Shown: piece after piece, positions 1-64,000 of the stretch | Numbering within the stretch: the stretch's first letter is position 1 | Layout of the letters: every line of letters begins with the position of its first letter | Assembly: GCA_000004695.1 (NCBI GenBank) | Contig: CM000154.2 | Span: forward strand, 3,264,001 to 3,328,000 | Reading direction: 5' to 3' | Source of the DNA: Dictyostelium discoideum | Taxonomy: Eukaryota | Length of the DNA stretch: 64,000 nucleotides | Made by a program: the position numbers and the translations under genes | The notes under the pieces: generated by a model | Told to the model about the DNA's origin: nothing | What the model saw: the letters and a program-made list of their open reading frames with translations, nothing else | The model's database searches: none

Positions 1-1128
1 GACATCTAAAAGATAAAGTTCAAATCCTACAACCAATATTAACAAAAAACCAACCCTCTCAAACATTAAACACAAATAATATTTCACTACCACCAACACT
101 CAAAGAAATCTACTCGACAATACTAAACAATCACCAATGCAAATCAAAAGACTATATTGGCAAGAAATATTCAGATCTACTTCTTACTCCGCACCAACAA
201 TCAATACAATTATTATGGAAATACACATACGACCAACTTTTTGTCAAAATTCAAAAATTAAAAGATCCAAAAGGCCGTGATACAATGCAAAGATTCCATG
301 CTAGATGTCTTCCGATTAATCATCTACACAACAAAGTTTGCCCCATTTGCAACAATGAAATGAATAATGATCCCTATGGTCATTTGTTTTTCAATTGTCA
401 GCACACAATCAACTCCATTAACCACGACAAATTAAAATATTTTATATATAAAAATTGCAATGGAAACAAAAACTGGTCACTAACAAAAAACCAAACAACA
501 AAATTATACACACTCATCTATAAACCACAAACAAACAACAAAGCATTTAAACCAGATCCAACTATCAATATTAATTTTCATTTTGCAGAAAACGCACAAT
601 ATAAAAAATACAGGTTCAACTGGAATTATATAAACACAAATCTTGATCTAGTCAGAACACATGCATATTGGAACATAATCTCATTAGTTATTCACCAAAT
701 ATGGATATGGTTATGCAAATCATTATTTGACATCAATATAACTCAATCAATTGATAATTGGAACAACCAAATAAACAACACAACACTAGATTATGATATA
801 TTAAAATCAAAATGGCACAAGCTAATAAGATTGGAATATTCAAGAACTTTATCAAACTTTAACCAATACTCAATTAAAAACAACCTCACAAAAACTCAAA
901 AAGAAACCCAATGGTCTGAAACCATCAAAAAATTTAAAAAAGAATGGAGCATAAACACAAATGAACCAATTCCAACAATTACACCACCAATTAATTATTA
1001 ATTACCTAATCTAAAATAACATACTATTTTAAATTCACAAAAACTAAAAAACCTAAAATAAATAAATAAAAATAACATACTAATTGTATACTACAATAGT
1101 TTATTTATATCAAAAAAAAAAAAAAGAC
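1..1128 (+). mobile_element. 3' portion of a non-LTR (LINE/TRE-like) retrotransposon ending in an oligo(A) run (1116-1128)
   Basis: The plus strand from 1 to 1100 is strongly A/C-rich and G/T-poor, the coding-strand asymmetry seen in Dictyostelium non-LTR elements. It carries a long ORF with a C-terminal Cys/His motif, followed by about 100 nt of UTR and A13. The window start truncates the element at its 5' end. Confidence 0.45.
285..1001 (+). CDS. Retroelement ORF2 C-terminal fragment with a CX2CX10HX4C zinc-knuckle-like motif (CPICNNEMNNDPYGHLFFNC)
   Basis: A 238-aa ORF lies on the A-rich strand. Its Cys/His spacing resembles the conserved C-terminal motif of LINE ORF2 proteins. No host-gene similarity was recognised. 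Confidence 0.4.
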   Translation: MQRFHARCLPINHLHNKVCPICNNEMNNDPYGHLFFNCQHTINSINHDKLKYFIYKNCNGNKNWSLTKNQTTKLYTLIYKPQTNNKAFKPDPTININFHFAENAQYKKYRFNWNYINTNLDLVRTHAYWNIISLVIHQIWIWLCKSLFDINITQSIDNWNNQINNTTLDYDILKSKWHKLIRLEYSRTLSNFNQYSIKNNLTKTQKETQWSETIKKFKKEWSINTNEPIPTITPPINY

Positions 1129-1451
1129 TCCCATTTAACTACTCGGATTGTAATCTATTTAATAATTCATCATATTGCAAACACAGCAATAATTTTTAAT
1201 CCATAATACACTATATTTTAAAATTGAAATTAAATAACCCATAATGCACTATGTTTTAAAATTGAAACTCAAATATTAAACTATTAATTTATCTTTAATG
1301 GATAATAATAAACATACAATACATTGAGAAATCTATTGGATTAACACTGATTAAACAATATTATAAATAATATAATCAATTAAAACCAATATTTTATGAC
1401 AATCATTCTTTTTTCTGGATAAAGATATAAAACTTTATTTTGTTTAGATTA

Positions 1452-1878
1452 TTAGTTATTAATTTTTTTACAACATTCACTGAAATGTTTAATTGTATTT
1501 AAAGCTTGTTTTTCATTTGAGAATGGACCTGTTAATCTAAATACAGAGGAGCAAGAAACATAGTTTAAACACATATCATAAAGTTCTGGGTTATTTAATT
1601 TCATTTCATCAAAATCTGGTAAACAATTAATTTGTTTTGCTAATTGATCAGAAAATAAAACATAATCACCAAATGGGAATAATGTCTTCATTTTTGCATT
1701 TCTAATTTCATTAATTTTAATTATATCTTGTCCCATTTCTTTTTCTGAAGGTAAATCTATTAATCCAGAAAATACATAGTTAATCCATCTAGATTGAAGT
1801 TCCAATACTTTTTTATAAAAAAAAAAAAAAAAAAAAAATTAGATTAATATTAAAATTATTATTATAATTATTATTTTA

Positions 1879-1911
<33 letters not shown>

Positions 1912-3137
1912 TTACATGAATAAAATGGAGTACCAAAAATTCCAACTAAACCTAAATTTTTAACTTTATGAGGAAAAGTAAAATTATATAATAAACATGG
2001 TACATAATTATCATTTGGATTAAATGATAATTTTTCTAAAATTTCTTTTTCAAAAAATGAAAAATTTAAATGATAACCAGTTGCAAAGATAATTTCATCA
2101 AATTCAATATTAATTATTGATTGATCCAATTGATTTAAGAATTCCAATGATTTATCATTTGAATTATTTAATAGATGATTTGATAAACATTGAATTTTAC
2201 CTTGTTTAATATTATCAATATAGGAATCGATACAAGTAAATAAAATTTGAAATGGTTTATCAAAATTAGTTTCATCATTTTGATAACTTGGTTCATTACA
2301 ATTATTACCAGATAATTGTTGTAAGAATTTATTCATTGCAAGGTTATATTCATTTTCAGGTAAATCTTTCATTTTATAAGAATTGGCTCTTAAACAGATG
2401 ATTAGGTCCACTGGAACACCATTATCATTTTCATCGATTTCATTACCATTTCCTTTTAATATATTTTTAATTCTTTTACTATTTGAAGGTATTGCCCATT
2501 CATTTAATTTTCCTTCACCATAGAGATAAACACTTTGACAACCTGAATTACAAAGTTCTGAAGCAATTTGTAAACCAGTACATGATTTACCAACAACTAA
2601 AACTCTTTTACCAATATATTCATTTGGTGATTTATATTGATTTGAATATCTATATCCACCAGTAAAATTTTTTAATGGTTCCATTGGAAATTGTCTTGGT
2701 TTATTATTCATTCCATTACCAACAATTAAGAAATCAAAAATTTTTGATTCACTTTTTTTACTTGAGGAATCTGTCCATTGGACTAACCATTTATTATTTT
2801 CGAGTTGTTTTACTTTTTCAACAGTACTACCAAATTTGATACAATTTAAAAGTCCAAAATGATTTGCATAATTTGATAGGTATTGATGAACTTTTTTTGG
2901 TGATAAAAATAGATCTTGATCTTCTGGATGTTGGAAATCTGAAAATGTCATTGAAAAATGAGATACATTGGTATGCATTGAATCCCAAGGTATAGCTTCA
3001 TCAAGTGACCAAACTCCACCAAATGTTTCTTTTTTTTCAAAAACAGTTGGTTCTAAACCACATTCTAATGCTGATTTACATGATGTTAAACCTGATGGAC
3101 CACTTCCAATTATACAAACTGTTTCACATCTATTCAT
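1452..3137 (-). CDS. Flavin-containing monooxygenase (FMO), about 525 aa, two exons: complement(join(1452..1807,1916..3137))
   Basis: The N-terminal FAD motif is IIGSGPSGL and the second dinucleotide motif is VLVVGKSCTGLQIA. The FMO signature FATGY is present. Donor TCAT|GTAATT and acceptor AAAAAG|TA give phase 1 on both sides, and the 108-nt intron is AT-rich. The downstream ORF 1452..1805 continues in frame; the ORF track shows its first codon as M, but it is a TTG. Confidence 0.8.
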
Positions 3138-3737
3138 TTTAAAAATAATAAAAATAGAATTTTTTTTTTTTTTTTTATACTAAAAAAAAATTTTTTTTTT
3201 TTTTTTTTTTTGATTTTATAAATCTTTTAAAAACTGAAACGACTTTTTATAATAATAAAAAAAAAAAAAACGGTTTTAGATTTTAATTTTTAAAATATCT
3301 TTTTTTTTTTTGAAAATTTTATTTTATTTTTTTTTTTTTTTTTCAAAAAAATTTTCAATTATTAAATCTGGGGTGGTTAGGATATTTTTAAATTTATTAT
3401 TTATTTTTTACAATTAAACCAATATAATGAAAAAGAAATTAATAAATTAAAAAAAAAAAAAACAATACATTTTTTAGTATTCTTAAAAAATAAAATAAAA
3501 AAAAAAAAAATAAAAAAAAAAAAAATATGATATAATTTAAAAGGAGATGAAAAAAAAAAAGGAATAAAAAAAGAAAACGATAATAAAATTTTATTTAAAA
3601 TTAAAAGTTTATTTATTTATTCATTTATTTATGTATTATTAAAATCTAGTAATTTTTGGTCTTAAATGTTTTTTTAAAAAATTCAATTATCATAATTTTA
3701 ATAAAAAGAAAAACATAAATATATTAATAGATTTATT

Positions 3738-3850
3738 TTTATTTATATTTATATTTTTATTTATATTTTTATTTTTATTTTATTTTTATTTTTATTTTTA
3801 TTTTTATTTTTATATTTAAGTTTTTATTTTTATATTTAAGTTTTTATTTT
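3738..3850. repeat. Tandem (ATTTTT)n / 'tttatatttaag' minisatellite in an intergenic A/T desert
   Basis: Direct reading shows more than 12 consecutive 'attttt' units and a duplicated 25-bp 'tttttatttttatatttaag' block. Confidence 0.6.
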
Positions 3851-4014
3851 ATACTATTTTAAAATCAATTTTCATTTATTATTCACTATCATATTAATAT
3901 TCACTGTAATCCTCACCACCTCCACAGTGGTCATCATAATCTTCATCATAATCTTCATATTCTTGATCAAGATTTAAAAAATTTTGAATAAAATCTGAAT
4001 ATGAACGAGATATT

Positions 4015-5207
4015 TTATTTGCCTTTTTTTAATAATGTTTCAGATTTTTCTTTATTTTCATAACCTTTACAATTTAATAACATATCAGAGTAAGAAATAA
4101 TTGATTTGATAAAACTATATTTAACACCCAATTCGTAATAGTATTCACTCTTTTCTAAATCTATATCTATACCATCAATACCAAATTGAAATAAATAACC
4201 AAGTGAATTCAAAGACTCTAAAACATATATATTTGAATCTGTAAAGAATGAGCTATCACCATAATCATCTTGATCATCATCATCAAAATGAAGTGGTTTA
4301 AGACTTGCTTCATATAATAATGATAAACCAATGTTTGAATCTTTCTTTAATTTATCTACACCAACACCAATTAAATATAATGTTGAAAGATGAAAAAACC
4401 CATTTGATATATTACTTTCTTTAATTGATTTTGAAAAATATTTATATGCATTTCTATAATCTTCATATTCAAACATATACTCTTCACCAACATTATTTAA
4501 ATGATTAATTGTAATACGATTTTGACTTAAACTAGTTGAAATCATTTCTTCAACCATACCCAATTGATCGATTAGTATTGGTAAATAGCCTTTAAAGAAT
4601 GAATTGAATTTATGTTTTTCAATGAATAATTTAGCTTCATTTTCAAAGTTTCTAATATCACCAAATAAAGTTGAATTTCTATAATTCAATTTTTCATTTA
4701 CCAATTTTTTAAAATCAGTTACCTCTTTACATGATGGATTTAATTGATCAGCAGCTCCTAAAAATTGAATTGATTCATTATATTTTCCTTGAAATGATAA
4801 AATTTGAGATAATCTAAAATAACTACGATAAAACAATGGTGATTGTTTCATTGATTCAAATGAGTCAATTTTACTTTCTTCCAAGAGTGATCTAAATTCA
4901 TTTGGTTCAAAATTATTTAACTCTCTTGATAAATGCACTTTTTCATATCCTTTTAATGAACTTAACTTATAATATTCAAATTTTGAAATTGATCTATTTA
5001 AATAAAGTAATGATTTTAATTCACATAAATCCATACCACTTTTTTCAATTGGTGATTCTTTATTATAACCATTTAATTGATCAATACCCTTTGTATAATA
5101 TTCAATTGCTAAATTATAATTTTTTTTTGTATATTCAATATTACCAAGTTCTTTTAATTTAATTGATTCTTCAATTTTATTTTCTTTTTTTGTTGTGATT
5201 TTTGAGG

Positions 5208-5238
<31 letters not shown>

Positions 5239-5924
5239 ATTAGTGTTAGTTTTATTTGATAAATTTGATTTGGAATTTGGAATTTTATTAGTTGATTGTT
5301 GTGGTTTTTGAATATTTACTATATCCATAGTTTCAATTGATTGAATTGTATCTTCTAATTCACCTTTTAAATAATCATTCATTTCAATTAAAATATTAAT
5401 TAAATTTTGTTTTATATTTTTTAATTCACTTTCTTCAATTTTAAAATCTTTAATTAATATAACTTTTTTAAAAATTATAAAAAAAAAAAAAATATTGTTA
5501 ATTTTATAATTATTAATTTATTTTTAAAAGTAAATTAATTAATTAACTTACAATTATCATTAATTTGATTAATACTTGAAATTTGTTTATTTTCAAATGA
5601 TAATTTTTCTTTATCATTAATTTTGGTAAAATTGAAATTAATTAAAAGTGATGATAATAATTGTACATTGAAAGAATTGAGGTTTCCATTTGAAATAATA
5701 CTTTTTTGATAAAAATTATGGTCATTTGTTAAACAATTTGAATTGGTAAAGTGAGGATTCATACAAAGGAATTTATAAATTAACTCTCCATACTCTTTAC
5801 AATCTACCCAAGGTTTACCAATTTCAATTAACCAACGTTCTTTAAATTTATTTTCTAAAATTTGTTTAATCTTGATATTAATAATATTTGATAATTTAAA
5901 ATAATTAATAATATTATTTTTCAT
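4015..5924 (-). CDS. TPR-repeat protein, about 606 aa, two exons: complement(join(4015..5462,5552..5924)); the ORF-track entries 5535..5924 and 4015..5382 belong to one gene
   Basis: GATAATT|GTAAGT is the donor at 5551 and TAAAAAAG|TT the acceptor at 5463, with phase 1 matching on both sides. The splice joins MKNN...INDN to ...ILIKDFKIEESELKNIKQNLINILIEMNDYLKG in frame. TPR-like helices (LGNIEYTKKNYNLAIEYYTKGI) and a poly-Thr tract are present. Confidence 0.7.
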
Positions 5925-6256
5925 TTTTTTTTTTTTTTTTTTTTTTTTATTATTATTTATTAAGAAAGAGAGAGAGGGAGAGAATATATTTGTAAAAAAA
6001 AAAAAAAAGAGGAAATAATAATAATAAAAAAAAAAAAATTAAAAAATAAAAATACAAAAAAAAATAAAAAAAAAAAAAAAAAAAAAAAAGTGTTTTGAAC
6101 AACACCACATTTGGAAATTAAAAAAAAAAAAAAAATATAAAAAAAACAGTAATAACACATTTTTTTTTTTTGTTTTTTTTATTTTATACGAAAAAAAGTG
6201 CACTGAGAGTGAAATAAATAATGTTTTTTTTTTTGTTTTGCTTTTTTTTTTTTAGA

Positions 6257-9200
6257 TTAACCAAATTTTGGGAAATAATTCATTATTGTTTTCCAGTAAC
6301 TTTCTGGATGGGTTGAACAATGATTTTGATAAAAATGTATAAATAGTGTTCTAATTTGAGTAAGTCTTTGTTTTCTTCTTTCTTCAATCTCTTTGAAACT
6401 TAATGATTGACTATGATGACTATGTTGTTCATTTATATTTGATGTTGATTTTGATTTTTCATTATTATTATTATTTTGATTTTGATTTTGATTTTGATTT
6501 TGATTTTGATTTTGATTTTGATTTTGACCAACTTTATTAAGATTATTAATTTGATTTACTTTATTATTTGGTTGATTTTTGGTATTAATTTGATTTTTTA
6601 AAGTATCAAAATATTTATTTTCAAAAGAGAAAGCATTATCCCAACTTTGAGCTAAGCAATCACTATCATTATCTTCATCATCTGAAACCAATTTATGAGA
6701 TTTATCCTCTTCAGTCTCTTCACTTTGTTCACTACCAGTGAAACTACTAGATGGATGATAATTCTTTGGAGTTGAACCACCACCACTATTCAATGAACCA
6801 ATAATTCTTTTTTCAGTGAATGAACCCATCAATTGCCAACTACCACCAATTTCTGGTTCAACTTGAATATCATCATCTGATCCTCTTCTTCTCTTTGGTC
6901 CATTTGGTACATCCATTGGTATACTCGTACCTGAAGTTGCTGGTGATGTATGTAATTGGTGATGACCATGATGACCATGATGTCCATGATGTGATTGTTT
7001 AATCATAATAGATGATGATCCAAAACTACCAGCTATATTATTATTACTATTCATTGGTGAGTGAGAAATTGGTGTTGGCGGAGCTGATGTATTATTATTA
7101 TTGGTACTATTATTGGTACTATTATTGTTAGTGTTATTATTATTATTAAAATTATTATTATTATTATTATTACCAACTTTATTCATACCAATAAATAATT
7201 TTGGAGAATTATTTTGAGGAGTTACTGGTGCAGATTGAGAAATATCAATACCTTTTGTATTCCAACTACTTGGTGAAGAGTTTTTGTGTCCACCAATATT
7301 ACTATTATTATTACTATTTGATTTGTTTGATTTGTTTATATTTTTTACATTATTATTATTATTATTATTATTGTCTACAATATTTTTTCTATCTACATAA
7401 TTATTTACAATCTCTAATGGTTGTTGAGAATTTGAATTTTTACGATTACCAGTTGGAGTATTACCTTTATTATTTACAGATTGTTGTGATTGTGCTTGTT
7501 GTAACTGTTGTTTTAGTAATCCCATACCACTATTATTTGTAGTTTGTTGTTTTTCTTGTTGTTTATCTTGTTGTTTATCTTGTTGTTGTTGTTGATTTAA
7601 TTTATTAAAAGTATGAATTGAAAAATCCATTGAAGAGATGAAATCCAAGAAATAAAAACAGAAATAAAATATATCTTCACCTTTACCAGCTCTATCACAA
7701 AGTTGATGAGAGAATAAGAACCAATCGTAGGCAACCGTTAAAAAGAGCATTTCCCAATCCTTTAAAGATTGATGAACCTCACCATCAGCCCAAAGACTGA
7801 TTCTAAGTAATGAAATAAACAATGGTGTTCTATCCCATCCAGATATACAATGAACTAATAAACCAGATGGGTTATTATCATCAGATACATATTTTAATAA
7901 TAACTTGAAATAATTTTGTGTTAAATTTACTATTAAAAAGAGAAAAAAAAAAAAAAAAAATAATAGTTAATATATATCTATTTTTTTTTTATTTTTTTAT
8001 TTTTTAATATTAATATACTTACTTAAATCCCAAGTTTTATAAGATTCCCATGGTATCATTGGTAATTGATGATCTGGATGTAAATTTAATTCTGCTGGAT
8101 CTTCAATACCATCCCAAGAATAAAATAAATCTTTTCCACAATGTTGATTTCTATTAAAATCTGCAAAAAATTCTACACCAGGATAAGGAGTAGAAGAAAT
8201 TACAAAATCTTGATATCTTCGATGCATATCAACTTTTTCTGATGAACAAACAAAGAAACCAAACCTTTTTTTTTTTTTTTTAAAAAAATAAAAAATAAAA
8301 ATAAAGGTTAATGAAATTTGTTTTTATTATAATTATTATTATTATTTATTACTTACTTTTTCTTTTTATTTTCAACCATTAAATCACAAATGTATCTAAT
8401 ATTTAAATGTTTAATAACTAGAATATCATTATTTCTAAGATGTTCCATATCTAATTGTTGTTGTGCCTGTTGTTGTCGTATTTGAGTTGACTGTTGTTGT
8501 GCTTGTTGTTGATCATGTTGGCCTTCAACATGTGAATCATGATGTTGATAATGTTGATTAATAACTGAAGAAGTCATTGTACTATCATTTTTATTTAATC
8601 TATCAATATCAATTGAATCTTCAATCATACTATTAGTAATTGGATTATTTTGATTATTATTATTATTATTATTTTGATTATTATTATTATTATTAATTTG
8701 ATTATTATTATTATTTTGATTATTATTATTATTTTGATTATTATTATTATTACTAAACATTATAGATTGTGATAAAGAAGAAGTTGTTGGAGATGGAACA
8801 GAAGAAAATTGTTTTTTCATTGAATTAACACCAGATTGAAACATATATTCAATCTTTTGAGAGAGTGTTGAGGATCTACAAAGATTTTTATGATGATAAA
8901 ATATAACTGGAAATGGGAATCTTGTTCTTACACGTGCAAATCTAGATTGATCCAATAATTTTTCTAAATTACGAGAGAGTTCTGGATGAACGTGTTTATT
9001 CTTTTCTTTACATACTTTACATCCTGTCTCTAACTCGTGTTCAATAAAAATTAAATCTGGTGGGTATGTTGCGCATAATTCACCTTCTTTATTATTGATT
9101 AATGATATTTTATAATCTTTTTCAAATAATGTATTTACAATTTCTTGATATTTAAATAATTCCTTGTTTTTTTGTTTTGTTGTTGTTTTGTTTTAAATTA

Positions 9201-10463
9201 ATTAAATAATAAAAAAAAAAAAAAATTATTTAATATTAATATATATAATTATATAATATTAATAATAATTATTTTAAACTTACTTCATCTCTTTTACCAG
9301 GGAATGGTTGTTTATATCTTCTAAAATGAGCAAACATTTCGGCTAATTCAGATGCCAATGAATCACCACATGCAAGCGAGGGGTTAACTTCAAAAGAGTT
9401 CATTGTATTGGCATCGTTTGTCGTATTATCACCATTTGACGATATATCTTCAGAGACAACTATAGATGGTTCATCATCGTCATTGCTATTGATTGTGTTA
9501 TTATTATAGGAAACGAATTCTCTCTACTTATATTGCAAGTATTATTATTACTACTGCTGTCACTATTATTATTATTGTTTTTATTATTATTATTATTATT
9601 GTTATTATTATTATTATTACTGCTGCTGTTACTACTACTACCACTACTATCGTTTTCGACAGATTTTTTAGGGGATTGTGAACAAGGTGTATTTGAAGGC
9701 TTTATTGAAGAAATTAATTGTTCTGTTGTTGAGGATGGTGGTGTGCTAGAGGTAATTACCATTTTAATGGATTTGTTTTTTTAATGAGGTGAAAGTAATT
9801 GAGCGTATTCCTAGTGTGTGTCTTTTTTTTTTTTTTTTTTTTTTTTTTTNNNNNNNNNNNNNNNNNNNNNNNNNNNNNNNNNNNNNNNNNNNNNNNNNNN
9901 NNNNNNNNNNNNNNNNNNNNNNNNNNNNNNNNNNNNNNNNNNNNNNNNNTTCAAATAATGTATTTACAATTTCTTGATATTTAAATAATTCCTTGTTTTT
10001 TTGTTTTGTTGTTGTTTTGTTTTAAATTAATTAAATAATAAAAAAAAAAAAAAATTATTTAATATTAATATATATAATTATATAATATTAATAATAATTA
10101 TTTTAAACTTACTTCATCTCTTTTACCAGGGAATGGTTGTTTATATCTTCTAAAATGAGCAAACATTTCGGCTAATTCAGATGCCAATGAATCACCACAT
10201 GCAAGCGAGGGGTTAACTTCAAAAGAGTTCATTGTATTGGCATCGTTTGTCGTATTATCACCATTTGACGATATATCTTCAGAGACAACTATAGATGGTT
10301 CATCATCGTCATTGCTATTGATTGTGTTATTATTATTATTTGGTATTATTGGTGATATTGGACTTGGAATATCTTCATTGTTATTACTATTATTATTATT
10401 ATTATTATTTACATTTGGTTCATATGATACTTTTTTAAATTGCTTTGGTATATATGTATTTTC

Positions 10464-10505
<42 letters not shown>

Positions 10506-10958
10506 GTTATTGTTATTAGTACAATTATAGCTTTCATTTATTAAAATTTCGGATTTAGAATTTAATATCTCTTCATTTCTGCTGTTGTTATTATTATTGT
10601 CACAACTATTATTATTATTACTATTATTATAGGTTTCATTATTCTCTTCTACAGCAACTGCTTCTTCTAATGTTAAATCCATCATGAAAGGAAACGAATT
10701 CTCTCTACTTATATTGCAAGTATTATTATTACTACTGCTGTCACTATTATTATTATTATTATTGTTTTTATTATTATTATTATTATTATTATTGTTATTA
10801 TTATTATTATTATTATTACTGCTGTTACTACTACTACCACTACTATCGTTTTCGACAGATTTTTTAGGGGATTGTGAACAAGGTGTATTTGAAGGCTTTA
10901 TTGAAGAAATTAATTGTTCTGTTGTTGAGGATGGTGGTGTGCTAGAGGTAATTACCAT
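6257..10958 (-). CDS. Myotubularin-related phosphoinositide 3-phosphatase (CX5R active site HCISGWDRT), at least 4 exons: complement(join(6257..7929,8023..8238,8357..9162,[gap],10113..10958))
   Basis: Recalled MTM1 shows three collinear blocks: the catalytic loop VHCSDGWDRT vs LVHCISGWDRTPLFISLL here, the upstream block CETYP...SKFRSKGRFPVLSYYH vs CATYPPDL...SRFARVRTRFPFPVIFYHH here, and a downstream KDW...F.H block. All splice junctions (GTAAGT donors at 10112, 8356 and 8022; AG acceptors at 9163, 8239 and 7930) keep phase. There are very long N/Q-rich insertions. The 5' end passes through the 100-N gap and a duplicated segment (see findings). Confidence 0.75.
9121..9840 (-). pseudogene. Variant second copy of the myotubularin exon-2 5' end + intron 1 + exon 1, carrying a ~350-bp internal deletion that breaks the reading frame (ORF 9460..9762 ends ...FPIIITQSIAMTMMNHL*)
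   Basis: Positions 9121-9500 are essentially identical to 9950-10330 and 14881-15260. The copy then jumps to the equivalent of 10690 ('gattgtgttattattatag|gaaacgaattc'). It abuts the N-gap, so it may be a collapsed-repeat assembly artefact or a real tandem partial duplicate. Confidence 0.5.
9850..9949. other. Assembly gap (100 N)
   Basis: A run of exactly 100 'n' sits between poly-T at 9830-9849 and duplicated sequence that resumes at 9950. Confidence 0.99.
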
Positions 10959-11553
10959 TTTAATGGATTTGTTTTTTAATGAGGTGAAAGTAATTGAGCG
11001 TATTCCTAGTGTGTGTCTTTTTTTTTTTTTTTTTTTTTTTTTGGTTTTTTTTTTTTTTTAATTTATTTATTATTTTTTTTTTTTATTTTTTCTATTTTTT
11101 TTTATATTTTTTATTTTATTTTTTTTTTTTTTTATTTTGGTTTTTTTGAGTTTAACTTAATAAAAAAAAAAATAAAAAAAAATAAAAAAAAATAAAAAAT
11201 AAAAATTAAAAAAAAAAAAAAAAAAAAAAAAATAAAATAAAATAAAATAAAAAAAAAAATAAAGATAAACCTGAAAAAGAGAAATGATTATTTAAATATA
11301 CCTCTTTTTTTTTTAAGATTTAATTTTATATGTATTCAATATTTTTTATTTTAAAATTTAAATATCCATTTACAAACCAATTTTCAAAATTATTATTCAA
11401 GTTATCCAATAAAAATAGGCAATTTTCAATGACTAAAAAGGAAATACCATAAAGTTAAGATAGAATTAAATACATAATTAAGGAATTGATTTTTTTATTT
11501 TTTTTTTTTTTATTGGAATTGTTTAATTTAACCTAATGTTATTTTTCTGAATT

Positions 11554-13147
11554 CTATTTAATTATTTTTACATTTTTTGAAACATAAGGTTCAATTTGAT
11601 GTTTAAAACTTGTGAAAACTTTTACTTCCTTTACAGTATTAGGAATTGAACCAATTATTAATTCTTGTTTAATATCGCCTAAACGCAACGATTCAACACC
11701 ATCTGGTAATATACCTGGTGTTAATTTTTGATTGAATCCATCTTTTAAAGTAACACGAGTTACAGTATTAGGAATTGAACCAATTATTAATTCTTGTTTA
11801 ATATCGCCTAAATACAAGGATTTAACACCATCTGGTAATATACCTGGTGTTAATTTTTGATTGAATCCATCTTTTAAAGAGACAAGAGTTACAGTATTAG
11901 GAATTGAACCAATCATTAATTCTTGTTTAATATCGCCTAAATACAACAATTTAATACTATCTGGTAATATACCTGGTGTTAATTTTTGATTGAATCCATC
12001 CAATAAAGAGACATGAGTTACAGTATTAGGAATTGAACCAATCATTAATTCTTGTTTAATATCACCTAAATACAAGGATTTAACGCCATCTGGTAATATA
12101 CCAGGTGTTAATTTTTGATTGAATCTATCCAAGAGCATTACAGTAGATGGTAATTGATTTTTTAATTTTGATAAAATATTACAATTGTCTTTGAATGCTA
12201 TACCTTCATTCTCCTTAAATTTAAATGAATCATCCTCTATATAAACATAAAACTTTGAACTATCCCCTATATTTGGTAATTAGAATGATGTAAACATAAT
12301 TTATAAAAAAAACTGTATAAAGCTTACATTTAAAAAATTTATTTTTATTTTCATCGATTTCAATTATAAATCTACAATTATCTAAGGTATAAATTGATTT
12401 TAAATTATTTTTAATATCATCAATTATTTGATTATGGAAATGAATGATTTGATTATCGTATTCATTTAATTTATTTGAATTATTGATATTATTATTATTA
12501 TTTAATACTATTAATGATTGTTGATATTGTTTAATAATTTTAATTGTATCTCTATCAATAATAAAATCTTCTCCATTATCATAAATTTGTTGATCATTAA
12601 ATTTTATAATTTCATTTAATTTTTCAATAGTTGTAGTTCTATCATTTTCATTTTCATTATTATTATTAATTATAGTTGAAAGTATTTGATTATCATTATT
12701 GATTGAAGAAGTTATAATTGTATTTATTAATGTATTATTTTCAAAGGTTGTTTCTAATTGTTTTTTAATATCTAATTCTATGATTGAAATGATATCATGA
12801 ATTTTTTTAATTTCTTTTTTTAATGAATTATTATTAATATCAAATTGTGATTGAATTTCATTGTATTTATCATTTGATTCTTGTAATATTGTTTCATTGA
12901 TTTCTATTCTTTCAATTACTTTTTGGTATATATCATTTTTAAAATTATTCATTAATGAAAGAATATTTGAAGTTGATTCTAATGGATCAGTTTTATGACC
13001 ATGATGTTCACCTTTACTTGATGTACATTGAATACAACATGGTATTAATTTACAATCTAAACAAAAGAATACTATATCTTTATTTGGGTGAAGTGTACAC
13101 TTTTTATTATTATCAATATTATTTATTTTATTATGATTTGAAATCAT
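11554..13147 (-). CDS. B-box zinc finger + coiled coil + FNIP-repeat protein (cluster copy 1), about 510 aa: complement(join(11554..12266,12328..13147))
   Basis: The B-box motif is [36 protein letters not shown]. Splice AAAT|GTAAGC...CCAAATATAG|GG runs in phase 1 and creates Trp, joining the B-box exon to ...WDSSKFYVYIEDD...MLLDRFNQKLTPGILPDG. The second exon has about 7 FNIP repeats (FNQKLTPGILPxxVKxLxLGDIKQELIIGSIPNTVT). The start is probably the M of MISNHNK (13147); the longer ORF-track start reads through promoter poly-T. Confidence 0.8.
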
Positions 13148-13494
13148 TGTGTTTGGGATTGGTGTGGATGTAAAAAAAAAAAAAAAAAATTTGGAACCAG
13201 AAATTTTTATATGAGACACCAAAAATAAAAAAAAATAAAAAAAATAAAAATAAAATCGCTTAAAAAATTAAGAAAAACAAAATCTTTTTTTTTTTTTTTT
13301 TTTAAAAAATAAATAAATAATTAAATATTTATATTGTTATTGATAAAAATTTAAAAAAAGGAAAAATATTTTGAATTCAATCGTTAATCATTTTTTTTTT
13401 ATAAAAAAAAAAGATATAATTTAATTATATATACAATGTTTTTTAAATCTCTATTTTTGGAACATTTTAATAGTAAATTAAATTTAAATATGTT

Positions 13495-13575
13495 TGCTGA
13501 CATTAATATGGCTGCTGAAATTAATATGCATGTAAATTAATATGGATGCTAAAATTAATATGGGACACACTATTG
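13495..13575. repeat. Array of 4 tandem ~17-bp units '(c)tg(c/a)(t/a)aaattaatatgg' ending in '...atgggac'; a solo terminus related to the 18706-19322 palindromic element
   Basis: The units read ctgacattaatatgg / ctgctgaaattaatatgc / atgtaaattaatatgg / atgctaaaattaatatgggac. The same motif is the sub-terminal repeat of the TIR element at 19146-19322. The array lies about 350 bp upstream of gene copy 1. Confidence 0.4.
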
Positions 13576-13906
13576 GCAATTTTAAATCACTAAAAAATAT
13601 CATCATGGTACAGCGGATCAATTAAATGGATTTTGTAATTTGAGGGTAAAAACAAATTTACTCAAACCTGGAATTAAATATACCTAAACCCATTCAAATG
13701 TTACCATTTGACGCCATATGGTAGTAAACTACTATTAATCATATTGATTATTTTATTTAAATTTTCAATTAAAACATTACAATGAGCAGTTTTGCGATGA
13801 TTTGCTTTTTTAAAACTCTGTTGGAAAATTATTAATATTTATTATATTTGATGTTATTTCTTCATTTTATCTTGTTTTGTCATGATTAGTAGGTTGGCTG
13901 TACCTG

Positions 13907-14440
13907 TTAACAGTAGTTTCTTACACTCTTTACAGTATTAGGAATTGAACCAATCATTAATTCTTGTTTAATATCACCTAAATACAACCATTCAACACTA
14001 TCTGGTAATATACCTGGTGTTATTTTTTGATTGAATTCATTCAATAAAGAGACACTCGTTACAATATTAGGGATTGATCCAATCTCCAATTCTTGTTTAA
14101 TATCGCCTAAACTCAACCATTTAACACCAACTGGTAAAATGCCTGGTTTTAATCTTTGATTGAATCCATCCAATAAAGAGACATGAGCTACAGTATTAGG
14201 AATTGAGCCAATTATTAATTCTTGTTTAATATCACCTAAATACAAGGATTTAACACCAACTGGTAAAATGCCTGGTGTTAATTTTTGATTGAATCCATCC
14301 AATAGCATTACATTTGATGGTAATTGATTTTTTAATTTTGATGATGAAATATTACAATTGTCTTTGAATGCTATACCTTCATTCTCCTTAATTTTAAATG
14401 AATTACCCTCTATATAAATATAAAACTTTAAATTATCCCC
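13907..14440 (-). pseudogene. 5'-truncated FNIP-repeat exon fragment (about 4 repeats) with a diverged 3' end (...NTVKSVRNYC*)
   Basis: It is homologous to the exon-2 / intron / B-box-exon boundary of the intact copies up to 14440. There the sequence switches abruptly to myotubularin-derived sequence. Its 3' flank is shared with the degenerate fragment at 23845-23925. Confidence 0.6.
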
Positions 14441-14543
14441 TAATGTTGATTAATAACTGAAGAAGTCATTGTACTATCATTTTTATTTAATCTATCAATA
14501 TCAATTGAATCTTCAATCATACTATTAGTATTGGATTATTTTG

Positions 14544-14594
<51 letters not shown>

Positions 14595-15392
14595 TTGATT
14601 ATTATTATTATTTTGATTATTATTATTATTATTACTAAACATTATAGATTGTGATAAAATATAACTGGAAATGGGAATCTTGTTCTTACACGTGCAAATC
14701 TAGATTGATCCAATAATTTTTCTAAATTACGAGAGAGTTCTGGATGAACGTGTTTATTCTTTTCTTTACATACTTTACATCCTGTCTCTAACTCGTGTTC
14801 AATAAAAATTAAATCTGGTGGGTATGTTGCGCATAATTCACCTTCTTTATTATTGATTAATGATATTTTATAATCTTTTTCAAATAATGTATTTACAATT
14901 TCTTGATATTTAAATAATTCCTTGTTTTTTTGTTTTGTTGTTGTTTTGTTTTAAATTAATTAAATAATAAAAAAAAAAAAAAATTATTTAATATTAATAT
15001 ATATAATTATATAATATTAATAATAATTATTTTAAACTTACTTCATCTCTTTTACCAGGGAATGGTTGTTTATATCTTCTAAAATGAGCAAACATTTCGG
15101 CTAATTCAGATGCCAATGAATCACCACATGCAAGCGAGGGGTTAACTTCAAAAGAGTTCATTGTATTGGCATCGTTTGTCGTATTATCACCATTTGACGA
15201 TATATCTTCAGAGACAACTATAGATGGTTCATCATCGTCATTGCTATTGATTGTGTTATTATTATTATTTGGTATTATTGGTGATATTGGACTTGGAATA
15301 TCTTCATTGTTATTACTATTATTATTATTATTATTATTTACATTTGGTTCATATGATACTTTTTTAAATTGCTTTGGTATATATGTATTTTC

Positions 15393-15434
<42 letters not shown>

Positions 15435-16290
15435 GTTATTGTTATTAGTACAATTATAGCTTTCATTTATTAAAATTTCGGATTTAGAATTTAATATCTC
15501 TTCATTTCTGCTGTTGTTATTATTATTGTCACAACTATTATTATTATTACTATTATTATAGGTTTCATTATTCTCTTCTACAGCAACTGCTTCTTCTAAT
15601 GTTAAATCCATCATGAAAGGAAACGAATTCTCTCTACTTATATTGCAAGTATTATTATTACTACTGCTGTCACTATTATTATTATTATTATTGTTTTTAT
15701 TATTATTATTATTATTATTATTGTTATTATTATTATTATTATTATTACTGCTGTTACTACTACTACCACTACTATCGTTTTCGACAGATTTTTTAGGGGA
15801 TTGTGAACAAGGTGTATTTGAAGGCTTTATTGAAGAAATTAATTGTTCTGTTGTTGAGGATGGTGGTGTGCTAGAGGTAATTACCATTTTAATGGATTTG
15901 TTTTTTAATGAGGTGAAAGTAATTGAGCGTATTCCTAGTGTGTGTCTTTTTTTTTTTTTTTTTTTTTTTTTTGGTTTTTTTTTTTTTTTAATTTATTTAT
16001 TATTTTTTTATTTTATTTTTTCTATTTTTTTTTTATATTTTTTATTTAAATTTTTTTTTTTTTTTTTTTTTTTTATTTTGGTTTTTTTTGAGTTAAACTT
16101 AATAAAAAAAAAAAAAATAAAAAAAAAATAAAAAATAAAAATTAAAAAAAAAAAAAAAAAAAAAATAAAATAAAATAAAAAAAAAATAAAGATTAACCTA
16201 AAAAAAGAAATGATTATTTAAATATCCCTCTTTTTTTTTTTAAGATTTAATTTTATATGTATTCAATATTTTTTATTTTAAAATTTAAAT
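14441..16290 (-). pseudogene. Segmental duplicate of the myotubularin 5' region (part of exon 2 with a ~160-bp deletion, intron 1, complete exon 1 15042..15887, promoter), fused to FNIP sequence
   Basis: ORF 15027..15887 is 100% identical to 10098..10958. Positions 14455-14640 match 8561-8760 apart from poly-AAT length. The internal deletion is at 14660 ('gtgataaa|atataactgg'). The copy contains none of the catalytic exons. Confidence 0.65.
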
Positions 16291-16630
16291 ATGTTAAAAC
16301 ACTCTTTTTTTTTTTTTTTTTTTTTTTTTTTCAAGATTCAATTAAACACTGCCCTCTAAAGGAATAAAAGTAACAGTAATGTAAGTATTAAAAAAATTTT
16401 CAATATTATGCAAATTTCCATTATACTATCCTGATTTTTTTGAAATTTCAAAAAAAAAAAATATCTTTTTACAAATTATTATTCAAGTTATCTAATAAAA
16501 ATAGGCAATTTTCAATGACTAAAAAGGAAATACCATAAAGTTAAGATAGAATTTCCCAATTAAATACATAATTAAGGAATTGATTTTTTTTTTTTTTTTT
16601 TTTATTGGAATTGTTTAATTTAACCTAATG

Positions 16631-18518
16631 TTATTTTTCTGAATTCTTTTTAATTATTTTTACATTTTTTGAAACATAAGGTTCAATTTGATGTTTAAAA
16701 CTTGTGGAAACATTTACTTCCTTTACAGTATTAGGAATTGAACCAATTATTAATTCTTGTTTAATATCGCCTAAATTCAACGATTCAAAACCATCTGGTA
16801 ATATACCTGGTGTTAATTTTTGATTGAATCCATCTTCTAAAGTGACACGAGTTACAGTATTAGGAATTGAACCAATTATTAATTCTTGTTTAATATCACC
16901 TAAATCCAACGATTCAACACTATCTGGTAGAATACCTGGTGTTAATTTTTGATTGAATCCATCTTCTAAAGAGACATTCTTTACAGTATTAGGAATTGAA
17001 CCAATCATTAATTCTTGTTTAATATCACCTAAATCCAACGATTCAACACCTTCTGGTAGAATATCTGGTGTTAATATTTGATTGAATCCATCTTCTAAAG
17101 AGACAAGAGTTACAGTATTAGGAATTGAACCAATCATTAATTCTTGTTTAATATCACCTAAATACAACCATTTAACACTATCTGGTAATATACCTGGTGT
17201 TAATTTTTGATTGAATCCATCTTTTAAAGAGACAAGAGTTACAGTATTAGGAATTGATCCAATAATTAATTCTTGTTTAATATCACCAAAAAACAACCAT
17301 TCTACGCCATTTGGTAAAATACCTGGTGTCAATTTTTGATTGAATCCATCCAATAAAGAGACACGAGTTACAGTATTAGGAATTGAACCAATTATTAATT
17401 CTTGTTTAATATCACCTAAATACAAGGATTTAACGCCATCTGGTAATATACCAGGTGTTAATTTTTGATTGAATCCATCCAATAGCATTACATTTGATGG
17501 TAATTGATTTTTTAATTTTGATAAAATATTACAATTGTTTTTGAATGCTGTACCTTCATTCTCCTTAAATTTAAATGAATCACCCTCTATATAAACATAA
17601 AACTTTAAATTATCCCCTATATTTGGTTATTAGAATGATGTAAACATAATTTATAAAAAAAACTGTATAAAGCTTACATTCAAAAAATTCATTATTATTT
17701 TCATCGATTTCAATTTTAAATCTACAATTATCTAAGGTATAAATTGATTTTAAATTATTTTTAATATCATCAATTATTTGATTATGGAAATGAATGATTT
17801 GATTATCATATTCATTTAATTTATTTGAATTATCGATATTATTATTATTATTTAATACTATTAATGATTGTTGATATTGTTTAATAATTTTAATTGTATC
17901 TCTATCAATAATAAAATCTTCTCCATTATCATAAATTTGTTGATCATTAAATTTTATAATTTCATTTAATTTTTCAATGGTTGTAATTCTATCATTTTCA
18001 TTTTCATTTTCATTTTCATTTTTATTATTTTTATTATTAATTATAGTTGAAAGTATTTGATTATCATTATTGATTGAAGAAGTTATAATTGTATTTATTA
18101 ATGTATTATTTTCAAAGGTTTTTTCTAATTGTCTTTTAATATCTAATTCTATGATTGAAATGATGTCATGAATTTTTTTAATTTCTTTTCTTAATGAATT
18201 ATTATTATTATCAAATTGTGATTGAATTTCATTGTATTTATCATTTGATTCTTGTAATATTGTTTCATTGATTTCTATTCTTTCAATTACTTTTTGATAT
18301 ATATCATTTTTAAAATTATTCATAAATGAAAGAATATTTGAAGTTGATTCTAATGGATCAGTTTTATGACCATGATGTTCACCTTTACTTGATGTACATT
18401 GAATACAACATGGTATTAATTTACAATCTAAACAAAAGAATACTATATCTTTATTTGGGTGAAGTGTACATTTTATATTATTATCAATATTATTTATTGT
18501 ATTATGATTTGATACCAT
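16631..18518 (-). CDS. B-box + FNIP-repeat protein (cluster copy 3), about 608 aa, about 9 FNIP repeats: complement(join(16631..17616,17678..18518))
   Basis: The architecture and the phase-1 intron (GAAT|GTAAGC...ATATAG|GG) match copy 1. The ORF is intact, but the usual 5' flank is replaced from 18531 by foreign sequence. Confidence 0.8.
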
Positions 18519-18705
18519 TGTGTTTGGGATTGGTGTGGATGTATTGAGAACCGGTTCTCAATCAATCGCACAACCTATTTATCAAACTAATCAAGGTATA
18601 AAAATGCAACTATAAATGTTACTATGTAAATACAACCATTCAACACTATCTGGTAATATATGTGGTGTTAGTTTTTGATTGAATCCATTTTTTAAATAGA
18701 CATGT

Positions 18706-19322
18706 GTCCCATGCCAAAATAAAACGAAACTTCATCTGTTAGTAACAAAAGAGTAAGCAGAAGAGTCAATAATTAAAATAAAAAATATTATTTTAATTTT
18801 TTTTTTTTTTTTTTTTTTTTATTTTTTTTTATTTTTTTTTATTTTTAATTTTTTATTTATAATTTTTTTTTTTTGTGAGCCGGCTAGACATAAATGAATA
18901 ATAAAAAAATATATACCAACTAAAAAAAAAAGAAATGAAAATAAATTATAAAATTAATAATAAAAATAAAAAGATAAAAATAAATAAAAGATATAAATAA
19001 AATAATATGAAAATTTTTTTTTTTTTTTTTATATTATTATAATTATTTTTTTTTAGTTGATATATATTTTTTTAATAATAATTTTAGTGCTAAAATTTTG
19101 TTTATATTTGAGATGATTATTAATTAAATGACTTTGACTTTTTTTTTTTTTCTATGCCAAAATTACCATATTAATTTCAGCAGCCATATTAATTTCGGCA
19201 GCTATGTACATGCTGAAATTAATATGGCTGCTGAAATTAATACGGTAATTTTGGCAGACGTAAGTCCCATGCCAAAATTAATATGGCTGCTGAAATTAAT
19301 ATGGTAATTTTGGCATGGGACA
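18706..19322. mobile_element. About 620-bp non-autonomous palindromic (MITE-like) element bounded by 15-bp TIRs GTCCCATGCCAAAAT / ATTTTGGCATGGGAC, with nested sub-terminal hairpins
   Basis: The left TIR is at 18706-18720, inserted into an FNIP-homologous fragment (18630-18705). The right TIR is at 19308-19322. 19143-19262 and 19265-19322 are near-perfect hairpins built from 'gctgaaattaatatgg' units. No ORF lies inside. Confidence 0.45.
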
Positions 19323-19949
19323 AATAAATAAGGAATAAATTATTTAAAAAAAATAAAAATTCTTATATTTTAATATTTTTTATTTAAATATTTATTGTAC
19401 ACCCATTATTTTTTATCATTTTATTATAGTTTTTAATAATATACAATATCATATATTAAACTATAATTTAATGTTTTAAAAAATGAGAAATTACAATAGT
19501 ATTATTTCCTATTAATTGTTGTATATTATTAAATTATAGTTTTATGTTTTAAAAAATGAGAAATTACAATAGTATATTGTGGTAAATCAATAAATTTTTT
19601 ATAATTTAATGACAAATTAATATTCAATTTTAATTAAATAATTTTAGATTTTATCAATTTTTAATTTATTAAAATATATTTTTATTATGGCCAGATTCTT
19701 TTTTATTATTTTATGATAATGTGTGATTAATTATTAATTAGAAATTGATATTAGTTTGTTAAAAATTTTATTACATTATAATATCGTTTCTTAAAATATG
19801 AGTTTTTGCGGTAGTTTAATTTCTCACAAAATAGTAAAATTTCTTAGGTTTTTTTTCTCTGGTGAATACATAATTAAGGAATTGATTTTTTTTTTTTTTT
19901 TTTTTTTATTGGAATTGTTTAATTTAACCTAATGTTATTTTTCTGAATT

Positions 19950-22900
19950 CTATTTAATTATTTTTACATTTTTTGAAACATAAGGTTCAATTTGATGTTT
20001 AAAACTTGTGGAAACATTTACTTCCTTTACAGTATTAGGAATTGAACCAATTATTAATTCTTGTTTAATATCGCCTAAATTCAACGATTCAACACCATCT
20101 GGTAATATACCTGGTGTTAATTTTTGATTGAATCCATCTTCTAAAGTGACACTCTTTACAGTATTAGGAATTGAACCAATTATTAATTCTTGTTTAATAT
20201 CACCTAAATCCAACGATTCAACACTATCTGGTAGAATACCTGGTGTTAATTTTTGATTAAATCCATCTTCTAAAGAGACATGAGTTACAGTATTAGGAAT
20301 TGAACCAATCATTAATTCTTGTTTAATATCACCTAAATACAACGATTCAACACCTTCTGGTAGAATACCTGGTGTTAATTTTTGATTGAACCTATCTTCT
20401 AACGAGACATTCGTTACAGTATTAGGAATTGAACCAATTATTAATTCTTGTTTAATATCGCCTAAATACAACAATCCAACACTTTCTGGTAATATACGTG
20501 GTGTTAATTTTTGATTGAATCCATCTTTTAAAGAGACACTCGTTACAGTATTAGGAATTGAACCAATTATTAATTCTTGTTTAATATCACCTAAATACAA
20601 CAATCCAACACTTTCTGGTAAAATACCTGGTGTTAATATTTGATTGAATCCATCTTCTAAAGAGACAAGAGTTACAGTATTAGGAATTGAACCAATCATT
20701 AATTCTTGTTTAATATCACCTAAATACAACAATTTAACACTATCTGGTAATATACCTGGTGTTAATTTTTGATTGAATCCATCTTTTAAAGAGACAAGAG
20801 TTACAGTATTAGGAATTGATCCAATAATTAATTCTTGTTTAATATCACCTAAATCCAACAATTTAATACTATCTGGTAATATACCTGGTGTTAATTTTTG
20901 ATTGAATCCATCTTTTAAAGTGACACGAGTTACAGTATTAGGAATTGAACCAATCATTATTTCTTGTTTAATATCACCTAAATACAACCATTCAACACTA
21001 TCTGGTAAAATACCTGGTGTTAATTTTTGATTGAATCTATCCAATAAAGAGATATGAGTTACAGTATTAGGAATTGAACCAATCATTAATTCTTGTTTAA
21101 TATCACCTAAATGCAACAATTTAACACTATCTGGTAATATACATGGTGTTAATTTTTGATTGAATCCATCTTTTAAAGAGACACGAGTTACAGTATTAGG
21201 AATTGAACCAATTATTAATTCTTGTTTAATATCGCCTAAATCCAACAATTTAATACTATCTGGTAATATACCTGGTGTTAATTTTTGATTGAATTCATCT
21301 TTTAAAGATACACGAGTTACAGTATTAGGAATTGAACCAATCATTATTTCTTGATTAATATCACCTAAATACAACCATTCAACACTATCTGGTAATATAC
21401 CTGGTGTTAATTTTTGATTGAATCCATCTTTTAAAGAGACAAGAGTTACAGTATTAGGAATTGAACCAATTATTAATTCTTGTTTAATATCACCTAAATA
21501 CAAGGATTTAACACCATCTGGTAATATACCTGGTGTTAATTTTTGATTGAATCCATCTTTTAAAGAGACATGGATTACAGTATTAGGAATTGAACCAATC
21601 ATTAATTCTTGTTTAATATCACATAAATCCAACAATTTAATACTATCTGGTAATATACCTGGGGTTAATTTTTGATTGAATCTATCCAATAAAGAGATAT
21701 GAGTTACAGTATTAGGAATTGAACCAATTATTAATTCTTGTTTAATATCGCCTAAATCCAACAATTTAATACTATCTGGTAATATACCTGGTGTTAATTT
21801 TTGATTGAATTCATCTTTTAAAGATACATGAGTTACAGTATCAGGAATTGAACCAATTATTAATTCTTGTTTAATATCACCTAAATACAAGGATTTAACA
21901 CAATATGGCAATATACCTGGTGTTAATTTTTGATTGAATCTATCCAATAAAGAGATATGGATTACAGTATTAGGAATTGAACCAATCATTAGTTCTTGTT
22001 TAATATCACCTAAATACAAGGATTTAATACTATCTGGTAATATGCATGGTGTTAATATTTGATTGAATCCATCCAATAAAGAGACATGGATTACAGTATT
22101 AGGAATTGAACCAATTATTAATTCTTGTTTAATATCACCTAAATACAAGGATTCAACGCCATCTGGTAATATACCAGGTGTTAATTTTTGATTGAATCCA
22201 TCCAATAGCATTACAGTTGATGGTAATTGATTTTTTAATTTTGATAAAATATTACAATTGTTTTTGAATGCTGTACCTTCATTCTCCTTAAATTTAAATG
22301 AATTACCCTCTATATAAACATAAAACTTTAAATTATCCCCTATATTTGGTAATTAGAATGATGTAAACATAATTTATAAAAAAAACTGTATAAAACTTAC
22401 ATTTAAAAAATTTATTATTATTTTCATCGATTTCAATTATAAATCTACAATTATTTAAGAAATAAATTGATTTTAAATTATTTTTAATATCATCAATTAT
22501 TTGATTATGGAAATGAATGATTTGATTATCGTTTTCATTTAATTTATTTGAATTATTGATATTATTATTATTATTTAATACTATTAATGATTGTTGATAT
22601 TGTTTAATAATTTTAATTGTATCTCTATCAATAATAAAATCTTCTCCATTATCATAAATTTGTTGATCATTAAATTTTATAATTTCATTTAATTTTTCAA
22701 TAGTTGTAGTTCTATCATTTTCATTTTCATTATTATTATTAATTATAGTTGAAAGTATTTGATTATCATTATTGATTGAAGAAGTTATAATTGTATTTAT
22801 TAATGTATTATTTTCAAAGGTTGTTTCTAATTGTTTTTTAATATCTAATTCTATGATTGAAATGATATCATGAATTTTTTTAATTTCTTTTTTTAATGAA

Positions 22901-23220
22901 TTATTATTAATATCAAATTGTGATTGAATTTCATTGTATTTATCATTTGATTCTTGTAATATTGTTTCATTGATTTCTATTCTTTCAATTACTTTTTGAT
23001 ATATATCATTTTTAAAATTATTCATTAATGAAAGAATATTTGAAGTTGATTCTAAGGGATCAGTTTTATGACCATGATGTTCACCTTTACTTGATGTACA
23101 TTGAATACAACATGGTATTAATTTACAATCTAAACAAAAGAATACTATATCTTTATTTGGGTGAAGTGTACATTTTATATTATTATCAATATTATTTATT
23201 GTATTATGATTTGATACCAT
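19950..23220 (-). CDS. B-box + FNIP-repeat protein (cluster copy 4), about 1,069 aa with about 24 FNIP repeats: complement(join(19950..22339,22401..23220))
   Basis: The B-box exon and the intron (AAAT|GTAAGT...ATATAG|GG, phase 1) are the same as in copies 1 and 3. Exon 2 is a single 2.39-kb open frame of near-identical 96-nt FNIP units. Confidence 0.8.
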
Positions 23221-23626
23221 TTTGTTTGGGGTTAATGTTGATTTAAAAAAAAAAAAAATTTGTTTTCGGAAATTTTTATATGAGACTTAATCCACCACCA
23301 AAAATCAAAAAAAAAAAATAAAAATAAAATCACTTAAAAAATTAAGAAAAAAAAAAACAAAATCATTTTTTTTTTTTATAATATTATTATTAAATAATTA
23401 AATAATTAAATATTTTTATTATTATTGATAATTTTTTGAAAAAAAAGAAAAATATTTTGAGTTAAATAATTAATCATTTTTTTTTATAAAAAAAAAAAGA
23501 TATTGCAACAAGATCTCAAAAATATCTTGTTAATACTAACATTTATTTAATTTCATGAAATGTTCTAAATTTAATTTTCAAAAAAAAAAAAAAAAATTTT
23601 TAATTATAATTTCAATTTCACAATAG

Positions 23627-23830
23627 ATATTAGATACCAGATATTAAAATGTCACACAACTTCAACAACTACAATAACATATTCAATTAGTTAATCAACA
23701 AACACAACAACGTCAACAACAACTAAATAATCACTCAACACCACCATCGTCACCTAATGTTACAACACCAATAACTTCAGCAACAATAACCAACACAATA
23801 GATATCTGGTATCTAATATCTATTGTATGA
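23627..23830. mobile_element. About 200-bp A/C-rich segment flanked by 22-bp inverted repeats (caatagatattagataccagatat ... atagatatctggtatctaatatctattg)
   Basis: The inverted repeats are read directly. The interior has retroelement-like A/C strand bias and only short ORFs. It lies in the copy-4 promoter region. Confidence 0.3.
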
Positions 23831-23924
23831 AATTATTGTAAAATATTTGATGTTATTTCTTCATTTTATCTTGTTTTGCCATATGATTAGTGGGTTGGTT
23901 GTACCTGTTAATGGTAGTTTCTTG

Positions 23925-25311
23925 AATAGGAAATTCTTCTCATTCTCTGGTAGTGATAGCATTTTCTGGTAAAATATCTGGTGTTAATTTTTGATTGAAT
24001 CCTTCTAATAAAAAGATATTCGTTACAGTATTAGGTATTGAACCAATTATTAATTCTTGTTTGATATCACCTAAATCCAATGATCCAACACTATCTGGTA
24101 ATATACCTGGTGTTAATTTTTGATTAAATCCATCTTCTAAAGTGACATTCATTACAGTATTAGGAATTGAACCAATTATTAATTCTTTTTTAATATCACC
24201 TAAATACAACCATTCAACACCATCTGGTAATATACCTGGTGTTAATTTTTGATTGAATCATCTTTTAAAGAGACAAGAGTTGCACTATCAGGAATTGAAC
24301 CAATCATTAATTCTTGTTTAATATCATACAAATGCAAACATTTAACACTATTTGGTAATATACCTGGTGTTAATTTTTGATTGAATCCATCCAATAAATC
24401 GACATTCGTTACAGTATTAGGAATTGAACCAATCTCTTATTCTTGTTTAATGTCACCTAAATACAATGAACCAAGACGATTTGGTAATATACCTGGTGTT
24501 AATTTTTGATTGAATCCATCTAGTAAAGAGATACTCGTTACAGTATTAGGAATTGAACCAATTATTAGTTCTTGTTTAATATCACCTAAATACAAAGATT
24601 TAACACCAACTGGTAAAATGCCTGGTGTTAATATTTGATTGAATCCATCCAATAGCATTACACGTGATGGTAATTGATTTTTTAATTTTGATAAAATATT
24701 ACAATTGTTTTTGAATGCTATATCTTCATTCGTCTTAAATTTAAATGAATCACCCTCTATATAAACATGAAACTTTGAATTATCCCCTATATTTGATAAT
24801 TAGAATGATGTGAACATAATTTATAAAAAACTGACTAAAGCTTACATTCAAAAAATTTATTATTATTTTCATCGATTTCAATTTTAAATCTACAATTATC
24901 TAAGGTATAAATTGATTTTAAATTATTTTTAATATCATCAATTATTTCATTATGGAAATGAATGATTTGATTATCGTATTCATTTAATTTATTTGAATTA
25001 TTGATATTATTATTATTATTTAATACTATTAATGATTGTTGATATTGTTTAATAATTTTAATGGTATCTCTATCAATAATAAAATCTTCTCCATCATTTT
25101 CATTTTCATTTTTACTACTACTATTGCCAACATTATTTTGCGATGCATCATTGGTGGCATTAGTAGTTGTAGTTGTAGTGGTAGTTGAATCGATGTTTTT
25201 AAGTTTGGAACTGATATCAGAATGTTCATCAATGGATGGATGTATAAATGATTGAATTTGAAAAAGATTATCTGCTATTGGTCTTTCTTCAAGTTGTGAT
25301 TTATCAATATA

Positions 25312-25368
<57 letters not shown>

Positions 25369-25841
25369 GTTGAAAGTATTTGATTATCATTATTGATTGA
25401 AGAAGTTATAATTGTATTTATTAATGTATTATTTTCAAAGGTTGTTTCTAATTGTTTTTGAATATCTAATTCTACGATTGAAATGATATCATGAATTTTT
25501 TTAATTTCTTTTTTTAATGAATTATTATTAATATCAAATTGTGATTGAATTTCATTGTATTTATCATTTGATTGTTTTAATATTGTTTCATTGATTTCTA
25601 TTCTTTTAATTACTTTTTGATGTACATCATCTTTAAAATTATTCATTAATGAAAGAATATTTGAAGTTGATTCTAATGGATCAGTTTTATGATCATGATG
25701 TTCACCTTTACTTGATGTACATTGAATACAACATGGTATTAATTTACAATCTAAACAAAAGAATACTATATCTTTGTTTGGGTGAAGTGTACACTTTTTA
25801 TTACTATCAATATTATTTATTTTGTTATGATTGGGTGCCAT
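23925..25841 (-). pseudogene. Degenerate fifth B-box/FNIP copy: frameshifted FNIP fragments (23940..24209, 24437..24658) and a B-box exon disrupted by a unique ~230-bp insertion and an (AAT)n expansion (25300-25370)
   Basis: The B-box motif is intact at 25700-25800. The coiled-coil part is interrupted at 25090-25320, and a poly-Ile readthrough '[10 protein letters not shown]' replaces the normal sequence. Several FNIP units have indels ('gattgaatca tcttttaaag'). Confidence 0.6.
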
Positions 25842-26072
25842 TGTGTTTGGAATTAATGTCGATATTAAAAAAAAAAAAAATTAAAATTTTGTAAAAAAAA
25901 AAAAAATTAAAAAAAACACTTAAAAAATTAAGAAAAAAAACAAAATCTTGCATGGGCTATATTAATTTTTTTAATCAATCCACCAGTTTTTATTGTTCTG
26001 ATATAAAATAAAAAGGATTAAAAATATTTCTTTTTTTTTATTTATTTCCTATATACCATTTTTTATTCTTTT

Positions 26073-26203
26073 TTATTTTTTTGAAACTACCATACAACCA
26101 GTTTTAATATCATCAACCACTCTTTCTAATTTAAAATCAGCCAATTCAAATAATTCTTTCCATTCATCGAGAGTTCTTTCTTTTGCATTTACCATCTATT
26201 TGG

Positions 26204-26241
<38 letters not shown>

Positions 26242-27248
26242 TTACTTGTATATGTAAATAAATTTAAAAAAAAAAAAAAAAAAAATTTAATAATTACTTG
26301 AAACATTAAAATATCAATATAAGTTTCATATTTTGAATAACCTTTTCTTGGATCAATGATAATTTCAAATAAATGAATTTTTGCATTTGGTTTCATTGAT
26401 TTTGAAATTGTTTTTAAAATTTTAACACAATCTTGAGTTGGCCAATCATGAAGGATAAATTTCATGATATAACAATCTGATTCTGGTACACTTTCAAAGA
26501 AATTACCTGGAATATGAGTTAATCTTGGATGAGAATATCTTAAAGTCTGATCAGAGGAATTGATAACAACATCTAAATCGAAATTGATACCATGTTTAAT
26601 TGTTGGATAAATTTCCAATAGGTTACCAATTAACAATCCATGATTGCCACCAATATCAACCACTGTATCATATTGAGAGAAATCTATACCTTTTGATTGG
26701 GTGATATTGGATATGGCGGCTTCAGTGTAAACCTTCATAGTTTGATTGAACAAATCCTTATATTGTGGATGTAAATCGAATAATTCCCAAAAATGGTTGA
26801 CACCAACTGATTTTGTGGCATTACTATGACCATTTGCAAAAGTCTCTGGTAATGATTCAAACATTTTATAATGTAAATCATGGGTGTATCTTTCACCCAT
26901 TGGTCTAAGTTTACCCTTACTTGAAAACATTGTACTAATAGAAGTCTTTTCAAATGTACCAATATTTGATTTATCTTCGCTAAATAATTCATGAGCAACA
27001 AAATATCTCAATAATCTAAAACATGAATTTTCATCCATTCCAATCGTATCTGAAACTTGTTTAATTGATTTTGGTCCATCCTCTAAAATATCACAAATAT
27101 TCAATTTCATTACAATATTAAACATACGAGAATGAATATGTCCTGAAACACATGTCATAATTAAATTCATTGCTTTATCCCAATCTGTTGTAATTTCATT
27201 ATTCATATTTGTTATTGGTAATTGTGGGGTACTTAATCCTGAATCCAT
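26073..27248 (-). CDS. Class I SAM-dependent O-methyltransferase (plant COMT-like), about 357 aa: complement(join(26073..26195,26298..27248))
   Basis: The SAM-binding motif is VVDIGGNHGLLIGNLLEIYP and the OMT dimerisation region is FNIVMKLNICDIL. ...DILMFQ|GTAATT (26297) splices to CCAAATAG| at 26195, giving the typical OMT C-terminus MVNAKERTLDEWKELFELADFKLERVVDDIKTGCMVVSKK*. The terminal exon is not in the ORF track. Confidence 0.8.
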
Positions 27249-28115
27249 TTTTTTTTTTTTTTTTTTTTAATAATATAAATTTAAAAGTACAATGAAAAAT
27301 AATAATAATAATAATATTAATAACAATAATTACAAACTTAAAAAAATAAAAAAACAAATGATTTTAAAAACTGATTTAAAATAAAAAAAAAAAAAAAACA
27401 AAAAAAAAAGAAAAAAGGAAAATTGCGTTAGGCGCAATCATAAATCATGTTTTTTTTAATTTTTAACCTTTTTTTTTTTATTTTTTTTTTTTCAAATGTC
27501 GTTATTTTTCTGGAATATTTTTTTCATTTTTTTTATTATTTGAAAATTTATTTTCAAATCTAGATTATGTTATTTTTTTATTTCTGGTAAAAAAGATATT
27601 TTTTTATTTTAATTTGTTGATAAAAAAAAAAAAAATTTGGGAAAAAAAAATAATAACTTGAATTTAGTATGAACAAATAGAAGACCCAAAATACACAAAA
27701 GATTAAAAAAAATGAATAAAACCATTTTTTTTTTTTTTTTTTGTTTTACCTTAAATTTTATTGAATGAAATATTATTTAAATCCTAATAATTATAATTAA
27801 TAAAAAACATTGAAAAATGATCAAAATTAAAATTTGAGAAAAAAAAAAAAAAAAAAAAAAAAAATTAGGATTAAAAAAATAAAATAAAAAAAAACAAAAA
27901 AGGAAATTTTATATTTTTTAATTACCAATGGGTATTGTACCCCCATATTTTTTTTTTTTATTTATTTATTTTTTTTTATTAATTTCTTTTTTTATATATT
28001 ATTTTTTTTTTTTTTGTTTTTTTTTTTTTTAACACAATCAAAATAAATAAAAAAAAATAAATAAATAAAAAATAAATAAAAAATAAATTAAAATAAAATT
28101 TAAAAAAACAATAAA

Positions 28116-28651
28116 ATGGAAACTCAAACTAGTTTTATTAATGATGGACCTAAAATTCATTCAAATAAATTAAATCAACTTGATTTTTTAAGGTAAAAAT
28201 TAATTAAAAATAAAAAATTTATTAATTATTAATTATTAACCAATTATAAAATTAATAATTATTAATTTACAATGAAAGTGGGAATAATAATAATAATAGA
28301 GATAATTATTATAATAATAAAAATGACAAAAATAGTATTACCCATTTTAATAATTATAATTATAGTGGACATTCTTCATACGATAATGAATCAGCAAGAT
28401 TAATACCAATTAGTGGAAATTTTAAAAATGAAAGTATAAACAAACAAAGAAGAAAAGTAGTAATAGCAAGAATTTTCATACTTTTATGTTTATTAATTTG
28501 TCTAGGTTTGGCATTAATGGGATTATTCCATTATTTAATTACAAATGATAAAAGATTGGATTCAATATCAATTTTATTTTGGAGTGGTAGTGCATTTTTA
28601 ATTATAGTTTTAATAATTTGTTTATTAGCAAGACATTGTGGAAGTGATTAA
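28116..28651 (+). CDS. Small (about 150 aa) two-TM membrane protein, two exons: join(28116..28192,28279..28651); absent from the ORF track
   Basis: METQTSFINDGPKIHSNKLNQLDFL| with donor AG|GTAAAAATT and acceptor GAAAG|T, both phase 2. Exon 2 encodes ...RRKVVIARIFILLCLLICLGLALMGLFHYL...ISILFWSGSAFLIIVLIICLLARHCGSD*. The two hydrophobic helices are unlike the surrounding A/T desert. Confidence 0.45.
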
Positions 28652-28661
28652 GAATTATTAC

Positions 28662-28710
<49 letters not shown>

Positions 28711-28858
28711 CCATATCATTAGTTCTAAAAATTATTAAATAAATAAAAAAATAAATAAATAAAAAAAAAATATATTATTTTTTTTTAAAAAAAAAAATAA
28801 AAACTTTATTTCTTTTTTCTTTTTTTTTATTTATATATATATATTAATTAAATTATTT

Positions 28859-29559
28859 TTAACAACTACAAACACCTTGATTATGATCAGGTTCATCTTC
28901 AACTTTAACACTACCAGTATTTCTTTGTTTTGGTTGTGATGAAGATGTATTTTGAGGGATTTCTATAATTTTTTGAGCCAATTCTTCAAATGCTTGTTGA
29001 ATACCAATCTTTGATTTTGCACTACATTCAATGAAAAGCATTGCTTTTTTCTTTGCAAATTCTGCACCCTCTTCTCTGGTGACTTCTCTATTCTCTTTAT
29101 CTATTTTATTACCCACTAAAAGTTTAACTAAATTACTACGATTTGCAAAATTTTCAACTTCATTCAACCAATAATTTAAATTATCAAATGATTCTCTTTT
29201 TGTAACGTCATATGCTAAATTTATATTTTATTATTTATTTTTATAAAAATCTATATTAATAATCAATATTTCACTATAATATATAGAGGGACAGTGAGAA
29301 ACATACTTAATATAATACCATGTGCACCTCTATAATATGATGAAATAAGTGCTCTAAATTTCTCTTGTCCTGCAGTATCCCAGATACATAAATCTACTTT
29401 TTTACCATCGACTTTAACTTCTTTCATTTTAAATTCTACACCAATTGTACATAATAAATCTTCGTCAAATGTATCATCTGAAAATCTTTTTACAATTGAT
29501 GTTTTACCAACATCACTATCACCAATTAATAGTACTTTATATTGTTTATCTTCTTCCAT
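28859..29559 (-). CDS. rab18: Rab18 small GTPase, about 202 aa: complement(join(28859..29214,29307..29559))
   Basis: G1 is [12 protein letters not shown] and G3 is [20 protein letters not shown] and [28 protein letters not shown] are near-identical to recalled human RAB18 ([42 protein letters not shown]). The C-terminus is the prenylation motif CSC. The phase-1 intron is GTATGT...ATTTAG. Confidence 0.75.
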
Positions 29560-30230
29560 TTTATTTATATTTATATTTATATATTTATATGTATCTCTTT
29601 CTATTTATTTAATTATTAATTTATAATTTAAATATTTTATATTTTATTTGTGTATATTTTCTATTTATATTTTTGTATTTGTTTTTATATTGTGTTTTGT
29701 ATTAATATATTATTTGTTGTCGATTTTCTTTTTTATTTGTTAGTTTTAAAATTAAAAAAAAAATAATAAAATATTCGCTTTTTTGTGTGTCAAAATAAAA
29801 AAATAAAAAAAAAAAAAAAAAAAAAAGAAAATTTTAAAATTAAATTTTTAAAAATTTAATTTTTTATTTTTTTTTTTTTTAATTTTTTAATTAATTTTTT
29901 TTTAAAATGCTTACATGGTGTGTATTTATTTTTATAAAGTCCTAAAATAAAAAAAAAAAATAAAAAAATAAAAAAAAAAAAAGATATTTTTATCAATTTA
30001 TTAATAATATTATTTCTTTTTTTATTTTATTATTATTTTTTTTATTTTTTATTTCTTTTTTTTTTTTTATAAATAAAATTTATTAAAATAAAACTATGGA
30101 ATTAGTTCCAAAAATATATATTTATTTCTTAAACAACCAGATCGCGCCCAGTGGAAAAATATCCAATTTAAATTATTTTTTATTTTTTTTTTTATTTTTT
30201 TTTAAAAATCCCGTTTTTTTCACCAAGAGC

Positions 30231-30268
<38 letters not shown>

Positions 30269-30569
30269 CATTAACAAAATACCACCTTTTCAATTCTTTT
30301 TTTTTTTATTTTTATTTTTTATTTTCTTTAGTTCACTCAATGTTGTAAACACAATTATATACAGCATAAAATCTATCAATATTTATTTATTTATTTTTTT
30401 GTGTTTTTTTTTTTTTTTAACACACAAATCAAAATAAATTTTTTTATTTTTTTTATTTTTTTTTTTTTTTACTAATTTATTAGAAAATATAAATATTCAT
30501 TAAAAAAAACTAAATAATCATTTCAGTAATAATAATAATTAAAATAAATATATCATATGAAAATAAAAT

Positions 30570-44444
<13,875 letters not shown>

Positions 44445-45103
44445 ATCAAAAACTCTTTATTTTGAAATAAGACAAAAAAAGATTTTTTTTTTTTATTTTT
44501 TTTATTTTTTTTTTTTAATATTTTCATATAATAAATATCTTGGTCCAAACCATTTTTTTTTTTTTTTTTTATTTTTTTATTTTTTTATTTTTTTATTTTT
44601 TTTTTTTTAATTTGTAAATTTTTTGTATTAAAGTCGACTTATGAATCATAATTTATTCACCATATAATTAGTATAAAATTTAAATAAAAATTTGTGGAGA
44701 GATAATTGTTATTGTTGATCAATCTTTAATTCACACACACACATCCAACACACATTTTTTGTAATATTACAACACACATCCATCGTATAAAAAAACAAAA
44801 AAAAAATAAAAAATAAAAAAAAAAACAACTTGAGTATATTATACAAAGTAATTTTTATAAAAATAACAAATAAATACATCAATATATATAATTTATAATT
44901 TTTTATTTATTTTTTATTATTAAATTTTTAATTTTTGTTTTTTTTTTTTGTTTTTTTTTTTTTTTAAAAATAAAAAATAAATAAATATATAATAAAAAAA
45001 AAGCAACTTAATTAGTAGTAATAATATATAATATTATTAATAAAAAAAATAAAATAAAAAATAAAAAAAAAAAAGAAAAGAAAAAAAGAGAAAAAAAAAA
45101 GAA

Positions 45104-46133
45104 ATGGTTGGTGGATTACCAAATTCATCATTATGGAATATAGAATATGATGATTTAGTATTTAAAGATATAATTGGTAAAGGTAATTTTGGATGTGTGT
45201 ATAGAGGTAATTATTTGGGTGTTGAAGTTGCAATTAAACAAATTCCATCATTCGATGATCCCGATTATTGTAAATATACTGAAAGAGAAGTCAAAGCATT
45301 AAGATATATTAGACACCCATTCGTTGTACACTTTTTTGGAGCATGTAAACATGAAAGTGGATTTTATTTAATCACAGAATTTATAGAGGGACTTGACCTT
45401 AGAAGATACTTGAAATCAGTGCCTAAGCCACCTAAATGGTTGTCTAGAGTTAATATAGCATTGGGTGTTGCAAAAACATTCTTATTCCTTCACTCAAAGA
45501 ATTTACTTCATAGAGATTTAAAATCAAAGAATATTTTATTAGACATATCAAGAAACCAAATTAAACTTTGTGATTTTGGTTTCGCTAGAGTTGGTTCACA
45601 GTATAGTAATGGTAGTGATAGCAGTAGTAGTGAAGATGAAAGTGACTCAGAGTGTGTTAATGGTGCTGCTGGTGGTGGTGGTGATGATGTTTATAAAAAC
45701 AATGGTAATGGTAAACCTGCAAACTATAGACTTAGAAGAATGTCGATTTGTGGTACACCAAGTTTTATGCCACCAGAGATATTGCTTCAACAAAAGTATG
45801 ATTGGAGTGTTGATGTCTTTAGTTTTGGTATACTTTGTACAGAATTAATTACCCTTAAAAGACCTGGTAAAGATTATTGGGTTAGAAGTCAAAATAATGG
45901 TTTCGATATAAACATTGAAGAATTAAATGTAAATATTCCTTCACCAAATGATTGTCCAATTCAATTCTATGATTTAGCTTTAAAATGTTGTTCTTATAAA
46001 CATACAAATAGACCAATGTTTTCAACAATTGTAACTATATTAGAATCAATTAAATTACAATTAGAATTATTTGAAAATCAACAACAACAACAACAATTAC
46101 AACAACAACAACAATTACAACAACAACAACAGC

Positions 46134-46168
<35 letters not shown>

Positions 46169-49120
46169 CTACAATTACAACAACAACAATCGTCAGAATC
46201 ATCTTCATCTTCATCATCTCAACCATTAGTTAATAATAATAATAATAACAGCAATTGTAATAATAATAACTTTAATAATAGTAGTAACAATAATAATAGT
46301 ATAGCTAATAATGATAGTATTAGTAATGTATCTACTACAACAACATCAATACCCACTACAACAACAACAACAACGACAACAACAACAACAACAAACAATA
46401 TAACAGCAATTAATGGTACATCAAATAAATATTTACAACCATTATCAAAGCACCAACAACAACAACAGCGAAATCAAAATTCATCAATTATTGATAACAA
46501 TAGTTTGATTGGCTCATCAAATACTGAATCAATGATTACATCATTTTCAATTTCAACATTTAAAGAAAGAAAAAAACAATCATTAAATAAATTAATTAGA
46601 GCAAATACAATAAATATTTTAATAGGTCAACAACAACAACAACAGCAACAACAACAGCAACAACAGCAACAGCAACAAGATAACCAATCATCATCTCAAA
46701 ATCAATTAATTGAAAGGGAGGGTGTAATTAAACTAGATACAACTAAATACCCAAATGGTTGGAAAGAATTTGGTATTGATAATAGTACAAATAAAATTTG
46801 GATCATTTATCAATCAAATATTATTAAAATGTATGTAATTTATTAATAAATAAATAACATATTAAAATAATATATATATACTAATTTATTATTATTATTT
46901 TATAATTTTAGTGGTAGTAATAATAACAATAATTTAATTGAAATGACATGTGGTACAATTATAAAATTAAAAAAACATTCAATTACATTAAGTATTGTAG
47001 ATTCAAATTTAATAAGTGGTGCAAATATTATAAATGTTAAATCTTATCTTAAAGATTATCCATACGTTAATAAACCAATTAAAGTAAATCAGCAGCAACA
47101 ACAACAACAACAAATTATTACAAATAATTATGAATTAAATTTAATAATTAAATTACAATCACGTATTAGAGGTTGGTTAGTTAGAAGAAGATATAAAATA
47201 TTTTTATCAAATTGGAAATTAAATAATAGTAATACATCACAATCAAATAAAAACCAATGGATTAGATTATTTAATCAATTGATATCAAGTGAATTAGAAT
47301 ATAAAAAACAATTAGATCAAGTGATTAAATCATATTTATTACCTATTCAATCTAAATTTAGAATTAATAAACCATTATTAAATTATAAAGAAATTGGGTC
47401 AATCTTTTCAAATATTGAATCATTATCAGAGATTCATAATGAATTATTAAAGATCGTTAATCAAATTTCAAAATCACCATTTTTCATTATGAATTTTGAA
47501 AATGAAAAAGATGATAGAAGTAATCAAAATAATACCTCGGCCACCACTGATATATTTGGTGATAGTAGTATTCAATTTACAAATATTTCAATTAATACAA
47601 AAGATAGTAGTAATCAAATTAATTCGATCACTCAATTCATTGTAAAGAATATATCACAAATAAAGAATCAATATGGTATATATGCATTTAATTTCAAATA
47701 TTCAACAAATATTTATAATTGGTGTAGATTGAATCCTGATTTCTCAATATTTTGCGATACTATTAGATCACAATTAAATCAACAATTTCCAGATCAAGAG
47801 AATGATTTAGCTTCATTATTAAGTTTACCAATTAATAAAATTCAAAAGTATTTATTGGTATTTGAAAAGTTGGCTCAAATTACACCAATAACTCATTCAG
47901 AATATAAAGATATTAAATCTGCTTTCACTCTAATCAGAGAGACTAGTAACTATATTCAATCACAATTGGAAATGTCTTTTGAACATAGTCATATCATGTC
48001 AATCGATATTATGCTTCAAAAGAAAGATAATCAATCTTTAATGCAAAGTGGTAGATGGTTCATTAGACAAGGTCAATTCACTGAATTATCAAGTAATAAA
48101 CAATATTATCTTTTCCTTTTATCTGATATTTGTTTAATTACAAAACCAATTAAATCAAAATCTTCAAAATATAATAATAATAATAATATAAATACAAATA
48201 ATAATAATAATAATTTAACTTCTAGCGCAACACAAACAAATAGTAATAAAGATCTTTCAACTTCAATCAATCAATCAACATCAAATGCCAATAGTGATAA
48301 TAGTGGTAATAATAATAATAATTTAATTAATTCAAAATATTATTATAGATTAAAAACTATAATAAATTTAAAAGAAGAAGTTTCAATGAGAATTAATCCA
48401 GATATTTCAAATGGTGTTTTATTCATTGGTCCTAATAAAACCTATAAATGGTTATTACCAAATGATGAAGAAGCAAAAGATTGGGTAAATGATTTTGAAA
48501 GAACTACAATTTTAATATATAGAAATAATCCAAATGGTGGTGGTAGTAATAATAATAGTATTGGTGGTGGTGGTGGTGGAAGAGGTGGTAGTGGTAATAA
48601 TAGCAATAATGGTAGTATTGATTTAACGGAAATCAATCAAATTCATCATATAAATAACCAAGCTATACCATTATCTTCTTCAAATAATAATATTACAAAT
48701 AATAATAGTATTAATAACAATATTATTATGAATAATAATAATAATAATAATAAAGATACTGAAGGAAAAGGATTCATAAAAAGATTTAGATTAAGTTTTA
48801 GCGCTGGTACTAGTACCCCTGAAAGAAAAACTAGTTTGGTTAACATGTCTCCTTCAACAACTTCTTCTTTAAATAATATAGATTCAAATTATAATAATAA
48901 TAATAATAATGTTACAAATACACCAATTAAATCTGTAACATCATCACCTTCAATTCACTATACACCAGTAAATGATAATAATCAACAACCTCAACTACCA
49001 TCACAACCCAATGAAGAATTTCAATTTACTGTACCAACTACTCCAAGTGATAAAAAGAAGAAAAGGGGTAGTTTTTCAAGTAAATTAAAAAGATTAAGTA
49101 TAACATTTTCCAAAGATTAA
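45104..49120 (+). CDS. Protein kinase (TKL-like) - IQ motif - DH/PH RhoGEF fusion, about 1,311 aa: join(45104..46830,46912..49120)
   Basis: Kinase motifs are GKGNFGCVYRG, VAIK, HRDLKSKNILLD, DFGFAR and the activation-loop GTPSFMPPE. The intron GTATGT...TTTTAG (46831..46911) is phase 2 and joins ...SNIIK-I-GSNNNN...MTCGTIIK. Downstream are an IQ motif (IKLQSRIRGWLVRRRYKIF), a DH domain (WIRLFNQLISSELEYKKQLDQVIKSYLLPIQ...) and a PH domain (GRWFIRQGQFTEL...YYLFLLSDICLITKP). The architecture matches the Dictyostelium 'kinase and exchange factor for Rac' (kxc) type, but I cannot assign which paralog. Confidence 0.8.
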
Positions 49121-49455
49121 AATAAAAAAATTTTAAAAGTAAATTTTACTTTTTTTCTTTATAGAAAAATCTATCATTTAAATATCAAAAAAAAAAAAAA
49201 AATCTATCACAAAAATCTTTTTAGAAAGATAAAAAAACAAAAAGGTTTGGATAAATTATTTAGTGAGAGGCTTCAAATATAATAAATAAAAAATAAATAT
49301 AAAAAATTAATTTCTGAGTCTGAGGTTGAAGTCACACAATTTTTAATTTTTTTATTTTAATTATTTATTATTTTAAATCAATTTTCAAAAATACTGTTTT
49401 TGAGATTGGCATTTTTTGGTGTTTTGAAGATATTTTTTTCGATAGTTAGTTTTTT

Positions 49456-49499
<44 letters not shown>

Positions 49500-49612
49500 T
49501 TCGCACGTTCACCAATTAAAAAACACAAACCCTAAAAAATGTAATGAGTGAAAGATAACACTCCATTTTGACACCTGTGTTGGTGTTGACTTGAACAAAG
49601 ATCTAAATCATG
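49500..49612 (+). promoter_or_regulatory. Conserved non-AT-rich upstream block shared by the two tandem ricin-B paralogs (core gataacactccattttgacacctgtgttggtgttgacttgaacaaagatctaaa, 49553..49606)
   Basis: The 54-bp core is identical at 53594..53647, each copy sitting 160-210 bp upstream of its ATG. It contains an E-box-like CACCTG, and the flanking sequence is about 85% identical. Confidence 0.4.
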
Positions 49613-49763
49613 GGTTAAAAAAAAAAAAAAAATAATAATAATAGACTTAAAAAAAAAAATATAAATACTTTAAAATTTTTTTTTTTTCATTCCCAAAAAT
49701 AAATTAAATAACTTTTAAAACAAATAATTTAAATAAAAAAATAAAAAAATAAAAAATAAAAAA

Positions 49764-52073
49764 ATGATTAATATTGAAGATATTTCAAAATCTTCAAACC
49801 AAAGTGAAGAAAAACAATTAAAAAGTACAAGTTCAAAACCAAAATACTCATTCGCAGCAAAAAGTTTATTCAAAGGTTCAAATAATATTACACCATATTA
49901 TTTATCAACCAGTAATACATTCCAATGTGTAGCATCTGAGTCAATTCAAACATGGCTTCTTTCAGATGATGGTCATATCTTTACATCCAGTGGTAATTTT
50001 GTTTTAGATGTTTCATCAGGTGGTTATTTTGTTGAATTAGTACAACTTAATTCAAATTCAAAAACTCAAATTTGGACAATTGATACAACAAATAATAAAA
50101 TTCAAAACCAAGGTAATGGTAAATACCTTGATATCGACAATTTGAATATTTGTGTTGCACCTCTAAATGGAAACGCAACTCAACAATGGACAACTTTTAG
50201 AAGAGCACCAATTCCAACTGGTAATTGGGGTTACTTTCAAAGCAAACAAATGGATTCAAATAATAATTATTGGGGTTTAAGTGTATTAAATAATAGTAAA
50301 TCATATAATACTAGTGTAGTAATGAATAAAGTTCAAGCAAAATCAAAAGGTCAAATTTGGCAAATGACAAACGATGGTCACATTTTATCACGTTTGGATG
50401 GTAGTTTGGTATTAGATATTGGTCCATCAATTAATGGTAGTACAACAAACTATTATTTAGATACCAATGTTTACAAAGCAAATGATCTAAAGCAACAATG
50501 GGGTATCAACGAAAATAATCAAATATTCAATCAATATTATCCAAATTTATGTATTGGATTCGTTGGTGAACTTGGAGTTGATTCAACTGTTAATTGTGTA
50601 TTAGCTCAACCAAGTAGTGCTAGTGATATTAATTTCCAATGGATTACAAATCCAACCTATTCATTAAATGAAATTGTTAGTGAAGTACCAGAACCATTTC
50701 CAGCTTACACAAGTGGTGATTTATTAGCATCATATCAATACCTTAGTAATATTGCAACTTCTAATTTTACTGATGATATTAGATCACTTTATACAGGAAT
50801 CAATGTTAGTTTACAATCCTTTTTAAGTATTGTCACCAATGCAACTTGTCCATCATCAATTCATTCGACTGAAGATTTTTCAAATGTTCAAAATCAAATC
50901 AAAACTGAACTCATCTATGCAATCGATGTCCGTTTAGTATTTGAAAACTATTCTGGTTTTTATAGTAAATTATTTAGTCAAGGTAGTTCAAATTTAACAA
51001 ATTTAGCAAATTTAATTAATGTTGATATGTCATCTAATCAAATGGTTAATGCAAATTATACTGATGCAATTACTAGTGTTTTTTATTCACTTATTTCAGA
51101 GATTCCAGTAGGTGGTTCAATAATTGCAAACATTGGTCAATCAGCAGTAGAATGGGGTGAATTAATTTCTCAAAGTAATTATCAAGGTGCATCAACCTAT
51201 CAAGTTGAATTAAGTCAACTCTACTCTCATTTAAATACAAACTATGAAAATGAAATGGCAAATGCTCAAAGTATGAAGGATACCATTTTACAAGATTGGG
51301 GTATGATGAGTAAAACTTATGCATTATGTTTCTTACCAACCAATGATCCATCCTCACTCAATATCAATGGATTAAACTTTGAAAAAATTTCAGATGTTGC
51401 ATCTGTAGCTTACGAAATTGCAATGATTCAAATGTTATTACCAACTACTTATCAAATTTACTTTACACCAGCTGGTTATTGGGTACCTTATTCAGATGGT
51501 GATTTCGCTTATAGTGATAACTCTGGAACCTATATTATGGCCACTATCGAGTATAGTAATTCTTATCCTCCAAAGGAATTGACCGATAAGTTATGGAATA
51601 ATGGGGTTTCAAAACAAGAATTTTTCTGGTCAGCTTATGGTTGGAATTTAGCTACCTCACTCACCTATTACAATATGGCAAACAAGTTTGGTAATATCTA
51701 TAAATTAGCTTTTCCAACAATTAAAAATTTTACAGGAGTACCAATGCAATTTGTAATGACCAATGATGGTGATAATCTTTGTAATTTCCCAGTCAAAACT
51801 CATTTTGCAAAATTTTTTTCTATATATTACAGTTGTGGAGATCTTGGTCATCATTATTTCGACATTGCCGTAAATGATATTAACGATAACAAGGTTGCAA
51901 ATTTCACAGTTGATATTAATTTAGAAGCTATTGAAGGAAGTTATGTTTCAATCAAAACTGGTTCATTAGTTGTTCAGCCAGGTTATGCTGTTGGTAATCC
52001 AATTTGTAATCAAGGTAGTTATTCTCTAATGTTTTCTGCTTCAATTTTAATTCCAATTTATAAATCAGAATAA
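49764..52073 (+). CDS. 769-aa protein with N-terminal ricin-B (QxW)3 lectin repeats; resembles the Dictyostelium calcium-upregulated 'Cup' family
   Basis: Ricin-B signatures are TQIWTID...GKYLDID, QQWTTF and [25 protein letters not shown]...QQWGIN. The single ORF has no signal peptide. The family assignment is from memory of domain architecture and size only. Confidence 0.65.
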
Positions 52074-52289
52074 AAAATAAAATTATCGGAATATAAAAAT
52101 CAATTTATATTCTTTTCAATTATTAAAAATTAAAAATAAAATAAAATAAAATCCTTAATCGACTATAAAAAAAAAAATTGTTGGATGGTGAAAAGAAAAT
52201 GATCCCCAATAATAAACTAGTAGTAAATAGTTGAGTTATTATTTATTATTTATTTTTTATATTTTTTTAAAAAATGATTTCAATGAAAA

Positions 52290-52530
52290 GGAAATTCTAT
52301 GGGTTTGTAAAGTCCCACTGCCATGATGAACATTGAAACCCACAACATTGCATTCTACTAATGAATCATGTTAGCACCAGTATCAATTTTATTGATTATT
52401 TGAAGTGAGTTGTTGAGTTTGGCTAATCATAAACCAGGTACACAAAGTTTATCAGTGAAGGAGACGTTTGGATTGATTGTGTTATTGGTTGGGATAAATC
52501 GAAAAGATTACCTTAGTAGCTGATTGAGGT
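52290..52530 (+). ncRNA. Candidate small-ncRNA locus: non-AT-rich intergenic island with a DUSE-like motif ACCCACAA (52338..52345) and a C-box-like CATGATGA (52322..52329)
   Basis: About 60% A+T inside a desert that is more than 90% A+T, with no ORF over 25 codons. The DUSE consensus (A/T)CCCA(C/T)AA normally sits about 60 nt upstream of Dictyostelium snRNA/snoRNA/class-I RNA starts. Strand and exact ends are not determinable here. Confidence 0.2.
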
Positions 52531-52560
52531 GTTGAACTATTACTACTATATATTATTATT

Positions 52561-52567
52561 GTTGTAG

Positions 52568-52637
<70 letters not shown>
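52561..52637. repeat. (GTT)n microsatellite, about 25 units
   Basis: Direct reading; it sits immediately 3' of the non-AT-rich island between the two ricin-B paralogs. Confidence 0.95.
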
Positions 52638-52639
<2 letters not shown>

Positions 52640-52960
52640 TTAGTAGAGGTGATGAAATGATGACTCAACAATATTTCAAAAAAAGAATTAAATTAACAAA
52701 TAATTGAATATTCAAATTATAAATCTTTATTTGATTGTTTATATTCCAAACACTAAACACTTCAAAAAAGGATTTATAAATTTCAATCAAAAATAATCTG
52801 GTAATTTAATTCTTTTTGAAGTAATGTTGCTTCATCGTTTGAACTAAAATTAATCTAATTATTTGTTATGTAATTATTAAAAATATATATTTTATAAAAA
52901 TATTTTTAATAATTATATAACAAATAATTATACCTAGGATTTGAATTTTTGAATTTTTGG

Positions 52961-52991
<31 letters not shown>

Positions 52992-53338
52992 AATTAAAAA
53001 AAAAAAAGGATTGAAAAGTGTTAAAAAAAAATAATAATAATAAAAAACATAAGTTTAGATATAATATAAAAGTGTTGCAAATCATTTATATTTAATTTTT
53101 TTTAAAAAAAAATAATAAATAAACTATAAATAAATTTTTTTTTTTTTTTTTTTTTTTTTTCAAAAATTTTAGAGAAGGCCATCAAAAATTTAATTTGTAT
53201 TAATCCTTTTCCAAATTAACCAATATTTTAATATAAAAATAAAAAAAAAAAAATCTTTGTGATAATCTAATTATTTTCAAATAAAATATATTAAAATTTT
53301 ATTTTAATTATTTATTATTTTAAATCTATTATCAATAT

Positions 53339-53371
<33 letters not shown>

Positions 53372-53542
53372 GGTGTTTTGAAGATACTTTTATTTTTTTC
53401 AATAATAAGTTTTTTAAATTTTTTTTTCTAAGATACTGTTTTTATTGGCATTTTTTGGTGTTTTGAAGATATTTTTATTTTTTTCGATAATAAGTTTTTT
53501 AAATTTTTTTCTTTTTTTTTTTTTTTTTTTTTATTATAAAAA

Positions 53543-53660
53543 TTCACACTTTAGCCAATTAAAACACAAACCCTAAAAAATGAAACGAGCGAAAGATAAC
53601 ACTCCATTTTGACACCTGTGTTGGTGTTGACTTGAACAAAGATCTAAACCAGGGGTTAAA
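53543..53660 (+). promoter_or_regulatory. Paralogous copy of the conserved upstream block (core 53594..53647), with the adjacent 'ggtgttttgaagata...ttttttaaattttttt' sub-block duplicated in tandem (53395-53520)
   Basis: This comes from the same alignment as 49500..49612. Confidence 0.4.
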
Positions 53661-53806
53661 AAAAAAAATAAAATAAAATAATAGACTTAAAAAAAAAAAT
53701 ATAAATACTTTAAAACTTTTTTTTTTTTTCATTCCCAAAAATAAATTAAATAACTTTTAAAACAAATAATTTAAATAAATAAAATAAAAAAATTAAAAAT
53801 AAAAAA

Positions 53807-56116
53807 ATGATAAATATTAAAGATATTTCAAAATCTTCAAATCAAAGTGAAGAAAAATCATTAAAAGGTACAAGTTCAAAAACAAAATACCCATTCGCAG
53901 CAAAAAGTTTATTCAAAGGTTCAAATAATATTACACCATATTATTTATCAACCAGTAATACATTCCAATGTGTAGCATCTGAGTCAATTCAAACATGGCT
54001 TCTTTCAGATGATGGTCATATCTTTACATCCAGTGGTAATTTTGTTTTAGATGTTTCATCAGGTGGTTATTTTGTTGAATTAGTACAACTTAATTCAAAT
54101 TCAAAAACTCAAATTTGGACAATTGATACAACAAATAATAAAATTCAAAACCAAGGTAATGGTAAATACCTTGATATCGACAATTTGAAAATTTGTGTTG
54201 CACCTTTAAATGGAAACGCAACTCAAAAATGGACAACTTTTAGAAGAGCACCAATTCCAACTGGTAATTGGGGTTACTTTCAAAGCAAACAATTGGATTC
54301 CAATAATAATTATTGGGGTTTAAGTGTATTAAATAATAGTAAATCATATAATACTAGTGTAGTAATGAATAAAGTTCAAGCAAAATCAATAGGTCAAATT
54401 TGGCAAATGACAAACGATGGTCACATTTTATCACGTTTGGATGGTAATTTAGTATTAGATATTGGTCCATCAATTAATGGTAGTAAAACAAACTATTATT
54501 TAGATACCAATGTTTACAAAGCAAATGATCTAAAGCAACAATGGGGTATCAACGAAAATAATCAAATATTCAATCAATATTATCCAAATTTATGTATTGG
54601 ATTCGTTGGTGAACTTGGAGTTGATTCAACTGTTAATTGTGTATTAGCTCAACCAAGTAGTGCTAGTGATATTAATTTCCAATGGATTACAAATCCAACC
54701 TATTCATTAAATGAAATTGTTAGTGAAGTACCAGAACCATTTCCAGCTTACACAAGTGGTGATTTATTAGCATCATATCAATACATTAGTAATATTGCAA
54801 CAAATGGTCATACTGATGACATTAGATCACTTTATACAAGTATTAATGTTAGTTTAGAAATTTTCTATGTTAATGTCACCAATGCAACTTGTCCATCATC
54901 AATTCATTCAACTGAAGATTTTTCAAATGTTCAAAATCAAATCAAAAATGAACTCACCTACGCAATCACTGTCCGTTTAGTATTTGAAAACTATTCTGGT
55001 TTTTATAGTAAATTATTTAGTCAAGGTAGTACAAATTTAACAAACTTGGCAAATTTAATTAATGTTGATATGTCATCTGACCAAGTTGTTAATGGAGATT
55101 ACACCGATGCAATTACCAGTGTTTTTTATGCAATTATTTCAGAGATACCAATTGGTGGTTCAATAATTGCAAACATTGGTGAGTCAGCAGTAGAATTTGG
55201 TGAATTATATGCTGAAAGTAATGATTCAGGCCCATCAACCTATCAAGTTACATTAAGTAAACTCTATGATCATTTAAATGAAAATTATGAAAATGAAATG
55301 ACAAATGCTCAAAGTATGAAAAATACCATTTTACAAGATTGGGGTATGATGAGTAAAACCTTTGCATTATGTTTCTTACCAACCAAAAATCCATCCTCAC
55401 TCAATATCAATGGATTAGACTTTCAAAAAATTTCTACCATAGCTTCTTTAGCTTACCAAACTGCAATGATTCAAATGCTATTACCAACTAATTATCAAAT
55501 TTACTTTACACCAGCTGGTTACTATGCACCAGTTTCAAGTGATGATTACTCTTATACTGATAGTACTGGAACCTATATTATGGCCGAAATCGATAACTGT
55601 AACTCTTATCCTCCAAAAGCTTTAACCGATAAGTTATGGAATAATGGAGTTTCAAAACAAGAAGTTTTCACATCTTCCTATGGTTGGAATTTAGCTACCT
55701 CTGTGACCTATTACAATATGGTCGATAAATATAGTGGAATGTTTAAATTATCTTTCCCAACTGTAAAGAATTTTACATCAGTACCAATGCAATTCGTAAT
55801 GACCAATGGAAGTGATAGAGTTGGTACTTTCAATGTTAAAACTCATTTTGCTGGATTAGCCTCAACATATTACTATTCAGGTGCTCTTGGTCATCATTAT
55901 TACGATATTGCTGTAACTGATATTGACGGTAACAAGGTTGCAAATTTCACAGTTGACAATAATTTGGAAGCTCTTGAAGGTAGTTATGTTTCAATCAAAA
56001 CTGGTTCATTAGTTGTTCAACCAGGTTATGTTGTTGGTAATCCAACTTGTAATCAAGGTAGTTTTTCTCAAGGATTTGCTGCTTCAATTTTAATTCCAAT
56101 TTATAAATCAAATTAA
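53807..56116 (+). CDS. Tandem paralog (769 aa, about 85% identical) of the ricin-B lectin / Cup-like protein
   Basis: It is collinear with 49764..52073 over its full length. Differences cluster at residues 330-350 and 440-480 and in the C-terminal 200 aa. Confidence 0.65.
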
Positions 56117-56744
56117 AAAAAATCGATTTTAAAATCATTAAAATTCAAATTTTTAAAAAAAAAAAATAAAAATTAAGTATTTTTTTTTTTTTTATTTTAT
56201 CCACTTGCAAATTAAATATTTTTTCTTAAATTTTTTTTTTATTTATTTATTTAAATTTTTCAATGAATCTCAAAAAAATATATTAATGGGTTGATAAAAC
56301 AAAAATCCAATGTGGTGAATCTGGACGATTCCATTCGACAAAGAGATTAGCACGTTTGTTTTTAAATTTCATTAAATTTTTTTGTTTGCCCAAATAAAAT
56401 AAGAATTAATGTAAAATTTAATAAAAAAAACAATTATATATTTTATTTTATTAAATCACCTTTTCTCAAAACATTGAAATAATTTTCTTAATTTGTTTAA
56501 TTTTTATCTAAAATCTAAATAAAATTTAATATTGATTTTTAGCAAAAAAAATAAGATTTTTTTTTTTTTTTTTTTATTTTTTTTTTTTTTTTTGTATTTT
56601 TTTAAATTTTTTTTTTTTAATTTTTTTAATCAAATTTCTAAATTGTTGAGGTGGGCTAACACTAATTCTTTTTTTTTTTTTTTTTATATTTATTTCACAA
56701 AACAATACATATAAATATATAACATATAAAGATTAAATAATAAA

Positions 56745-57401
56745 ATGCAAACAAATTTATTTAATAAATGGAATAAAATTATTAAAATATCAAAAATTGA
56801 AAATTTTCAAGAAATTAATAATAAATGGTGGAATATAATTAATGAAAGATATAATGAAAAACAAAGATTCTATCATAACTTAACACATATAAATGAATTA
56901 TTAAATCTTGAAGAACAATTCAATTGTAAATTAAAAAAATCAGAAGTTATTCAATGGTCAATTTGGTTTCATGATATAATTTATGATCCAACAAGAAGTG
57001 ATAATGAAGAACTAAGTGCAAAATTATTCATTGATTTTAGTAATGATGTAAAGTTATCAGAACAAGTTATATCAGATGTTAATAAATATATTTTAGCAAC
57101 TGCAAATCATACAAAAGTTAAAAGTGATGAAGAAAAAGATACAGATTTATTATACTTTTTAGATATGGATTTATCAATATTAGGTACAGAAGAATCAGTC
57201 TATAACGCATATAGTGATGCAATTAAAAAAGAGTATTCTCATATACCAGATGATAAATATAGAATTGGTAGATCAAAGATTTTACAATCATTTGTTGATG
57301 CAGGTTATGAATCACTTTATAAAACAAATGAATTTAAAGAAATTTACGGTAAAAAAGCAATTAATAATTTAAAAAATGAAATTAAAAAATTACAACAATA
57401 A
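56745..57401 (+). CDS. 218-aa HD-domain-like (predicted metal-dependent phosphohydrolase) protein
   Basis: YHNLTH....WFHDIIYDP resembles the His...His-Asp metal site of the HD superfamily (COG4339-type). This is a weak assignment from motif memory only. Confidence 0.4.
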   Translation: MQTNLFNKWNKIIKISKIENFQEINNKWWNIINERYNEKQRFYHNLTHINELLNLEEQFNCKLKKSEVIQWSIWFHDIIYDPTRSDNEELSAKLFIDFSNDVKLSEQVISDVNKYILATANHTKVKSDEEKDTDLLYFLDMDLSILGTEESVYNAYSDAIKKEYSHIPDDKYRIGRSKILQSFVDAGYESLYKTNEFKEIYGKKAINNLKNEIKKLQQ

Positions 57402-57519
57402 TAAAAAAAATAAAAAAAAAATAAAAGAATAATTATTATTTTTTAAATATTTTAAAAAAATATATAATTATTATTATTAAAATTATTTTAATTTTATTAT
57501 TATTATTATTATTATTATT

Positions 57520-60032
57520 TTATTTTTTTTGAGTTGTAGTTGTGGTTGGTGTAGCAGTTGGTAAAGTAGAATTATCATTTGGATTTGCTAATAATGCATA
57601 AAAGAAACTTGAAGTTTTACGATCAGAAACCATTGAAAAACTAATACCAGATATGATATCAGTTTGTTTTAATATTATAAAATTTACTGGAGGAGTATTA
57701 TCAGAGGATTTACCAGCCTTCAAATAAAAACCTTGATCTCCCTTAATCTTTGTTTTAATTGGATTTGAAGTACCATTCACTACCTCCATTATTGCATCAT
57801 TAATATCGTCACCTTTTGAGAATTCAATTGCTGGATAGTTTGGTTGTTGTTGTATTTGTGATTGTGGTTGTGATTTTGGTTGTTGTTGTATCTGTGATTC
57901 TGATTGTGGTTGTTTTTGTTGTTGCTGAACCTGTTTAACTTGTTGAGTTTGAGGTGAAGATAAAGCTGGTGATTGTAAATTATTAATTTTATCAATATTG
58001 TTTTGATTCATTAAAAAACCATTTTTTATTATATTCCAATTATTTGTAACTGTACCATCTGGTTTTGAAGCAGAAATCCAAACCTCTTCATATGGATCAA
58101 TAGAAACTATTAAATAAAAATTATTGAATGGGAAAGAGAATTTCATATTTAAAAATTTAAATTCATTTCTTGTGATACCACCAATTGATAAGATTTTAAC
58201 CGGCTCTTTACCCAAAGGAGATGTGAAATCTGGAGAATTAAAATCATCTTGATAATTTAATGTTGATGGTTTAATTATTGATTTTTCATTTGGTGATTTG
58301 AAAGTAATATCAGGTAAACCAGTGCCCCATTTTAAACTTTGACCAATACTGGTTACAAATAATGGATTAATTTGATCAAATGAAAAATAGGTTGGTTGTG
58401 GTTCATCATTTGTTATTTTTTTCTCTATATTTTTTGGTGATTTCTTTTCATTTAAATTTAAATGTTCAACAATTGATTTCATTCCACTTTTATTAAAATC
58501 TTTATCATCTATTAATATTGATTGTTCTCCACTTTTAATTGATTTAAATGATTTTTTATTATTATTTGTTTCTAATTGTTGGATTGATTTCTTTGTTTCA
58601 CCTTGTTTTTGAGAATTATTTGTAGTAATTGGTTTTGTTGTTGTTATTGATTTCTTGTTTATTTCAGGTTGAATTTTTGGTGGTGAAGAAACAATTTTAG
58701 GTAAAGAAGATGGTAAAATTTGATTTAATTTATTATTACTTAAAGAGATTGTATCTTGAAATGATGCAGAATTTTTAAATGAATCTAATAAACTATTTGA
58801 AAGTAAAGGATTATTTAAAGTTTTATCACCTGTAACTGGTGATTGAAAATAAATATCATCCAAGAAAATATGATAGGTTGTTGAAAGATTTGAATTTGAA
58901 TAAGATAATTGAATTTTTCTAAATTCTATTGATTTTGGAATTCTAATTGCACATTTTATCCATTTATTCTCTGGTAAACTTACAACTTGACAAGGTGATT
59001 TTGTTTTACTACCTGTTAAGTTAAATCTTGGTACAGCATCCAATGGGTGAATTGGTATAAAAGATACCATTATATCACCACCAGTTGTTGGTAATTTCTT
59101 TTTTGATAATATATGAAATACAAAATCCATATCATCCTCCTTTTTTTAATAAAATAAAAAATAAAAAATAAATTGTTAATAATTTAATATTAATAATTTA
59201 ATAAAAAATAAAAGAAAAATAAAATAATTTTAAAAATATTTACATTTGTTTGAGTGTCAATAGTTGATTGAAAATCAATTGAAAATGCTCTAGACTTTTT
59301 CATGTTGAAAACGATTGAATATGGTGATTTTTTATAAGTTTTAACATTTTGATAAAGTTTAACACCTTTTTCTTGAGAAATGATAACGCCATAACCTTGA
59401 ACTCCACCTTTATAAATTTGTCTTCTATTTCTTGGAGTTTCTCTAACAACTAAACCAATATCATCTAAAATTACTGAACCATTTGGATGTCTTTGAAGGA
59501 ACCAAATTGCACGATAATCAGTGGATGGGAAAAACTCTAAATCAATATCAACTTCTGTCCATTTATTAGGTTGTAGATGTGATAAACGTGATACTGAATT
59601 AATTGGATTTATTAAATTGGTAATTGGTATTGCATGAATCTCCTTATCTGATGTAATTAAAGAAACGGTTATATCTTGTTGAAATGTGGTTGGATTGATC
59701 CAAATTCTTAAAGTTTTAAATAATTGTTTATTTATTGTAATATTGGCTATGCTATTGGTTTTACTAAAAATATAAAAATCTGTGGTAAATGATATACTAC
59801 TATTACTTCCCCCATGTGTTGGTGTTTTTACTTCTTGTAATTCACTACTTGAAACTATAGTAAATGAACTATTTAAACCATCACTATAAATACTAACTAA
59901 AACTTCATTGGTCGTTGGTGATCCTGTTGATACTGGTGTTGGAGTAATTGAATTACCACTACTACACAAACAATCATTTATAAAAATTAATACAATTAAT
60001 AATATTATTATTTTTGAAAATATATTTTTCAT
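57520..60032 (-). CDS. Secreted 802-aa protein of unknown function with a Q/P-rich linker: complement(join(57520..59139,59244..60032))
   Basis: The signal peptide is MKNIFSKIIILLIVLIFINDCLC. ...QTN|GTAAAT (59243) splices to AAAAAAAG|GAGGATGATATG (59139) in phase 0, joining the two ORF-track entries. A Gln/Pro-rich repeat (QIQQQPKSQPQSQIQQQP) separates two beta-rich regions. Confidence 0.6.
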
Positions 60033-60089
60033 TTTTTTTTTCTTTATAAAATAAAAATATATAGATTTATTTATCTATATATTTTTTTA

Positions 60090-60136
<47 letters not shown>

Positions 60137-60456
60137 AATAATTATTTTTTTTTTTTTTTTTTCCTTTTATAAGGAAAAAAAAGAAATTAAAAATATAAAT
60201 ATATATATATATAATAAATATAAAATAATTAATTAGCACCACCCTGAAAATAATTAAGAGATTCAGACAATTTAAATCTTGTTTTCCTTAAAAAAAAAAC
60301 AAGTGAAAAACTTACACCAATTTTAGGAAATGTTTTTCTAATTGGAAAGTTTGAATATGTAAAATCTTCTGATAGTTGTTGCTACTCCGAATTTAATTAT
60401 AATAACGATGACAACAAAATAATTACCCTATAAAGTGATGAGATGAGAGAATAGAA

Positions 60457-60488
<32 letters not shown>

Positions 60489-60751
60489 TAATAAAAATAA
60501 AAAAAATAAAAATAAATAATTATAATAATTGATAATATAAAATTTATTATTAAATTATATGATATTATTGAAAAAATAAAAATAAAAATAATAATTATAT
60601 TAACAATGGATAAAATACAAATCTTAAGATTTATAATGGATTTTTATTTATTTTTTATTTTTTTTTATTTTTATTTTTATTTTTTGTATTACAAAAAATA
60701 AACCCCCAAATATATATATATATATGTGTGATATATATTTCATCTTATTTT

Positions 60752-60783
<32 letters not shown>

Positions 60784-60837
60784 CTTTTTTTTTTTTTTTG
60801 CTTAATCAAAGTCTTCATACACATAAACAAAACACCC

Positions 60838-60845
60838 ACCCATAA
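60838..60845 (+). promoter_or_regulatory. DUSE-like motif ACCCATAA in a non-AT-rich patch; about 70 nt downstream lies a 35-nt unique segment (60917..60951) followed by T6
   Basis: acacccacccataa...gacgtacgagg stands out in the 60.0-61.5 kb A/T desert. agcactgggagttccaatatcaatatcatca+TTTTTT could be a short Pol III-type transcript. The class-I RNA 11-nt motif is not present. Confidence 0.2.
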
Positions 60846-61550
60846 TTTTGTATTAGACGTACGAGGAATATTTTATTTTATTTTATTTTTTTTTTATTTT
60901 TTTTTTTTTTTTTTTTAAATAGCACTGGGAGTTCCAATATCAATATCATCATTTTTTATATTATTTTTAATTAAATTAATTTTGAATAAATATCTAACCA
61001 TATGATTTCTTTTTTGTTTTTTTTTTATTTTTTTTTATTTTTTTATTTTTTTTTATTTTTTATAAATCTTGAATATTTTTTAAACAAATAAATTATTTAT
61101 AAAAATATTTTTTTTTTTTTTTTTTTTTTTTGATCAACTACGAATTAAAAAATTCACCACAAAAACAAAAACAAAAAAAAAACCACCCAGGTTAAAAATA
61201 ATTCCCCAGTGTCAATTTTTGTTTTGTTGATTTTTTTTGTTTTTTTTTTTATTTTTATTTTTATTTTTTTTTTTTTTTGTTTTTGTTTTTTTATTTTTTT
61301 TTTTTTTTTTATAGTTGAAAATAAAAAAGATTTTATAAAACCACCATAATAAATTCTCTTGAAATTTTTTAAAAAAGGAGATATAAATATAAATTTTTAT
61401 TTAATAAAAAAAAGAATAAAATATTAATTTTATAAATAAAAATAAATAAAAAATAATAATTTTTTATAAAAAAAAAAAAACCACACAAACACACAAAATT
61501 GTATAATAATAGTAACAATAATATAAACAAAAAAAAAAAAATTAAATAAA

Positions 61551-62188
61551 ATGGAAGAATTAAATAAATACAAAAGAGATCTTGAAAATATTAGCACCAA
61601 ATATATTCTCTTAGAAAAGGAAAATAAAGAATTAAGAGAAAAGAATGATGAATTAAATAGAAAATTAACAATTCAATTAAATAATAATGCGGTTTTAGAA
61701 GAGAAATTAGGTGTTCAAAATAGAAATAATGAAATGTAAATATTTTAATTAATAAATATTAATACATTTAATGGTAATATACTGACTTCTTTTATTTTGT
61801 TTTTTAATTTAGTTATATCACCGTACCAAGAAAGATTCAAGGAGAAGAAGGTTTAATGAGAAAATATACAGCATATGTTATTGAAGTTGAAGGTAGTGAA
61901 AATAAGAGATATCAAGTTACAAGAAGATATAAACAATTTGTATTACTTCACACACAATTGGTTAGAGTATTTGGAGAACATGATTTACCATCTTTACCAG
62001 CAAAAGCAAATGGTCTCTATTTTTCAAAAGACGATCATACTGAAAAACGTAGAGTTAATTTACAAGAATATCTTCAAAATTTAGCAAAGAATCCAGCAAT
62101 CTTAAATTCACCAGTTTTCTATCATTTCCTTAAAAGAGACGAAGGTCAAAACATTGACCATGTCCCAAGTTCAACTCCATCTCATTGA
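61551..62188 (+). CDS. PX-domain protein (sorting-nexin-like), about 186 aa, with an N-terminal coiled coil: join(61551..61735,61813..62188)
   Basis: PX signature RRYKQFVLLHTQL....LPSLPAK......KRRVNLQEYLQNL. GTAAAT...AATTTAG is the phase-2 intron. Exon 1 is a heptad-rich KELREKNDELNRKL. Confidence 0.7.
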
Positions 62189-62669
62189 CTATCAAATGAT
62201 TCAATTAATTTGACCAATTCAATCAATTAAATCAAATAATATATATATACGTTTATAGGTGTTGGTCAAAAAAAAAAAAAATAAAAAAAAAAAAAAATGG
62301 ATTTATCCCTCATGTAAAAACAACCGAATAAAAAAAATAATAAAAAAATAAAAAAATAAAATTTTTTTTTTTTTTGATTTCTTTTTTCTATTTTTAATTT
62401 AAAACACAACCCCCTGGCCAGTTTTTTTAATTTATTTTTTTAAAATTGTCAAAAAAAAAATAAAAAAAAATAAAAAATAAAAAATAAAAAATAAAAAAAA
62501 AGAAAAAAAAAGAAAAAAAGGGGGTGGTTGTAATATTTTTTTTTTTTTTTTTTTAATAAAACTGTTTTATAAAAACAAAGCCAGTAATATTACATTTAAT
62601 TATTTTATTTATTTTCATTTATTTATTTTTTAGTTCACATTTAAAAAATAATTTTCTCAATTTTTAAAA

Positions 62670-63377
62670 ATGACCAATAGCAATATTATTGAAAATCAAA
62701 TTTTAATAGATGGAGCAAATTCAATATCAAAAAAGAAAGTTTATTTTATTAGACACGGTCAATCTACATTCAATATTGCATATTTAGCAAATAATAAAGT
62801 TGATCCATACTTATTTGATGCAAGATTAACAGAAGAAGGTGAAAAACAAGCCAATGAATTATCAGAGAATGTTGAAAAATATTTGCAAGATGTTGAATTA
62901 ATTATCAGTTCACCATTAACAAGAGCATTATGTACAACCAGAAGAGGATTTGGTAAATTTTTAAAAGAAAATTCAAATATTAAATGTTTAGTTTCACCAT
63001 TACATAGCGAAACCGTAATTACAAGTGATGATAATGGTAGACCACGTTCAATCATTGAAAAGGAAAATCCAGATTTTAATTTTGGTGATTTACAAGAAAG
63101 ATGGTGGTATTTACCATCATCAATTAAAGATGACCTTTCAATTGACACTGAATTATACTTTAAAACTAATGGATATAAAGAACCAATAGAATCAATTTTA
63201 CATCGTATTGAAGAATTTAAGAAATTCCTATTATCAAGAAACGAGTCCACTATTGCTGTCGTTGGTCATTCAGATTTCTTTTATCACTTTTTCGATCGTT
63301 CCATTCCTCATATGAAAAATTGTCAAATTGTATCCTGGTGTAGTGAAACAAATGAAAAAGTTTATATTACAAAATAA
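62670..63377 (+). CDS. Histidine phosphatase superfamily (phosphoglycerate-mutase-like, branch 1) protein, 235 aa
   Basis: The catalytic RHG motif is VYFIRHGQSTFN and the second His is VVGHSDFF. Confidence 0.75.
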   Translation: MTNSNIIENQILIDGANSISKKKVYFIRHGQSTFNIAYLANNKVDPYLFDARLTEEGEKQANELSENVEKYLQDVELIISSPLTRALCTTRRGFGKFLKENSNIKCLVSPLHSETVITSDDNGRPRSIIEKENPDFNFGDLQERWWYLPSSIKDDLSIDTELYFKTNGYKEPIESILHRIEEFKKFLLSRNESTIAVVGHSDFFYHFFDRSIPHMKNCQIVSWCSETNEKVYITK

Positions 63378-63629
63378 ACATAATTTTAGTATAATTAAAA
63401 ATAAAAGTAAAAATAAAATAATAGTTTATGTAAATAAAACTATATTTATTTATTTAAAACAAATTGTTAATTTCTTATTATTTTGGCACATACTTCAGAA
63501 TTGGTATTGAGGTATGATGAAGATAGGTATTGAAAAAGTTGGATATGTTGTTTTTTTTTTTTTTTAAAACATTTTACAGATAAGAAAATTTCCTTTTTAT
63601 TTATTTTATTTATTTATTTTTATTTTGTA

Positions 63630-64000
63630 TTAATCTGGCATATATAAATCAGAGTTACTTTTTTTAGAGTATTTCTTTAGATTGAATGAATATTTTTCTT
63701 TTGCTAATAAAATTGAGGTTCTATTTTTTCTATATACAACTGAACCTATAATTAATATAGCAGCTACAGCTACACATGGTACAACAATTGCAACTGGTAA
63801 TACCCACGATGCTCTACCATCATTGCCATTTGAACATTGTCGATAGTTTGAACTAACTAAAACTGAAAAATCTAGATTGAAAAAAAAAAAATGAATTACA
63901 TTAGTTTTAATTATTTTTAAAAGTAGATTATTATAATAATCAATTAATAATAAAAATTAAATAAATACCTGGGTCAATTAAACATGATTGTTTACAATGT
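63630..64000 (-). CDS. 3' end of a type-I membrane protein gene (the last TM helix VLPVAIVVPCVAVAAILIIGSVVY plus a short basic tail), partial: complement(join(63630..63871,63969..>64000))
   Basis: The intron is GTATTT...AATCTAG (63872..63968), phase 1. Stop is at 63630-63632. The rest of the gene lies beyond the window. Confidence 0.45.

Follow-up and report, generated by a model that had tools for sequence, protein, structure and literature searches.

MTMR14 and the related myotubularin phosphatases are 3-phosphatases of PtdIns3P and PtdIns(3,5)P2. MTMR14 (hJumpy) belongs to the myotubularin group without a PH-GRAM domain (PMC6563779). In the AX4 chromosome 5 reference of Dictyostelium discoideum, a gene of this type is interrupted by a scaffold gap, with part of its 5' end present on both sides. 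The arrangement resembles the false duplications that arise from unmerged overlapping contig ends and the cross-joining of paralogues: identical sequence flanks a fixed-size run of Ns, one side veers into paralogue sequence after a perfect repeat, and the reference becomes collinear with an independent assembly once the Ns, the foreign tail and one of the copies are taken out. It departs from the usual false duplication in that the piece that appears misplaced is the exact sequence of a neighbouring pseudogene, not a haplotype or an error-laden read, and in that this pseudogene seems to hold the real gene's sequence in return. The pseudogene itself is similar to unprocessed (duplicative) pseudogenes, as it keeps an intron, is truncated on its 3' side, lies in a tandem duplicate and carries frame-breaking deletions, including one of 352 bp seen in the independent assembly and in the misplaced tail. 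Unlike a typical member of that class, its unique sequence has no point substitutions relative to the parent, solely deletions and changes in repeat length, and it would therefore be very young or homogenised by gene conversion. Judged from these sequence comparisons, the duplication at the gap is very probably an assembly artefact, and the phosphatase gene single and intact.

The MTMR14-type gene

The window analysed is a 64,000-nucleotide stretch of the AX4 reference (GCA_000004695.1, contig CM000154.2, positions 3,264,001 to 3,328,000). It also encodes cupB, cupF, HD-phosphohydrolase and PGAM proteins (exact matches) and DDB_G0289781 (100%). AX2-214 is a sister axenic strain of AX4 with the same NC4 parent. 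For comparison, the corresponding gap-free locus (no N) of a near-identical D. discoideum strain, hereafter L002, was taken from chromosome CM142511.1 of GCA_054883475.1, the product of a de novo Nanopore and Illumina project that includes the lab strain AX2-214 and has an N50 of 5.3 Mb (PMC12745789). The strain behind this assembly is not AX4 itself but presumably AX2-214.

The real gene lies on the minus strand and consists of four exons and three introns (121, 92 and 93 bp) over a 3873-bp span, encoding 1188 amino acids without stops (Table 1). In L002, the annotated product of the gene at 5801-9673 likewise has 1188 residues; the splice model has no exact match in the protein collection, and its agreement with the deposited L002 annotation is by length only. 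A single intact orthologue, with an annotated length of 1230 aa, is present in the sister species D. cf. discoideum.

Several features make this an MTMR14/Jumpy-type gene, predicted to encode a phosphoinositide phosphatase. Exon 4 contains the Cys-X5-Arg active-site loop HCISGWDR (VHCISGWDRT). A one-way homology search with the 335-aa core returned 693 matches at E≤1e-10, and the named top matches were all MTMR14, with 45-50% identity, 94-99% query coverage and E values from 1e-83 to about 1e-99 (lowest 2e-99). Neither the core construct nor the full 1188 aa matched a GRAM or PH domain, which is an absence of match only, although one that agrees with the PH-GRAM-free architecture of MTMR14. 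The Dictyostelium protein scores below the threshold of the Pfam Myotub-related family (PF06602): the core construct reached 21.3 bits against a gathering cut-off of 25, and the full 1188 aa gave no match. Many named MTMR14 matches likewise list no Pfam domain. The protein also differs from MTMR14 in being far longer, with Asn/Gln-rich inserts of the Dictyostelium type and a 280-aa N-terminal extension. The phosphatase searches returned zero D. discoideum proteins, including the products annotated in the new assemblies, and are thus uninformative on the AX4 annotation.

Table 1 Features of the locus in window coordinates
Feature	Position	Strand	Basis
Exon 1 of the real MTMR14-type gene, 846 nt, phase 0, ATG at 10958	10113..10958	-	ORF; splice model unique for the annotated 1188 aa; identical to L002
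Rest of the real gene: exon 2 9162..8357, exon 3 8264..8023, exon 4 7929..6257 including stop codon	6257..9162	-	Splice model, L002 identity, homologues
Perfect 614-bp repeat common to gene and pseudogene (14652-15265), probable site of the false join	8894..9507	-	100%, 0 gaps; both copies also identical in L002
Overlap copy A, apparently genuine and contiguous with the gene body: exon 2 5' end 9121-9162, intron 1 9163-9283, exon 1 3' part 9284-9507	9121..9507	-	100% identical to 9950-10336; L002 6423-15916 equals window 9507-1 with 0 mismatches
Probably misplaced tail, directly after the 352-bp junction: pseudogene version of the exon 1 5' part (ATG 9762-9760) plus upstream sequence, ending in poly-T 9823-9849	9508..9849	-	100% identical to L002 1160-1499, inside the pseudogene copy there
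Scaffold gap, 100 N	9850..9949	.	The window's only N run; L002 crosses the locus without extra sequence
Overlap copy B, start of the right-hand contig, apparently a redundant second version of 9121-9507	9950..10336	-	L002 has the sequence once here
352-bp exon 1 segment (codons 91-207 plus 1 nt), in the real gene, missing from the pseudogene	10337..10688	-	Conserved D. purpureum motifs; D. cf. discoideum orthologue has the equivalent
Copy 3, truncated pseudogene copy of the gene 5' end, ~5 kb upstream of the gene	14441..16292	-	Window self-comparison
Copy 3 block with the real gene's version (352-bp segment and real-type microsatellite lengths), probably mis-assembled	15266..15947	-	L002 block has the deletion and pre-gap-type variants

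Sequence on the two sides of the gap

By NCBI convention, 100 Ns denote a gap of unknown length, and the N run here is presumably such a placeholder. Because the flanking contigs overlap, the true gap length would be negative. In a self-comparison of the window, the Ns are flanked on either side by the same 387 bp at 100% identity, and the first base of the right-hand contig (9950) is also the first base of this match. Read on the minus strand, the block comprises the first 42 nt of exon 2 (the second copy at 9950-9991), the 121-bp intron 1 bounded by GTAAGT...AG (9992-10112) and the 224 nt at the 3' end of exon 1. The initial annotation had recognised 9121-9500 and 9950-10330 as the same sequence with this exon-intron content, and was correct to within a few bases.

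Past 9507, the pre-gap copy skips to the equivalent of 10689, such that 352 bp are absent. As 352 is not a multiple of three, the reading frame is broken, bearing out the frame-breaking deletion of ~350 bp noted initially; the pre-gap exon 1 is reduced to 479 nt (479 mod 3 = 2) and runs into a stop after 100 codons. Motifs encoded in the missing stretch (SRxEEILNSKSEILINESYN and YIPKxFKKVxY) are conserved in D. purpureum. At the junction, GTGTTATTATTAT is followed directly by AGGAAACGAATTC, and there is no microhomology. A spliced-out intron or a cDNA-derived tail was ruled out as the source of the deletion, since the segment's coding-strand ends are TTCATG...CCAAATA and not GT..AG, and intron 1 is kept. 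Beyond the junction, 9508-9847 is only 94.9% identical to 10689-11042 of the real gene, from which it differs by an ATT run that is 15 bp shorter, a changed ATT/CTG repeat, one extra T and the length of a poly-T run. The left contig stops inside a poly-T run (9823-9849).

The post-gap sequence is instead indistinguishable from a third copy of the gene's 5' end. Copy 3 lies within a ~5-kb tandem segmental duplication in which the neighbouring B-box/FNIP gene was copied as well. This pseudogene copy retains intron 1 but has neither the equivalent of 8776-8893 (118 bp) nor anything downstream of 8549. In the reference, the post-gap sequence 9950-11030 matches copy 3 (14879-15960) at 100% identity, and the 286-aa ORFs at 10098-10958 and 15027-15887 are identical, as had been stated when the post-gap copy was first described as intact. 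Exact look-ups of the two diagnostic ORFs (286-aa intact and 100-aa deletion-type) in public read-derived assemblies gave no match.

Comparison with a gap-free assembly

Two collinear matches to L002 account for the gene and its upstream region. L002 1500-6809 corresponds to window 15265-9950 (2 mismatches, 2 gaps) and L002 6423-15916 to window 9507-1, and the post-gap copy therefore runs directly into the gene body by way of the 387-bp overlap. When 9508-10336 (829 bp) is removed from the window, the 3873-bp gene span becomes base-for-base identical to that of L002. The artefact reading favoured initially thus agrees with a gap-free long-read assembly and with the single, intact orthologue of D. 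cf. discoideum; the alternative then offered, in which part of the gene is truly duplicated in tandem and the gene thereby disrupted, is not supported. It could be argued that the long-read assembly is the one in error and has collapsed a true duplication, as Nanopore assemblies can do with repeat arrays. We give this next to no credence: single long reads easily span both the repeat unit of only ~5 kb and the 614-bp perfect repeat, L002 keeps the two paralogous copies separate, the outcome is an intact conserved ORF, and the assembly of a second species is single-copy as well.

The same comparison locates the pre-gap tail. L002 1160-2113 equals window 9847-8894 over 954 bp, at 100% and without gaps, yet it sits at the pseudogene position, with flanks that match window 15973-17141 and 14441-15265, that is, copy 3. 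The sequence at 9508-9849 is therefore best read as pseudogene sequence that would have been joined to the gene body through the 614-bp repeat. Given this exact match, a defect of sequencing or cloning does not account for the deletion, which is taken to be genuine sequence of the pseudogene copy 5 kb away. Its clean ends without microhomology, in low-complexity, AT-rich surroundings, might have suggested that a single clone extending the left contig had lost part of its insert, for example through AT-rich insert loss in E. coli. Such an origin is extremely improbable, however, as the deletion and all four small length variants recur in a clone-free Nanopore and Illumina assembly; L002 refutes it unless L002 was itself built on the AX4 reference, and that assembly is described as de novo (PMC12745789).

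A different source for the left contig would be a mixed AX4 culture in which some cells had undergone NAHR across the 614-bp repeat, giving a minority deletion allele that fuses the pseudogene tail to the gene body. The structure of the left contig is exactly what such a deletion product would give, but an in-silico false join within the perfect 614-bp repeat yields the same structure without extra biology, and a minority allele leaves the real-gene version in reference copy 3 unexplained; we regard it as very unlikely.

The remaining differences between AX4 and L002 over 17.1 kb are confined to homopolymer and microsatellite lengths and three A/C sites beside poly-T, with one exception: in the copy 3 block 15266-15947, every AX4/L002 difference is one by which the pre-gap tail and the post-gap copy can also be told apart. 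Since the L002 pseudogene carries the 352-bp deletion, the reference copy 3 is probably chimeric, holding the real gene's version in this block as a reciprocal error. The contiguity of copy 3 had been used in the initial annotation to argue for an artefact, and while that conclusion stands, its premise of an intact copy 3 probably does not.

Under the artefact reading, the genome would contain one intact MTMR14/Jumpy-type gene and, ~5 kb upstream, a pseudogene with 118-bp and 352-bp deletions and slightly different microsatellites. The error would most likely have originated from read misplacement in the repeat. During assembly, pseudogene reads starting in the 614-bp repeat may have been attached to the body of the real gene and have run through the 352-bp deletion to the long poly-T, so that the resulting left contig stops at 9849. 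The true 5' end would be carried by the right contig, which starts at 9950 within the same repeat. As the contig ends agree for 387 bp and then diverge, they would never have been merged and would have been scaffolded with a 100-N placeholder, while in exchange the pseudogene position at 15266-15947 was presumably filled with the real gene's version. AX4 would then be like AX2 at this locus.

The reference as written would be matched by an AX4-specific extra partial tandem duplication, absent from AX2, in the order gene body, repeat, deletion-type exon 1, unknown sequence, and a second exon 2 start with intron 1 and intact exon 1. AX4 and AX2 are known to differ structurally, the chromosome 2 duplication of AX4 being one example (PMC12745789). 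It is nevertheless very unlikely that AX4, but not AX2, has a third partial 5' copy here together with a pseudogene returned by conversion to the intact form. Past the repeat, nothing in the left contig is unique, its last 342 bp being 100% the pseudogene's own and stopping in poly-T, and once the 829 bp are cut out the gene is exactly identical to that of the other lab strain. Three copies and a gene-conversion-like replacement in copy 3 would be needed, whereas one reciprocal read mix-up covers both anomalies. If the third copy were real, the reference would be right, and very recent recombination and gene conversion would have occurred between lab strains through the 614-bp repeat.

Consequences for the AX4 reference

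If the duplication is an artefact, the finding adds no new biology and its value lies mainly in curation, the AX4 reference being the standard of the Dictyostelium community. At present, the only MTMR14-type gene found in the window appears in this reference with a gap inside it and a frame-broken 5' end before it, and the pseudogene next to it is given an intact first exon. Gene models, knock-out and CRISPR design, read mapping and orthologue inventories can be led astray by either error. The repair would be fully specified: positions 9508-10336 are to be removed and the deletion-type sequence put into copy 3, which would leave a single intact MTMR14-type phosphatase gene beside its pseudogene.

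Duplicated sequence around a gap in a phosphatase gene

The window contains a single run of N, of exactly 100 bases (9850-9949). Self-comparison revealed 387 bp of 100% identity on its two sides (9121-9507 and 9950-10336), and past 9507 the left copy continues at the equivalent of 10689, without 10337-10688. This 352-bp deletion is not a multiple of three, and has neither microhomology nor GT..AG ends. The tail beyond it (9508-9847) is only 94.9% identical to 10689-11042: its ATT run is 15 bp shorter, its ATT/CTG repeat is altered and it has one extra T. Further on, the left contig ends within a poly-T run (9823-9849). The duplication and deletion described in the initial annotation are correct as features of the reference.

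The affected gene lies on the minus strand, and its four exons were set by open reading frames and splice signals. The three-intron model (121, 92 and 93 bp) is unique and encodes 1188 aa, and the annotation of GCA_054883475.1, a near-identical D. discoideum strain, gives a 1188-residue product. With the pre-gap sequence, exon 1 is 479 nt, loses the frame and reaches a stop after 100 codons. The phosphatase core contains the Cys-X5-Arg loop VHCISGWDRT, and a 335-aa core construct matches best the MTMR14 (Jumpy) phosphatases of animals and of other amoebozoans (identity 45-50% over 94-99% of the construct, E down to 2e-99). The core scores just under the cut-off for Pfam Myotub-related, and a Pfam domain search detected no PH-GRAM domain, as expected for MTMR14, which likewise lacks it (PMC6563779). 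Homology searches and an exact look-up of the 1188-aa model returned no D. discoideum entry for the phosphatase from the large protein collection.

Phosphatase gene features and B-box/FNIP array members in the window
Feature	Position	Strand	Basis or detail
Exon 1	10958..10113	-	ORF and splice signals
Intron 1	10112..9992	-	121 bp, GTAAGT..AG
Exon 2	9991 (= 9162) to 8357	-	ORF and splice signals
Exon 3	8264..8023	-	ORF and splice signals
Exon 4	7929..6257	-	ORF and splice signals
B-box/FNIP member	11554-13222	-	
B-box/FNIP fragment	13907-14308	-	
B-box/FNIP member	16631-18518	-	
B-box/FNIP member	19950-23220	-	
B-box/FNIP member	about 23965-25841	-	

The locus in an independent assembly

A third copy of the gene's 5' end, at 14441-16292, is 100% identical in the window to 8894-9507 (614 bp) and 9950-11030, and is missing both the 118 bp of 8776-8893 and all sequence 3' of 8549. 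It is a duplicative pseudogene, apparently young, about 5 kb upstream of the intact gene, belonging to a tandem duplicate that took along the adjacent B-box/FNIP gene.

New D. discoideum assemblies come from a de novo Nanopore and Illumina project on ten isolates, among them the lab strain AX2-214 (N50 5.3 Mb) (PMC12745789). A cluster mate (P0158) of the window's TPR/Sel1 protein led to 22 kb without any N on chromosome CM142511.1 (5,288,541 bp) of GCA_054883475.1, here called L002. This assembly appears to be AX2-214, because its proteins are identical to those of AX4 and no substitution occurs across 9.5 kb.

In BLAST against the window, L002 6423-15916 matched 9507-1 with 0 mismatches and L002 1500-6809 matched 15265-9950 with 2 mismatches and 2 gaps. 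These matches overlap by the 387-bp block, and therefore the post-gap copy continues directly into the gene body as a single copy. Removing 9508-10336 from the window (829 bp, made up of the 342-bp tail, the 100 N and 387 bp of redundant overlap) yields a 3873-bp gene span base-for-base identical to L002 5801-9673. The deletion-bearing sequence is real, since L002 1160-2113 matches window 9847-8894 without gaps at 100% over 954 bp, and it is sited at the pseudogene: its two flanks in L002 correspond to window 15973-17141 and 14441-15265. A cloning deletion as the source of the 352-bp loss is excluded, because this clone-free assembly carries the same deletion.

At 15266-15947 the reference has the real gene's version, with the 352-bp segment and real-type repeat lengths, whereas L002 has the deletion-type version; each difference between the two coincides with a difference between pre-gap tail and post-gap copy. 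A second assembly error, reciprocal to the one at the gap and 5 kb away from it, is probable here. A true duplication specific to AX4 is improbable, as it requires three copies plus conversion of the pseudogene and has no unique sequence in its support. Less probable still is a recombination-deletion allele carried by a minority of the sequenced culture, which would yield an identical left contig but leaves the pseudogene unexplained.

Outside 15266-15947, AX4 and L002 differ across 17.1 kb only in intergenic homopolymer and microsatellite lengths and at three A/C sites. These sole base substitutions (11065, 11069 and 15995; A in AX4, C in L002) lie in T-rich tracts adjoining long poly-T; an error of sequencing or polishing in one of the two assemblies is more probable here than divergence between strains.

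In the sister species D. cf. discoideum (GCA_054859235.1) the orthologue occurs once and is intact; it is annotated as a product of 1230 aa and contains the equivalent of the 352-bp segment. This segment encodes codons 91-207, which include SRxEEILNSKSEILINESYN and YIPKxFKKVxY, motifs also conserved in protein P0001 of D. purpureum. The orthologue and these motifs together indicate that the intact version is the functional one and the deletion a pseudogene lesion. That the long-read assembly collapsed a true duplication is unlikely in view of the 5-kb unit, the conserved, intact reading frame and the second species. Annotated products in the new assemblies are of 1188 aa and 1230 aa; the D. 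purpureum model P0001 is a 307-aa N-terminal fragment only.

Neighbouring genes

The adjoining TPR/Sel1 gene (spliced 5924..5552 and 5462..4015) shows 100% identity to DDB_G0289781, and four further AX4 proteins match exactly along the window: cupB, cupF, an HD phosphohydrolase and a PGAM-family protein. These matches identify the window as chromosome 5 of AX4. The genes cupB and cupF, which encode calcium up-regulated proteins of 769 aa each, form a tandem pair (49382-52081 and 53424-56122; 91% DNA identity). The minus-strand tandem array of B-box zinc-finger and FNIP-repeat genes (11381-25900) has 129-bp (43-aa) FNIP repeats of 85-95% identity; such arrays are prone to assembly collapse or expansion, and L002 agrees in the portion compared, up to 17141. 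A giant gene (30597-44444, +), spread over two or more ORFs (among them 333 aa and 4240 aa), has Csf1_N/BLTP1_N domains and is homologous to bridge-like lipid transfer protein 1 (Tweek/Csf1). The window start (1-1001) is the interior of a non-LTR retrotransposon, whose L002 counterpart (14916-19948) carries RVT_1 and Exo_endo_phos domains; window ORF 285-1001 alone has no Pfam match. Ordinary neighbours at 26235-27248 (-), 45104-49120 (+) and 1839-3137 (-) comprise an O-methyltransferase, a protein kinase, a RhoGEF/IQ protein and an FMO-like monooxygenase (first exon).

Probable origin of the apparent duplication

The tandem duplication is very probably not real but a correctable reference assembly error of a well-known kind. 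The sequence identities and the alternative structure were observed directly, and the read-level history can be reconstructed as follows, on the assumption that AX4 equals AX2 at this locus. Starting from an intact gene and a pseudogene sharing a perfect 614-bp repeat, pseudogene reads beginning in that repeat would have been joined onto the real gene's body. The resulting left contig crosses the deletion and ends in poly-T, and the right contig, carrying the true 5' end, starts 387 bp ahead of the repeat end. Because the contig ends disagree after the repeat, they would have been left unmerged and scaffolded with a conventional 100-N gap, and the real gene's reads may have taken the consensus at the pseudogene position. 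The use of the correction is practical, for annotation only.

Follow-up and report, generated by a model that had tools for sequence, protein, structure and literature searches.

How did the 5′ end of a phosphatase gene come to be present twice within an array of B-box/FNIP genes on chromosome 5 of Dictyostelium discoideum AX4, and does the second copy retain any coding capacity? The original prediction, made for a window of 64,000 nucleotides of the reference assembly, was a very recent tandem duplication of one whole unit consisting of the phosphatase 5′ end, the adjoining intergenic DNA and a B-box/FNIP gene. We compared the window with contig L001 of GCA_054883475.1, an independent, gap-free assembly without any N. 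Judging from its near-identity to the window, this assembly is probably AX2-214; elsewhere in the window the two sequences differ by only 0–3 mismatches per 5–9 kb block, and they therefore belong to the same strain lineage.

An intact phosphatase gene and its truncated copy

The locus appears, from its reading frames and homology, to contain one intact gene for a phosphoinositide phosphatase of the MTMR14 (Jumpy) type. Frames and splice sites define a gene body at 6257–9507 on the minus strand, continuous with L001: exon 4 (6257–7929) carries the catalytic motif VHCISGWDRT, a CX5R active site of the C(S/I)xGWDR type; exon 3 occupies 8023–8264 and exon 2 8357–9162, with intron 1 beginning at 9163; and the sequence above 9269 belongs to the 3′ part of exon 1. 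The true exon 1, of 282 codons with the donor GAA|GTAAGT, is found at 10113–10958 (minus strand). The product read from its ATG at 10958 has 1188 aa, and the gene called in L001 begins at the corresponding position and is equally long. The protein is 47% identical over 419 aa to a JGI “myotubularin-related protein 14” (BLASTP, E = 3e-126); the Pfam Myotub-related domain (PF06602) falls just short of its 25-bit cut-off, at 24.7 bits, and the full-length low-complexity protein gave no PF06602 match.

Alignments bear out the predicted repeat: 8549–13172 and 14441–18543 are adjacent, co-linear direct repeats on the gene (minus) strand, with the phosphatase 5′ end, shared intergenic DNA and a B-box/FNIP gene in the same order, so that each phosphatase 5′ end adjoins a B-box/FNIP gene in direct orientation. 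Self-alignment places the similarity in unique sequence and not only in AAT/CAA repeats (8894–9507 equals 14652–15265 at 100% over 614 bp; 9950–11365 and 14879–16292 match at 97.6%). The second copy was expected to lack the catalytic part of the gene, and it does so in two independent assemblies; L001 has the same two-copy layout as the window, with the intact 1188-aa gene and a truncated copy 5.05 kb upstream.

This truncated duplicate (copy C; 14441–15925, minus strand) holds the promoter-proximal region, exon 1 (15042–15887, minus strand, as assembled in the window), intron 1 and the first third of exon 2, and it matches the parent exactly in intron 1 and over about 60 bp ahead of the ATG. 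It ends at a novel junction between the two repeat blocks (14441–14442), where parental exon 2, at the equivalent of 8549, meets an FNIP intron end and exon 2 start with a shared “TA”, a microhomology of 2 bp in a three-sequence comparison. The original prediction had proposed that FNIP or low-complexity repeats mediated the event; the sole novel junction instead lies between unique exon 2 sequence and an FNIP intron's 3′ splice site. Beyond the junction lies a promoter-less FNIP fragment (13907–14440, minus strand), comprising exon 2 only, with three repeats, a 3′ end of the type seen in the distal paralogue g4, and neither B-box exon nor intron. This fragment, abutting copy C, is the fifth FNIP piece of the window.

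Two deletions disrupt the copy. Exon 2 has lost 118 bp at about 14651–14657, flanked by the direct repeat TGATAAA, and conceptual translation of the window sequence meets a stop right after this deletion; exon 1 in L001 has lost 352 bp. Both lengths are 3n+1 and hence frameshifting, and the open reading frames of copy C in L001 span only 100, 44 and 41 aa, the 100-aa frame being that of exon 1. The coding limit of copy C would thus be about 100 aa of low-complexity N-terminus, and the copy is most likely without function. With the parental intron and upstream region retained, and the frame truncated within exon 2 and broken by both deletions, copy C reads as an unprocessed pseudogene fragment inside a tandem FNIP array. 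A processed retrocopy, which would be free of introns and have a poly-A tail and target-site duplications, is ruled out: intron 1 is kept, and the untranscribed upstream DNA is continuous with an older paralogous flank.

The assembly gap and the two versions of exon 1

The original prediction gave a first exon of 286 aa as 100% identical in the two copies. This is true of the window as assembled, where the open reading frames at 10098–10958 and 15027–15887 (both minus strand) are identical, but copy C in L001 lacks the 352 bp corresponding to window 15266–15617, and an intact second exon 1 is therefore not upheld by the gap-free assembly. The window has a gap of 100 N (9850–9949), overlooked in the original prediction, inside the parental 5′ end (“copy 1” of the repeat), which is closed by overlap in L001. 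The flanks of the gap are redundant: 9950–10336 (minus strand) is the same DNA as 9121–9507, containing the end of exon 2, intron 1 and the 3′ part of exon 1, and both map onto L001rc 8403–8789. L001 joins window position 9507 directly to 10337, and the 829 bp made up of 9508–9949 and 9950–10336 have no counterpart at that place.

At the left edge of the gap, 9508–9849 (minus strand) carries the 5′ part of exon 1 in its copy-C version, ending in poly-T and marked by the 352-bp deletion junction, a 15-bp deletion, ATT/GTT/CTG variants and T7. Window 8894–9847 (954 bp) agrees at 100% with the copy-C locus of L001, L001 copy C has the repeat variants seen at window 9508–9848, and every diagnostic variant is swapped between the copies when the window is compared with L001. 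A third start of the 286-aa frame (9460–9762, minus strand; 100 aa) would be a spurious product of this misplaced sequence. The exchange of variants indicates that window 9508–9848 is really copy-C sequence and that window 15266–~15925 is really copy-1 sequence. The AX4 reference thus appears to have blended reads of two near-identical copies: at the gap's left edge the parental gene would have received the copy-C version of exon 1, and copy C would have been given that of copy 1. As the two versions are swapped at the gap, the identity of the 286-aa first exons is best read as an artefact of the reference assembly.

Divergence along the repeat and relationships in the FNIP array

The two halves of the repeat differ in age. 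Over 1121 aligned bp of the phosphatase-derived part, microsatellites excluded, we found 0 point substitutions. The intergenic DNA between the parental gene and the first B-box/FNIP gene (IG1, 10959–11553) and its paralogue (IG1′, 15926–16630) differ at 11 of 302 positions (3.6% point substitutions), with several indels including a 173-bp insertion in IG1′ at 16293–16465; and the B-box exon, intron and start of exon 2 of the adjoining FNIP genes differ at 37 of 1179. Near 11017, a poly-T tract marks the point where divergence from the second copy rises from 0% to about 3%. The FNIP half, predicted to be near-identical, reaches only 92.9–94.6% in BLAST, with ~3% point substitutions, and is no closer than a third paralogue.

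The array comprises at least four B-box/FNIP genes, all on the minus strand, and the one FNIP fragment. The gene g1 (11554–13147) is DDB_G0289849, an exact match to XP_636010.1/Q54GZ7, with 510 aa and 3.9 FNIP units of 129 bp; g2 (16631–18518) is modelled at 608 aa with 5.9 units, the same product length as in L001; g3 (19950–23220) is modelled at 1069 aa with 16.9 units; and g4 (23843–25841) is a more divergent paralogue, at 6.6–7.6% in the B-box exon. Pfam scores for g1 and g2 are above cut-off for both FNIP (165–212 bits) and zf-B_box (33.5–33.7 bits); FNIP repeats form LRR solenoids, according to PMC9525666. B-box exon distances are 1.5% for g1–g3, 2.5% for g1–g2 and 2.4% for g2–g3, with clustered site patterns. 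The closest relatives of the g1 B-box exon and upstream region are those of g3; the g1 upstream region matches that of g3 and not that of g2, and together with the 3′ end of the FNIP fragment it is co-linear with the g4–g3 interval (13844–13922 and 23843–23923 are 91% identical). The downstream flank is common to g1 and g2 alone.

The contrast between 0/1121 and 11/302 or 37/1179, together with the closer relationship of g1 to g3 than to g2, argues that the unit did not arise in one recent event: divergence is not uniform along the repeat, and the copies are not mutual closest relatives. Part of the jump could be mimicked by a much higher substitution rate in AT-rich intergenic DNA, combined with conversion of the FNIP genes by further paralogues. 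Simple tandem duplication also fails to predict the present gene order, since g2 is followed neither by a homologue of 13450–13844 nor by one of the FNIP fragment; gene order therefore does not fix the succession of events in the array.

Proposed history and comparison with known systems

Among outgroups, D. purpureum has one ortholog of the parental gene, with no FNIP gene within 10 kb of it, and D. cf. discoideum has one 5′ end of the phosphatase gene in the 5.7 kb upstream that are readable. We consider it likely that copy C is a pseudogene fragment that arose by duplication in a recombining FNIP array, was later homogenised by gene conversion and is decaying by slippage deletions, and that the window is mis-assembled at it. 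The junction sequence shows the initial step: a non-homologous duplication with 2 bp of microhomology at its junction, one breakpoint in phosphatase exon 2 and the other where an FNIP intron has its 3′ splice site, brought a copy of the phosphatase 5′ end, along with the flank upstream of it, beside another FNIP gene. Unequal crossing-over and gene conversion would then have rearranged the surrounding FNIP genes, as we infer from their mosaic relationships and repeat numbers from 3 to 17, leaving the FNIP genes and the shared intergenic flank now ~3% apart. The discontinuity in divergence suggests a third step, in which homology-driven copying made the phosphatase tract identical to its parent, either by gene conversion or by one-ended break repair that set out from the poly-T tract within the shared intergenic flank. 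Only slippage-type changes would have followed, including the frameshifting 118-bp and 352-bp deletions; if conversion is ongoing, these two large deletions must postdate the last conversion.

Other readings account for parts of these observations. One very recent tandem duplication of the whole unit, leaving an intact, promoter-bearing 286-aa first exon, would explain the identical frames in the window and the co-linearity of the blocks through the FNIP gene; it is very unlikely given that the gap-free assembly has no intact second exon 1, that the deleted version of this exon exists in the AX4 data themselves at the gap edge, that divergence jumps at the poly-T tract, and that g1 is nearer to g3 in both B-box exon and upstream region. 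The window could instead be correct and AX4 truly different, if ectopic exchange between the copies in the AX3/AX4 lineage gave rise to three 5′ ends, of which that on the gene body is deleted, that beside g1 intact and that beside g2 restored. A duplication on AX4 chromosome 2 is confirmed (PMC12745789), and a gap of unknown size may hide extra sequence; yet such a rearrangement would need at least two exchanges in a region where the assemblies are otherwise nearly mismatch-free, with redundancy that begins and stops exactly at the assembly gap, and the 614-bp identical core, about one Sanger read, is a classic setting for a mis-join. Weighed on the assembled sequences, a true AX4-specific rearrangement in place of mis-assembly seems improbable. 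There is next to no likelihood that the duplicate is purely an assembly artefact and that no second copy exists: the gap and its redundant flanks do lie inside the region, but copy C has its own FNIP-fragment junction, its own deletions and a diverged flank with the 173-bp insertion, and it is found in the independent long-contig assembly.

It is also hard to credit that the duplicated phosphatase promoter drives copy C and the FNIP fragment as a young, functional chimeric gene or as a regulatory RNA. The promoter-proximal sequence and ATG of copy C are the same as in the parent, an AG acceptor is kept at the junction, and the public annotation of GCA_054883475.1 calls a 450-aa product across both parts (L001 7628–9447). 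However, two frameshifts and many stops lie between them, and exon 1 spliced to the FNIP exon would, as we read the sequence, be out of frame. No model of 450 aa exists with up to four introns of at least 55 bp; when models could have up to six introns, each of 25 bp or more, all 612 listed solutions needed several tiny introns, and each printed example has six, which is typical of a predictor threading a pseudogene.

The decaying, homogenised fragment that we favour can be set beside several known systems. The parental gene shares the C(I)SGWDR active-site motif of the MTMR14/hJumpy subgroup of myotubularins and differs from it in long asparagine-/glutamine-rich insertions and in its 282-aa low-complexity first exon. 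The genes g1–g4, with an N-terminal B-box zinc finger and 129-bp (43-aa) repeats, belong with the Dictyostelium B-box/FNIP (FGxxFN leucine-rich repeat) family and add nothing new beyond their 3 to 17 repeats and the promoter-less fragment. Strain-specific duplications of D. discoideum laboratory stocks, such as that of AX3/AX4 chromosome 2 (PMC12745789), likewise place a duplicated segment in the reference genome of this organism, but those span tens to hundreds of kb and vary between stocks, whereas the copy C unit is ~5 kb and occurs in both assemblies; the duplication therefore predates the split of those laboratory lineages. The mis-assembly resembles paralogue mis-joins and swaps at gaps of Sanger-era assemblies, where gap flanks are redundant, one paralogue is given variants that belong to the other and a long-contig assembly resolves them; nothing is unusual here, with ~0.8 kb at the gap and ~0.65 kb in copy C affected. 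Copy C itself most resembles unprocessed pseudogene fragments from tandem segmental duplication, which similarly lie in direct orientation a few kb from the parent, keep intron and promoter, have a non-homologous microhomology breakpoint and decay by frameshifting deletions; it departs from them in being part of a unit of non-uniform age along its length, with a gene-derived tract free of point substitutions relative to the parent and flanks ~3% apart, which points to later gene conversion.

Repeat structure and an independent assembly of the locus

Self-BLAST of the window with the low-complexity filter off returned co-linear blocks: 8894-9507 is the same as 14652-15265 (100% over 614 bp), and 9950-11365 vs. 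14879-16292, 11381-12129 vs. 16466-17221, and 11629-13172 vs. 16979-18543 match at 97.6%, 92.9%, and 94.6%, respectively. The similarity lies in unique sequence and extends beyond simple AAT/CAA repeats; the repeat is therefore real, and comprises an intact MTMR14-like phosphatase gene (the parent, or copy 1) and a truncated 5′ duplicate at 14441-15925 (copy C, or copy 2). A 173-bp stretch (16293-16465) is limited to the intergenic flank of copy C, with alignable sequence on either side, and has no second match within the window.

The parental copy contains a run of 100 Ns (9850-9949) with redundant flanks: 9121-9507 and 9950-10336 carry one and the same sequence, and the start of the exon-1 ORF occurs a third time, at 9460-9762. 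The left flank of the gap lacks 352 bp present in the other two versions of exon 1 and has different lengths at several ATT/GTT/CTG repeats. CM142511.1 of a second, gap-free assembly (GCA_054883475.1) also encodes the exact protein of g1, the B-box/FNIP gene next to the parent, and from it we took a 21.6-kb locus with zero N content (L001). Per 5-9-kb block, only 0-3 mismatches and a few indels separate L001 from the window, which places L001 in the same laboratory lineage; as its probable source we infer the Nanopore/Illumina assembly of AX2-214 by Holland et al. (N50 of 5.3 Mb; PMC12745789). In L001, window 706-9507 runs straight into window 10337 onward; the gap thus closes by a 387-bp overlap. 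Moreover, the second copy in L001 lacks window 15266-15617, and window 8894-9847 is identical to that second copy (100% over 954 bp). A five-way alignment showed that window 9508-9848 and the second copy of L001 agree at every diagnostic variant (the 352-bp deletion, a 15-bp deletion, ATT/GTT and CTG variants, and T7 vs. T6), and that window 15239-15975 is of the copy-1 type.

Read most economically, these alignments point to reads having been exchanged, in the AX4 reference, between two copies that share an identical stretch about as long as one Sanger read; window 9508-10336 (829 bases) would then be spurious at that position, and the second copy in the window would hold about 650 bases of the wrong type. 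The window could instead be correct and represent a genuine triplication specific to AX4, but this is improbable, as it requires several exchanges where the sequence is otherwise identical. If reads were swapped, the 100% identity of the 286-aa exon 1 between copies, which had been taken as the mark of a very recent event, stems from mis-assembly at the gap; the second copy of L001 carries the 352-bp deletion. For users of the AX4 reference, the 100-N gap would be closable by deleting window 9508-10336, the corrected second copy would carry the 352-bp deletion, and the MTMR14-like gene would be one intact gene, neither split nor duplicated. Left uncorrected, the locus would mislead gene models, knock-out designs, and read mapping; the practical value of our analysis lies in this correction.

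The phosphatase gene and its truncated copy

The window has a G+C content of 23%, and every gene in the duplicated region lies on the minus strand. Our four-exon model of the parental phosphatase (exon 1, 10113-10958; exon 2, 8357-9162; exon 3, 8023-8264; exon 4, 6257-7929; all minus strand) encodes a 1188-aa product that contains the motif VHCISGWDRT and shares 47% identity over 419 aa with a protein named myotubularin-related protein 14 by JGI. The full-length product gave zero Pfam matches; removal of its asparagine/glutamine runs yielded a borderline match to Pfam Myotub-related, slightly below the cut-off. Low-complexity inserts hide the domain from routine annotation. Homology searches with the N-terminus recovered proteins of D. 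purpureum and distantly related MTMR14-like proteins only, and no D. discoideum protein. An exact-product database look-up returned no record for the 286-aa, 100-aa, and 133-aa ORFs or for the neighbouring gene DDB_G0289781, and no exact match for the spliced models of the phosphatase, of the B-box/FNIP genes g2 and g3, or of the conceptual copy-C product; g1 alone (11554-13147) matched, its translation being exactly DDB_G0289849 of D. discoideum AX4 (XP_636010.1, Q54GZ7). A literature search for DDB_G0289849 and for the accession of the second assembly returned nothing, and no tRNA genes were found in the 64-kb window.

Copy C starts at 14441-14442, where unique phosphatase exon-2 sequence (equivalent to 8549) meets the end of an FNIP intron and the beginning of FNIP exon 2, with ‘TA’ as the only bases shared at the join (sense strand, ATCAACATTAGGGGATAATTT; duplication junction string, ATTATCCCCTAATGTTGATT). 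The FNIP piece to the left of the junction (13907-14440) has three repeats and lacks both a B-box exon and a promoter. From the junction, copy C covers part of exon 2, then intron 1 and exon 1, and extends into the upstream intergenic region; the retained intron rules out a retrocopy. Exon 2 of the copy carries a 118-bp deletion flanked by the direct repeat TGATAAA, and exon 1 in L001 carries the 352-bp deletion (sense-strand junction, CGTTTCCT followed by ATAATAATAAC), each of them frameshifting. The ORFs remaining in the second copy of L001 are 100, 44, and 41 aa long, and in the window version a stop directly follows the 118-bp deletion; an in-frame phosphatase-FNIP fusion is ruled out by stops in all relevant frames. 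The junction lies 1-3 nt from the FNIP intron acceptor (14432-14450), and the AG before FNIP exon 2 is preserved; this proximity is probably a coincidence, and phosphatase exon 1, if spliced to FNIP exon 2, would not join it in frame.

The annotation of GCA_054883475.1 places a 450-aa product at L001 7628-9447, spanning the pseudogene fragment and the FNIP fragment. Models with at most four introns of at least 55 bp gave no solution for this product; 612 solutions appeared when up to six introns of at least 25 bp were permitted, with several tiny introns around the frameshifts and six introns in every printed example. We regard the product as a prediction artefact. From its sequence, copy C appears to be a decaying unprocessed pseudogene fragment, most likely inert, and a real but ordinary partial duplicate of a gene within a recombining array. 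It is very doubtful that copy C is transcribed from the duplicated promoter such that its RNA, a ~100-aa peptide, or FNIP read-through modulates the parent, or that exchange between the copies moves frameshifts into the functional gene and makes laboratory strains differ. The original prediction of a tandemly duplicated unit of myotubularin 5′ exons plus a B-box/FNIP gene thus stands in that the duplicate is real and truncated; its exon 1 in L001, however, is frameshifted, the FNIP genes are not a sister pair, and the age of the unit is not uniform.

Age layers, the FNIP array, and a proposed history of the locus

The phosphatase-derived tract, bounded by the junction and the poly-T tract near window 11017 and compared within L001, shows 8 ‘mismatches’ in 1121 aligned positions, all paired within ATT microsatellites, and therefore zero clean point substitutions; its seven indels measure 1, 12, 3, 118, 352, 15, and 1 bp. 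Substitutions reach 11/302 (3.6%) in the shared intergenic DNA just past the poly-T tract and 37/1179 (3.1%) across the FNIP exon 2 start, the intron, and the B-box exon. The chance of zero substitutions in ~1 kb at 3% is ~e^-30.

Over the B-box exon and intron, distances are 1.5% for g1-g3, 2.5% for g1-g2, 2.4% for g2-g3, and 6.6-7.6% for g4, and the informative sites are arranged in blocks; by these comparisons, g1 and g2 do not form a sister pair. The g4-g3 interval is co-linear both with the upstream region of g1 and with the FNIP fragment at its 3′ end, and the downstream flank leading into phosphatase sequence is common to g1 and g2 alone. The 129-bp FNIP arrays (matches of 83-93% per array) hold 3.9 units in g1 (11631-12129), 3.0 in the FNIP fragment (13923-14304), 5.9 in g2 (16723-17479), 16.9 in g3 (20027-22202), and 5.4 in g4 (23965-24654). 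Such a range among neighbouring paralogues, from 3 to 16.9 units, suggests frequent unequal exchange in coding FNIP repeats, and the array as a whole clearly bears the mark of reshuffling through unequal exchange and conversion. Had the inter-breakpoint interval simply been duplicated in tandem, a gene order other than the observed one would be expected.

In g4, the B-box ORF (25275-25841, minus strand) enters a poly-isoleucine stretch and then a stop (25050-25330); its homologous continuation (…DGEDFIIDRDTIKII) is open in a different frame, which indicates a frameshift in the (AAT)n run, reflecting either a pseudogene or a sequencing error. This part of the window lies beyond L001. Elsewhere in the window, a second tandem pair (49382-52081 and 53424-56122; 90.9% identity over 2.7 kb) carries two 769-aa ORFs on the plus strand (49764-52073 and 53807-56116), and a non-LTR retrotransposon, a 1596-aa gene that encodes Exo_endo_phos and RVT_1 domains, starts at the edge of L001 (21299-21594; window ~706-1001).

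D. purpureum has a single phosphatase ortholog, with zero FNIP genes within 10 kb; the annotation divides it into two models, of 307 aa (DICPUDRAFT_153794) and 743 aa, and tblastn recovers one continuous sequence (GL871114.1; positions 10001-13509 of the extracted locus, L002). In the sister species recorded as Dictyostelium cf. discoideum (~90% identical; JBTAPI010000046.1), one phosphatase 5′ end is present in the readable 5.7 kb upstream, which is mostly retrotransposon: a non-LTR element with a 1308-aa ORF and a reverse-transcriptase-like region (448-4374 of the extracted locus, L003) interrupts the FNIP gene that lies immediately upstream of the phosphatase. As an FNIP gene adjoins the phosphatase in that genome, the adjacency predates D. 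discoideum. B-box exons 92-94% identical to g1 lie on the other side of that locus, past an FMO-like gene (L003 19277-21985).

We propose a history that begins with a non-homologous duplication, demonstrated here, that made the junction. The FNIP array would then have been remodelled, as its mosaics suggest, and later homology-driven copying, to which the sharp divergence switch at the poly-T tract points, would have restored the parental sequence across the phosphatase-derived tract, by gene conversion or by one-ended repair of a break, primed from the shared flank. Slippage-type deletions, likewise demonstrated here, followed. The locus offers a small, clean case in which to measure gene conversion against decay by slippage in an extremely AT-rich genome.

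Follow-up and report, generated by a model that had tools for sequence, protein, structure and literature searches.

How can neighbouring genes that are nearly identical elsewhere carry repeat arrays of very different length? This question is raised by positions 11554–25841 of the window, the 64,000-nucleotide stretch of Dictyostelium discoideum DNA analysed here. Five paralogues with a B-box, coiled-coil and FNIP-repeat architecture lie there on the same strand; c1, c3 and c4 are intact, c2 and c5 are decayed. The best explanation, which we hold to be likely as a whole, is that recent tandem duplication of Dictyostelium genes produced this cluster, whose product is a cytosolic, RING-less, TRIM-like protein. 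The genes and the duplication around them are as follows.

11554–13147, minus strand: c1, intact, 510 aa (gene model; exons 12328–13147 and 11554–12266, intron 12267–12327)
13907–14452, minus strand: c2, decayed exon-2 fragment of uncertain orthology (3 diverged units at 13913–14299, exon 1 absent, 3' end altered)
16631–18518, minus strand: c3, intact, 608 aa (exons 17678–18518 and 16631–17616, intron 17617–17677)
19950–23220, minus strand: c4, intact, 1069 aa (exons 22401–23220 and 19950–22339, intron 22340–22400)
23940–25841, minus strand: c5, pseudogene adjoining omt9 (about 6 units at 23965–24654, in-frame stops, a 1-bp deletion, a 59-nt intron)
8894–18543, no strand assigned: tandem segmental duplication of about 5 kb (self-BLAST, 8894–13417 matching 14652–18543)

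The three intact paralogues have a 61-nt phase-1 intron (GTAAG...ATAG) in common, and outside the arrays they share 97.0–97.9% nucleotide and 93–96% protein identity. The two duplicated segments carry c1 and c3, respectively, each with the 5' part of an N-rich 'MVITSS...' gene, and the ORFs at 10098–10958 and 15027–15887, 286 aa each, are identical. The c1 protein is exactly DDB_G0289849 (Q54GZ7), a gene for which our literature search found no paper using that name. The c3 and c4 proteins were not found in the protein collection in which c1 had its exact match, while the annotation of the AX2-214 assembly has genes with products of 608 aa (c3) and 1069 aa (c4). The same annotation presents c5, whose exon 1 contains a degenerate poly-I tract, as a 464-aa multi-exon model (P0006). 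An earlier sequence-only reading of this DNA ran from 11554 to 22339 and did not include c2 and c5; its two limits are real boundaries, since the c1 stop codon ends exactly at 11554 and c4 exon 2 begins exactly at 22339. A conserved FNIP-only gene of 6 units was considered as the orthologue of c2, but the assignment is ambiguous, with 84–92% identity to many units. No tRNA genes were found in 1–30000.

A head-to-tail FNIP array fills most of exon 2 in c1, c3 and c4, as the sequence-only reading had recognised. That reading described 96-nt units in numbers of 7, 9 and about 24, and neither the unit nor the counts hold. Tandem Repeats Finder gives a period of 129 in every array, and in the c4 array self-identity reaches 0.91 at lag 129 but drops to 0.25 at lag 96, which is below the background of 0.29. 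The unit of 129 nt, or 43 codons, consists of one 22-residue 'FN...LP' turn (turn A, VTHVSLLDGFNQKLTPGILPDG, with FN and LP) and one 21-residue 'IK...IP' turn (turn B, VKSLYLGDIKQELIIGSIPNT, where IP is retained and IK stands in place of FN).

11614–12129, minus strand: c1 FNIP array, 4 x 129 nt (Tandem Repeats Finder period 129, anchors 129 nt apart, unit translations)
16706–17479, minus strand: c3 FNIP array, 6 x 129 nt (Tandem Repeats Finder, anchors, unit translations; 6 Pfam FNIP stretches)
20010–22202, minus strand: c4 FNIP array, 17 x 129 nt, 34 LRR-like turns (Tandem Repeats Finder; 17 Pfam FNIP stretches)

The unit counts of 4, 6 and 17, on which anchor spacing, unit translations and Pfam FNIP (4 stretches in c1) agree, correspond to 8, 12 and 34 single turns of 21–22 residues. 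This is a 4.25-fold spread, and the claim of a more than threefold difference among near-identical paralogues is thereby upheld. The arrays measure 516, 774 and 2,193 bp, exact multiples of 129 nt and in frame. The 2.39 kb given earlier for the c4 array is the length of the entire exon 2, in which the array is preceded by 137 nt and followed by 60 nt. The exon-2 lengths of 713, 986 and 2390 nt divided by 96 (7.4, 10.3 and 24.9) roughly reproduce the earlier counts. Inside a gene the units are 80–96% identical to each other, with means of 88–90%, close to the 85–95% first reported.

Could the difference in length be produced by the assembly, through collapse or over-expansion of near-identical 129-bp repeats, the true copies being equal in length? 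Identity among the units is about 90%, and in the duplicated 'MVITSS' segment nearby the window and AX2-214 indeed disagree, by indels of 829 bp and 352 bp. However, the c3 and c4 genes with both arrays are 100% identical in the independently made Nanopore+Illumina assembly of AX2-214, which answers the concern about assembly collapse raised in the sequence-only reading. The identical stretch extends from 16332 to 23524 of the window, and all 35 differing columns fall at 15687–16331, in low-complexity DNA. That the window is a separate assembly is seen from two indels and an F96/I96 difference in omt9. Furthermore, the protein of c1 is the same as that of Sanger-era AX4, each unit differs from the consensus at about 9 of 129 positions, which suffices for unique read placement, and array length also varies in four further long-read assemblies. 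An artefact is therefore extremely improbable, and we take the array lengths to be genuine, the 17-unit array being known from just two closely related laboratory-type assemblies (the window and AX2-214).

In the omt9-linked orthologous cluster of four other assemblies, in-frame arrays of 3, 5, 7, 9 and 10 units are found, with a period of 129 throughout. Unit number differs among strains and sister species, which makes the proposal to regard the locus as a natural system for repeat-length evolution reasonable. P0007, from the wild D. discoideum assembly GCA_054859385.1, was rejected as a cluster member, as it sits at 4.7 Mb among DUF4419 genes, in a different cluster. The suggestion that the architecture is lineage-specific is consistent with the matches of a search that was not exhaustive, all of them from Dictyostelium species where the source was named.

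The comparison of units between genes distinguishes two modes of evolution. Under concerted evolution, as the sequence-only reading had proposed, frequent gene conversion or unequal exchange would homogenise each array, so that the units of each gene evolve jointly. Units are indeed alike, at 88–90% on average, and some c4 units are nearest to other c4 units (4/8, 7/10 and 13/14). However, mean unit identity is no higher within genes (90.3%) than between them (90.6%, permutation p = 0.66), and for 9 of the 10 units of c1 and c3 the nearest relative lies in another gene, c3.2 being the exception. First, last and some internal units are positional orthologues: c1.1 = c3.1 = c4.1, c1.4 = c3.6 = c4.17, c3.3 = c4.12 (99.2%) and c3.5 = c4.16, with 96–99% identity for the first and last units. 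Synonymous divergence is 0.13–0.14 among units, about four times that of the genes (0.024–0.048 in their N-terminal parts), and 0.022–0.034 between positional orthologues. The FNIP-only 6-unit gene, in addition, shows unit-by-unit orthology across four assemblies. Concerted evolution is thus very unlikely; by these sequence comparisons the arrays are not homogenised within genes and their units evolve by birth-and-death. Identical half-units (c3.2/c4.11 and c1.3/c4.6) were examined as traces of gene conversion between paralogues and discarded as chance-level, because identical stretches of 64 nt are expected by chance at 2–3% paralogue divergence.

Judged by synonymous divergence, the units predate the gene duplications, which suggests that a long array was probably present before c3 and c4 separated and that c1 and c3 are probably, at least in part, products of contraction. 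The synonymous divergence of a block duplicate in c4 (0.072) against that of c3/c4 orthologues (0.022) amounts to just 6 versus 2.5 differences (Fisher p = 0.07), and on this comparison c4 may have expanded or c1 and c3 may have contracted.

The idea of unequal crossing-over inside the coding sequence, in the form of unequal recombination or slippage, is supported by array lengths in exact in-frame multiples of 129 nt and by duplicates of multi-unit blocks. Units 7–9 and 10–12 of c4 form a 3-unit block duplicate (95.6% identical), and in a sister-species paralogue, from D. cf. discoideum, Z.d1-2 and Z.d3-4 form a 2-unit block duplicate (99.2%). From this pattern we infer that the arrays lengthen and shorten in frame, by whole units or by blocks of several units. 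We suggest that out-of-register homologous recombination or replication slippage, here judged by its products, would add or delete single units or blocks of two to three units, while the frame and the fold would survive because the units share about 90% identity and are exactly in frame. At the two ends, the first unit and the cap-like last one would remain anchored as positional orthologues, as would some units inside, and the interior of the array would grow, shrink and turn mosaic, giving 4, 6 and 17 units in genes with 97–98% identity elsewhere.

The protein encoded by the intact genes starts with a B-box zinc finger, after which a predicted helix some 100 residues long, a small beta cap and a predicted solenoid of FNIP-type leucine-rich repeats follow. 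The zinc finger is located in c1 as follows.

12980–13111, minus strand: c1 B-box zinc finger, residues 13–56 (Pfam PF00643, 33.7 bits; cut-off 24.1)

Across the intact proteins zf-B_box scores 33.5–35.1 bits, and the c1 residues C17, H20, C29, C32, C38, C41, H48 and H51 do not vary among 12 homologues. The protein begins MxSNHN and its B-box opens at residue 13; a RING had no Pfam match. Pfam FNIP (PF05725) scores 165, 211.9 and 631.1 bits in c1, c3 and c4 (cut-off 21). The turns, about 22 residues long and carrying FN and I/L-P, fit the described FNIP motif, hxxhxhxxxFNxxhxxxIPxx (PMC9525666). Assignment to the FGxxFN subclass, defined by an FG dipeptide four residues ahead of FN (a double phenylalanine spine), was rejected, as the units read LLDGFN and position -4 is Leu, not Phe, in 27 of 27 intact units.

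AlphaFold2 models c4 exon 2 as a solenoid (pLDDT 86.7) with strands every 21–22 residues, one per turn. Its best PDB match in Foldseek is CroV588 (6nyr, E = 1.8e-30, 29% identity), and CroV 7zal matches at E = 2.7e-5. The c1 model has a single helix at 60–162, with moderate pLDDT of 57–75 in that region, and a solenoid at 315–509 with pLDDT above 90 and the same PDB matches. On these models the arrays are predicted to fold as an LRR-like, CroV588-like beta-solenoid.

The variation between units maps onto this predicted fold. The 14 predicted strand positions hold 8 of the 12 most variable codons (P = 0.005), and at positions 18/19/20/21 and 39/40/41/42 variable and invariant residues alternate. 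The amino-acid variation is thus predicted to lie on the exposed face of the beta-sheet, and the paralogues would therefore differ in the reach and specificity of that surface. A dN/dS of 1.46 is obtained for a class of 'variable codons', but as this class was picked after inspection the value is circular; at predefined strand x-positions the units give 0.97 and the FNIP-only gene gives 0.31. Positional orthologues have a dN/dS of about 1 (7.5 synonymous versus 30.5 non-synonymous differences), which relaxed constraint fits as well as diversifying selection.

Such values bring up neutral drift in a decaying family, in which the long c4 array is a functionless runaway expansion and the cluster is turning into pseudogenes. 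Two of the five copies (c2 and c5) have already decayed, dN/dS is 0.5–0.9 in the N-terminal parts besides the value of about 1 in positional orthologues, and transposons are numerous throughout the orthologous cluster of wild strains. Against this, the spliced 3.2-kb coding sequence of c4 is intact in a genome of 22% GC, with stop-free ORFs of 2.26 kb and 0.89 kb joined over a stop-containing intron. None of 68 unique unit variants contains a stop (P about 0.013 if neutral), whereas the decayed c5 has stops. The scaffold codons have a dN/dS of 0.17–0.43, the splice sites are conserved, 8 of 8 zinc ligands are intact and the solenoid is predicted confidently by AlphaFold2. Drift of this kind is thus unlikely. 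We infer that the c1, c3 and c4 proteins are protein-binding adaptors, in which the coiled coil and the B-box would oligomerise and the solenoid would be the recognition surface.

The sequence-only reading called the function of this architecture unknown. This is nearly right, the exception being one distant protein, AreA, which to our knowledge is the sole characterised protein that combines B-box and FNIP. AreA (DDB_G0279871) of Dictyostelium binds Atg101 and restrains autophagy (PMC4554924). Like the cluster proteins it has a B-box followed by FNIP repeats, but it also has DUF4559, which was not found in the cluster proteins by Pfam search at E <= 0.01, and its relation to them is that of a distant paralogue rather than an orthologue. 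The AreA-cluster members DDB_G0279877 and DDB_G0279899 are distant matches as well, with 28% and 48% local identity.

Giant viruses and intracellular bacteria encode many FNIP proteins. It can be speculated that the genes are the amoebal equivalent, lacking a RING, of TRIM- or NLR-type receptors for intracellular recognition, and that an arms race, for instance with such viruses or bacteria, has left its footprint in cluster turnover, transposon-rich surroundings, change in unit number and beta-face variation. We regard this as a long shot; if it were true, solenoid length, from 8 to 34 turns, would be a selected parameter of specificity or avidity.

The order of B-box, long (here predicted) coiled-coil helix and variable C-terminal recognition domain is that of the TRIM / RBCC proteins. 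For AreA, too, HHpred indicated TRIM B-boxes (PMC4554924). The cluster proteins differ from these in having no RING and in ending with an FNIP LRR instead of SPRY, NHL or similar domains. By direct sequence comparison the similarity to TRIM B-boxes is not significant (TRIM2, E = 0.96). In ribonuclease-inhibitor-type LRRs, A and B turns of 28 and 29 residues alternate, and there, as here, two unlike turns duplicate together, as one block, and form the unit of evolution. In contrast, the turns of the cluster have 22 and 21 residues and the model is without a convex-side helix. With the FNIP / IP22 proteins (Pfam PF05725; structures 6nyr, 7zal; PMC9525666) the cluster shares a strong Pfam match, turns of 21–22 residues and a beta-solenoid, the last as predicted; its repeat, however, joins two unlike turns in 43 residues, and the array is fused to a B-box and a coiled coil. 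The FNIP proteins belong to the most abundant families of Dictyostelium, with 419 in D. giganteum (bioRxiv 10.64898/2026.03.01.708701).

The repeat-number variation described here is a genuine example of a known phenomenon, ordinary repeat-protein evolution, and reveals no new mechanism. LRR unit number varies in the plant Cf-4/Cf-9 and RPP5-type resistance genes and in the Listeria internalins, and unequal exchange in LRR clusters is a textbook case. Clusters of paralogues in the same orientation, whole units gained and lost in frame, and variation on exposed beta-strands (here as predicted) are common to these systems and to ours, while the LRR subclass is another one here and the setting is an intracellular B-box/coiled-coil protein. 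Beside them, the cluster offers a clean case, validated across assemblies, in a model organism that is haploid and open to genetics, with near-identical neighbours whose solenoids have 8, 12 and 34 turns. It could serve to measure how fast units are gained and lost in frame, and to study the effect of solenoid length on binding.

Five paralogues (n=5), three of them intact B-box, coiled-coil and FNIP genes, lie on the minus strand between 11554 and 25841, in a window with a GC content of 15-31% (2-kb windows):

11554-13147, minus strand: c1, intact, two exons, product of 510 aa
13907-14452, minus strand: c2, exon-2 fragment with 3 units
16631-18518, minus strand: c3, intact, two exons, product of 608 aa
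19950-23220, minus strand: c4, intact, two exons, product of 1069 aa
23940-25841, minus strand: c5, pseudogene, disrupted by stop codons and a 1-bp deletion

The intact genes have a conserved 61-nt phase-1 intron, and the c1 protein is identical to D. discoideum DDB_G0289849 (Q54GZ7). Other genes in the window are O-methyltransferase 9 (omt9) and the TPR/Sel1 gene DDB_G0289781, which together with c1 place it on D. discoideum chromosome 5; no tRNA genes were found in window 1-30000. A tandem segmental duplication of ~5 kb (8894-13417 vs 14652-18543) has c1 in one copy and c3 in the other, each accompanied by the 5' exon of a 'MVITSS...' gene, and the 286-aa ORFs inside it (10098-10958 and 15027-15887) are identical.

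Every array has a period of 129 nt (Tandem Repeats Finder), i.e., 43 codons. In c4 the self-identity of the array is 0.91 at lag 129 and 0.92 at lag 387, while it is 0.25 at lag 96, below the background of 0.29; at the half-unit lags 63 and 66 the DNA is only ~40% identical. The 96-nt unit of the sequence-only reading therefore does not exist, and its counts of 7, 9 and ~24 are roughly what results from dividing the length of exon 2 by 96. The arrays of c1, c3 and c4 contain 4, 6 and 17 units, and the Pfam FNIP stretches in the proteins give the same numbers. The difference, claimed to be more than 3-fold, is thus 4.25-fold and stronger than stated, and the near-identity of the paralogues is borne out, the coding parts outside the repeats being 97.0-97.9% identical.

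Assembly collapse or expansion could mimic such a length difference. We compared the locus with GCA_054883475.1, which we assign by inference to strain AX2-214, one of ten assemblies for which Holland et al. (PMC12745789) combined Nanopore and Illumina reads. Between 15618 and 23524 of the window only 35 alignment columns differ, all of them within homopolymers and low-complexity sequence at 15687-16331. As c3 and c4, including both arrays, are identical in the two assemblies, the comparison, which is the refuting check named in the sequence-only reading, favours a real length difference.

Elsewhere the window exceeds AX2-214 at two sites. An 829-bp excess is a tandem duplication (9121-9507 equal to 9950-10336) inside the N-rich 'MVITSS...' gene (site 9121-10778), and a 352-bp excess at 15266-15617 lies in the second copy of this low-complexity gene. 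Either real strain variation or mis-assembly of the 97-100% identical duplicated segment could account for both. In AX2-214 a 450-aa gene model starts in the second-copy 'MVITSS' ORF and extends across the c2 FNIP fragment. A 1596-aa non-LTR retrotransposon gene (Exo_endo_phos + RVT_1) adjoins the end of that locus corresponding to window 285-1001 (+), where the window has a 238-aa ORF with no significant match in a Pfam search. The omt9 gene of the window (26078-27248, minus strand) encodes Phe at residue 96; in the sequences compared, namely AX4, AX2-214, both D. cf. discoideum assemblies and one of the two other D. discoideum assemblies (not the one with a 355-aa omt9), the residue is Ile. 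Outside the window the exact F96 protein occurs only in short Logan contigs. With this variant and the two excesses over AX2-214, the window represents a third D. discoideum assembly or strain.

The sequence-only reading proposed unequal crossing-over or concerted evolution, and only the first finds a signature here. Units do not group by gene (identity 90.3% within and 90.6% between genes, permutation p = 0.66); concerted evolution is not supported, and homogenisation within arrays is absent. Instead, positional orthologues are found, with units numbered within each array: the first units c1.1, c3.1 and c4.1 (96-98%), the last units c1.4, c3.6 and c4.17 (96-99%), and internally c3.3 and c4.12 (99.2%), c3.5 and c4.16 (96.9%), and c1.3 and c4.6 (96.9%). 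Synonymous divergence is 0.13-0.14 among units, 0.024-0.048 between the N-terminal parts of the genes and 0.022-0.034 between positional orthologues. The greater divergence of units than of genes indicates that the array of diverged units predates the gene duplications.

We suggest that whole units would be gained and lost by out-of-register recombination or slippage while the end units stay anchored, because all arrays are in frame and exact multiples of 129 nt. Compared with c3, c4 has additional interior units, about 2-10 and 13-14. Units c3.2 and c1.3 look chimeric, as their best c4 match differs between unit halves. Block duplicates are present in c4 (units 7-9 vs 10-12, 3 units, 95.6% identical, synonymous divergence 0.072) and in a 10-unit paralogue of D. 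cf. discoideum (2 units, 99.2%). The divergence of the c4 block exceeds that of the c3/c4 orthologues only at p = 0.07. A long ancestral array, later contracted in c1 and c3, would seem no less likely than that c4 expanded recently.

Repeat number also differs between strains. Starting from members of the omt9 cluster, we examined the orthologous neighbourhood in four more long-read assemblies; the reading reached 10 kb, and the wild-strain orthologue of the 17-unit c4 is outside that range. The arrays found are:

GCA_054859355.1 (labelled D. discoideum): 9-unit gene beside omt9, 689 aa
GCA_054859385.1 (labelled D. discoideum): 3-unit copy beside omt9
GCA_054859235.1 (D. cf. discoideum): three arrays, with 7, 5 and 10 units
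GCA_054859205.1 (D. cf. discoideum): two arrays, with 3 and 1 units

The cluster also contains a FNIP-only gene (~340 aa, without B-box or coiled coil). In each of the four assemblies this gene has exactly 6 units, which are orthologous unit by unit, and its dN/dS is 0.31. Its positions in the loci read are:

L004: 13633-14613
L005: 16802-17782
L007: 14298-15278
L008: 12822-13802

This array is constant while the B-box arrays vary, thus the lability of unit number is specific to the B-box paralogues. Fragment c2 may be a remnant of the FNIP-only gene. Transposons are interspersed in the GCA_054859355.1, GCA_054859385.1 and GCA_054859205.1 clusters. Retrotransposon (RVT, integrase) and DDE-transposase ORFs lie inside the orthologous cluster at L004 16277-21236, L005 14305-15036 and L008 16990-19752; the corresponding part of the laboratory-strain window is without them.

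At the N-terminus the Pfam zf-B_box profile scores above its cut-off, and eight Cys/His residues are invariant in 12 homologues (28-88% identity to c1). AlphaFold2 models full-length c1 as a helix (60-162), a small beta cap and, at 315-509, a solenoid predicted with high confidence. The c4 exon-2 product (795 aa) is modelled with a mean pLDDT of 86.7 and one beta-strand per 21-22 residues; among PDB entries it matches CroV588 best (E = 1.8e-30), the prototype of FNIP-type LRR structures, and next come 7zal, another FNIP protein of CroV, and the ectodomains of Toll-like receptors. From the predicted strand spacing and these matches, the 43-residue unit is modelled as two unlike LRR turns, VTHVSLLDGFNQKLTPGILPDG and VKSLYLGDIKQELIIGSIPNT.

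Many unit codons are invariant, synonymous sites included. The variable positions are 2, 14-18, 20, 29, 38, 39, 41 and 43, and 8 of these 12 are among the 14 positions predicted to form strands (P = 0.005). In the predicted strand cores variable residues alternate with conserved ones, the pattern that a single exposed face would give. With the strand x-positions fixed beforehand, dN/dS is elevated there (0.97 vs 0.43 elsewhere), which is not proof of positive selection; a value of 1.46 for the variable-codon class was discarded as circular, the class being picked post hoc. The 68 unique unit variants contain no stop codon (P about 0.013 under neutrality) while pseudogene c5 has stops, which indicates that the arrays are retained as coding DNA, with weak constraint overall.

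Related FNIP or B-box models elsewhere, P0011 (DDB_G0290101), P0016 and P0017, have a common non-FNIP segment, 'NLLEPEIKYT...ITGAFGSIIS...', with a weak zf-RVT match directly upstream in P0011. The segment probably represents pieces of retrotransposons that either became fused to FNIP genes or were included in their annotation. At locus L002 (GCA_054859385.1, 4.71 Mb) the paralogue P0007 (430 aa, degenerate B-box) is interleaved with four DUF4419 genes and adjoins a polyketide synthase, and the gene model P0003 fuses FNIP with DUF4419; the two kinds of gene may move together.

No publication on DDB_G0289849 was found in the literature searched. AreA, a distant B-box and FNIP protein, is a binding partner of Atg101 and dampens the flux through autophagy (PMC4554924), Dictyostelium Skp1 interactors contain FNIP-type LRRs as substrate-receptor-like domains (PMC9485057), and chtB, a FNIP protein, has an effect on social competition (PMC3559258). 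The reading with the best support is that the intact paralogues encode protein-binding adaptors with the FNIP solenoid as putative recognition surface. The architecture is similar to that of TRIM proteins, but the RING domain is absent from the protein, so it is TRIM-like rather than TRIM. The units read LLDGFN instead of FGxxFN and are therefore FNIP repeats outside the FGxxFN subclass (PMC9525666). The variation in unit number is real and validated, a new and tidy case of a known evolutionary kind in a known and very abundant family.

Follow-up and report, generated by a model that had tools for sequence, protein, structure and literature searches.

The boundary at 14440|14441 of the 64,000-nucleotide stretch of Dictyostelium discoideum AX4 chromosome 5 analysed here (the window) is very probably a real, lineage-specific, non-coding duplication breakpoint, at which exon 2 of a lost FNIP-family gene (FNIPx) meets a partial copy of a neighbouring MTMR14-like gene. 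With a confidence somewhat above even for the statement as a whole, we favour the reading that this real joint was produced by a one-step ectopic repair-copy mechanism.

Gene layout around the joint

The window has a G+C content of 22.9%, and its minus strand holds all genes relevant to the junction:

6257-10958, minus strand: MTMR14-like parent gene (active-site motif, homology search, independent assembly)
11554-13147, minus strand: FNIP1, DDB_G0289849 of D. discoideum AX4; the spliced 510-aa model is 100% identical over 510 aa (P0122)
13844-13922, minus strand: 3' flank of FNIPx, 91% identical by BLAST to the FNIP4 3' flank (23843-23923)
13907-14439, minus strand: FNIPx, remnant of a lost FNIP-family gene with a complete exon 2 (translation, Pfam, BLAST)
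14425-14460, unstranded: the junction (six-way alignment; an identical 30-mer lies in the independent assembly at R12877)
16631-18518, minus strand: FNIP2, an intact B-box and FNIP gene (608 aa when spliced; a 608-aa gene is also called in the independent assembly)
19950-23220, minus strand: FNIP3, a B-box and FNIP-repeat gene
~23957-25949, minus strand: FNIP4, a B-box and FNIP-repeat gene, apparently disrupted

The chimera under study thus lies between FNIP1 and FNIP2. Pfam confirmed FNIP and B-box domains in the array genes, and neither a tRNA gene nor an Rfam family was found in the region around the joint. A literature search with the identifiers of the neighbouring genes gave no match. 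An exact-product look-up of the ORFs at 13907-14308, 4015-5382 and 26235-27248 was likewise without match, because the annotated products are spliced and these ORFs are contiguous.

The parent gene carries the motif VHCISGWDRT in its 3' exon, with the CX5R motif at about 7880. A search with this catalytic exon returned 704 homologues at E values of at most 1e-10; the named ones among those listed are almost all MTMR14, the parent exon shares ~70% identity with the listed MTMR14 homologues over the phosphatase core, and many of these carry PF06602. No same-species entry was found among the MTMR14 homologues returned by the catalytic-exon search, and single MTMR14 exons searched alone gave no Pfam match. 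The only match in a protein search with the duplicated exon 1 was a D. purpureum protein of 43% identity. The independent assembly calls the parent as an uninterrupted 1188-aa product.

An abrupt joint with a two-base overlap

The original prediction held that the sequence switches here from a FNIP template (exon 2, intron and B-box exon) to a myotubularin fragment, abruptly and not gradually. Both identities hold, the left-hand template by alignment, Pfam and spliced models and the right-hand one by the protein search above, which makes it MTMR14-type. In a multiple alignment, positions 14380-14440 of the chimera track FNIP1 (from 12209), FNIP2 (from 17560), FNIP3 (from 22282) and FNIP4 (from 24737); the FNIP-derived sequence ends at 14440, a C, in ...TATCCCC. 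From 14441 the sequence is identical to the MTMR14-like gene from 8549 (TAATGTTGATTAATAACTGAAG...), one base before the start at 8550 given earlier for this otherwise correct match, and it is unambiguously MTMR14-derived from 14443. The loss of homology at the boundary is as sharp as had been claimed, FNIP identity stopping at 14440-14442 and MTMR14 identity starting at 14441. The alignment contains no inserted bases between the two templates and hence no templated insertion at the joint. A smaller detail of the left-hand template needs amendment: the shared string 'aattatcccc' does not extend to FNIP1, which reads 'ctatcccc', although the template match itself stands.

The overlap of the two templates consists of 'TA' only (14441-14442), the FNIP template reading ...CCCC[TA]TATTTGG and the MTMR14 template ...GTTGA[TA]ATGTTG. 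Of the two shared strings proposed, 'ta' is therefore present and 'cccta' is not, as the parent reads ...gttgata. As a null for microhomology, 200,000 joints were simulated by pairing random positions of the window; apparent overlaps were 0 bp in 46%, 1 bp in 29%, 2 bp in 14.5% and at least 2 bp in 25% of these. In a genome of 77% A+T, two shared bases (TA) are uninformative on the joining pathway and, because a quarter of random joints show as much or more, are not diagnostic of microhomology-mediated end joining (MMEJ), so that the earlier attribution of the joint to this pathway falls.

Read on the coding (minus) strand, the end of the FNIP intron is ...AAATATAG|GGGATA, and the break leaves 1-3 nt of the FNIP intron, acceptor AG included, on exon 2. 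At the joint site, an intact FNIPx would be expected to read …TATCCCCTATATTTGGTAATTAG….

FNIPx retains a complete second exon

The FNIPx frame is open from 14449 to 13910 and ends in a stop at 13909-13907 (180 codons). Its product (13910-14449) matches the Pfam FNIP family (PF05725) in three stretches, with an E value of 4.6e-35 and 119.9 bits against a cutoff of 21. By BLAST it shares 87-90% identity with all other FNIP copies over ~510-525 bp, and the proximal 140 nt of exon 2 are 91-96% identical to them. Since its 3' flank matches that of FNIP4, the 3' end is not truncated; what FNIPx lacks is its intron (bar the 1-3 nt at the joint), its B-box exon and its promoter. The open frame with strong FNIP repeats is consistent with recent orphaning.

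The joint in an independent assembly and correction of the reference

New Dictyostelium genomes are available as de novo Nanopore and Illumina assemblies (PMC12745789). Via DDB_G0289849 we found the corresponding locus in GCA_054883475.1 (CM142511.1, 3352591-3374184; L002), which has no Ns and is 99.6-100% identical to the window; from this identity and the 5.3-Mb N50 we infer that the strain behind this assembly is AX2-214. Megablast of its reverse complement (L002rc) matched 1-8789 to window 706-9507, 8403-13712 to window 9950-15265 (99.85%, straight across the joint), 13099-14052 to window 8894-9847 (100% over 954 bp) and 13713-21594 to window 15618-23524. The junction 30-mer, its flanks and a 124-bp deletion described below are all present in L002. 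Because an independent de novo assembly carries the identical joint, we do not regard it as a cloning or assembly artefact.

The same comparison revealed errors in the reference on both sides of the duplication:

9508-10336, unstranded: reference artefact in the parent gene (self-BLAST, megablast of L002)
15266-15617, minus strand: parent-type exon-1 sequence misplaced in the copy, absent from the L002 copy (mis-assembly)

Within the first of these, 9508-9849 is copy-type sequence, 100% identical to the copy in L002; 9850-9949 is a 100-N gap inside the parent gene; and 9950-10336 redundantly repeats 9121-9507 (387 bp, 100%), the two repeats flanking the N gap. The alignments indicate that the gap is false, that the true parent reads from 9507 directly into 10337, and that copy and parent sequences have been swapped, 9508-9847 really being exon 1 of the copy and 15266-15617 belonging to the parent. 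With a false gap and swapped sequence, which the original prediction had not noticed, the window misrepresents both copies.

A chimeric shotgun clone or a mis-join of repeats in the AX4 reference could in principle have created the joint as well. AT-rich Dictyostelium DNA is unstable in E. coli, and the reference is indeed mis-assembled 4.6 kb away and inside the copy. The joint, its flanks and the 124-bp deletion nevertheless recur in a long-read assembly built de novo; it handles the gap in another way and therefore was not copied from the reference, which leaves an artefactual origin barely credible.

Extent and content of the partial MTMR14 copy

The donor-side limit of the copied tract in the parent is 8548|8549. 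From there to ~11040 the copy comprises, in parental terms, the promoter region followed by exon 1, intron 1 and roughly the first 205 codons of exon 2; as it ends at parent 8549, the catalytic exon is missing and the CX5R motif lies outside it. Self-BLAST and global alignment place these sequences in a longer collinear block, in which 8549-13172 corresponds to 14441-18543. The myotubularin fragment of the original prediction is thus confirmed, although not as an isolated insert, for it brings exon 1, intron 1 and the promoter region with it and runs collinearly into FNIP2:

14441-14651, minus strand: MTMR14-derived exon-2 segment, equivalent to parent 8549-8769, with 1-, 12- and 3-bp indels and two mismatch calls, all in an AAT tract
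14652-15265, minus strand: MTMR14-derived 5' part of exon 2, intron 1 and 3' part of exon 1, 100% identical to 8894-9507
15618-15972, minus strand: 5' part of exon 1 and leader of the copy, with the ATG at 15887 (alignments); the substitution-free tract ends nearby, at about parent 11040
15973-16466, unstranded: diverged intergenic sequence, collinear with parent 11043-11380, with A/T substitutions and indels of 103/107 and 52 bp
18543-18562, unstranded: unique perfect 20-nt palindrome, ATTGAGAACCGGTTCTCAAT, marking where collinearity with the parent block stops on the distal side (13172/18543), 25 nt upstream of the FNIP2 ATG

Self-BLAST matched 8549-8776 to 14441-14658 at 93%, with indels and two mismatch calls that all fall within AAT repeat tracts, 8894-9507 to 14652-15265 at 100% over 614 bp, and 9950-11365 to 14879-16292 at 97.3%. 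Beyond these, the FNIP sequences continue the collinearity, 11381-12129 with 16467-17221 and 11629-13172 with 16979-18543. By these alignments, the identity past the joint is far above chance.

Two large deletions distinguish the copy from its parent. The first, a frameshifting loss of 124 bp, removes parent 8770-8893 and leaves TGATAAA (14652-14658) as the kept copy of a 7-bp direct repeat that flanked it; repeats of at least 7 bp occur by chance at ~0.3% of simulated joints. The second, as seen in L002, is a blunt frameshifting deletion of 352 bp in exon 1 of the true copy. Since intron 1 and the upstream sequence are retained, the copying was DNA-mediated and the fragment is no retrocopy.

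FNIP2 leaves the upstream consensus of FNIP1, FNIP3 and FNIP4 exactly at the 20-nt palindrome. Beyond the palindrome lie an 84-bp FNIP-repeat remnant (18624-18707) and then a ~630-bp element bounded by inverted GTCCCATGCCAAAAT. We rejected a simple tandem duplication in head-to-tail order: past 18543 nothing collinear with 13173-14440 follows, the sole recurrences there being a 32-nt repeat motif and a generic unit of FNIP in the wrong order for such an event, and FNIP2 differs by 2.6% from FNIP1 as against 0% in the MTMR14 part.

Comparison with a sister lineage

A single outgroup locus, from GCA_054859235.1 (D. cf. discoideum; L005), is syntenic and 86-91% identical to the window. It spans MTMR14 exon 1, five FNIP genes and then the unique genes found at 26-31 kb of the window. 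MTMR14 occurs once, at the edge of the array, with a gene product of 1230 aa, and no MTMR14 sequence was found in the ~15-kb FNIP array of that locus. Four further candidates (L003, L004, L006 and L007), found by way of matches to the FNIP family, were discarded as syntenic loci, being non-syntenic paralogous arrays (DUF4419 clusters and others).

The comparison suggests either that the fragment and joint arose after the split from D. cf. discoideum or that they were lost there. Being common to the AX4 reference and the second assembly, the joint predates the separation of the two lab-strain assemblies. That the event was recent is suggested by sequence identity alone.

Sequence divergence and the origin of the joint

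To compare true parent and true copy, mismatches were counted within L002, with homopolymers and microsatellites masked and columns near gaps excluded. The MTMR14-derived part has no mismatch in 830 unmasked sites, the intergenic part 10 in 124, the FNIP 3' end with exon 2 31 in 806, and the FNIP intron with exon 1 14 in 777. The adjoining FNIP sequence thus totals 45/1583 mismatches (2.8%), a rate at which 0/830 has a probability of about e^-23. Before masking, the MTMR14 part differs by the two large deletions (124 and 352 bp), by small indels and, exclusively within microsatellites, by a few mismatch calls. These counts suggest that the MTMR14 tract alone is young or homogenised. Identity gives way to divergence at around parent 11040, a point some 80 bp upstream of the ATG of MTMR14 and on a long stretch of Ts in which the alignment is uncertain.

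The remainder of the collinear block has a different history. Exon 1 is 97.4% identical between FNIP1 and FNIP2 and 98.5% between FNIP1 and FNIP3; since FNIP2 is not nearer to FNIP1 than FNIP3 is, the FNIP section of the block reflects older family paralogy. The intergenic sequence at 15973-16466 likewise appears to be older homology. Similarity among FNIP1, FNIP2 and FNIP3 is mosaic, which implies that conversion or recombination is active in the array.

We propose that a single recent ectopic repair-synthesis event, resembling synthesis-dependent strand annealing (SDSA) or break-induced replication (BIR), produced the structure, using homology at one end and end-joining at the other. A break separating exon 2 of FNIPx from the FNIP2 3' flank would have allowed the FNIP2-side end to invade older intergenic sequence of ~96% similarity that lies upstream of MTMR14. 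Synthesis would then have run leftwards through the MTMR14 promoter, exon 1, the intron and part of exon 2, until at 8549 the nascent strand came off its template and was end-joined, with the 2-bp overlap, to the resected FNIPx end. The intron, B-box exon and promoter of FNIPx would have been replaced by the copied tract. Had copying and joining been a single event, identity would be expected to reach the non-homologous joint, as it does, and repair synthesis of low processivity would explain why the copy differs from its parent by deletions and repeat-length changes only.

This one-step mechanism is deduced from the end product only, and the 124- and 352-bp deletions, which could equally be later, weaken it. 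It also requires that the region upstream of MTMR14, up to ~80 bp from its ATG, was already homologous to the 3' flank of FNIP2, and this implies a preceding duplication with no visible boundary of its own.

The main rival, an older duplication with later gene conversion, is unlikely in our assessment, though it would give the same pattern if the conversion tract reached the joint. A segment comprising the 5' part of MTMR14, the intergenic sequence and a FNIP gene would have been duplicated at about the time FNIP1, FNIP2 and FNIP3 diverged, making the joint; conversion by the parent and then the 124- and 352-bp deletions would have followed. The collinearity of 8549-13172 with 14441-18543, the 2-4% divergence of the intergenic and FNIP parts beside an identical MTMR14 part, and the mosaic similarity of FNIP1, FNIP2 and FNIP3, with the active conversion or recombination that it implies, all fit such a history. 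The conversion tract, however, would have to span the whole ~1.66-kb homologous segment up to the joint without leaving a diverged residue, whereas the 90 unique bases by the joint, in which ~3 differences would be expected at 3% divergence, show no difference at all. Both large deletions and several changes in repeats would have to have accumulated without a single substitution, and the FNIPx exon 2 ORF would have to have stayed intact.

The joint could alternatively mark a deletion, if a fuller MTMR14 copy once lay between FNIPx and FNIP2 and a segment from the FNIPx intron to exon 2 of that copy was lost and the ends were joined. The locus is deletion-prone, as attested by the 124-bp and 352-bp losses, the 84-bp FNIP remnant and the lost FNIP2 upstream sequence, and the 2-bp overlap is equally compatible with this origin. 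We consider it quite improbable, given that it requires an additional unobserved intermediate, that a deletion does not itself explain zero divergence in the MTMR14 part, and that the sister lineage has no second MTMR14 copy. One-step ectopic repair copying thus remains our preferred account.

Coding potential across the joint

The L002 annotation calls a 450-aa product across the joint (7628-9447), which raises the question of a functional fusion gene made by exon shuffling, in which the MTMR14 promoter and N-terminal exon would drive the FNIP repeats via the FNIP acceptor. The acceptor AG is preserved within 1-3 nt of the break, the FNIP exon 2 ORF is intact and a copied MTMR14 promoter region is present. 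Against this, the MTMR14 frame reads ...SSVINQH and then meets a TAG formed across the joint itself (14442-14440), and the FNIP frame is offset by +1 relative to it. Skipping the exon would not restore the frame, because the phase of MTMR14 intron 1 is 0 (exon 1 is 846 nt) and that of the FNIP intron is 1. In the true sequence the 124-bp deletion shifts the frame of the MTMR14-derived exon 2, and the 352-bp deletion that of exon 1. In an exhaustive search of chains of up to five canonical GT-AG introns of at least 40 nt, no 450-aa ORF was found between the annotated start and stop, and no identical or matching protein is on record for the fusion product.

We interpret the 450-aa model as probably an artefact of ab initio annotation, and the product of the rearrangement as what appears to be a chimeric pseudogene, neither side of which would encode a fusion protein. 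A functional fusion gene is accordingly highly improbable in our view. We attach just as little weight to a variant in which transcripts from the duplicated MTMR14 promoter would be spliced into FNIP exon 2 to give a lineage-specific transcript or protein, the acceptor-adjacent joint having been selected or used as an exon capture and the frameshifts being bypassed by non-canonical or alternative splicing.

Discussion

The structure described here resembles the breakpoints of segmental duplications in having two high-identity copies of more than 1 kb (8549-9507 plus 10337-~11040 against 14441-~15970), an abrupt joint with 0-3 bp of overlap, a truncated copy without the catalytic part, and a lineage-specific position inside a tandem gene-family array. 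It differs from them in the very small size of the young tract (~1.2-1.7 kb), in the proximity of the copy to its source gene (only ~3 kb, with FNIP1 and FNIPx between), and in that one end was apparently resolved in pre-existing homology, with no second novel joint.

In mammalian cells and yeast, double-strand breaks can be repaired by coupled homologous and non-homologous processes, in which one end invades an ectopic homologue and the other is end-joined. The D. discoideum locus shares with such products a single sharp joint of minimal overlap, an opposite boundary that is invisible in homology, and a copied tract of 1-2 kb that replaces resident sequence. The likeness is one of the end product, from which the break, its polarity and the enzymes would have to be read back.

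Likeness to MMEJ or polymerase theta-mediated end joining (TMEJ) is confined to other parts of the locus. The 7-bp direct repeat at the 124-bp deletion is typical of MMEJ or replication slippage, and the 20-nt palindrome at the distal boundary resembles a snap-back templated insertion, whereas the joint itself has an overlap of 2 bp (P = 0.25) and no templated insertion. As a truncated, non-functional gene copy the fragment also recalls retrocopies, from which it is set apart by intron 1, by promoter sequence and by the lack of a poly(A) tail and target-site duplications.

Large duplications in D. discoideum lab strains, among which the AX4 chromosome 2 duplication has been mentioned (PMC12745789), are a further point of comparison, in the same organism and with duplication as the source of structural change. 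Those duplications are hundreds of kb long and strain-specific, whereas the one described here is ~2 kb and present in both lab-strain assemblies.

The most useful by-product of this work is the correction of 9508-10336 and 15266-15617. The gap in the MTMR14-like gene on AX4 chromosome 5 can be closed by joining 9507 to 10337 and moving 9508-9847 to the fragment, and the mis-assembly probably explains why no reference-strain protein for this gene was found in the searched collection.

The joint is nothing unusual for a tandem gene family that duplicates and decays: in this routine case, one FNIP/B-box gene was lost to a local copy event that also left behind a dead piece of a phosphoinositide-phosphatase gene. 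It provides a structural marker that is clean and datable, found in lab strains and absent from the sister lineage, and following this marker in wild isolates could reveal which of the two, ectopic repair-copying or gene conversion, predominates in this very AT-rich genome.

A gene model across the chimeric joint

One annotated gene model runs over the chimeric joint (14440|14441), where an FNIP exon-2 remnant meets the fragment, a partial copy of the MTMR14-like myotubularin gene.

L002 7628-9447 (window ~13701-15887), minus strand: 450-aa protein model in the annotation of the new assembly, GCA_054883475.1, of which L002 is the locus matching the window

The 450-aa model could not be reconstructed with canonical introns at L002 7628-9447, and it is probably an ab initio artefact.

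Remnants and mobile-element-like sequence around the FNIP genes

The B-box/FNIP-repeat genes are accompanied by several further features.

23957-25949: FNIP4, the fourth B-box/FNIP gene
18543-18562: perfect 20-nt palindrome ATTGAGAACCGGTTCTCAAT, 25 nt before the FNIP2 ATG
18624-18707: isolated 84-bp FNIP-repeat remnant upstream of FNIP2
18706-19321: ~630-bp segment with inverted copies of GTCCCATGCCAAAAT at its bounds

Of all the copies, FNIP4 has diverged furthest (92-93% in exon 1). A long (ATT)n-type run breaks its exon-1 frame ~188 codons in and encodes a poly-isoleucine stretch followed by a stop; the gene is possibly a pseudogene. The palindrome occurs once in the window, at the exact point where the sequence upstream of FNIP2 leaves the FNIP1/3/4 consensus, and may have arisen as a templated snap-back insertion or be the footprint left by a hairpin. 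The 84-bp remnant, with up to 93% identity to FNIP3 units, is a relic of one more destroyed FNIP gene. The ~630-bp segment, which looks like a MITE-type element, includes repeats of GGCTGCTGAAATTAATATG as well as an internal 46-nt hairpin at 19155-19256 with 96% complementarity; a related motif or fragment lies at 13495-13570, between FNIP1 and the FNIP remnant.

Other elements were recorded in the window.

49344-52141 and 53385-56171: two tandem 769-aa ORFs carrying a ricin-B-lectin domain
Left edge, below about 1 kb (L002 21299-21594): non-LTR retrotransposon ORF (RVT_1, Exo_endo_phos; 1596-aa product)

The two lectin ORFs share 90% identity across 2.8 kb, and GCA_054883475.1 contains an exact match to one of them. 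The retrotransposon ORF borders the region at the left edge; no tRNA genes were found in window 1-27000.

Reference errors in the fragment and its parent gene

Comparison with the independent assembly reveals errors in the reference.

15266-15617: parent-type exon-1 sequence without counterpart in the fragment of the independent assembly
9850-9949: 100-N gap in the MTMR14-like gene, flanked by 9508-9849 and 9950-10336

In the independent assembly the fragment carries a 352-bp deletion where the window has 15266-15617; the reference makes the fragment look more intact than it really is. The gap in the parent gene is a false one: 9507 abuts 10337 directly in the independent assembly, window 9508-9847 belongs to the downstream fragment, and window 9950-10336 is a second copy of 9121-9507. 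This false gap may be the reason why the reference strain yielded no protein for the MTMR14-like gene.

Follow-up and report, generated by a model that had tools for sequence, protein, structure and literature searches.

Copy 3 of a tandem B-box/FNIP gene array in Dictyostelium discoideum retains an intact coding region and has lost the promoter that characterizes its family. The array lies in a stretch of 64,000 nucleotides (the window) of D. discoideum chromosome-5-type sequence, in which array copy 1 is DDB_G0289849. With moderate confidence in the account as a whole, copy 3 is interpreted as having had its promoter truncated within a tandem array that is young and lineage-specific, through a break that was resolved by fold-back and that probably left the gene poorly transcribed or silent. 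A rearrangement of this kind beside a known thug transposon is ordinary gene-family turnover and presents no challenge to current understanding.

The copy 3 gene and the family promoter

Splicing and translation yielded a complete 608-aa protein, as had been claimed for this copy. Two Pfam domains exceeded the curated cut-offs: PF05725 FNIP (8.8e-64, 211.9 bits, six stretches) and PF00643 zf-B_box (4.6e-08, 33.5 bits). The nearest relative found was DDB_G0289849 (88% identity), and an identical 608-aa gene is predicted by automatic annotation in assembly GCA_054883475.1. The gene, its leader and the reference state of the promoter are as follows.

16631..18518, minus strand: copy 3 B-box/FNIP gene, 608 aa, ATG at 18518
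17678-18518, minus strand: copy 3 exon 1
17617-17677, minus strand: copy 3 intron, 61 nt, GT-AG
16631-17616, minus strand: copy 3 exon 2, stop codon included
18519..18543, minus strand: copy 3 leader, conserved 25 nt, sense TACATCCACACCAATCCCAAACACA, the last block contiguous with copies 1 and 4
13173..13417, minus strand: native promoter of copy 1, with A18 on the plus strand (T18 sense), TATAAAAA box and CTTAATTTTTTAAG block

Four elements make up the native core promoter: the CTTAATTTTTTAAG block (near -110), the TATA box, 13-18 nt of oligo(dT) and the 25-nt leader. This layout is common to copies 1, 4 and 5 and to two relatives in D. cf. discoideum, genes C and D; it is therefore ancestral, and the state of copy 3 is derived. 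The T-run (T18 in copy 1, T14 in copies 4 and 5) ends 23-25 nt before the ATG, and the TATAAAAA box lies about 20 nt upstream of it, at -63 in copy 1 and -60 in copy 4. Copies 1 and 4 are 93.85% identical over 11631-13417 and 21704-23503, and the copy 1 promoter is conserved at 23246-23503 in copy 4. All five genes conform to the canonical D. discoideum Pol II core promoter (TATA, oligo(dT), start just downstream). A poly-T tract directly upstream of the transcription start is a trait of many protein-coding genes of this species (PMC6161686), and 13 of the 17 gene starts in the window have a T-run of at least 8 nt within 150 nt upstream.

Copy 3 departs from this pattern in that the leader remains while the T-run, the TATA box and the block at -110 are gone. 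The suggestion that its native promoter has been lost is supported by alignment with copies 1, 4 and 5 and the two D. cf. discoideum genes: none of the three elements (CTTAATTTTTTAAG block, TATAAAAA box, oligo(dT) tract) has a counterpart in copy 3. On the sense strand there is no T-run of at least 8 nt within 400 nt of the ATG and no TATAWA within 200 nt. The only other native promoter sequence retained is the 9-11 nt or so that normally lies just beyond the T-run. Cryptic TATA-like sites (TTTATAG and TTTTTATAC) occur at about -75 to -95, in intergenic DNA that is very AT-rich.

Both BLAST and the alignments place the end of homology with the other copies just upstream of the copy 3 ATG. The original prediction put this end 12 nt upstream; it lies 25 nt upstream, at 18543, in comparison with copies 1 and 4 (18400-18543 is 96.5% identical to 13029-13172 and 95.8% identical to 23102-23245). 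Allowing for the missing A-run, homology continues to about 18552-18554. The A-run that had been described for copies 1, 4 and 5 is present in all three, whereas the 28-mer quoted with it occurs in copy 1 only, even with three mismatches allowed; copy 4 retains its 3' part only (aaatttttatatgagac) and copy 5 almost nothing.

The breakpoint and the patchwork upstream of copy 3

Beyond the leader, 1.3 kb from a palindrome to the 3' flank of copy 4 form a patchwork with at least four breakpoints in addition to the first. The segments are listed in order of distance from the copy 3 ATG.

18544..18561: perfect 18-bp palindrome, TTGAGAACC|GGTTCTCAA, with a self-complementary CCGG centre
18562..18626: orphan segment, 65 bp, matching nothing else in the window and nothing in the fetched loci
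18627..18705, minus strand: FNIP-repeat relic, 79 bp, one unit, in frame DGFNQKLTPHILPDSVEWLYL, same orientation as the genes
18706..19321: non-autonomous DNA transposon of the thug family, 616 bp, core an AT-rich homopolymer region
19322..19864: orphan AT-rich DNA, 543 bp, with a 73-bp tandem duplication (19454-19502 / 19527-19575)
19865..19952, minus strand: 3' flank and stop codon of copy 4, from which point the sequence again matches the 3' flanks of copies 1 and 3

The palindrome (in full TTGAGAACCGGTTCTCAA) was correctly noticed in the original prediction, three nucleotides too early (18541-18558). Its left arm, 18544-18552/4, is native promoter-proximal sequence, the equivalent of which follows the A18 run in copy 1 (TTTGGAACCAG, 13190-13200); the A-run (sense T-run) expected between 18543 and 18544 is missing in copy 3. 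A search of copy 1 with TTGAGAACCGG, allowing up to three mismatches, gave a match exactly at the position after the A-run; in 128,000 positions there are only 40 such matches. The right arm is a perfect reverse complement of the native left arm, TTGAGAACC(GG). Because the left arm is native, native homology ends at the centre of the palindrome. Palindromes of 18 bp with at least four G/C pairs per arm are expected 0.017 times per window, and two were observed.

The position of the palindrome at the end of homology suggests a fold-back repair junction. Fold-back palindromic junctions at double-strand breaks and P-nucleotide-like additions from opened hairpins are known from yeast, ciliates and vertebrates. 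The copy 3 junction resembles them in being a perfect inverted duplication at the homology end, with one native arm and a central CCGG, and differs from them in that its arms are only 9 nt long and extension past the core is at best weakly supported; the likeness is one of sequence. Alignment of 18553-18626 with the reverse complement of 18460-18552 gave a score of 43 (null 29 +/- 6; 23 of 1000 shuffles as good), a weak hint that the orphan segment at 18562-18626 may be a decayed inverted copy of the copy 3 leader and first codons. Among the paralog 5' ends in eight sequences, no donor for 18553-18626 scored above copy 3 itself. Fold-back is what we infer from 9-11 nt of homology together with the palindrome, the extended inverted homology being weak (p ~0.02).

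Farther upstream, the FNIP fragment that had been placed at 18630-18705 is genuine and begins at 18627; it matched about 40 repeat units at 78-93% identity in BLAST, the best being 21366-21441 at 93.4%. FNIP homology ends before the transposon and is not resumed past 19321, so that insertion of the element inside an FNIP repeat was ruled out. The orphan DNA at 19322-19864 has no similarity to native promoters or FNIP repeats. At the far end, 19865-20000 is 99.3% identical to 11469-11604 and 97.8% identical to 16563-16696, and the upstream neighbour, copy 4, has its ORF at 19950..22211. Local alignment of the native promoter of copies 1 and 4 to 18544-19864 gave 72-80, inside the 51-108 obtained with unrelated intergenic DNA. 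A promoter hidden in the transposon core was also considered, and was rejected: the collinear alignment with 18922-19286 is low-complexity A/T and no better than control intergenic DNA. A tRNA scan found no tRNA genes, which are the targets of Dictyostelium TRE elements.

We propose that the DNA broke in or beside the oligo(dT) tract and that the tract was lost together with all sequence upstream of it, whether during the duplication by which the gene X-copy 1 block gave rise to the gene X'-copy 3 block or at some later time. The break would have been sealed by fold-back (snap-back) priming at CCGG, creating the palindrome, and the thug element and FNIP relic would be remains of DNA joined to the break rather than insertions into an intact spacer. 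Copy 3 would then probably be poorly transcribed or silent, or would owe its transcripts to cryptic start sites or to read-through out of copy 4. It would be a nascent pseudogene, too recent for its ORF to have decayed.

The thug element

The element had been described as bounded by terminal inverted repeats (TIRs) from 18706 to 19322; the boundaries by TIRs stand, with the end at 19321 and 18706 as the presumed left end of the copy. The TIRs are perfect over 15 bp (GTCCCATGCCAAAAT) and lie at 18706-18720 (+) and 19307-19321 (-). An internal third copy is found at 19264-19278, and the 15-mer thus occurs three times against 0.1 expected by chance. Two hairpins within the element and a related relic elsewhere in the window are given below.

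19155..19256: thug hairpin, near-perfect, 46-nt arms, 96% complementary
19264..19321: terminal mini-hairpin at the thug right end, 58 bp, TIR against TIR, -28.1 kcal/mol, z -5.9
13490..13568: thug right-end relic upstream of copy 1, two ATTAATATGGCTGCTGAAATTAAT modules, ending ...ATGGGAC

Folding of 19155-19256 gave -68.5 kcal/mol (z about -17) on one strand and -69.4 kcal/mol (z about -16) on the other. Assignment to the thug family is based on published thug-S small-RNA sequences (PMC4894637 Table 2). With one or two mismatches, miRNA_can_D3-3p matches at 19170-19190, 19221-19241 and 19280-19300, and miRNA_can_D3-5p at 19166-19188, 19223-19245 and 19282-19304; none is expected by chance for either. 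The two mature sequences are found on opposite arms of the hairpin, in an order and at a spacing (53 nt from start to start) similar to those of the published loci (63 nt). The thug-S small RNA is called 'miRNA-like_D3' in the text of the source, and was equated with miRNA_can_D3 on the ground that the S4 table (PMC4894637) gives the latter in multiple copies; the copy 3 element is not among the exact-match loci of miRNA_can_D3 in that table. In Rfam, the window gave only generic long-hairpin (miRNA-hairpin) resemblances below the gathering score.

No ORF of at least 60 aa lies inside the element (the longest is a low-complexity frame of 59 aa that crosses the hairpin region), and this copy is therefore non-autonomous. 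Its flanks, ...AGACATGT|GTCCC and GGGAC|AAATAAAT, contain no direct repeat (ACATGT vs AAATAA), which would fit either a subsequent rearrangement at one of the ends or a family whose insertions leave no visible target-site duplication. A metagenome scan with a hairpin 19-mer returned 33 single-hit contigs, none with a TIR, which were taken as chance matches.

The thug DNA transposons comprise thug-S and thug-T (Glockner et al. 2001, cited in PMC5633606). The copy 3 element shares with them the TIRs, the multi-hairpin build and the existence of several genomic copies or relics, and with thug-S in particular a hairpin, here with 46-nt arms, that bears miRNA_can_D3-5p and -3p (one or two mismatches). 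It differs from described thug elements in having no ORF and no recognisable target-site duplication and in its absence from the S4 exact-match loci. It adds one more diverged thug hairpin locus, which could add to thug-S small-RNA counts or distort them. We know of no relatives of the transposase of this Dictyostelium DNA-transposon family. It is quite improbable, though conceivable, that the palindrome is the footprint of hairpin opening; if so, it would be a first clue to the chemistry of the thug family.

Array history and alternative readings

Exon 1 has acquired ~14 substitutions on the copy 3 branch (~11 non-synonymous), against ~7 on that of copy 1 and ~5 on that of copy 4 (our arithmetic on pairwise counts). 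The ratio dN/dS is 0.4-1.2 over the entire B-box/FNIP gene family, and its use as a test of constraint was dropped because substitutions are too few and ratios are high family-wide. Since 5.8% of substitutions create a stop codon, the ORF would still be open in roughly 17-43% of cases after ~14-30 neutral changes (our arithmetic), and its integrity therefore speaks neither for decay nor against it. Copy 3 has no disabling mutation so far and is at most a candidate pseudogene. It resembles 5'-truncated tandem duplicates, or nascent pseudogenes, in combining an intact ORF with the absence of the ancestral promoter, degenerate siblings and a lineage-variable array, and differs from established nascent pseudogenes in lacking any disabling mutation. 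From the missing promoter we infer a probable loss of transcription, and in the D. discoideum reference the gene model, although it is intact over 608 aa, merits a flag as possibly promoter-less.

Alternatively, copy 3 may have exchanged its promoter and kept its function, as a differently regulated rather than decaying paralog; we consider this unlikely, yet worth serious attention. Candidate sources of expression are the cryptic TATA-like motifs between -75 and -95, a dimeric factor bound at the palindrome, transcription that begins in the thug element or passes through it, and read-through from copy 4. Preservation of the ORF and splice sites agrees with such an exchange, as do the transcription of thug-S loci into DrnB/RbdB-dependent small-RNA precursors (PMC4894637) and the case of one D. 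discoideum pri-miRNA that reads into a downstream gene (PMC6161686); the gene call in GCA_054883475.1 counts against silencing. Moreover, gene A of D. cf. discoideum is an intact 661-aa gene that has lost homology at the leader boundary and has no T-run/TATA block, so a T-run-less upstream region alone is no proof of inactivity. Against promoter exchange, the usual window upstream of copy 3 has no T-run or TATAWA, none of the other loci fetched conserves any of the new upstream DNA, the copy 3 branch has the most exon-1 changes (chiefly non-synonymous), and the arrangement is confined to one lineage, which provides no evidence of maintenance by selection.

The boundary could also be the end of a gene-conversion or duplication tract, in which case the DNA upstream of copy 3 would always have been different and the palindrome, FNIP relic and thug element would be old intergenic content. 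The gene X/copy 1 and gene X'/copy 3 blocks are indeed segmental duplicates (9950-11365 vs 14879-16292, 97.6%; 11629-13172 vs 16979-18543, 94.6%), and homology between them stops at 13172/18543, while copies 1 and 4 are homologous for ~245 bp further, to 13417/23503. Many FNIP repeat units are 85-94% identical between copies, which indicates concerted evolution of the paralogs, and the boundary in D. cf. discoideum gene A falls at the same place. The 9-11 nt past the missing A-run are nevertheless still homologous to copy 1, so the ancestor of copy 3 had sequence on both sides of the T-run, and coincidence of the boundary with the centre of a perfect palindrome would be very unlikely by chance. 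A tract end is accordingly judged improbable.

Quite improbable, too, is that copy 3 was rewired instead of silenced, on the model of pri-mir-1177, whose transcript continues into the gene downstream. Transcription would begin upstream, in 19322-19864, inside the thug element or as read-through from copy 4, and would cross the thug hairpin (19155-19256) before it reached the coding sequence. If this were so, one primary transcript would contain both a small-RNA precursor processed by DrnB/RbdB and a B-box/FNIP mRNA, and copy 3 output would be coupled to the microprocessor.

The original prediction held that a palindrome, an FNIP fragment and a TIR element had been inserted between the ATG and an otherwise intact promoter, displacing it by ~1.4 kb. 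A genuine TIR-bounded transposon does lie in the interval, which at 1431 bp exceeds the ~270 bp over which the promoters of copies 1 and 4 are conserved. That scheme nonetheless failed in several respects and is now very hard to sustain: 18544-19864 contains no remnant of the native promoter, homology returning only at 19865 in the 3' flank of copy 4; the thug element lacks a target-site duplication and the FNIP sequence is not continued on its other side; and the A-run, which an insertion would have left on one side, is missing at the junction. As judged from these alignments, the promoter was deleted or never copied, rather than separated from the gene by insertions into an intact intergenic region.

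A mis-joining of reads from the repetitive array, to which a 100-N gap at 9850-9949 between 100% identical 387-bp blocks and a 352-bp difference between the window and the other assembly inside gene X' might lend some colour, is scarcely credible, because 18400-19960 is 100% identical, and the 608-aa protein identical, in the independently assembled chromosome of GCA_054883475.1; the rearranged region is thus no assembly artefact.

Truncation of the copy 3 promoter took place in an array of variable composition. The palindrome and the thug element are both missing from the syntenic loci of D. cf. discoideum, ACTFIW and ACTFIR, and the arrays there are shorter and built otherwise; ACTFIW and ACTFIR are 'D. 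discoideum' assemblies in which the flanking genes are only ~90-95% identical. No empty-site allele was found among GCA_054883475.1, which is the sole close assembly and is identical here, ACTFIW and ACTFIR. Degenerate siblings flank copy 3 (copy 2 at 13923-14454 and copy 5 at 23965-25865), and the copy number and layout of the FNIP/B-box array differ in each lineage sampled; the array documents fast birth-and-death. Three paralogs that are more than 93% identical are adjacent, one of them without the TATA/oligo(dT) module, and the trio is a natural control for the weight of that module. In the supplements of Rosengarten 2015, copy 1 (DDB_G0289849) appears in gene lists only. Small hairpin/TIR elements are present in every spacer of the array.

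The B-box/FNIP array and the copy-3 gene

In the window (G+C approximately 22% overall), B-box/FNIP genes form a tandem array on the minus strand, and its copy 1 (11554-13148) matches DDB_G0289849 / XP_636010.1 of Dictyostelium discoideum AX4 without a difference. The neighbouring O-methyltransferase falls in a cluster with AX4 OMT9. Two loci of the independent, chromosome-scale assembly GCA_054883475.1 (L001 and L005) match the window at 99.6-99.9% identity. The intact 608-aa ORF predicted for copy 3 was borne out by splicing and translation, with the following coordinates:

18518, minus strand: ATG
17617-17677, minus strand: intron of 61 nt, GT-AG
16631-16633, minus strand: stop codon of the spliced 608-aa ORF

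B-box and FNIP Pfam domains were found in the protein by profile match, and extra NKNNKNENENENEN codons in exon 1 are specific to this copy. Copy 2 (13923-14454) comprises only the first exon-2 FNIP repeats, joined to sequence of the type of gene X', the gene duplicated along with copy 3. Copy 5 (23965-25865) retains a promoter-like T-run, has a broken exon 1 (188-aa ORF) and lacks a long ORF in its repeat region; despite this interruption it is annotated as a 464-aa protein (P0006) in GCA_054883475.1.

Two anomalies of the reference lie nearby. An assembly gap of 100 N (9850-9949) separates 100% identical 387-bp blocks (9121-9507 and 9950-10336), and since the block is single in L001, the window probably contains a gap-associated artificial duplication of ~829 bp. 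In addition, a 614-bp block is 100% identical in the two gene X copies (8894-9507 and 14652-15265), and 352 bp of the adjoining gene X' ORF (15266-15617) are missing from GCA_054883475.1; this reflects either very recent conversion or a chimeric reference join near the gap.

The native promoter and the copy-3 junction

Upstream regions of copies 1, 4 and 5 were aligned in the sense orientation together with those of two genes, C and D, from L002, the syntenic locus of D. cf. discoideum, and one layout was common to these copies and genes:

About -110: CTTAATTTTTTAAG block
TATAAAAA-type box
Oligo(dT) run of 13-18 nt
Leader of 25 nt, directly before the ATG

This layout is the textbook Dictyostelium arrangement. 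A T-run of at least 8 nt occurs in the 150 nt upstream of 13 of the window's 17 candidate gene starts, and many D. discoideum protein-coding genes have a poly-T tract just 5' of the transcription start (PMC6161686). The 400 nt upstream of copy 3 contain no T-run of at least 8 nt, and the nearest 200 nt contain no TATAWA; because the layout is common to more than one species, copy 3 represents the derived state. A 28-mer quoted in the original prediction as conserved in copies 1, 4 and 5 was found in copy 1 only, and what these copies truly have in common is the A-run plus, in part, a TATA segment.

Copy 3 does stop being homologous to copies 1 and 4 upstream of its ATG, but at 25 nt (to 18543) and not at the 12 nt first given. 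The 18-bp palindrome reported there (TTGAGAACCGGTTCTCAA) likewise exists, with its position corrected to 18544-18561. On the plus strand, copy 1 reads ...GGATGTA-A18-TTTGGAACCAG... and copy 3 reads ...GGATGTA-TTGAGAACCGG-TTCTCAA.... When up to 3 mismatches were allowed, the 11-mer TTGAGAACCGG had only 40 matches in 128,000 window positions, one of which was the exact copy-1 site after the A-run. From this match it follows that the copy-3 A-run (a T-run in sense) was deleted, that native homology carries on 9-11 nt beyond the A-run, and that it stops at the palindrome centre, the right arm repeating the native left arm in inverted orientation. The centre is a self-complementary CCGG, and the chance expectation for palindromes this long that have 4 or more G/C pairs in each arm is 0.017 per window. 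The junction suggests a signature of fold-back or snap-back (or opened-hairpin) repair. A possible extension of the inverted copy beyond the palindrome scored 43 versus 29 +/- 6, with 23 of 1000 shuffles equally good, and no better donor for the inverted segment was found among the 5' ends of the other paralogs.

The segmental duplicates comprise a block with gene X and copy 1 (9950-13172) and a block with gene X' and copy 3 (14879-18543). Their homology ends at the copy-3 junction, and copies 1 and 4 are homologous for ~245 bp further; judged from this end point, copy 3 may have been truncated from birth or afterwards.

Just one other perfect 18-bp palindrome that contains G/C occurs in the window (TACCACCAATTGGTGGTA, 40036-40053), within a 4240-aa ORF (31722-44444). 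In D. cf. discoideum, gene A (L002, 5860-6050), an intact 661-aa paralog adjoining the OMT9 ortholog, ceases to match the family promoter where its leader begins on the 5' side, and both T-run and TATA box are missing at that point. This boundary is like that of copy 3, so breaks may have recurred at the junction of leader and T-run within the B-box/FNIP family.

The interval between copies 3 and 4

Two further segments of the interval were confirmed with corrected ends:

18627-18705, gene strand: FNIP fragment, in frame over 21 codons (start corrected)
18706-19321: TIR element (end corrected from 19322) whose 15-bp ends are perfect, with the TIR present a third time inside it at 19264-19278

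The TIR element is strongly structured over its whole length and contains no ORF. Small-RNA sequences derived from thug-S, a subfamily of the known D. discoideum DNA transposon family thug (miRNA_can_D3-5p, UAUGGCUGCUGAAAUUAAUGUGG, and -3p, AUUAAUUUCGGCAGCCAUAUU; PMC4894637), match it with 1-2 mismatches, on both arms (46 nt) of a hairpin at 19155-19256 and again in a terminal mini-hairpin. Folding gave about -69 kcal/mol for the hairpin on each strand. Upstream of copy 1, 13490-13568 is a relic of the same thug right end. Together, the small-RNA matches, the hairpin structure, the lack of an ORF and the relic indicate that the element is, as judged from its sequence, a non-autonomous member of the thug family. 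About 0.1% of the genome consists of thug elements, and no relatives are known for the transposases of DNA transposons in Dictyostelium (PMC5633606).

The relic, ~350-420 bp 5' of copy 1, has two ATTAATATGGCTGCTGAAATTAAT modules and the end ...ATGGGAC. About 400 bp upstream of copy 4, just past the conserved promoter, lies a 207-bp element (23620-23826) whose terminal inverted repeats are perfect over 25 bp (ACAATAGATATTAGATACCAGATAT); it resembles a miniature inverted-repeat element from a family distinct from thug. Because of the relic, each of three neighbouring spacers (5' of copies 1, 3 and 4) contains a small hairpin/TIR element. The orphan DNA from the thug element to copy 4 contains a 49-nt sequence twice (19454-19502 and 19527-19575; 94% identity, 73 nt start to start) and a weaker third copy (19769-19817); no homolog of this repeat was found elsewhere.

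A mis-join of the copy-3 region was excluded, since GCA_054883475.1 has both 18400-19960 and the 608-aa protein in identical form. Displacement of the promoter by insertions, as originally proposed, would have it reappear distally. When the promoters of copies 1 and 4 were aligned locally with 18544-19864, the scores were 72-80, within the range of 51-108 obtained for ten unrelated AT-rich intergenic control regions of the same window, and the native promoter was not recovered in this interval. A collinear promoter alignment within it, at first suggestive, was ruled out as low-complexity matching. Array homology returns only at 19865, in the 3' flank of copy 4, and the thug element has no direct repeat at its flanks and no FNIP sequence on its far side. 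The interval is therefore a patchwork.

Patchwork breakpoints: ~18552/3, 18561/2 or later, 18626/7, 18705/6, 19321/2, 19864/5

The loss of the native promoter thus stands, apparently not through displacement but by deletion or replacement at a junction of fold-back type. With coordinates corrected, the original observation was largely real and its interpretation half right.

Predicted expression and age of the junction

Having lost the T-run, TATA box and -110 block, copy 3 is predicted to be weakly transcribed or silent. Any expression would have to come from cryptic sites, from read-through out of copy 4 or from transcripts crossing the thug element. Candidate cryptic sites are TTTATAG and TTTTTATAC at -75 to -95. 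Exon 1 has ~14 lineage-specific changes in copy 3 (~11 non-synonymous) versus ~7 in copy 1 and ~5 in copy 4, all small numbers, and dN/dS across the family is 0.4-1.2. A stop codon would arise from ~5.8% of substitutions, so it is nothing unusual for an ORF to survive 14-30 neutral changes. The case represents ordinary tandem-array turnover in a spacer peppered with transposons, which matters modestly for the annotation of Dictyostelium genomes and little beyond it.

Both the palindrome and the thug element are absent from syntenic L002 and from the corresponding loci of GCA_054859355.1 (L006) and GCA_054859385.1 (L007), where the arrays are shorter, of other composition and contain other transposons. 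From these differences, the five-copy array and the copy-3 junction are lineage-specific and young. L006 and L007 are labelled D. discoideum, show ~90-95% identity in flanking single-copy genes and look like deeply diverged lineages; their FNIP arrays are broken up by Harbinger-like (DDE_Tnp_4) and LTR-retrotransposon genes.

Follow-up and report, generated by a model that had tools for sequence, protein, structure and literature searches.

Genomic setting of the repeats

The window analysed here, 64,000 nucleotides of Dictyostelium discoideum chromosome 5 with an A+T content of 77%, contains a tandemly duplicated B-box/FNIP gene cluster whose genes all lie on the minus strand. The gene adjacent to the repeats that concern us has a spliced model (18518-17678 joined to 17616-16631, 608 aa) with DDB_G0289849 as its best match, and the O-methyltransferase encoded at 26235-27248 groups with D. 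discoideum AX4 omt9. With 95.5% identity, 12000-13172 and 17350-18543 form a pair of tandem duplicates, whose homology stops at 13172 and 18543, respectively. Just past these points, in intergenic junction zones of the cluster, lie the two separate sites in the window that carry thug-type sequence, 13494-13566 and 18705-19322.

On a larger scale, the window holds between 9700 and 19900 a segment of about 5 kb that has been duplicated in tandem, its copies being 95-97% identical. Each copy contains an Asn-rich gene (10098-10958 and 15027-15887) and a B-box gene with FNIP repeats (11554-13222 and 16631-18518). Truncated FNIP remnants are found between the full genes, at 13907-14308 (a 133-aa ORF with three repeats) and 18627-18704 (a fragment of 78 bp), and look like pseudogene debris from the duplications. 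Further away, two adjacent ORFs of equal length (769 aa; 49764-52073, with a ricin-B lectin domain, and 53807-56116) likely represent another recent tandem duplicate.

Terminal repeats and 18-nt units

A 15-mer, GTCCCATGCCAAAAT, occurs exactly three times in the window: at 18706-18720 (+), 19264-19278 (+) and 19307-19321 (-). Its leftmost copy belongs to an isolated thug-type terminus on the plus strand, TGTCCCATGCCAAAAT (18705-18720), which matches 19264-19278 and, in inverted orientation, 19307-19322. The outer inverted match is 16 nt long and its two halves are 586 nt apart. Perfect 15-bp terminal inverted repeats had been proposed by the initial annotation. They are indeed perfect and the left copy lies precisely at 18706-18720, but the right one had been placed at 19308-19322, one base too high.

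The ends read (T)GTCCCAT GCCAAAATTA, that is, they have TG...CA termini, and come before arrays of an 18-nt unit, CTGCTGAAATTAATATGG; units in opposite orientations make the DNA palindromic. With up to 3 mismatches allowed, the unit has nine matches in the 64-kb window (0.11 expected), of which three are in tandem at 13494-13563, two are antisense at 19166-19201 and four are sense at 19210-19245 and 19269-19304. At 19166-19202, an 18-nt period is picked up by Tandem Repeats Finder as well. The form of the terminus ATGCCAAAATTAATATGG is a variant of the same unit with 3 mismatches. Terminal inverted repeats as expected of MITEs are present (16 nt for the outer pair, a perfect 17 nt for the pair bounding 19264-19321), and the sequence is non-coding and, at 58 to 618 bp depending on which ends are taken, below the limit of about 800 bp. 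The earlier description of the locus as MITE-like or foldback-like, non-coding and equipped with terminal inverted repeats and sub-terminal 18-nt repeats thus holds, all of the repeats being present far beyond chance.

Foldback structures

When the right block is folded, two strong hairpins result, at 19155-19256 and 19264-19321. Hairpin 1 has arms of 46 nt (19155-19200 and 19211-19256) that are 96% complementary, and is made up of two antisense and two sense 18-nt units between eroded termini, tATGCCAAAATTA ... TAATTTTGGCAgac. Its folding energy is -68.5 kcal/mol on the plus strand (z -13.5) and -69.4 kcal/mol on the minus strand (z -14.6). Hairpin 2 is a minimal foldback of 58 nt, in which 1 1/3 units are enclosed by perfect 17-nt inverted ends, GTCCCATGCCAAAATTA / TAATTTTGGCATGGGAC (dG -26.6 kcal/mol, z -6.0). 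An alternative pairing appears in a 206-nt fold, where the arm 19155-19200 of hairpin 1 pairs with 19270-19315. That the right end is itself a 58-bp hairpin had been noticed before and is borne out by folding. A second hairpin had been drawn at 19143-19262 and called nested; a strong hairpin does exist there, yet it extends from 19155 to 19256 and the two structures are adjacent. Across the hairpins, the single ORF of at least 40 aa is a 59-aa read-through of the repeats, for which searches returned neither an exact record nor a homologue.

The site near 13.5 kb is of a different kind. Four 18-nt thug units form an orphan array on the plus strand (13494-13566, 73 bp) ending in '...ATATGGGAC', and for 13487-13563 Tandem Repeats Finder records a period of 18 nt in 4.4 copies. 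The array does not fold (z +0.56), and neither an inverted partner nor a hairpin was found for it. It lies within a 3' flank that is common to FNIP paralogues: the sequence 'aaatttaaatatgtt-aaa-acactc' near 16.28 kb is to be compared with 'aaatttaaatatgtt[array]acacta'. As an empty site, Paralogue C (23486-23860) was of no help, because it does not align across the array. What had been taken for a related solo terminus ending at 13575 is consequently confirmed as to its four tandem units; however, the closing '...atatgggac' ends at 13566 and the array remains unfolded.

Correspondence with thug-S small RNAs

The small DNA transposon thug-S of D. discoideum was described by Glöckner et al. 2001 (Genome Res 11:585), and Malicki et al. 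2017, with reference to that work, count Thug as one of three DNA-transposon families of this organism, with a share of about 0.1% of the genome. MicroRNAs derived from thug-S were reported by Avesson et al. 2012 (RNA 18:1771) and appear as miRNA_can_D3 in Meier et al. 2016 (PMC4894637); the literature on the element also includes Liao et al. 2018 (PMC6161686). A literature search for the 15-mer and unit sequences returned PMC4894637 alone. Table 2 of that paper gives a thug-S 21-mer, AUUAAUUUCGGCAGCCAUAUU, and a thug-S 23-mer, UAUGGCUGCUGAAAUUAAUGUGG, and its Northern probe DM227 is CCACATTAATTTCAGCAGCCATA.

Both RNAs have close counterparts in hairpin 1. A 21-mer-like sequence, ATTAATTTCAGCAGCCATATT, is located at 19170-19190 (+) and differs from AUUAAUUUCGGCAGCCAUAUU by 1 mismatch; further sites with 1 mismatch to the 21-mer are 19221-19241 (-), 19280-19300 (-) and 13505-13525 (-), the first two of which carry the same variant ATTAATTTCAGCAGCCATATT. 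A 23-mer-like sequence, TATGGCTGCTGAAATTAATATGG, lies at 19166-19188 (-), likewise 1 mismatch away from UAUGGCUGCUGAAAUUAAUGUGG, and the 23-mer is met again at 19282-19304 (+) with 1 mismatch and at 19223-19245 (+) and 13507-13529 (+) with 2. The chance expectation is 0.00 matches in the window for the 21-mer and 23-mer alike. The locus departs from the published RNAs by an A where they have G, both in the 21-mer and in the 23-mer. Probe DM227 is identical to 19166-19188 in 22 of 23 bases.

On both strands of hairpin 1, the 21-mer-like sequence occupies the 5' arm and the 23-mer-like sequence the 3' arm. Judging from the pairing in the fold of hairpin 1, the 3' end of the 21-mer would overhang by 2 nt, a Dicer-like register and the one expected for a Dicer product. 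The start of the 21-mer precedes that of the 23-mer by 53 nt. In the six exact-match thug-S loci of Table S4 in Meier et al. (PMC4894637), the two starts are 63 nt apart, with the 21-mer first; the order of the two is the same, and the spacing at 18705-19322 is 10 nt shorter, the loop or stem being reduced. The present copy is not among these six loci of Table S4, which are chr5:425150-425235 and 4796459-4796544, chr3:4529841-4529926, and chr2:1630981-1631066, 2783116-2783200 and 3248586-3248671; DDB_G0271154_TE is another annotated thug-S entry. According to the same authors, the small-RNA sequences, which they assign to the thug-S transposon, occur in multiple copies on chromosomes 2, 3 and 5, their accumulation requires RbdB, and the microRNA is sited 'in the intron of' thug-S (PMC4894637). 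The small-RNA class to which they belong is published as requiring DrnB, for exact-match copies of thug-S.

The repeats had first been presented as a previously unrecognised family that was not recognisable as thug, with the proviso that a match to a DNA transposon already on record would refute this. Such a match is now at hand. Since both thug-S RNAs match at 1 mismatch each, and the family has been catalogued since 2001, the claim of a new family fails; the 18-nt unit and hairpin carry both microRNA sequences and most of the DM227 target. The accompanying suggestion that the hairpin ends might act as small-RNA precursors fared better. The ends could indeed be such precursors, and the idea is already published for thug-S. 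We regard hairpin 1 as a putative precursor of the thug-S microRNA type.

Occurrence in other assemblies and lineages

Over 18400-20000, the window agrees at 100% identity with another D. discoideum assembly, GCA_054883475.1 (CM142511.1, about 3.35-3.37 Mb). Elsewhere the two are 99.6-99.9% identical, and this assembly is without approximately 352 bp at 15266-15617, within the Asn-codon-rich ORF 15027-15887, which reflects either repeat-length polymorphism or assembly collapse. Another difference is listed at about 9507-9950.

Other Dictyostelium loci (L008-L013), amounting to about 128 kb, served for comparison. Orthologous omt9-FNIP loci, 87-95% identical, come from D. cf. discoideum (L010) and from two divergent strains labelled D. 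discoideum (L012, L013). Neither in these three loci nor in the three paralogous ones (L008, L009, L011) did we find the unit or terminus motifs. This absence fits a lineage-specific mobile insertion. The orthologous loci are arranged too differently for exact empty-site boundaries to be obtained from them. Those of the two divergent strains do harbor other transposons in the omt9-FNIP region, at 16277-21236 of L012 (GCA_054859385.1) and 14305-15036 of L013 (GCA_054859355.1); these insertions include an LTR retrotransposon (RVT_1, RNaseH, Integrase_H2C2, rve) and DDE_Tnp_4 (Harbinger-type) genes. The omt9-FNIP neighbourhood attracts insertions in several lineages. Beyond these loci, GGCTGCTGAAATTAATRTGG was sought in JGI metagenomes and 185,579 prokaryote genomes, with six single matches in sequences of 26-53% G+C. 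We consider them chance matches, because they are accompanied neither by the terminus motif nor by repeated units.

Composite structure of the locus

The left terminus differs from all other ends. Sub-terminal units are present at every end but this one, and the bases that follow it, 'aaaacgaaactt', are unrelated to the 18-nt unit. On its outer side it adjoins a truncated FNIP-repeat coding fragment on the minus strand (18627-18704, 78 bp), which lies outside the element and is 86-89% identical to FNIP repeats such as 13979-14054. Paralogous FNIP repeats read 'gacatg|agttacagtattagg', while the left junction reads 'gacatg|tgtcccatgcc', and the continuation 'agttacagtattagg' was sought to the right of 19322 and not found. 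No target-site duplication is seen at 18705/19322, where the left flank is ...gacatg and the right flank aataaat; none is seen at 19264/19321 or 13494/13566 either. A 5-bp duplication AAATA, with the element starting at 18699, was considered and rejected, as 18699-18704 'gacatg' belongs to the FNIP coding sequence and is shared by several paralogous FNIP repeats within the window, where it is conserved (e.g. 11980, 20247, 21537).

Between the solo terminus and the hairpin block lies an AT-rich spacer of T-runs followed by A-runs (18721-19142), in which no ORF of at least 60 aa was found. It produces low-complexity alignments only, at 68-69% identity to the paralogous intergenic stretches 15988-16313 and 11068-11384, in which T-runs and then A-runs are matched. 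The spacer may be either thug-S interior or ordinary intergenic DNA. The spacer holds a 39-nt inverted repeat (18892-18930 and 19046-19084, 90% complementary; AAATGAATAATAAAAAAATATATACCAACTAAAAAAAAA and its complement), which could be thug-S interior or a chance product of AT-rich sequence. Just beyond the right edge of the thug block, TATTAAACTATAATTTAATGTTTTAAAAAATGAGAAATTACAATAGTAT occurs as a direct repeat of 49 nt at 19454-19502, 19527-19575 and 19769-19817; two of these copies, 73 nt from each other, share 94% identity, and the third is weaker (69%).

How these parts belong together can be viewed in several ways. In the simplest one, which underlay the initial annotation, 18705 and 19322 are the bounds of one intact 617-bp MITE with 15/16-nt terminal repeats. 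The perfect 16-nt inverted match 586 nt apart agrees with this, as do a size within the MITE range and the lack of an ORF. Against it, no target-site duplication of any length is present; the left end lacks sub-terminal units, and the flanks are not contiguous host sequence, given that the FNIP fragment on the left has no 'agttacagtattagg' counterpart on the right. In addition, the right 180 nt consist of two self-contained foldback modules and the interior can be aligned only as low-complexity T-run/A-run DNA. We therefore think it very unlikely that the locus is one intact element. Our own reading of the sequence is that a solo terminus and two foldback modules were left behind by insertion followed by deletion or rearrangement, and we hold it to be highly probable that they are decayed, rearranged pieces of thug-S. 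The latter rests on the two published RNAs, the DM227 probe and the hairpin geometry.

The resemblance to thug-S might be of a looser sort, with the locus representing a distinct uncatalogued MITE family, or a sister family (thug-T), that shares the 18-nt unit but has its own GTCCCATGCCAAAAT termini and copies. The spacing of 53 nt instead of 63 nt could be taken in this sense, and so could the facts that every copy in the window is 1-2 nt off from the published RNAs and that Meier et al. place their hairpin in an 'intron' of thug-S, not at its end (PMC4894637). Against it, two independent thug-S RNAs of 21 and 23 nt match with 1 mismatch each on opposite arms of one hairpin, which is the level of identity shown by diverged copies of one family, and the terminus ATGCCAAAATTAATATGG differs from the 18-nt unit by just 3 mismatches, as a variant of it. 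A separate family is accordingly quite improbable. One can also imagine that no transposon was involved and that the locus is a microRNA or hairpin gene of the host, or a palindromic duplication that arose in place. The hairpins are certainly strong, and Rfam returns microRNA-like matches to mir-5727 (33.9 bits) and mir-2253 (22.1 bits). These are far under the gathering scores of 100 and 47 bits, though, and we rejected both as chance hairpin resemblances. An origin in place also conflicts with the multi-copy, transposon-attributed occurrence of the sequences on chromosomes 2, 3 and 5 (PMC4894637), with the second, non-folding array 5 kb away, and with the orthologous loci of related lineages, which are without the sequence; it is extremely improbable.

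Proposed mechanism

Taking the locus as thug-S, it shares with the published element the organism, the position of both small RNAs on opposite hairpin arms, and the non-coding, palindromic and multi-copy nature of the sequence. It differs from the published loci in being truncated and rearranged, in the shorter spacing and in the lack of a target-site duplication. Since Meier et al. site the microRNA in an 'intron' (PMC4894637), the canonical thug-S could be a larger element than the sequence at 18705-19322. The GTCCCAT... ends might then possibly be the bounds of an internal foldback module and not the true transposon end.

Judging by the literature on the family, a transposase acting in trans would probably bind the end units CTGCTGAAATTAATATGG. 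Candidate sources of such a transposase are Tdd-4 and Tdd-5, for which Wells 1999 is reportedly the source paper. These elements belong to the Ginger2/Tdd superfamily and are characterized by an integrase-like DDE transposase, TGTNR termini, a 5-bp target-site duplication and inverted ends of 260-297 bp (Bao et al. 2010, PMC2836005). Like the locus, they are D. discoideum cut-and-paste sequences with TG...CA termini, the form used by integrase-type transposases. By their published description they differ from the locus, which is without an integrase ORF and has inverted ends of just 15-17 nt. The terminus TGTCC (...GGACA) agrees with TGTNR at four of five positions, the fifth base being C and not a purine, and the flanks acatg and aataa form no 5-bp duplication. 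Whatever its source of transposase, the present copy has probably undergone deletion or rearrangement since it inserted, and is most likely an immobile fossil, considering the missing target-site duplication and the non-contiguous flanks.

Even an immobile copy could yield small RNAs. Upon transcription, for which read-through from a gene nearby is the most plausible route, the palindrome would fold into a long hairpin, which the nuclear DrnB/RbdB microprocessor would dice into microRNA-like RNAs of 21-23 nt, as published for thug-S copies elsewhere. The genes on either side are both encoded on the minus strand, and a transcript running on past 19950, where one of them ends, would contain the minus strand of the hairpins. 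On that strand, both small-RNA-like sequences are 1 base off the published ones. Hairpin 1 would in this respect be structurally competent for putative variant thug-S small RNAs.

Comparable arrangements exist in other organisms. Drosophila FB elements have inverted ends composed of tandem sub-repeats, the human element MADE1 gave rise to miR-548, and there are plant microRNAs derived from MITEs. What the locus has in common with them are ends of short inverted tandem units and a transcript that would form a long near-perfect hairpin open to Dicer-type cutting. The sequences and lineages are unrelated, so that the likeness is one of mechanism only.

Significance

Taken together, the locus is an ordinary broken copy of a family known since 2001, whose role as a source of microRNAs has been known since 2012. 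These microRNAs are young and developmentally regulated. The locus matters little beyond annotation. If it is absent from the thug-S annotation of dictyBase, a degenerate copy would be gained, along with a possible variant small-RNA locus; a single base in each case sets ATTAATTTCAGCAGCCATATT and TATGGCTGCTGAAATTAATATGG apart from their published counterparts.

The position of the thug pieces at the breakpoints of the FNIP duplication provides a small hint of a thug-S role in local rearrangement. The pieces sit where FNIP homology breaks off (13172 and 18543 onward), and a terminus is fused to a truncated FNIP repeat without a duplication. We mention a more far-reaching scenario, in which aberrant or one-ended thug-S transposition, or thug-thug recombination, made the rearrangements and hairpin 1 is an unannotated variant thug-S microRNA locus. 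We consider it rather unlikely. If it were true, thug-S would be a driver of expansion and decay in the FNIP gene family.

Follow-up and report, generated by a model that had tools for sequence, protein, structure and literature searches.

Genes at the locus

The window, by which we mean the whole 64,000-nucleotide stretch of DNA that was analysed, comes from Dictyostelium discoideum strain AX4 and contains two tandem paralogs, cupB and cupF. An earlier note had described them as ricin-B/Cup-like genes, and both indeed belong to the Cup family: each encodes a protein of ~770 amino acids with N-terminal ricin-B lectin repeats and is identical to a named Cup protein, and a Pfam search found Ricin_B_lectin (PF00652, E ~1e-16) in both open reading frames. 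The coding features are as follows.

49764-52073, + strand: cupB coding sequence, 769 aa, two ricin-B repeats (open reading frame; Pfam PF00652; 100% identical to CupB, Q7Z203 / XP_636022)
53807-56116, + strand: cupF coding sequence, 769 aa, chimeric (open reading frame; exact match to CupF, Q7Z1I0 / XP_636023; mosaic analysis)
49849-50741 = 53892-54784, + strand: near-identical cupB/cupF tract of 893 bp with 9 differences; two stretches of 298 bp match exactly

The coding divergence of about 15% given in the earlier note holds for the proteins (656 of 768 residues identical) but not for the nucleotide sequences, which differ by 9.3%. Identity between the two genes is very uneven, at 98.3% over codons 1-325 and 85.2% over the remainder, and four-fold sites agree at 112/113 (99.1%) and 114/133 positions in these two parts.

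Upstream promoter module

A 54-bp block had been reported as perfectly conserved upstream of both genes, and a search of the window confirmed this. The 54-mer occurs exactly twice, both times on the + strand, within a shared exact run of 58 bp (49550-49607 = 53591-53648); no further match with up to 3 mismatches was found in the window, nor any in 100 shuffles. Chance alone is far from explaining the repeat itself; given two homologous promoters, the perfection of the block is not beyond chance. The block has a G+C content of 37%. The surrounding intergenic DNA, said to be more than 90% A/T, reaches that level only between the block and the ATG (94%) and overall has 82-86%. A count of GC islands elsewhere in the window was uninformative; small exons could not be masked. 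The upstream features are as follows.

49406-49430 (cupF copy 53445-53469), + strand: distal TTGGCATTTTTTGGTGTTTTGAAGA block, common to D. discoideum type-A promoters
49508-49616, + strand: full "type-A" upstream module of cupB, 33% GC, with five boxes invariant in four independent lineages
53551-53657, + strand: type-A module upstream of cupF
49508-49529, + strand: TTCACCAATTAAAAAACACAAA box, outside the 54-bp block
49510-49516, + strand: box CACCAAT, invariant in four independent lineages
49524-49536, + strand: box CACAAACCCTAAA, likewise invariant in the four
49550-49556, + strand: box GAAAGAT, likewise invariant in the four
49566-49573, + strand: box TTTTGACA, likewise invariant in the four
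49596-49606, + strand: box CAAAGATCTAA, likewise invariant in the four
49554-49607, + strand: 54-bp block, cupB copy, -135 to -82 from the predicted start
53595-53648, + strand: 54-bp block, cupF copy, exact match to the cupB copy
49660-49687, + strand: cupB core promoter, TATAAATA (49660-49667) and T12 (49676-49687), predicted start near 49689
53700-53729, + strand: cupF core promoter, TATAAATA (53700-53707) and T13 (53717-53729), predicted start near 53731
53372-53430 and 53457-53515 (span 53372-53515), + strand: tandem duplication of a 59-bp sub-block upstream of cupF, 54/59 identical, period 85

The doubling of an adjacent sub-block in the second copy, also reported earlier, was thus found again, with the two units 85 bp apart; the same duplication lies upstream of cupC.

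[quoted passage not shown] Both genes have a TATAAA(A/T)(A/T) sequence with poly-T, and in all 19 cup promoters compared the block position is followed by a TATA box and poly-T. The starts are predicted from sequence by the rule of Chang et al. 2012, according to which transcription begins ~29 bp after the TATA box and ~2 bp after the poly-T ends (PMC3371697). By this rule the predicted transcription start is downstream of the block, which falls outside the 5' UTR, in agreement with the promoter location given in the earlier note.

The 54-bp block forms the central part of a larger module of ~110 bp, which is relatively rich in G+C and extends from about -180 to -75 relative to the predicted start. 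Cup promoters are of two types, A and B, with the block belonging to type A; beyond the TATA region, the TTCACCAATTAAAAAACACAAA box is the only upstream element that is also recognisable in type-B promoters. Persistence across species is limited to short boxes of 7-13 bp within the module. The likeliest contact points would be the boxes that survive between species, namely CACCAAT, (C)AAACCCTAAA, the two AAAGAT repeats and TTTTGACA, and the GT-rich centre of the block is probably dispensable. To our knowledge, these particular boxes are not described elements. Inverted repeats inside the block (GAGTG/CACTC and GACACC/GGTGTT) were considered as dimer sites and rejected, as they are not conserved between species. 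CAAACCCTAAAAAATG and CAAAGATCTAA could serve as motifs for seeking comparable elements upstream of other Ca2+-induced genes, such as patA.

Other cup loci, strains and species

The comparison covered cupB, cupC, cupF, cupG, cupH and a cup pseudogene. A search upstream of other cup-family genes, proposed in the earlier note, gave a positive result: 178-199 bp upstream of the ATG, the block or near-copies of it are present in cupC, cupG, cupH, the pseudogene and, in wild strains, the first gene of the array. Every AX4-type cup gene examined has it, and elsewhere in the 309 kb examined there was no match. Diverged copies were found by local alignment, the 54-mer search (up to 3 mismatches) having given none in the first three related loci. 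D. citrinum, whose ortholog is single-copy, has the module as well, and so do D. cf. discoideum genes; in every case it lies 178-290 bp ahead of the ATG. The block is variable at its centre: cupG has 4 bp inserted there, and cupH and cfY_b have lost 2 bp and 6 bp, respectively. D. dimigraforme lacks most of the block, and the wild-strain array genes g2-g4 lack it entirely.

Window segments 51715-56356, 48605-52138 and 48921-52624 recur as 92-97% copies at the cupC, cupG and cupH loci, respectively, complete with fragments of neighbouring genes. Recent segmental duplication of window units accounts for the other block-bearing paralogs. Array copy number is 1, 2 or 4 and differs between strains and species.

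Chimeric structure of cupF

The promoter and first ~950 bp of cupF are cupB-like, and its 3' ~1350 bp resemble the downstream array genes g2/g3 of wild strains. In sliding windows, the 3' half is 93-98% identical to W_g2/g3 and the 5' half 95-100% identical to cupB/G/H/W_g1. The nearest relative switches along the gene, at synonymous sites as well, within a short interval.

54718-54802, + strand: chimera breakpoint interval in cupF, with type-A states at 38/42 positions before and type-B states at 133/146 after

Type-A states thus number 38/42 before the breakpoint versus 13/146 after it (Fisher p = 4e-24). The cupF gene is a chimera produced by conversion or recombination, which explains the high four-fold-site identity of its 5' coding half. 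The separate cupC locus carries the same chimeric structure, together with the sub-block duplication.

Identity and constraint

The earlier note took the identity of the block as a sign of purifying selection, a conclusion that the comparison does not support. Homology between the two promoters starts at 49382/53424 and continues into the coding sequence. AT-rich exact runs of 62 bp (10% GC) and 39 bp (about 6-8% GC) flank the block, and AT-poor and AT-rich parts of the promoter are preserved equally well. With the 15 observed differences placed at random in the 269-bp proximal promoter, the probability of an exact run of at least 58 bp is 0.36. The block is identical in cupB and cupF because the promoters and 5' gene halves share a recent ancestry.

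Across species, the rate at which the module changes is close to the synonymous one. Module identity, set against that of four-fold sites, is 0.84 vs 0.80 in D. citrinum, 0.45 vs 0.73 in D. dimigraforme and 0.47 vs 0.61 in D. firmibasis, a comparison that is conservative in that codon usage may in turn constrain four-fold sites. Since module identity is not above that of four-fold sites, constraint on most module bases is probably weak or absent, and conservation of the module does not significantly exceed the local neutral expectation. Retention of G/C positions was higher in the module than at four-fold G/C sites in cupC (36/36 vs 19/24, p = 0.008) and cfZ_g1 (34/36 vs 17/24, p = 0.017), both values being uncorrected for 10 tests, and no consistent excess was found across the 10 comparisons. 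The module can be aligned at 80-93% in D. citrinum and D. cf. discoideum, amid A/T tracts that cannot, a pattern that homopolymer slippage alone could explain.

Interpretation

We conclude, with a probability of roughly 0.78, that the block is a piece of an ordinary upstream promoter module, passed on through duplication and conversion, and not evidence for a special calcium switch. In this view cupF received the stretch from ~380 bp upstream of the ATG to about codon 320 from a cupB-like gene, either through interlocus gene conversion or through unequal recombination, and segmental duplications then carried the same promoter to cupC, cupG, cupH and the pseudogene. From its position, composition and partial conservation, the module may be a cluster of transcription-factor sites that gives the paralogs common regulation. 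A common expression pattern of cupB, cupG, cupC and cupF has been described in hypoxia transcriptomes (PMC12750705), although co-expression of cup paralogs in RNA-seq could partly reflect cross-mapping between near-identical copies.

The principal alternative is that purifying selection keeps the block invariant as the Ca2+/calcineurin-responsive element of cup genes, whose regulation by Ca2+ and calcineurin is reported in the title of Coukell et al. 2004. Its 37% G+C in DNA of 82-94% A+T, its place upstream of the predicted start and of every AX4-type cup gene examined, the invariance of TTTTGACA and CAAAGATCTAA in four independent lineages and the slightly better retention of G/C positions in two of 10 uncorrected comparisons all speak for such an element. 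Perfect identity, however, is what recent copying would produce; the centre of the block varies (cupG, cupH, cfY_b), D. dimigraforme has lost most of it, and array genes g2-g4 of wild strains do without it. Moreover, the fungal calcineurin-dependent response element (CDRE) bound by Crz1 is 5'-GNGGCKCA-3', with the general core GNGGCK (PMC9604740), and this core had zero matches on either strand in the 420 bp upstream of each of 18 cup genes, so that no Crz1/TacA-type element with a GNGGCK(CA) core was found in these promoters. We therefore regard this explanation as unlikely.

Transcription of the block, whether within a 5' UTR exon or as a small non-coding RNA gene, is highly improbable. The complexity of the block exceeds that of the surrounding DNA, and upstream of it lies AACCCTAAAA, a weak match reminiscent of the Dictyostelium ncRNA upstream element, but a canonical TATAAATA with poly-T follows 53 bp downstream and places the start near 49689, with no plausible intron between block and ATG. 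Scans of 49100-53850 for tRNAs and, up to E = 1, for Rfam families gave nothing, and neither strand of the module folds significantly more stably than shuffles (z-scores -1.4 and -0.5). Near-identical runs of 298 bp in tandem paralogs are prone to assembler error, and two diverged genes partly collapsed or mis-joined would yield an artificial identity; this is scarcely credible here, as identical CupB and CupF proteins are encoded in the independent D. discoideum assembly GCA_054883475.1 (KAM9947898/9) and cupC shows the same chimera and sub-block duplication at a separate locus.

Tentatively, the type-A module (~110 bp) might act as an enhancer for Ca2+/calcineurin (and stress or hypoxia) induction of cupB/C/F/G/H through motifs unrelated to the fungal CDRE, namely a telobox-like AAACCCTAA beside a CCAAT box and paired AAAGAT and TTGA repeats; conversion would then have moved the enhancer onto a type-B gene and rewired its regulation. 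If so, promoter type, and not coding sequence, would be the functional distinction within the family.

These results carry a caution: in families with conversion and segmental duplication, perfect identity of non-coding DNA between paralogs says nothing about constraint. The comparison also leaves five short boxes, instead of 54 bp, as targets for dissecting the cup promoter. The two promoter types, in type-A versus type-B genes and in AX4 versus four-gene wild strains (such as that of assembly GCA_054859355.1, in which g1 is type A and g2-g4 are type B), offer a natural experiment for locating a Dictyostelium calcineurin-responsive element.

Comparison with known systems

Cup promoters show no unusual difference from the standard Dictyostelium Pol II promoter. 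Each has TATAAATA plus T12-13, and the block, ~80-135 bp ahead of the predicted start, stands out as a G/C-containing island. The resemblance to the fungal CDRE system lies in the reported regulation of cup genes by Ca2+ and calcineurin, from which an analogous element is expected somewhere; the difference is that the 18 cup promoters lack GNGGCK.

The TTGA direct repeat TTGAATTGA is presumably a Dictyostelium STAT target motif. Such repeats lie inside the block, as TTGACTTGA in cupB/F/C and as TTGAATTGA in cupG/H and the pseudogene, but D. citrinum, cfY_b, D. dimigraforme and D. firmibasis no longer have them. Papers on STATc, the STATc target study among them, do not name cup genes in their main text; a literature string search for TTGAATTGA returned unrelated primer matches only, and a search on the cup promoter, TacA sites and the STAT motif found little.

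A further parallel is with tandem gene families that undergo interlocus gene conversion or unequal crossing-over, which the sharp switch of affinity within cupF resembles. As in concerted evolution, cupB and cupF share a near-identical tract that includes synonymous sites, and the copy number of the cup array is variable. What differs here is that the exchanged tract carries a whole upstream module, so that the promoter of the recipient gene would have been switched from type B to type A.

Features of the cupB and cupF upstream regions

In this window of Dictyostelium discoideum AX4, the tandem genes that the earlier note took for possible Cup genes are indeed cup genes, as the product of the first open reading frame is 100% identical to CupB and that of the second is CupF. 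Ricin-B lectin repeats are present in both proteins, which share 85% identity. The reported exact 54-bp block upstream of both genes was confirmed, as was the duplication of a sub-block in the second copy. The 54-mer has exactly two copies in the window, with no further match at up to three mismatches, and the exact run common to the two upstream regions extends to 58 bp.

Features of the region (window positions):
49508-49616: relatively G+C-rich module of ~110 bp upstream of cupB, containing the block
49554-49607: block upstream of cupB
49764-52073: cupB open reading frame
53372-53430 and 53457-53515: duplicated sub-block, 54/59 identical
53595-53648: block upstream of cupF
53807-56116: cupF open reading frame

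Every compared cup promoter has the same order of TATAAATA(C), T tract and CATTCC. [quoted passage not shown] 2012, PMC3371697). By this spacing rule, starts are predicted near 49689 for cupB and near 53731 for cupF, which would place the block upstream of the transcribed region, between about -135 and -82. Nothing in the Rfam, tRNA and folding tests pointed to an RNA gene.

Within the cupB-cupF spacer, one stretch (52260-52680) is 31% G+C, lacks an intact open reading frame and includes about 26 (GTT)n repeat units (52560-52640). The corresponding spacer of D. cf. discoideum (L001:8664-9742) has a called minus-strand gene of 115 aa. Elsewhere in the window, minus-strand open reading frames of a tandem paralog family (12363-13138, 17733-18509, 22462-23211 and 25329-25832) have ~76-78% DNA identity to three regions of the cupH locus (L010:6241-6999, 15399-16176 and 21701-22287). 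This family is dispersed and has no relation to cup.

Origin of the identical block

Identity of the block had been read as implying purifying selection, but such selection is not demonstrated, and recent copying explains the identity. Homology between the upstream regions begins at 49382/53424 and is continuous into the coding sequence, and adjoining stretches of 6-10% G+C are likewise free of differences over 62 bp (49676-49737) and 39 bp, so that AT-rich neighbors are equally kept. From the long T tract to the ATG, the promoters have 15 differences in 269 bp; when 15 differences were placed at random, 36% of trials produced an exact run of 58 bp or more. Coding identity is 98-100% as far as ~50741, a tract that includes two exact runs of 298 bp, and ~85% thereafter, while four-fold degenerate sites are identical at 112/113 in codons 1-325 versus 114/133 beyond. 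Inside this homologous stretch the block is not exceptional.

Cup copy number varies at the syntenic locus (L001, L002, L003, L004 and L011 compared with window 45104-57401), with four tandem genes in a wild D. discoideum strain and in a D. cf. discoideum isolate, two in AX4, and one in D. citrinum, D. firmibasis and D. dimigraforme. We compared cupF at 189 sites where the first-gene lineage (cupB and the wild-strain array gene W_g1) differs from the downstream array genes (W_g2 and W_g3), and sliding-window identity was also run. Up to 54718, cupF has the first-gene state at 38/42 sites, and from 54802 the downstream-gene state at 133/146 (Fisher p = 4e-24). Therefore, cupF is a chimera: its promoter and 5' ~950 bp are of the cupB type, and its 3' part is of the g2/g3 type. 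Such a mosaic is characteristic of interlocus gene conversion or unequal recombination, and an event of this kind swapped the promoter type of cupF. Promoters with the module are here called type A; array genes g2-g4 and the D. cf. discoideum gene cfY_a have a different upstream region (type B), in which the G/C blocks are distinct. Apart from the TATA/5'UTR region the types have in common only a TTCACCAAT(N)AAAAAACACAAA box, just upstream of the block. Among the by-products of the analysis, the promoter swap and the existence of two promoter types are of most use. A duplicate of cupF, cupC, is likewise chimeric (promoter and 5' half of cupF: window 53424-54800).

Distribution and conservation of the module

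The block or a near-copy also precedes cupC, cupG, cupH, a cup pseudogene and, in wild strains, the first array gene, at a distance of 178-199 bp from the ATG. The cupC copy is 54/54 identical, and that of cupG differs by a 4-bp insertion and one substitution. Away from cup genes, none of six sub-motifs was found in 309 kb, save one chance match. The association nevertheless weighs little because three of these loci are segmental copies: those of cupC, cupG and cupH match window 51715-56356, 48605-52138 and 48921-52624, respectively, at 92-97% identity and carry fragments of neighboring genes too. In the cupC locus (L008:8116-8479), the last ~360 bp of a 1370-aa gene model that lies upstream of cupC are 92% identical to the cupB 3' end (window 51715-52077), and the model probably fuses a cup fragment brought by segmental duplication. 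Another D. discoideum assembly (GCA_054883475.1, L007:10001-12280) has a cup copy called as a 689-aa product with 29 in-frame stops straight through; this probable pseudogene retains the type-A module.

A recognizable module precedes the single D. citrinum ortholog as well as two D. cf. discoideum genes; in D. dimigraforme and D. firmibasis it can be made out only in part.

Module identity to cupB and four-fold-site identity of the adjacent gene:
D. citrinum: 0.84; 0.80
D. cf. discoideum cfY_b: 0.80; 0.87
D. dimigraforme: 0.45; 0.73
D. firmibasis: 0.47; 0.61

Module identity equals or is under that of four-fold sites, and G/C positions of the module are not consistently better retained in this comparison. 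The A/T tracts around the module do not align between species, a weak argument for constraint on the module, as homopolymer slippage explains this equally well. The GT-rich center of the block is its most variable part.

Boxes invariant in four independent lineages (window positions):
49510-16: CACCAAT
49524-36: CACAAACCCTAAA
49550-56: GAAAGAT
49566-73: TTTTGACA
49596-606: CAAAGATCTAA

The best conserved piece of the module is AAACCCTAA at 49527-49535, present at the equivalent position in 10/11 type-A and 0/7 type-B promoters. This string is also that of the plant telo-box or telomere repeat.

Regulatory interpretation

Of the earlier interpretation, a cup-specific upstream promoter element, with an inferred function, stands; selection is not demonstrated, and recent copying explains the identity. 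Within the block, a TTGA(N)TTGA repeat resembles Dictyostelium STAT sites. It is not conserved beyond D. discoideum and its closest relative, and the STATc target papers examined make no mention of cup genes in their main text. A Ca2+-responsive role had also been proposed as a possibility; the Crz1-type GNGGCK element (PMC9604740), the only sequence-level version of this idea, occurs in 0/18 cup promoters. The module is most likely an ordinary cluster of transcription factor sites of the type-A promoter, which duplication and conversion would have passed on and spread. For a gene family that evolves in concert, the block is an ordinary feature, and the module would explain why cupB, cupG, cupC and cupF are reported to share an expression pattern in hypoxia transcriptomes (PMC12750705).
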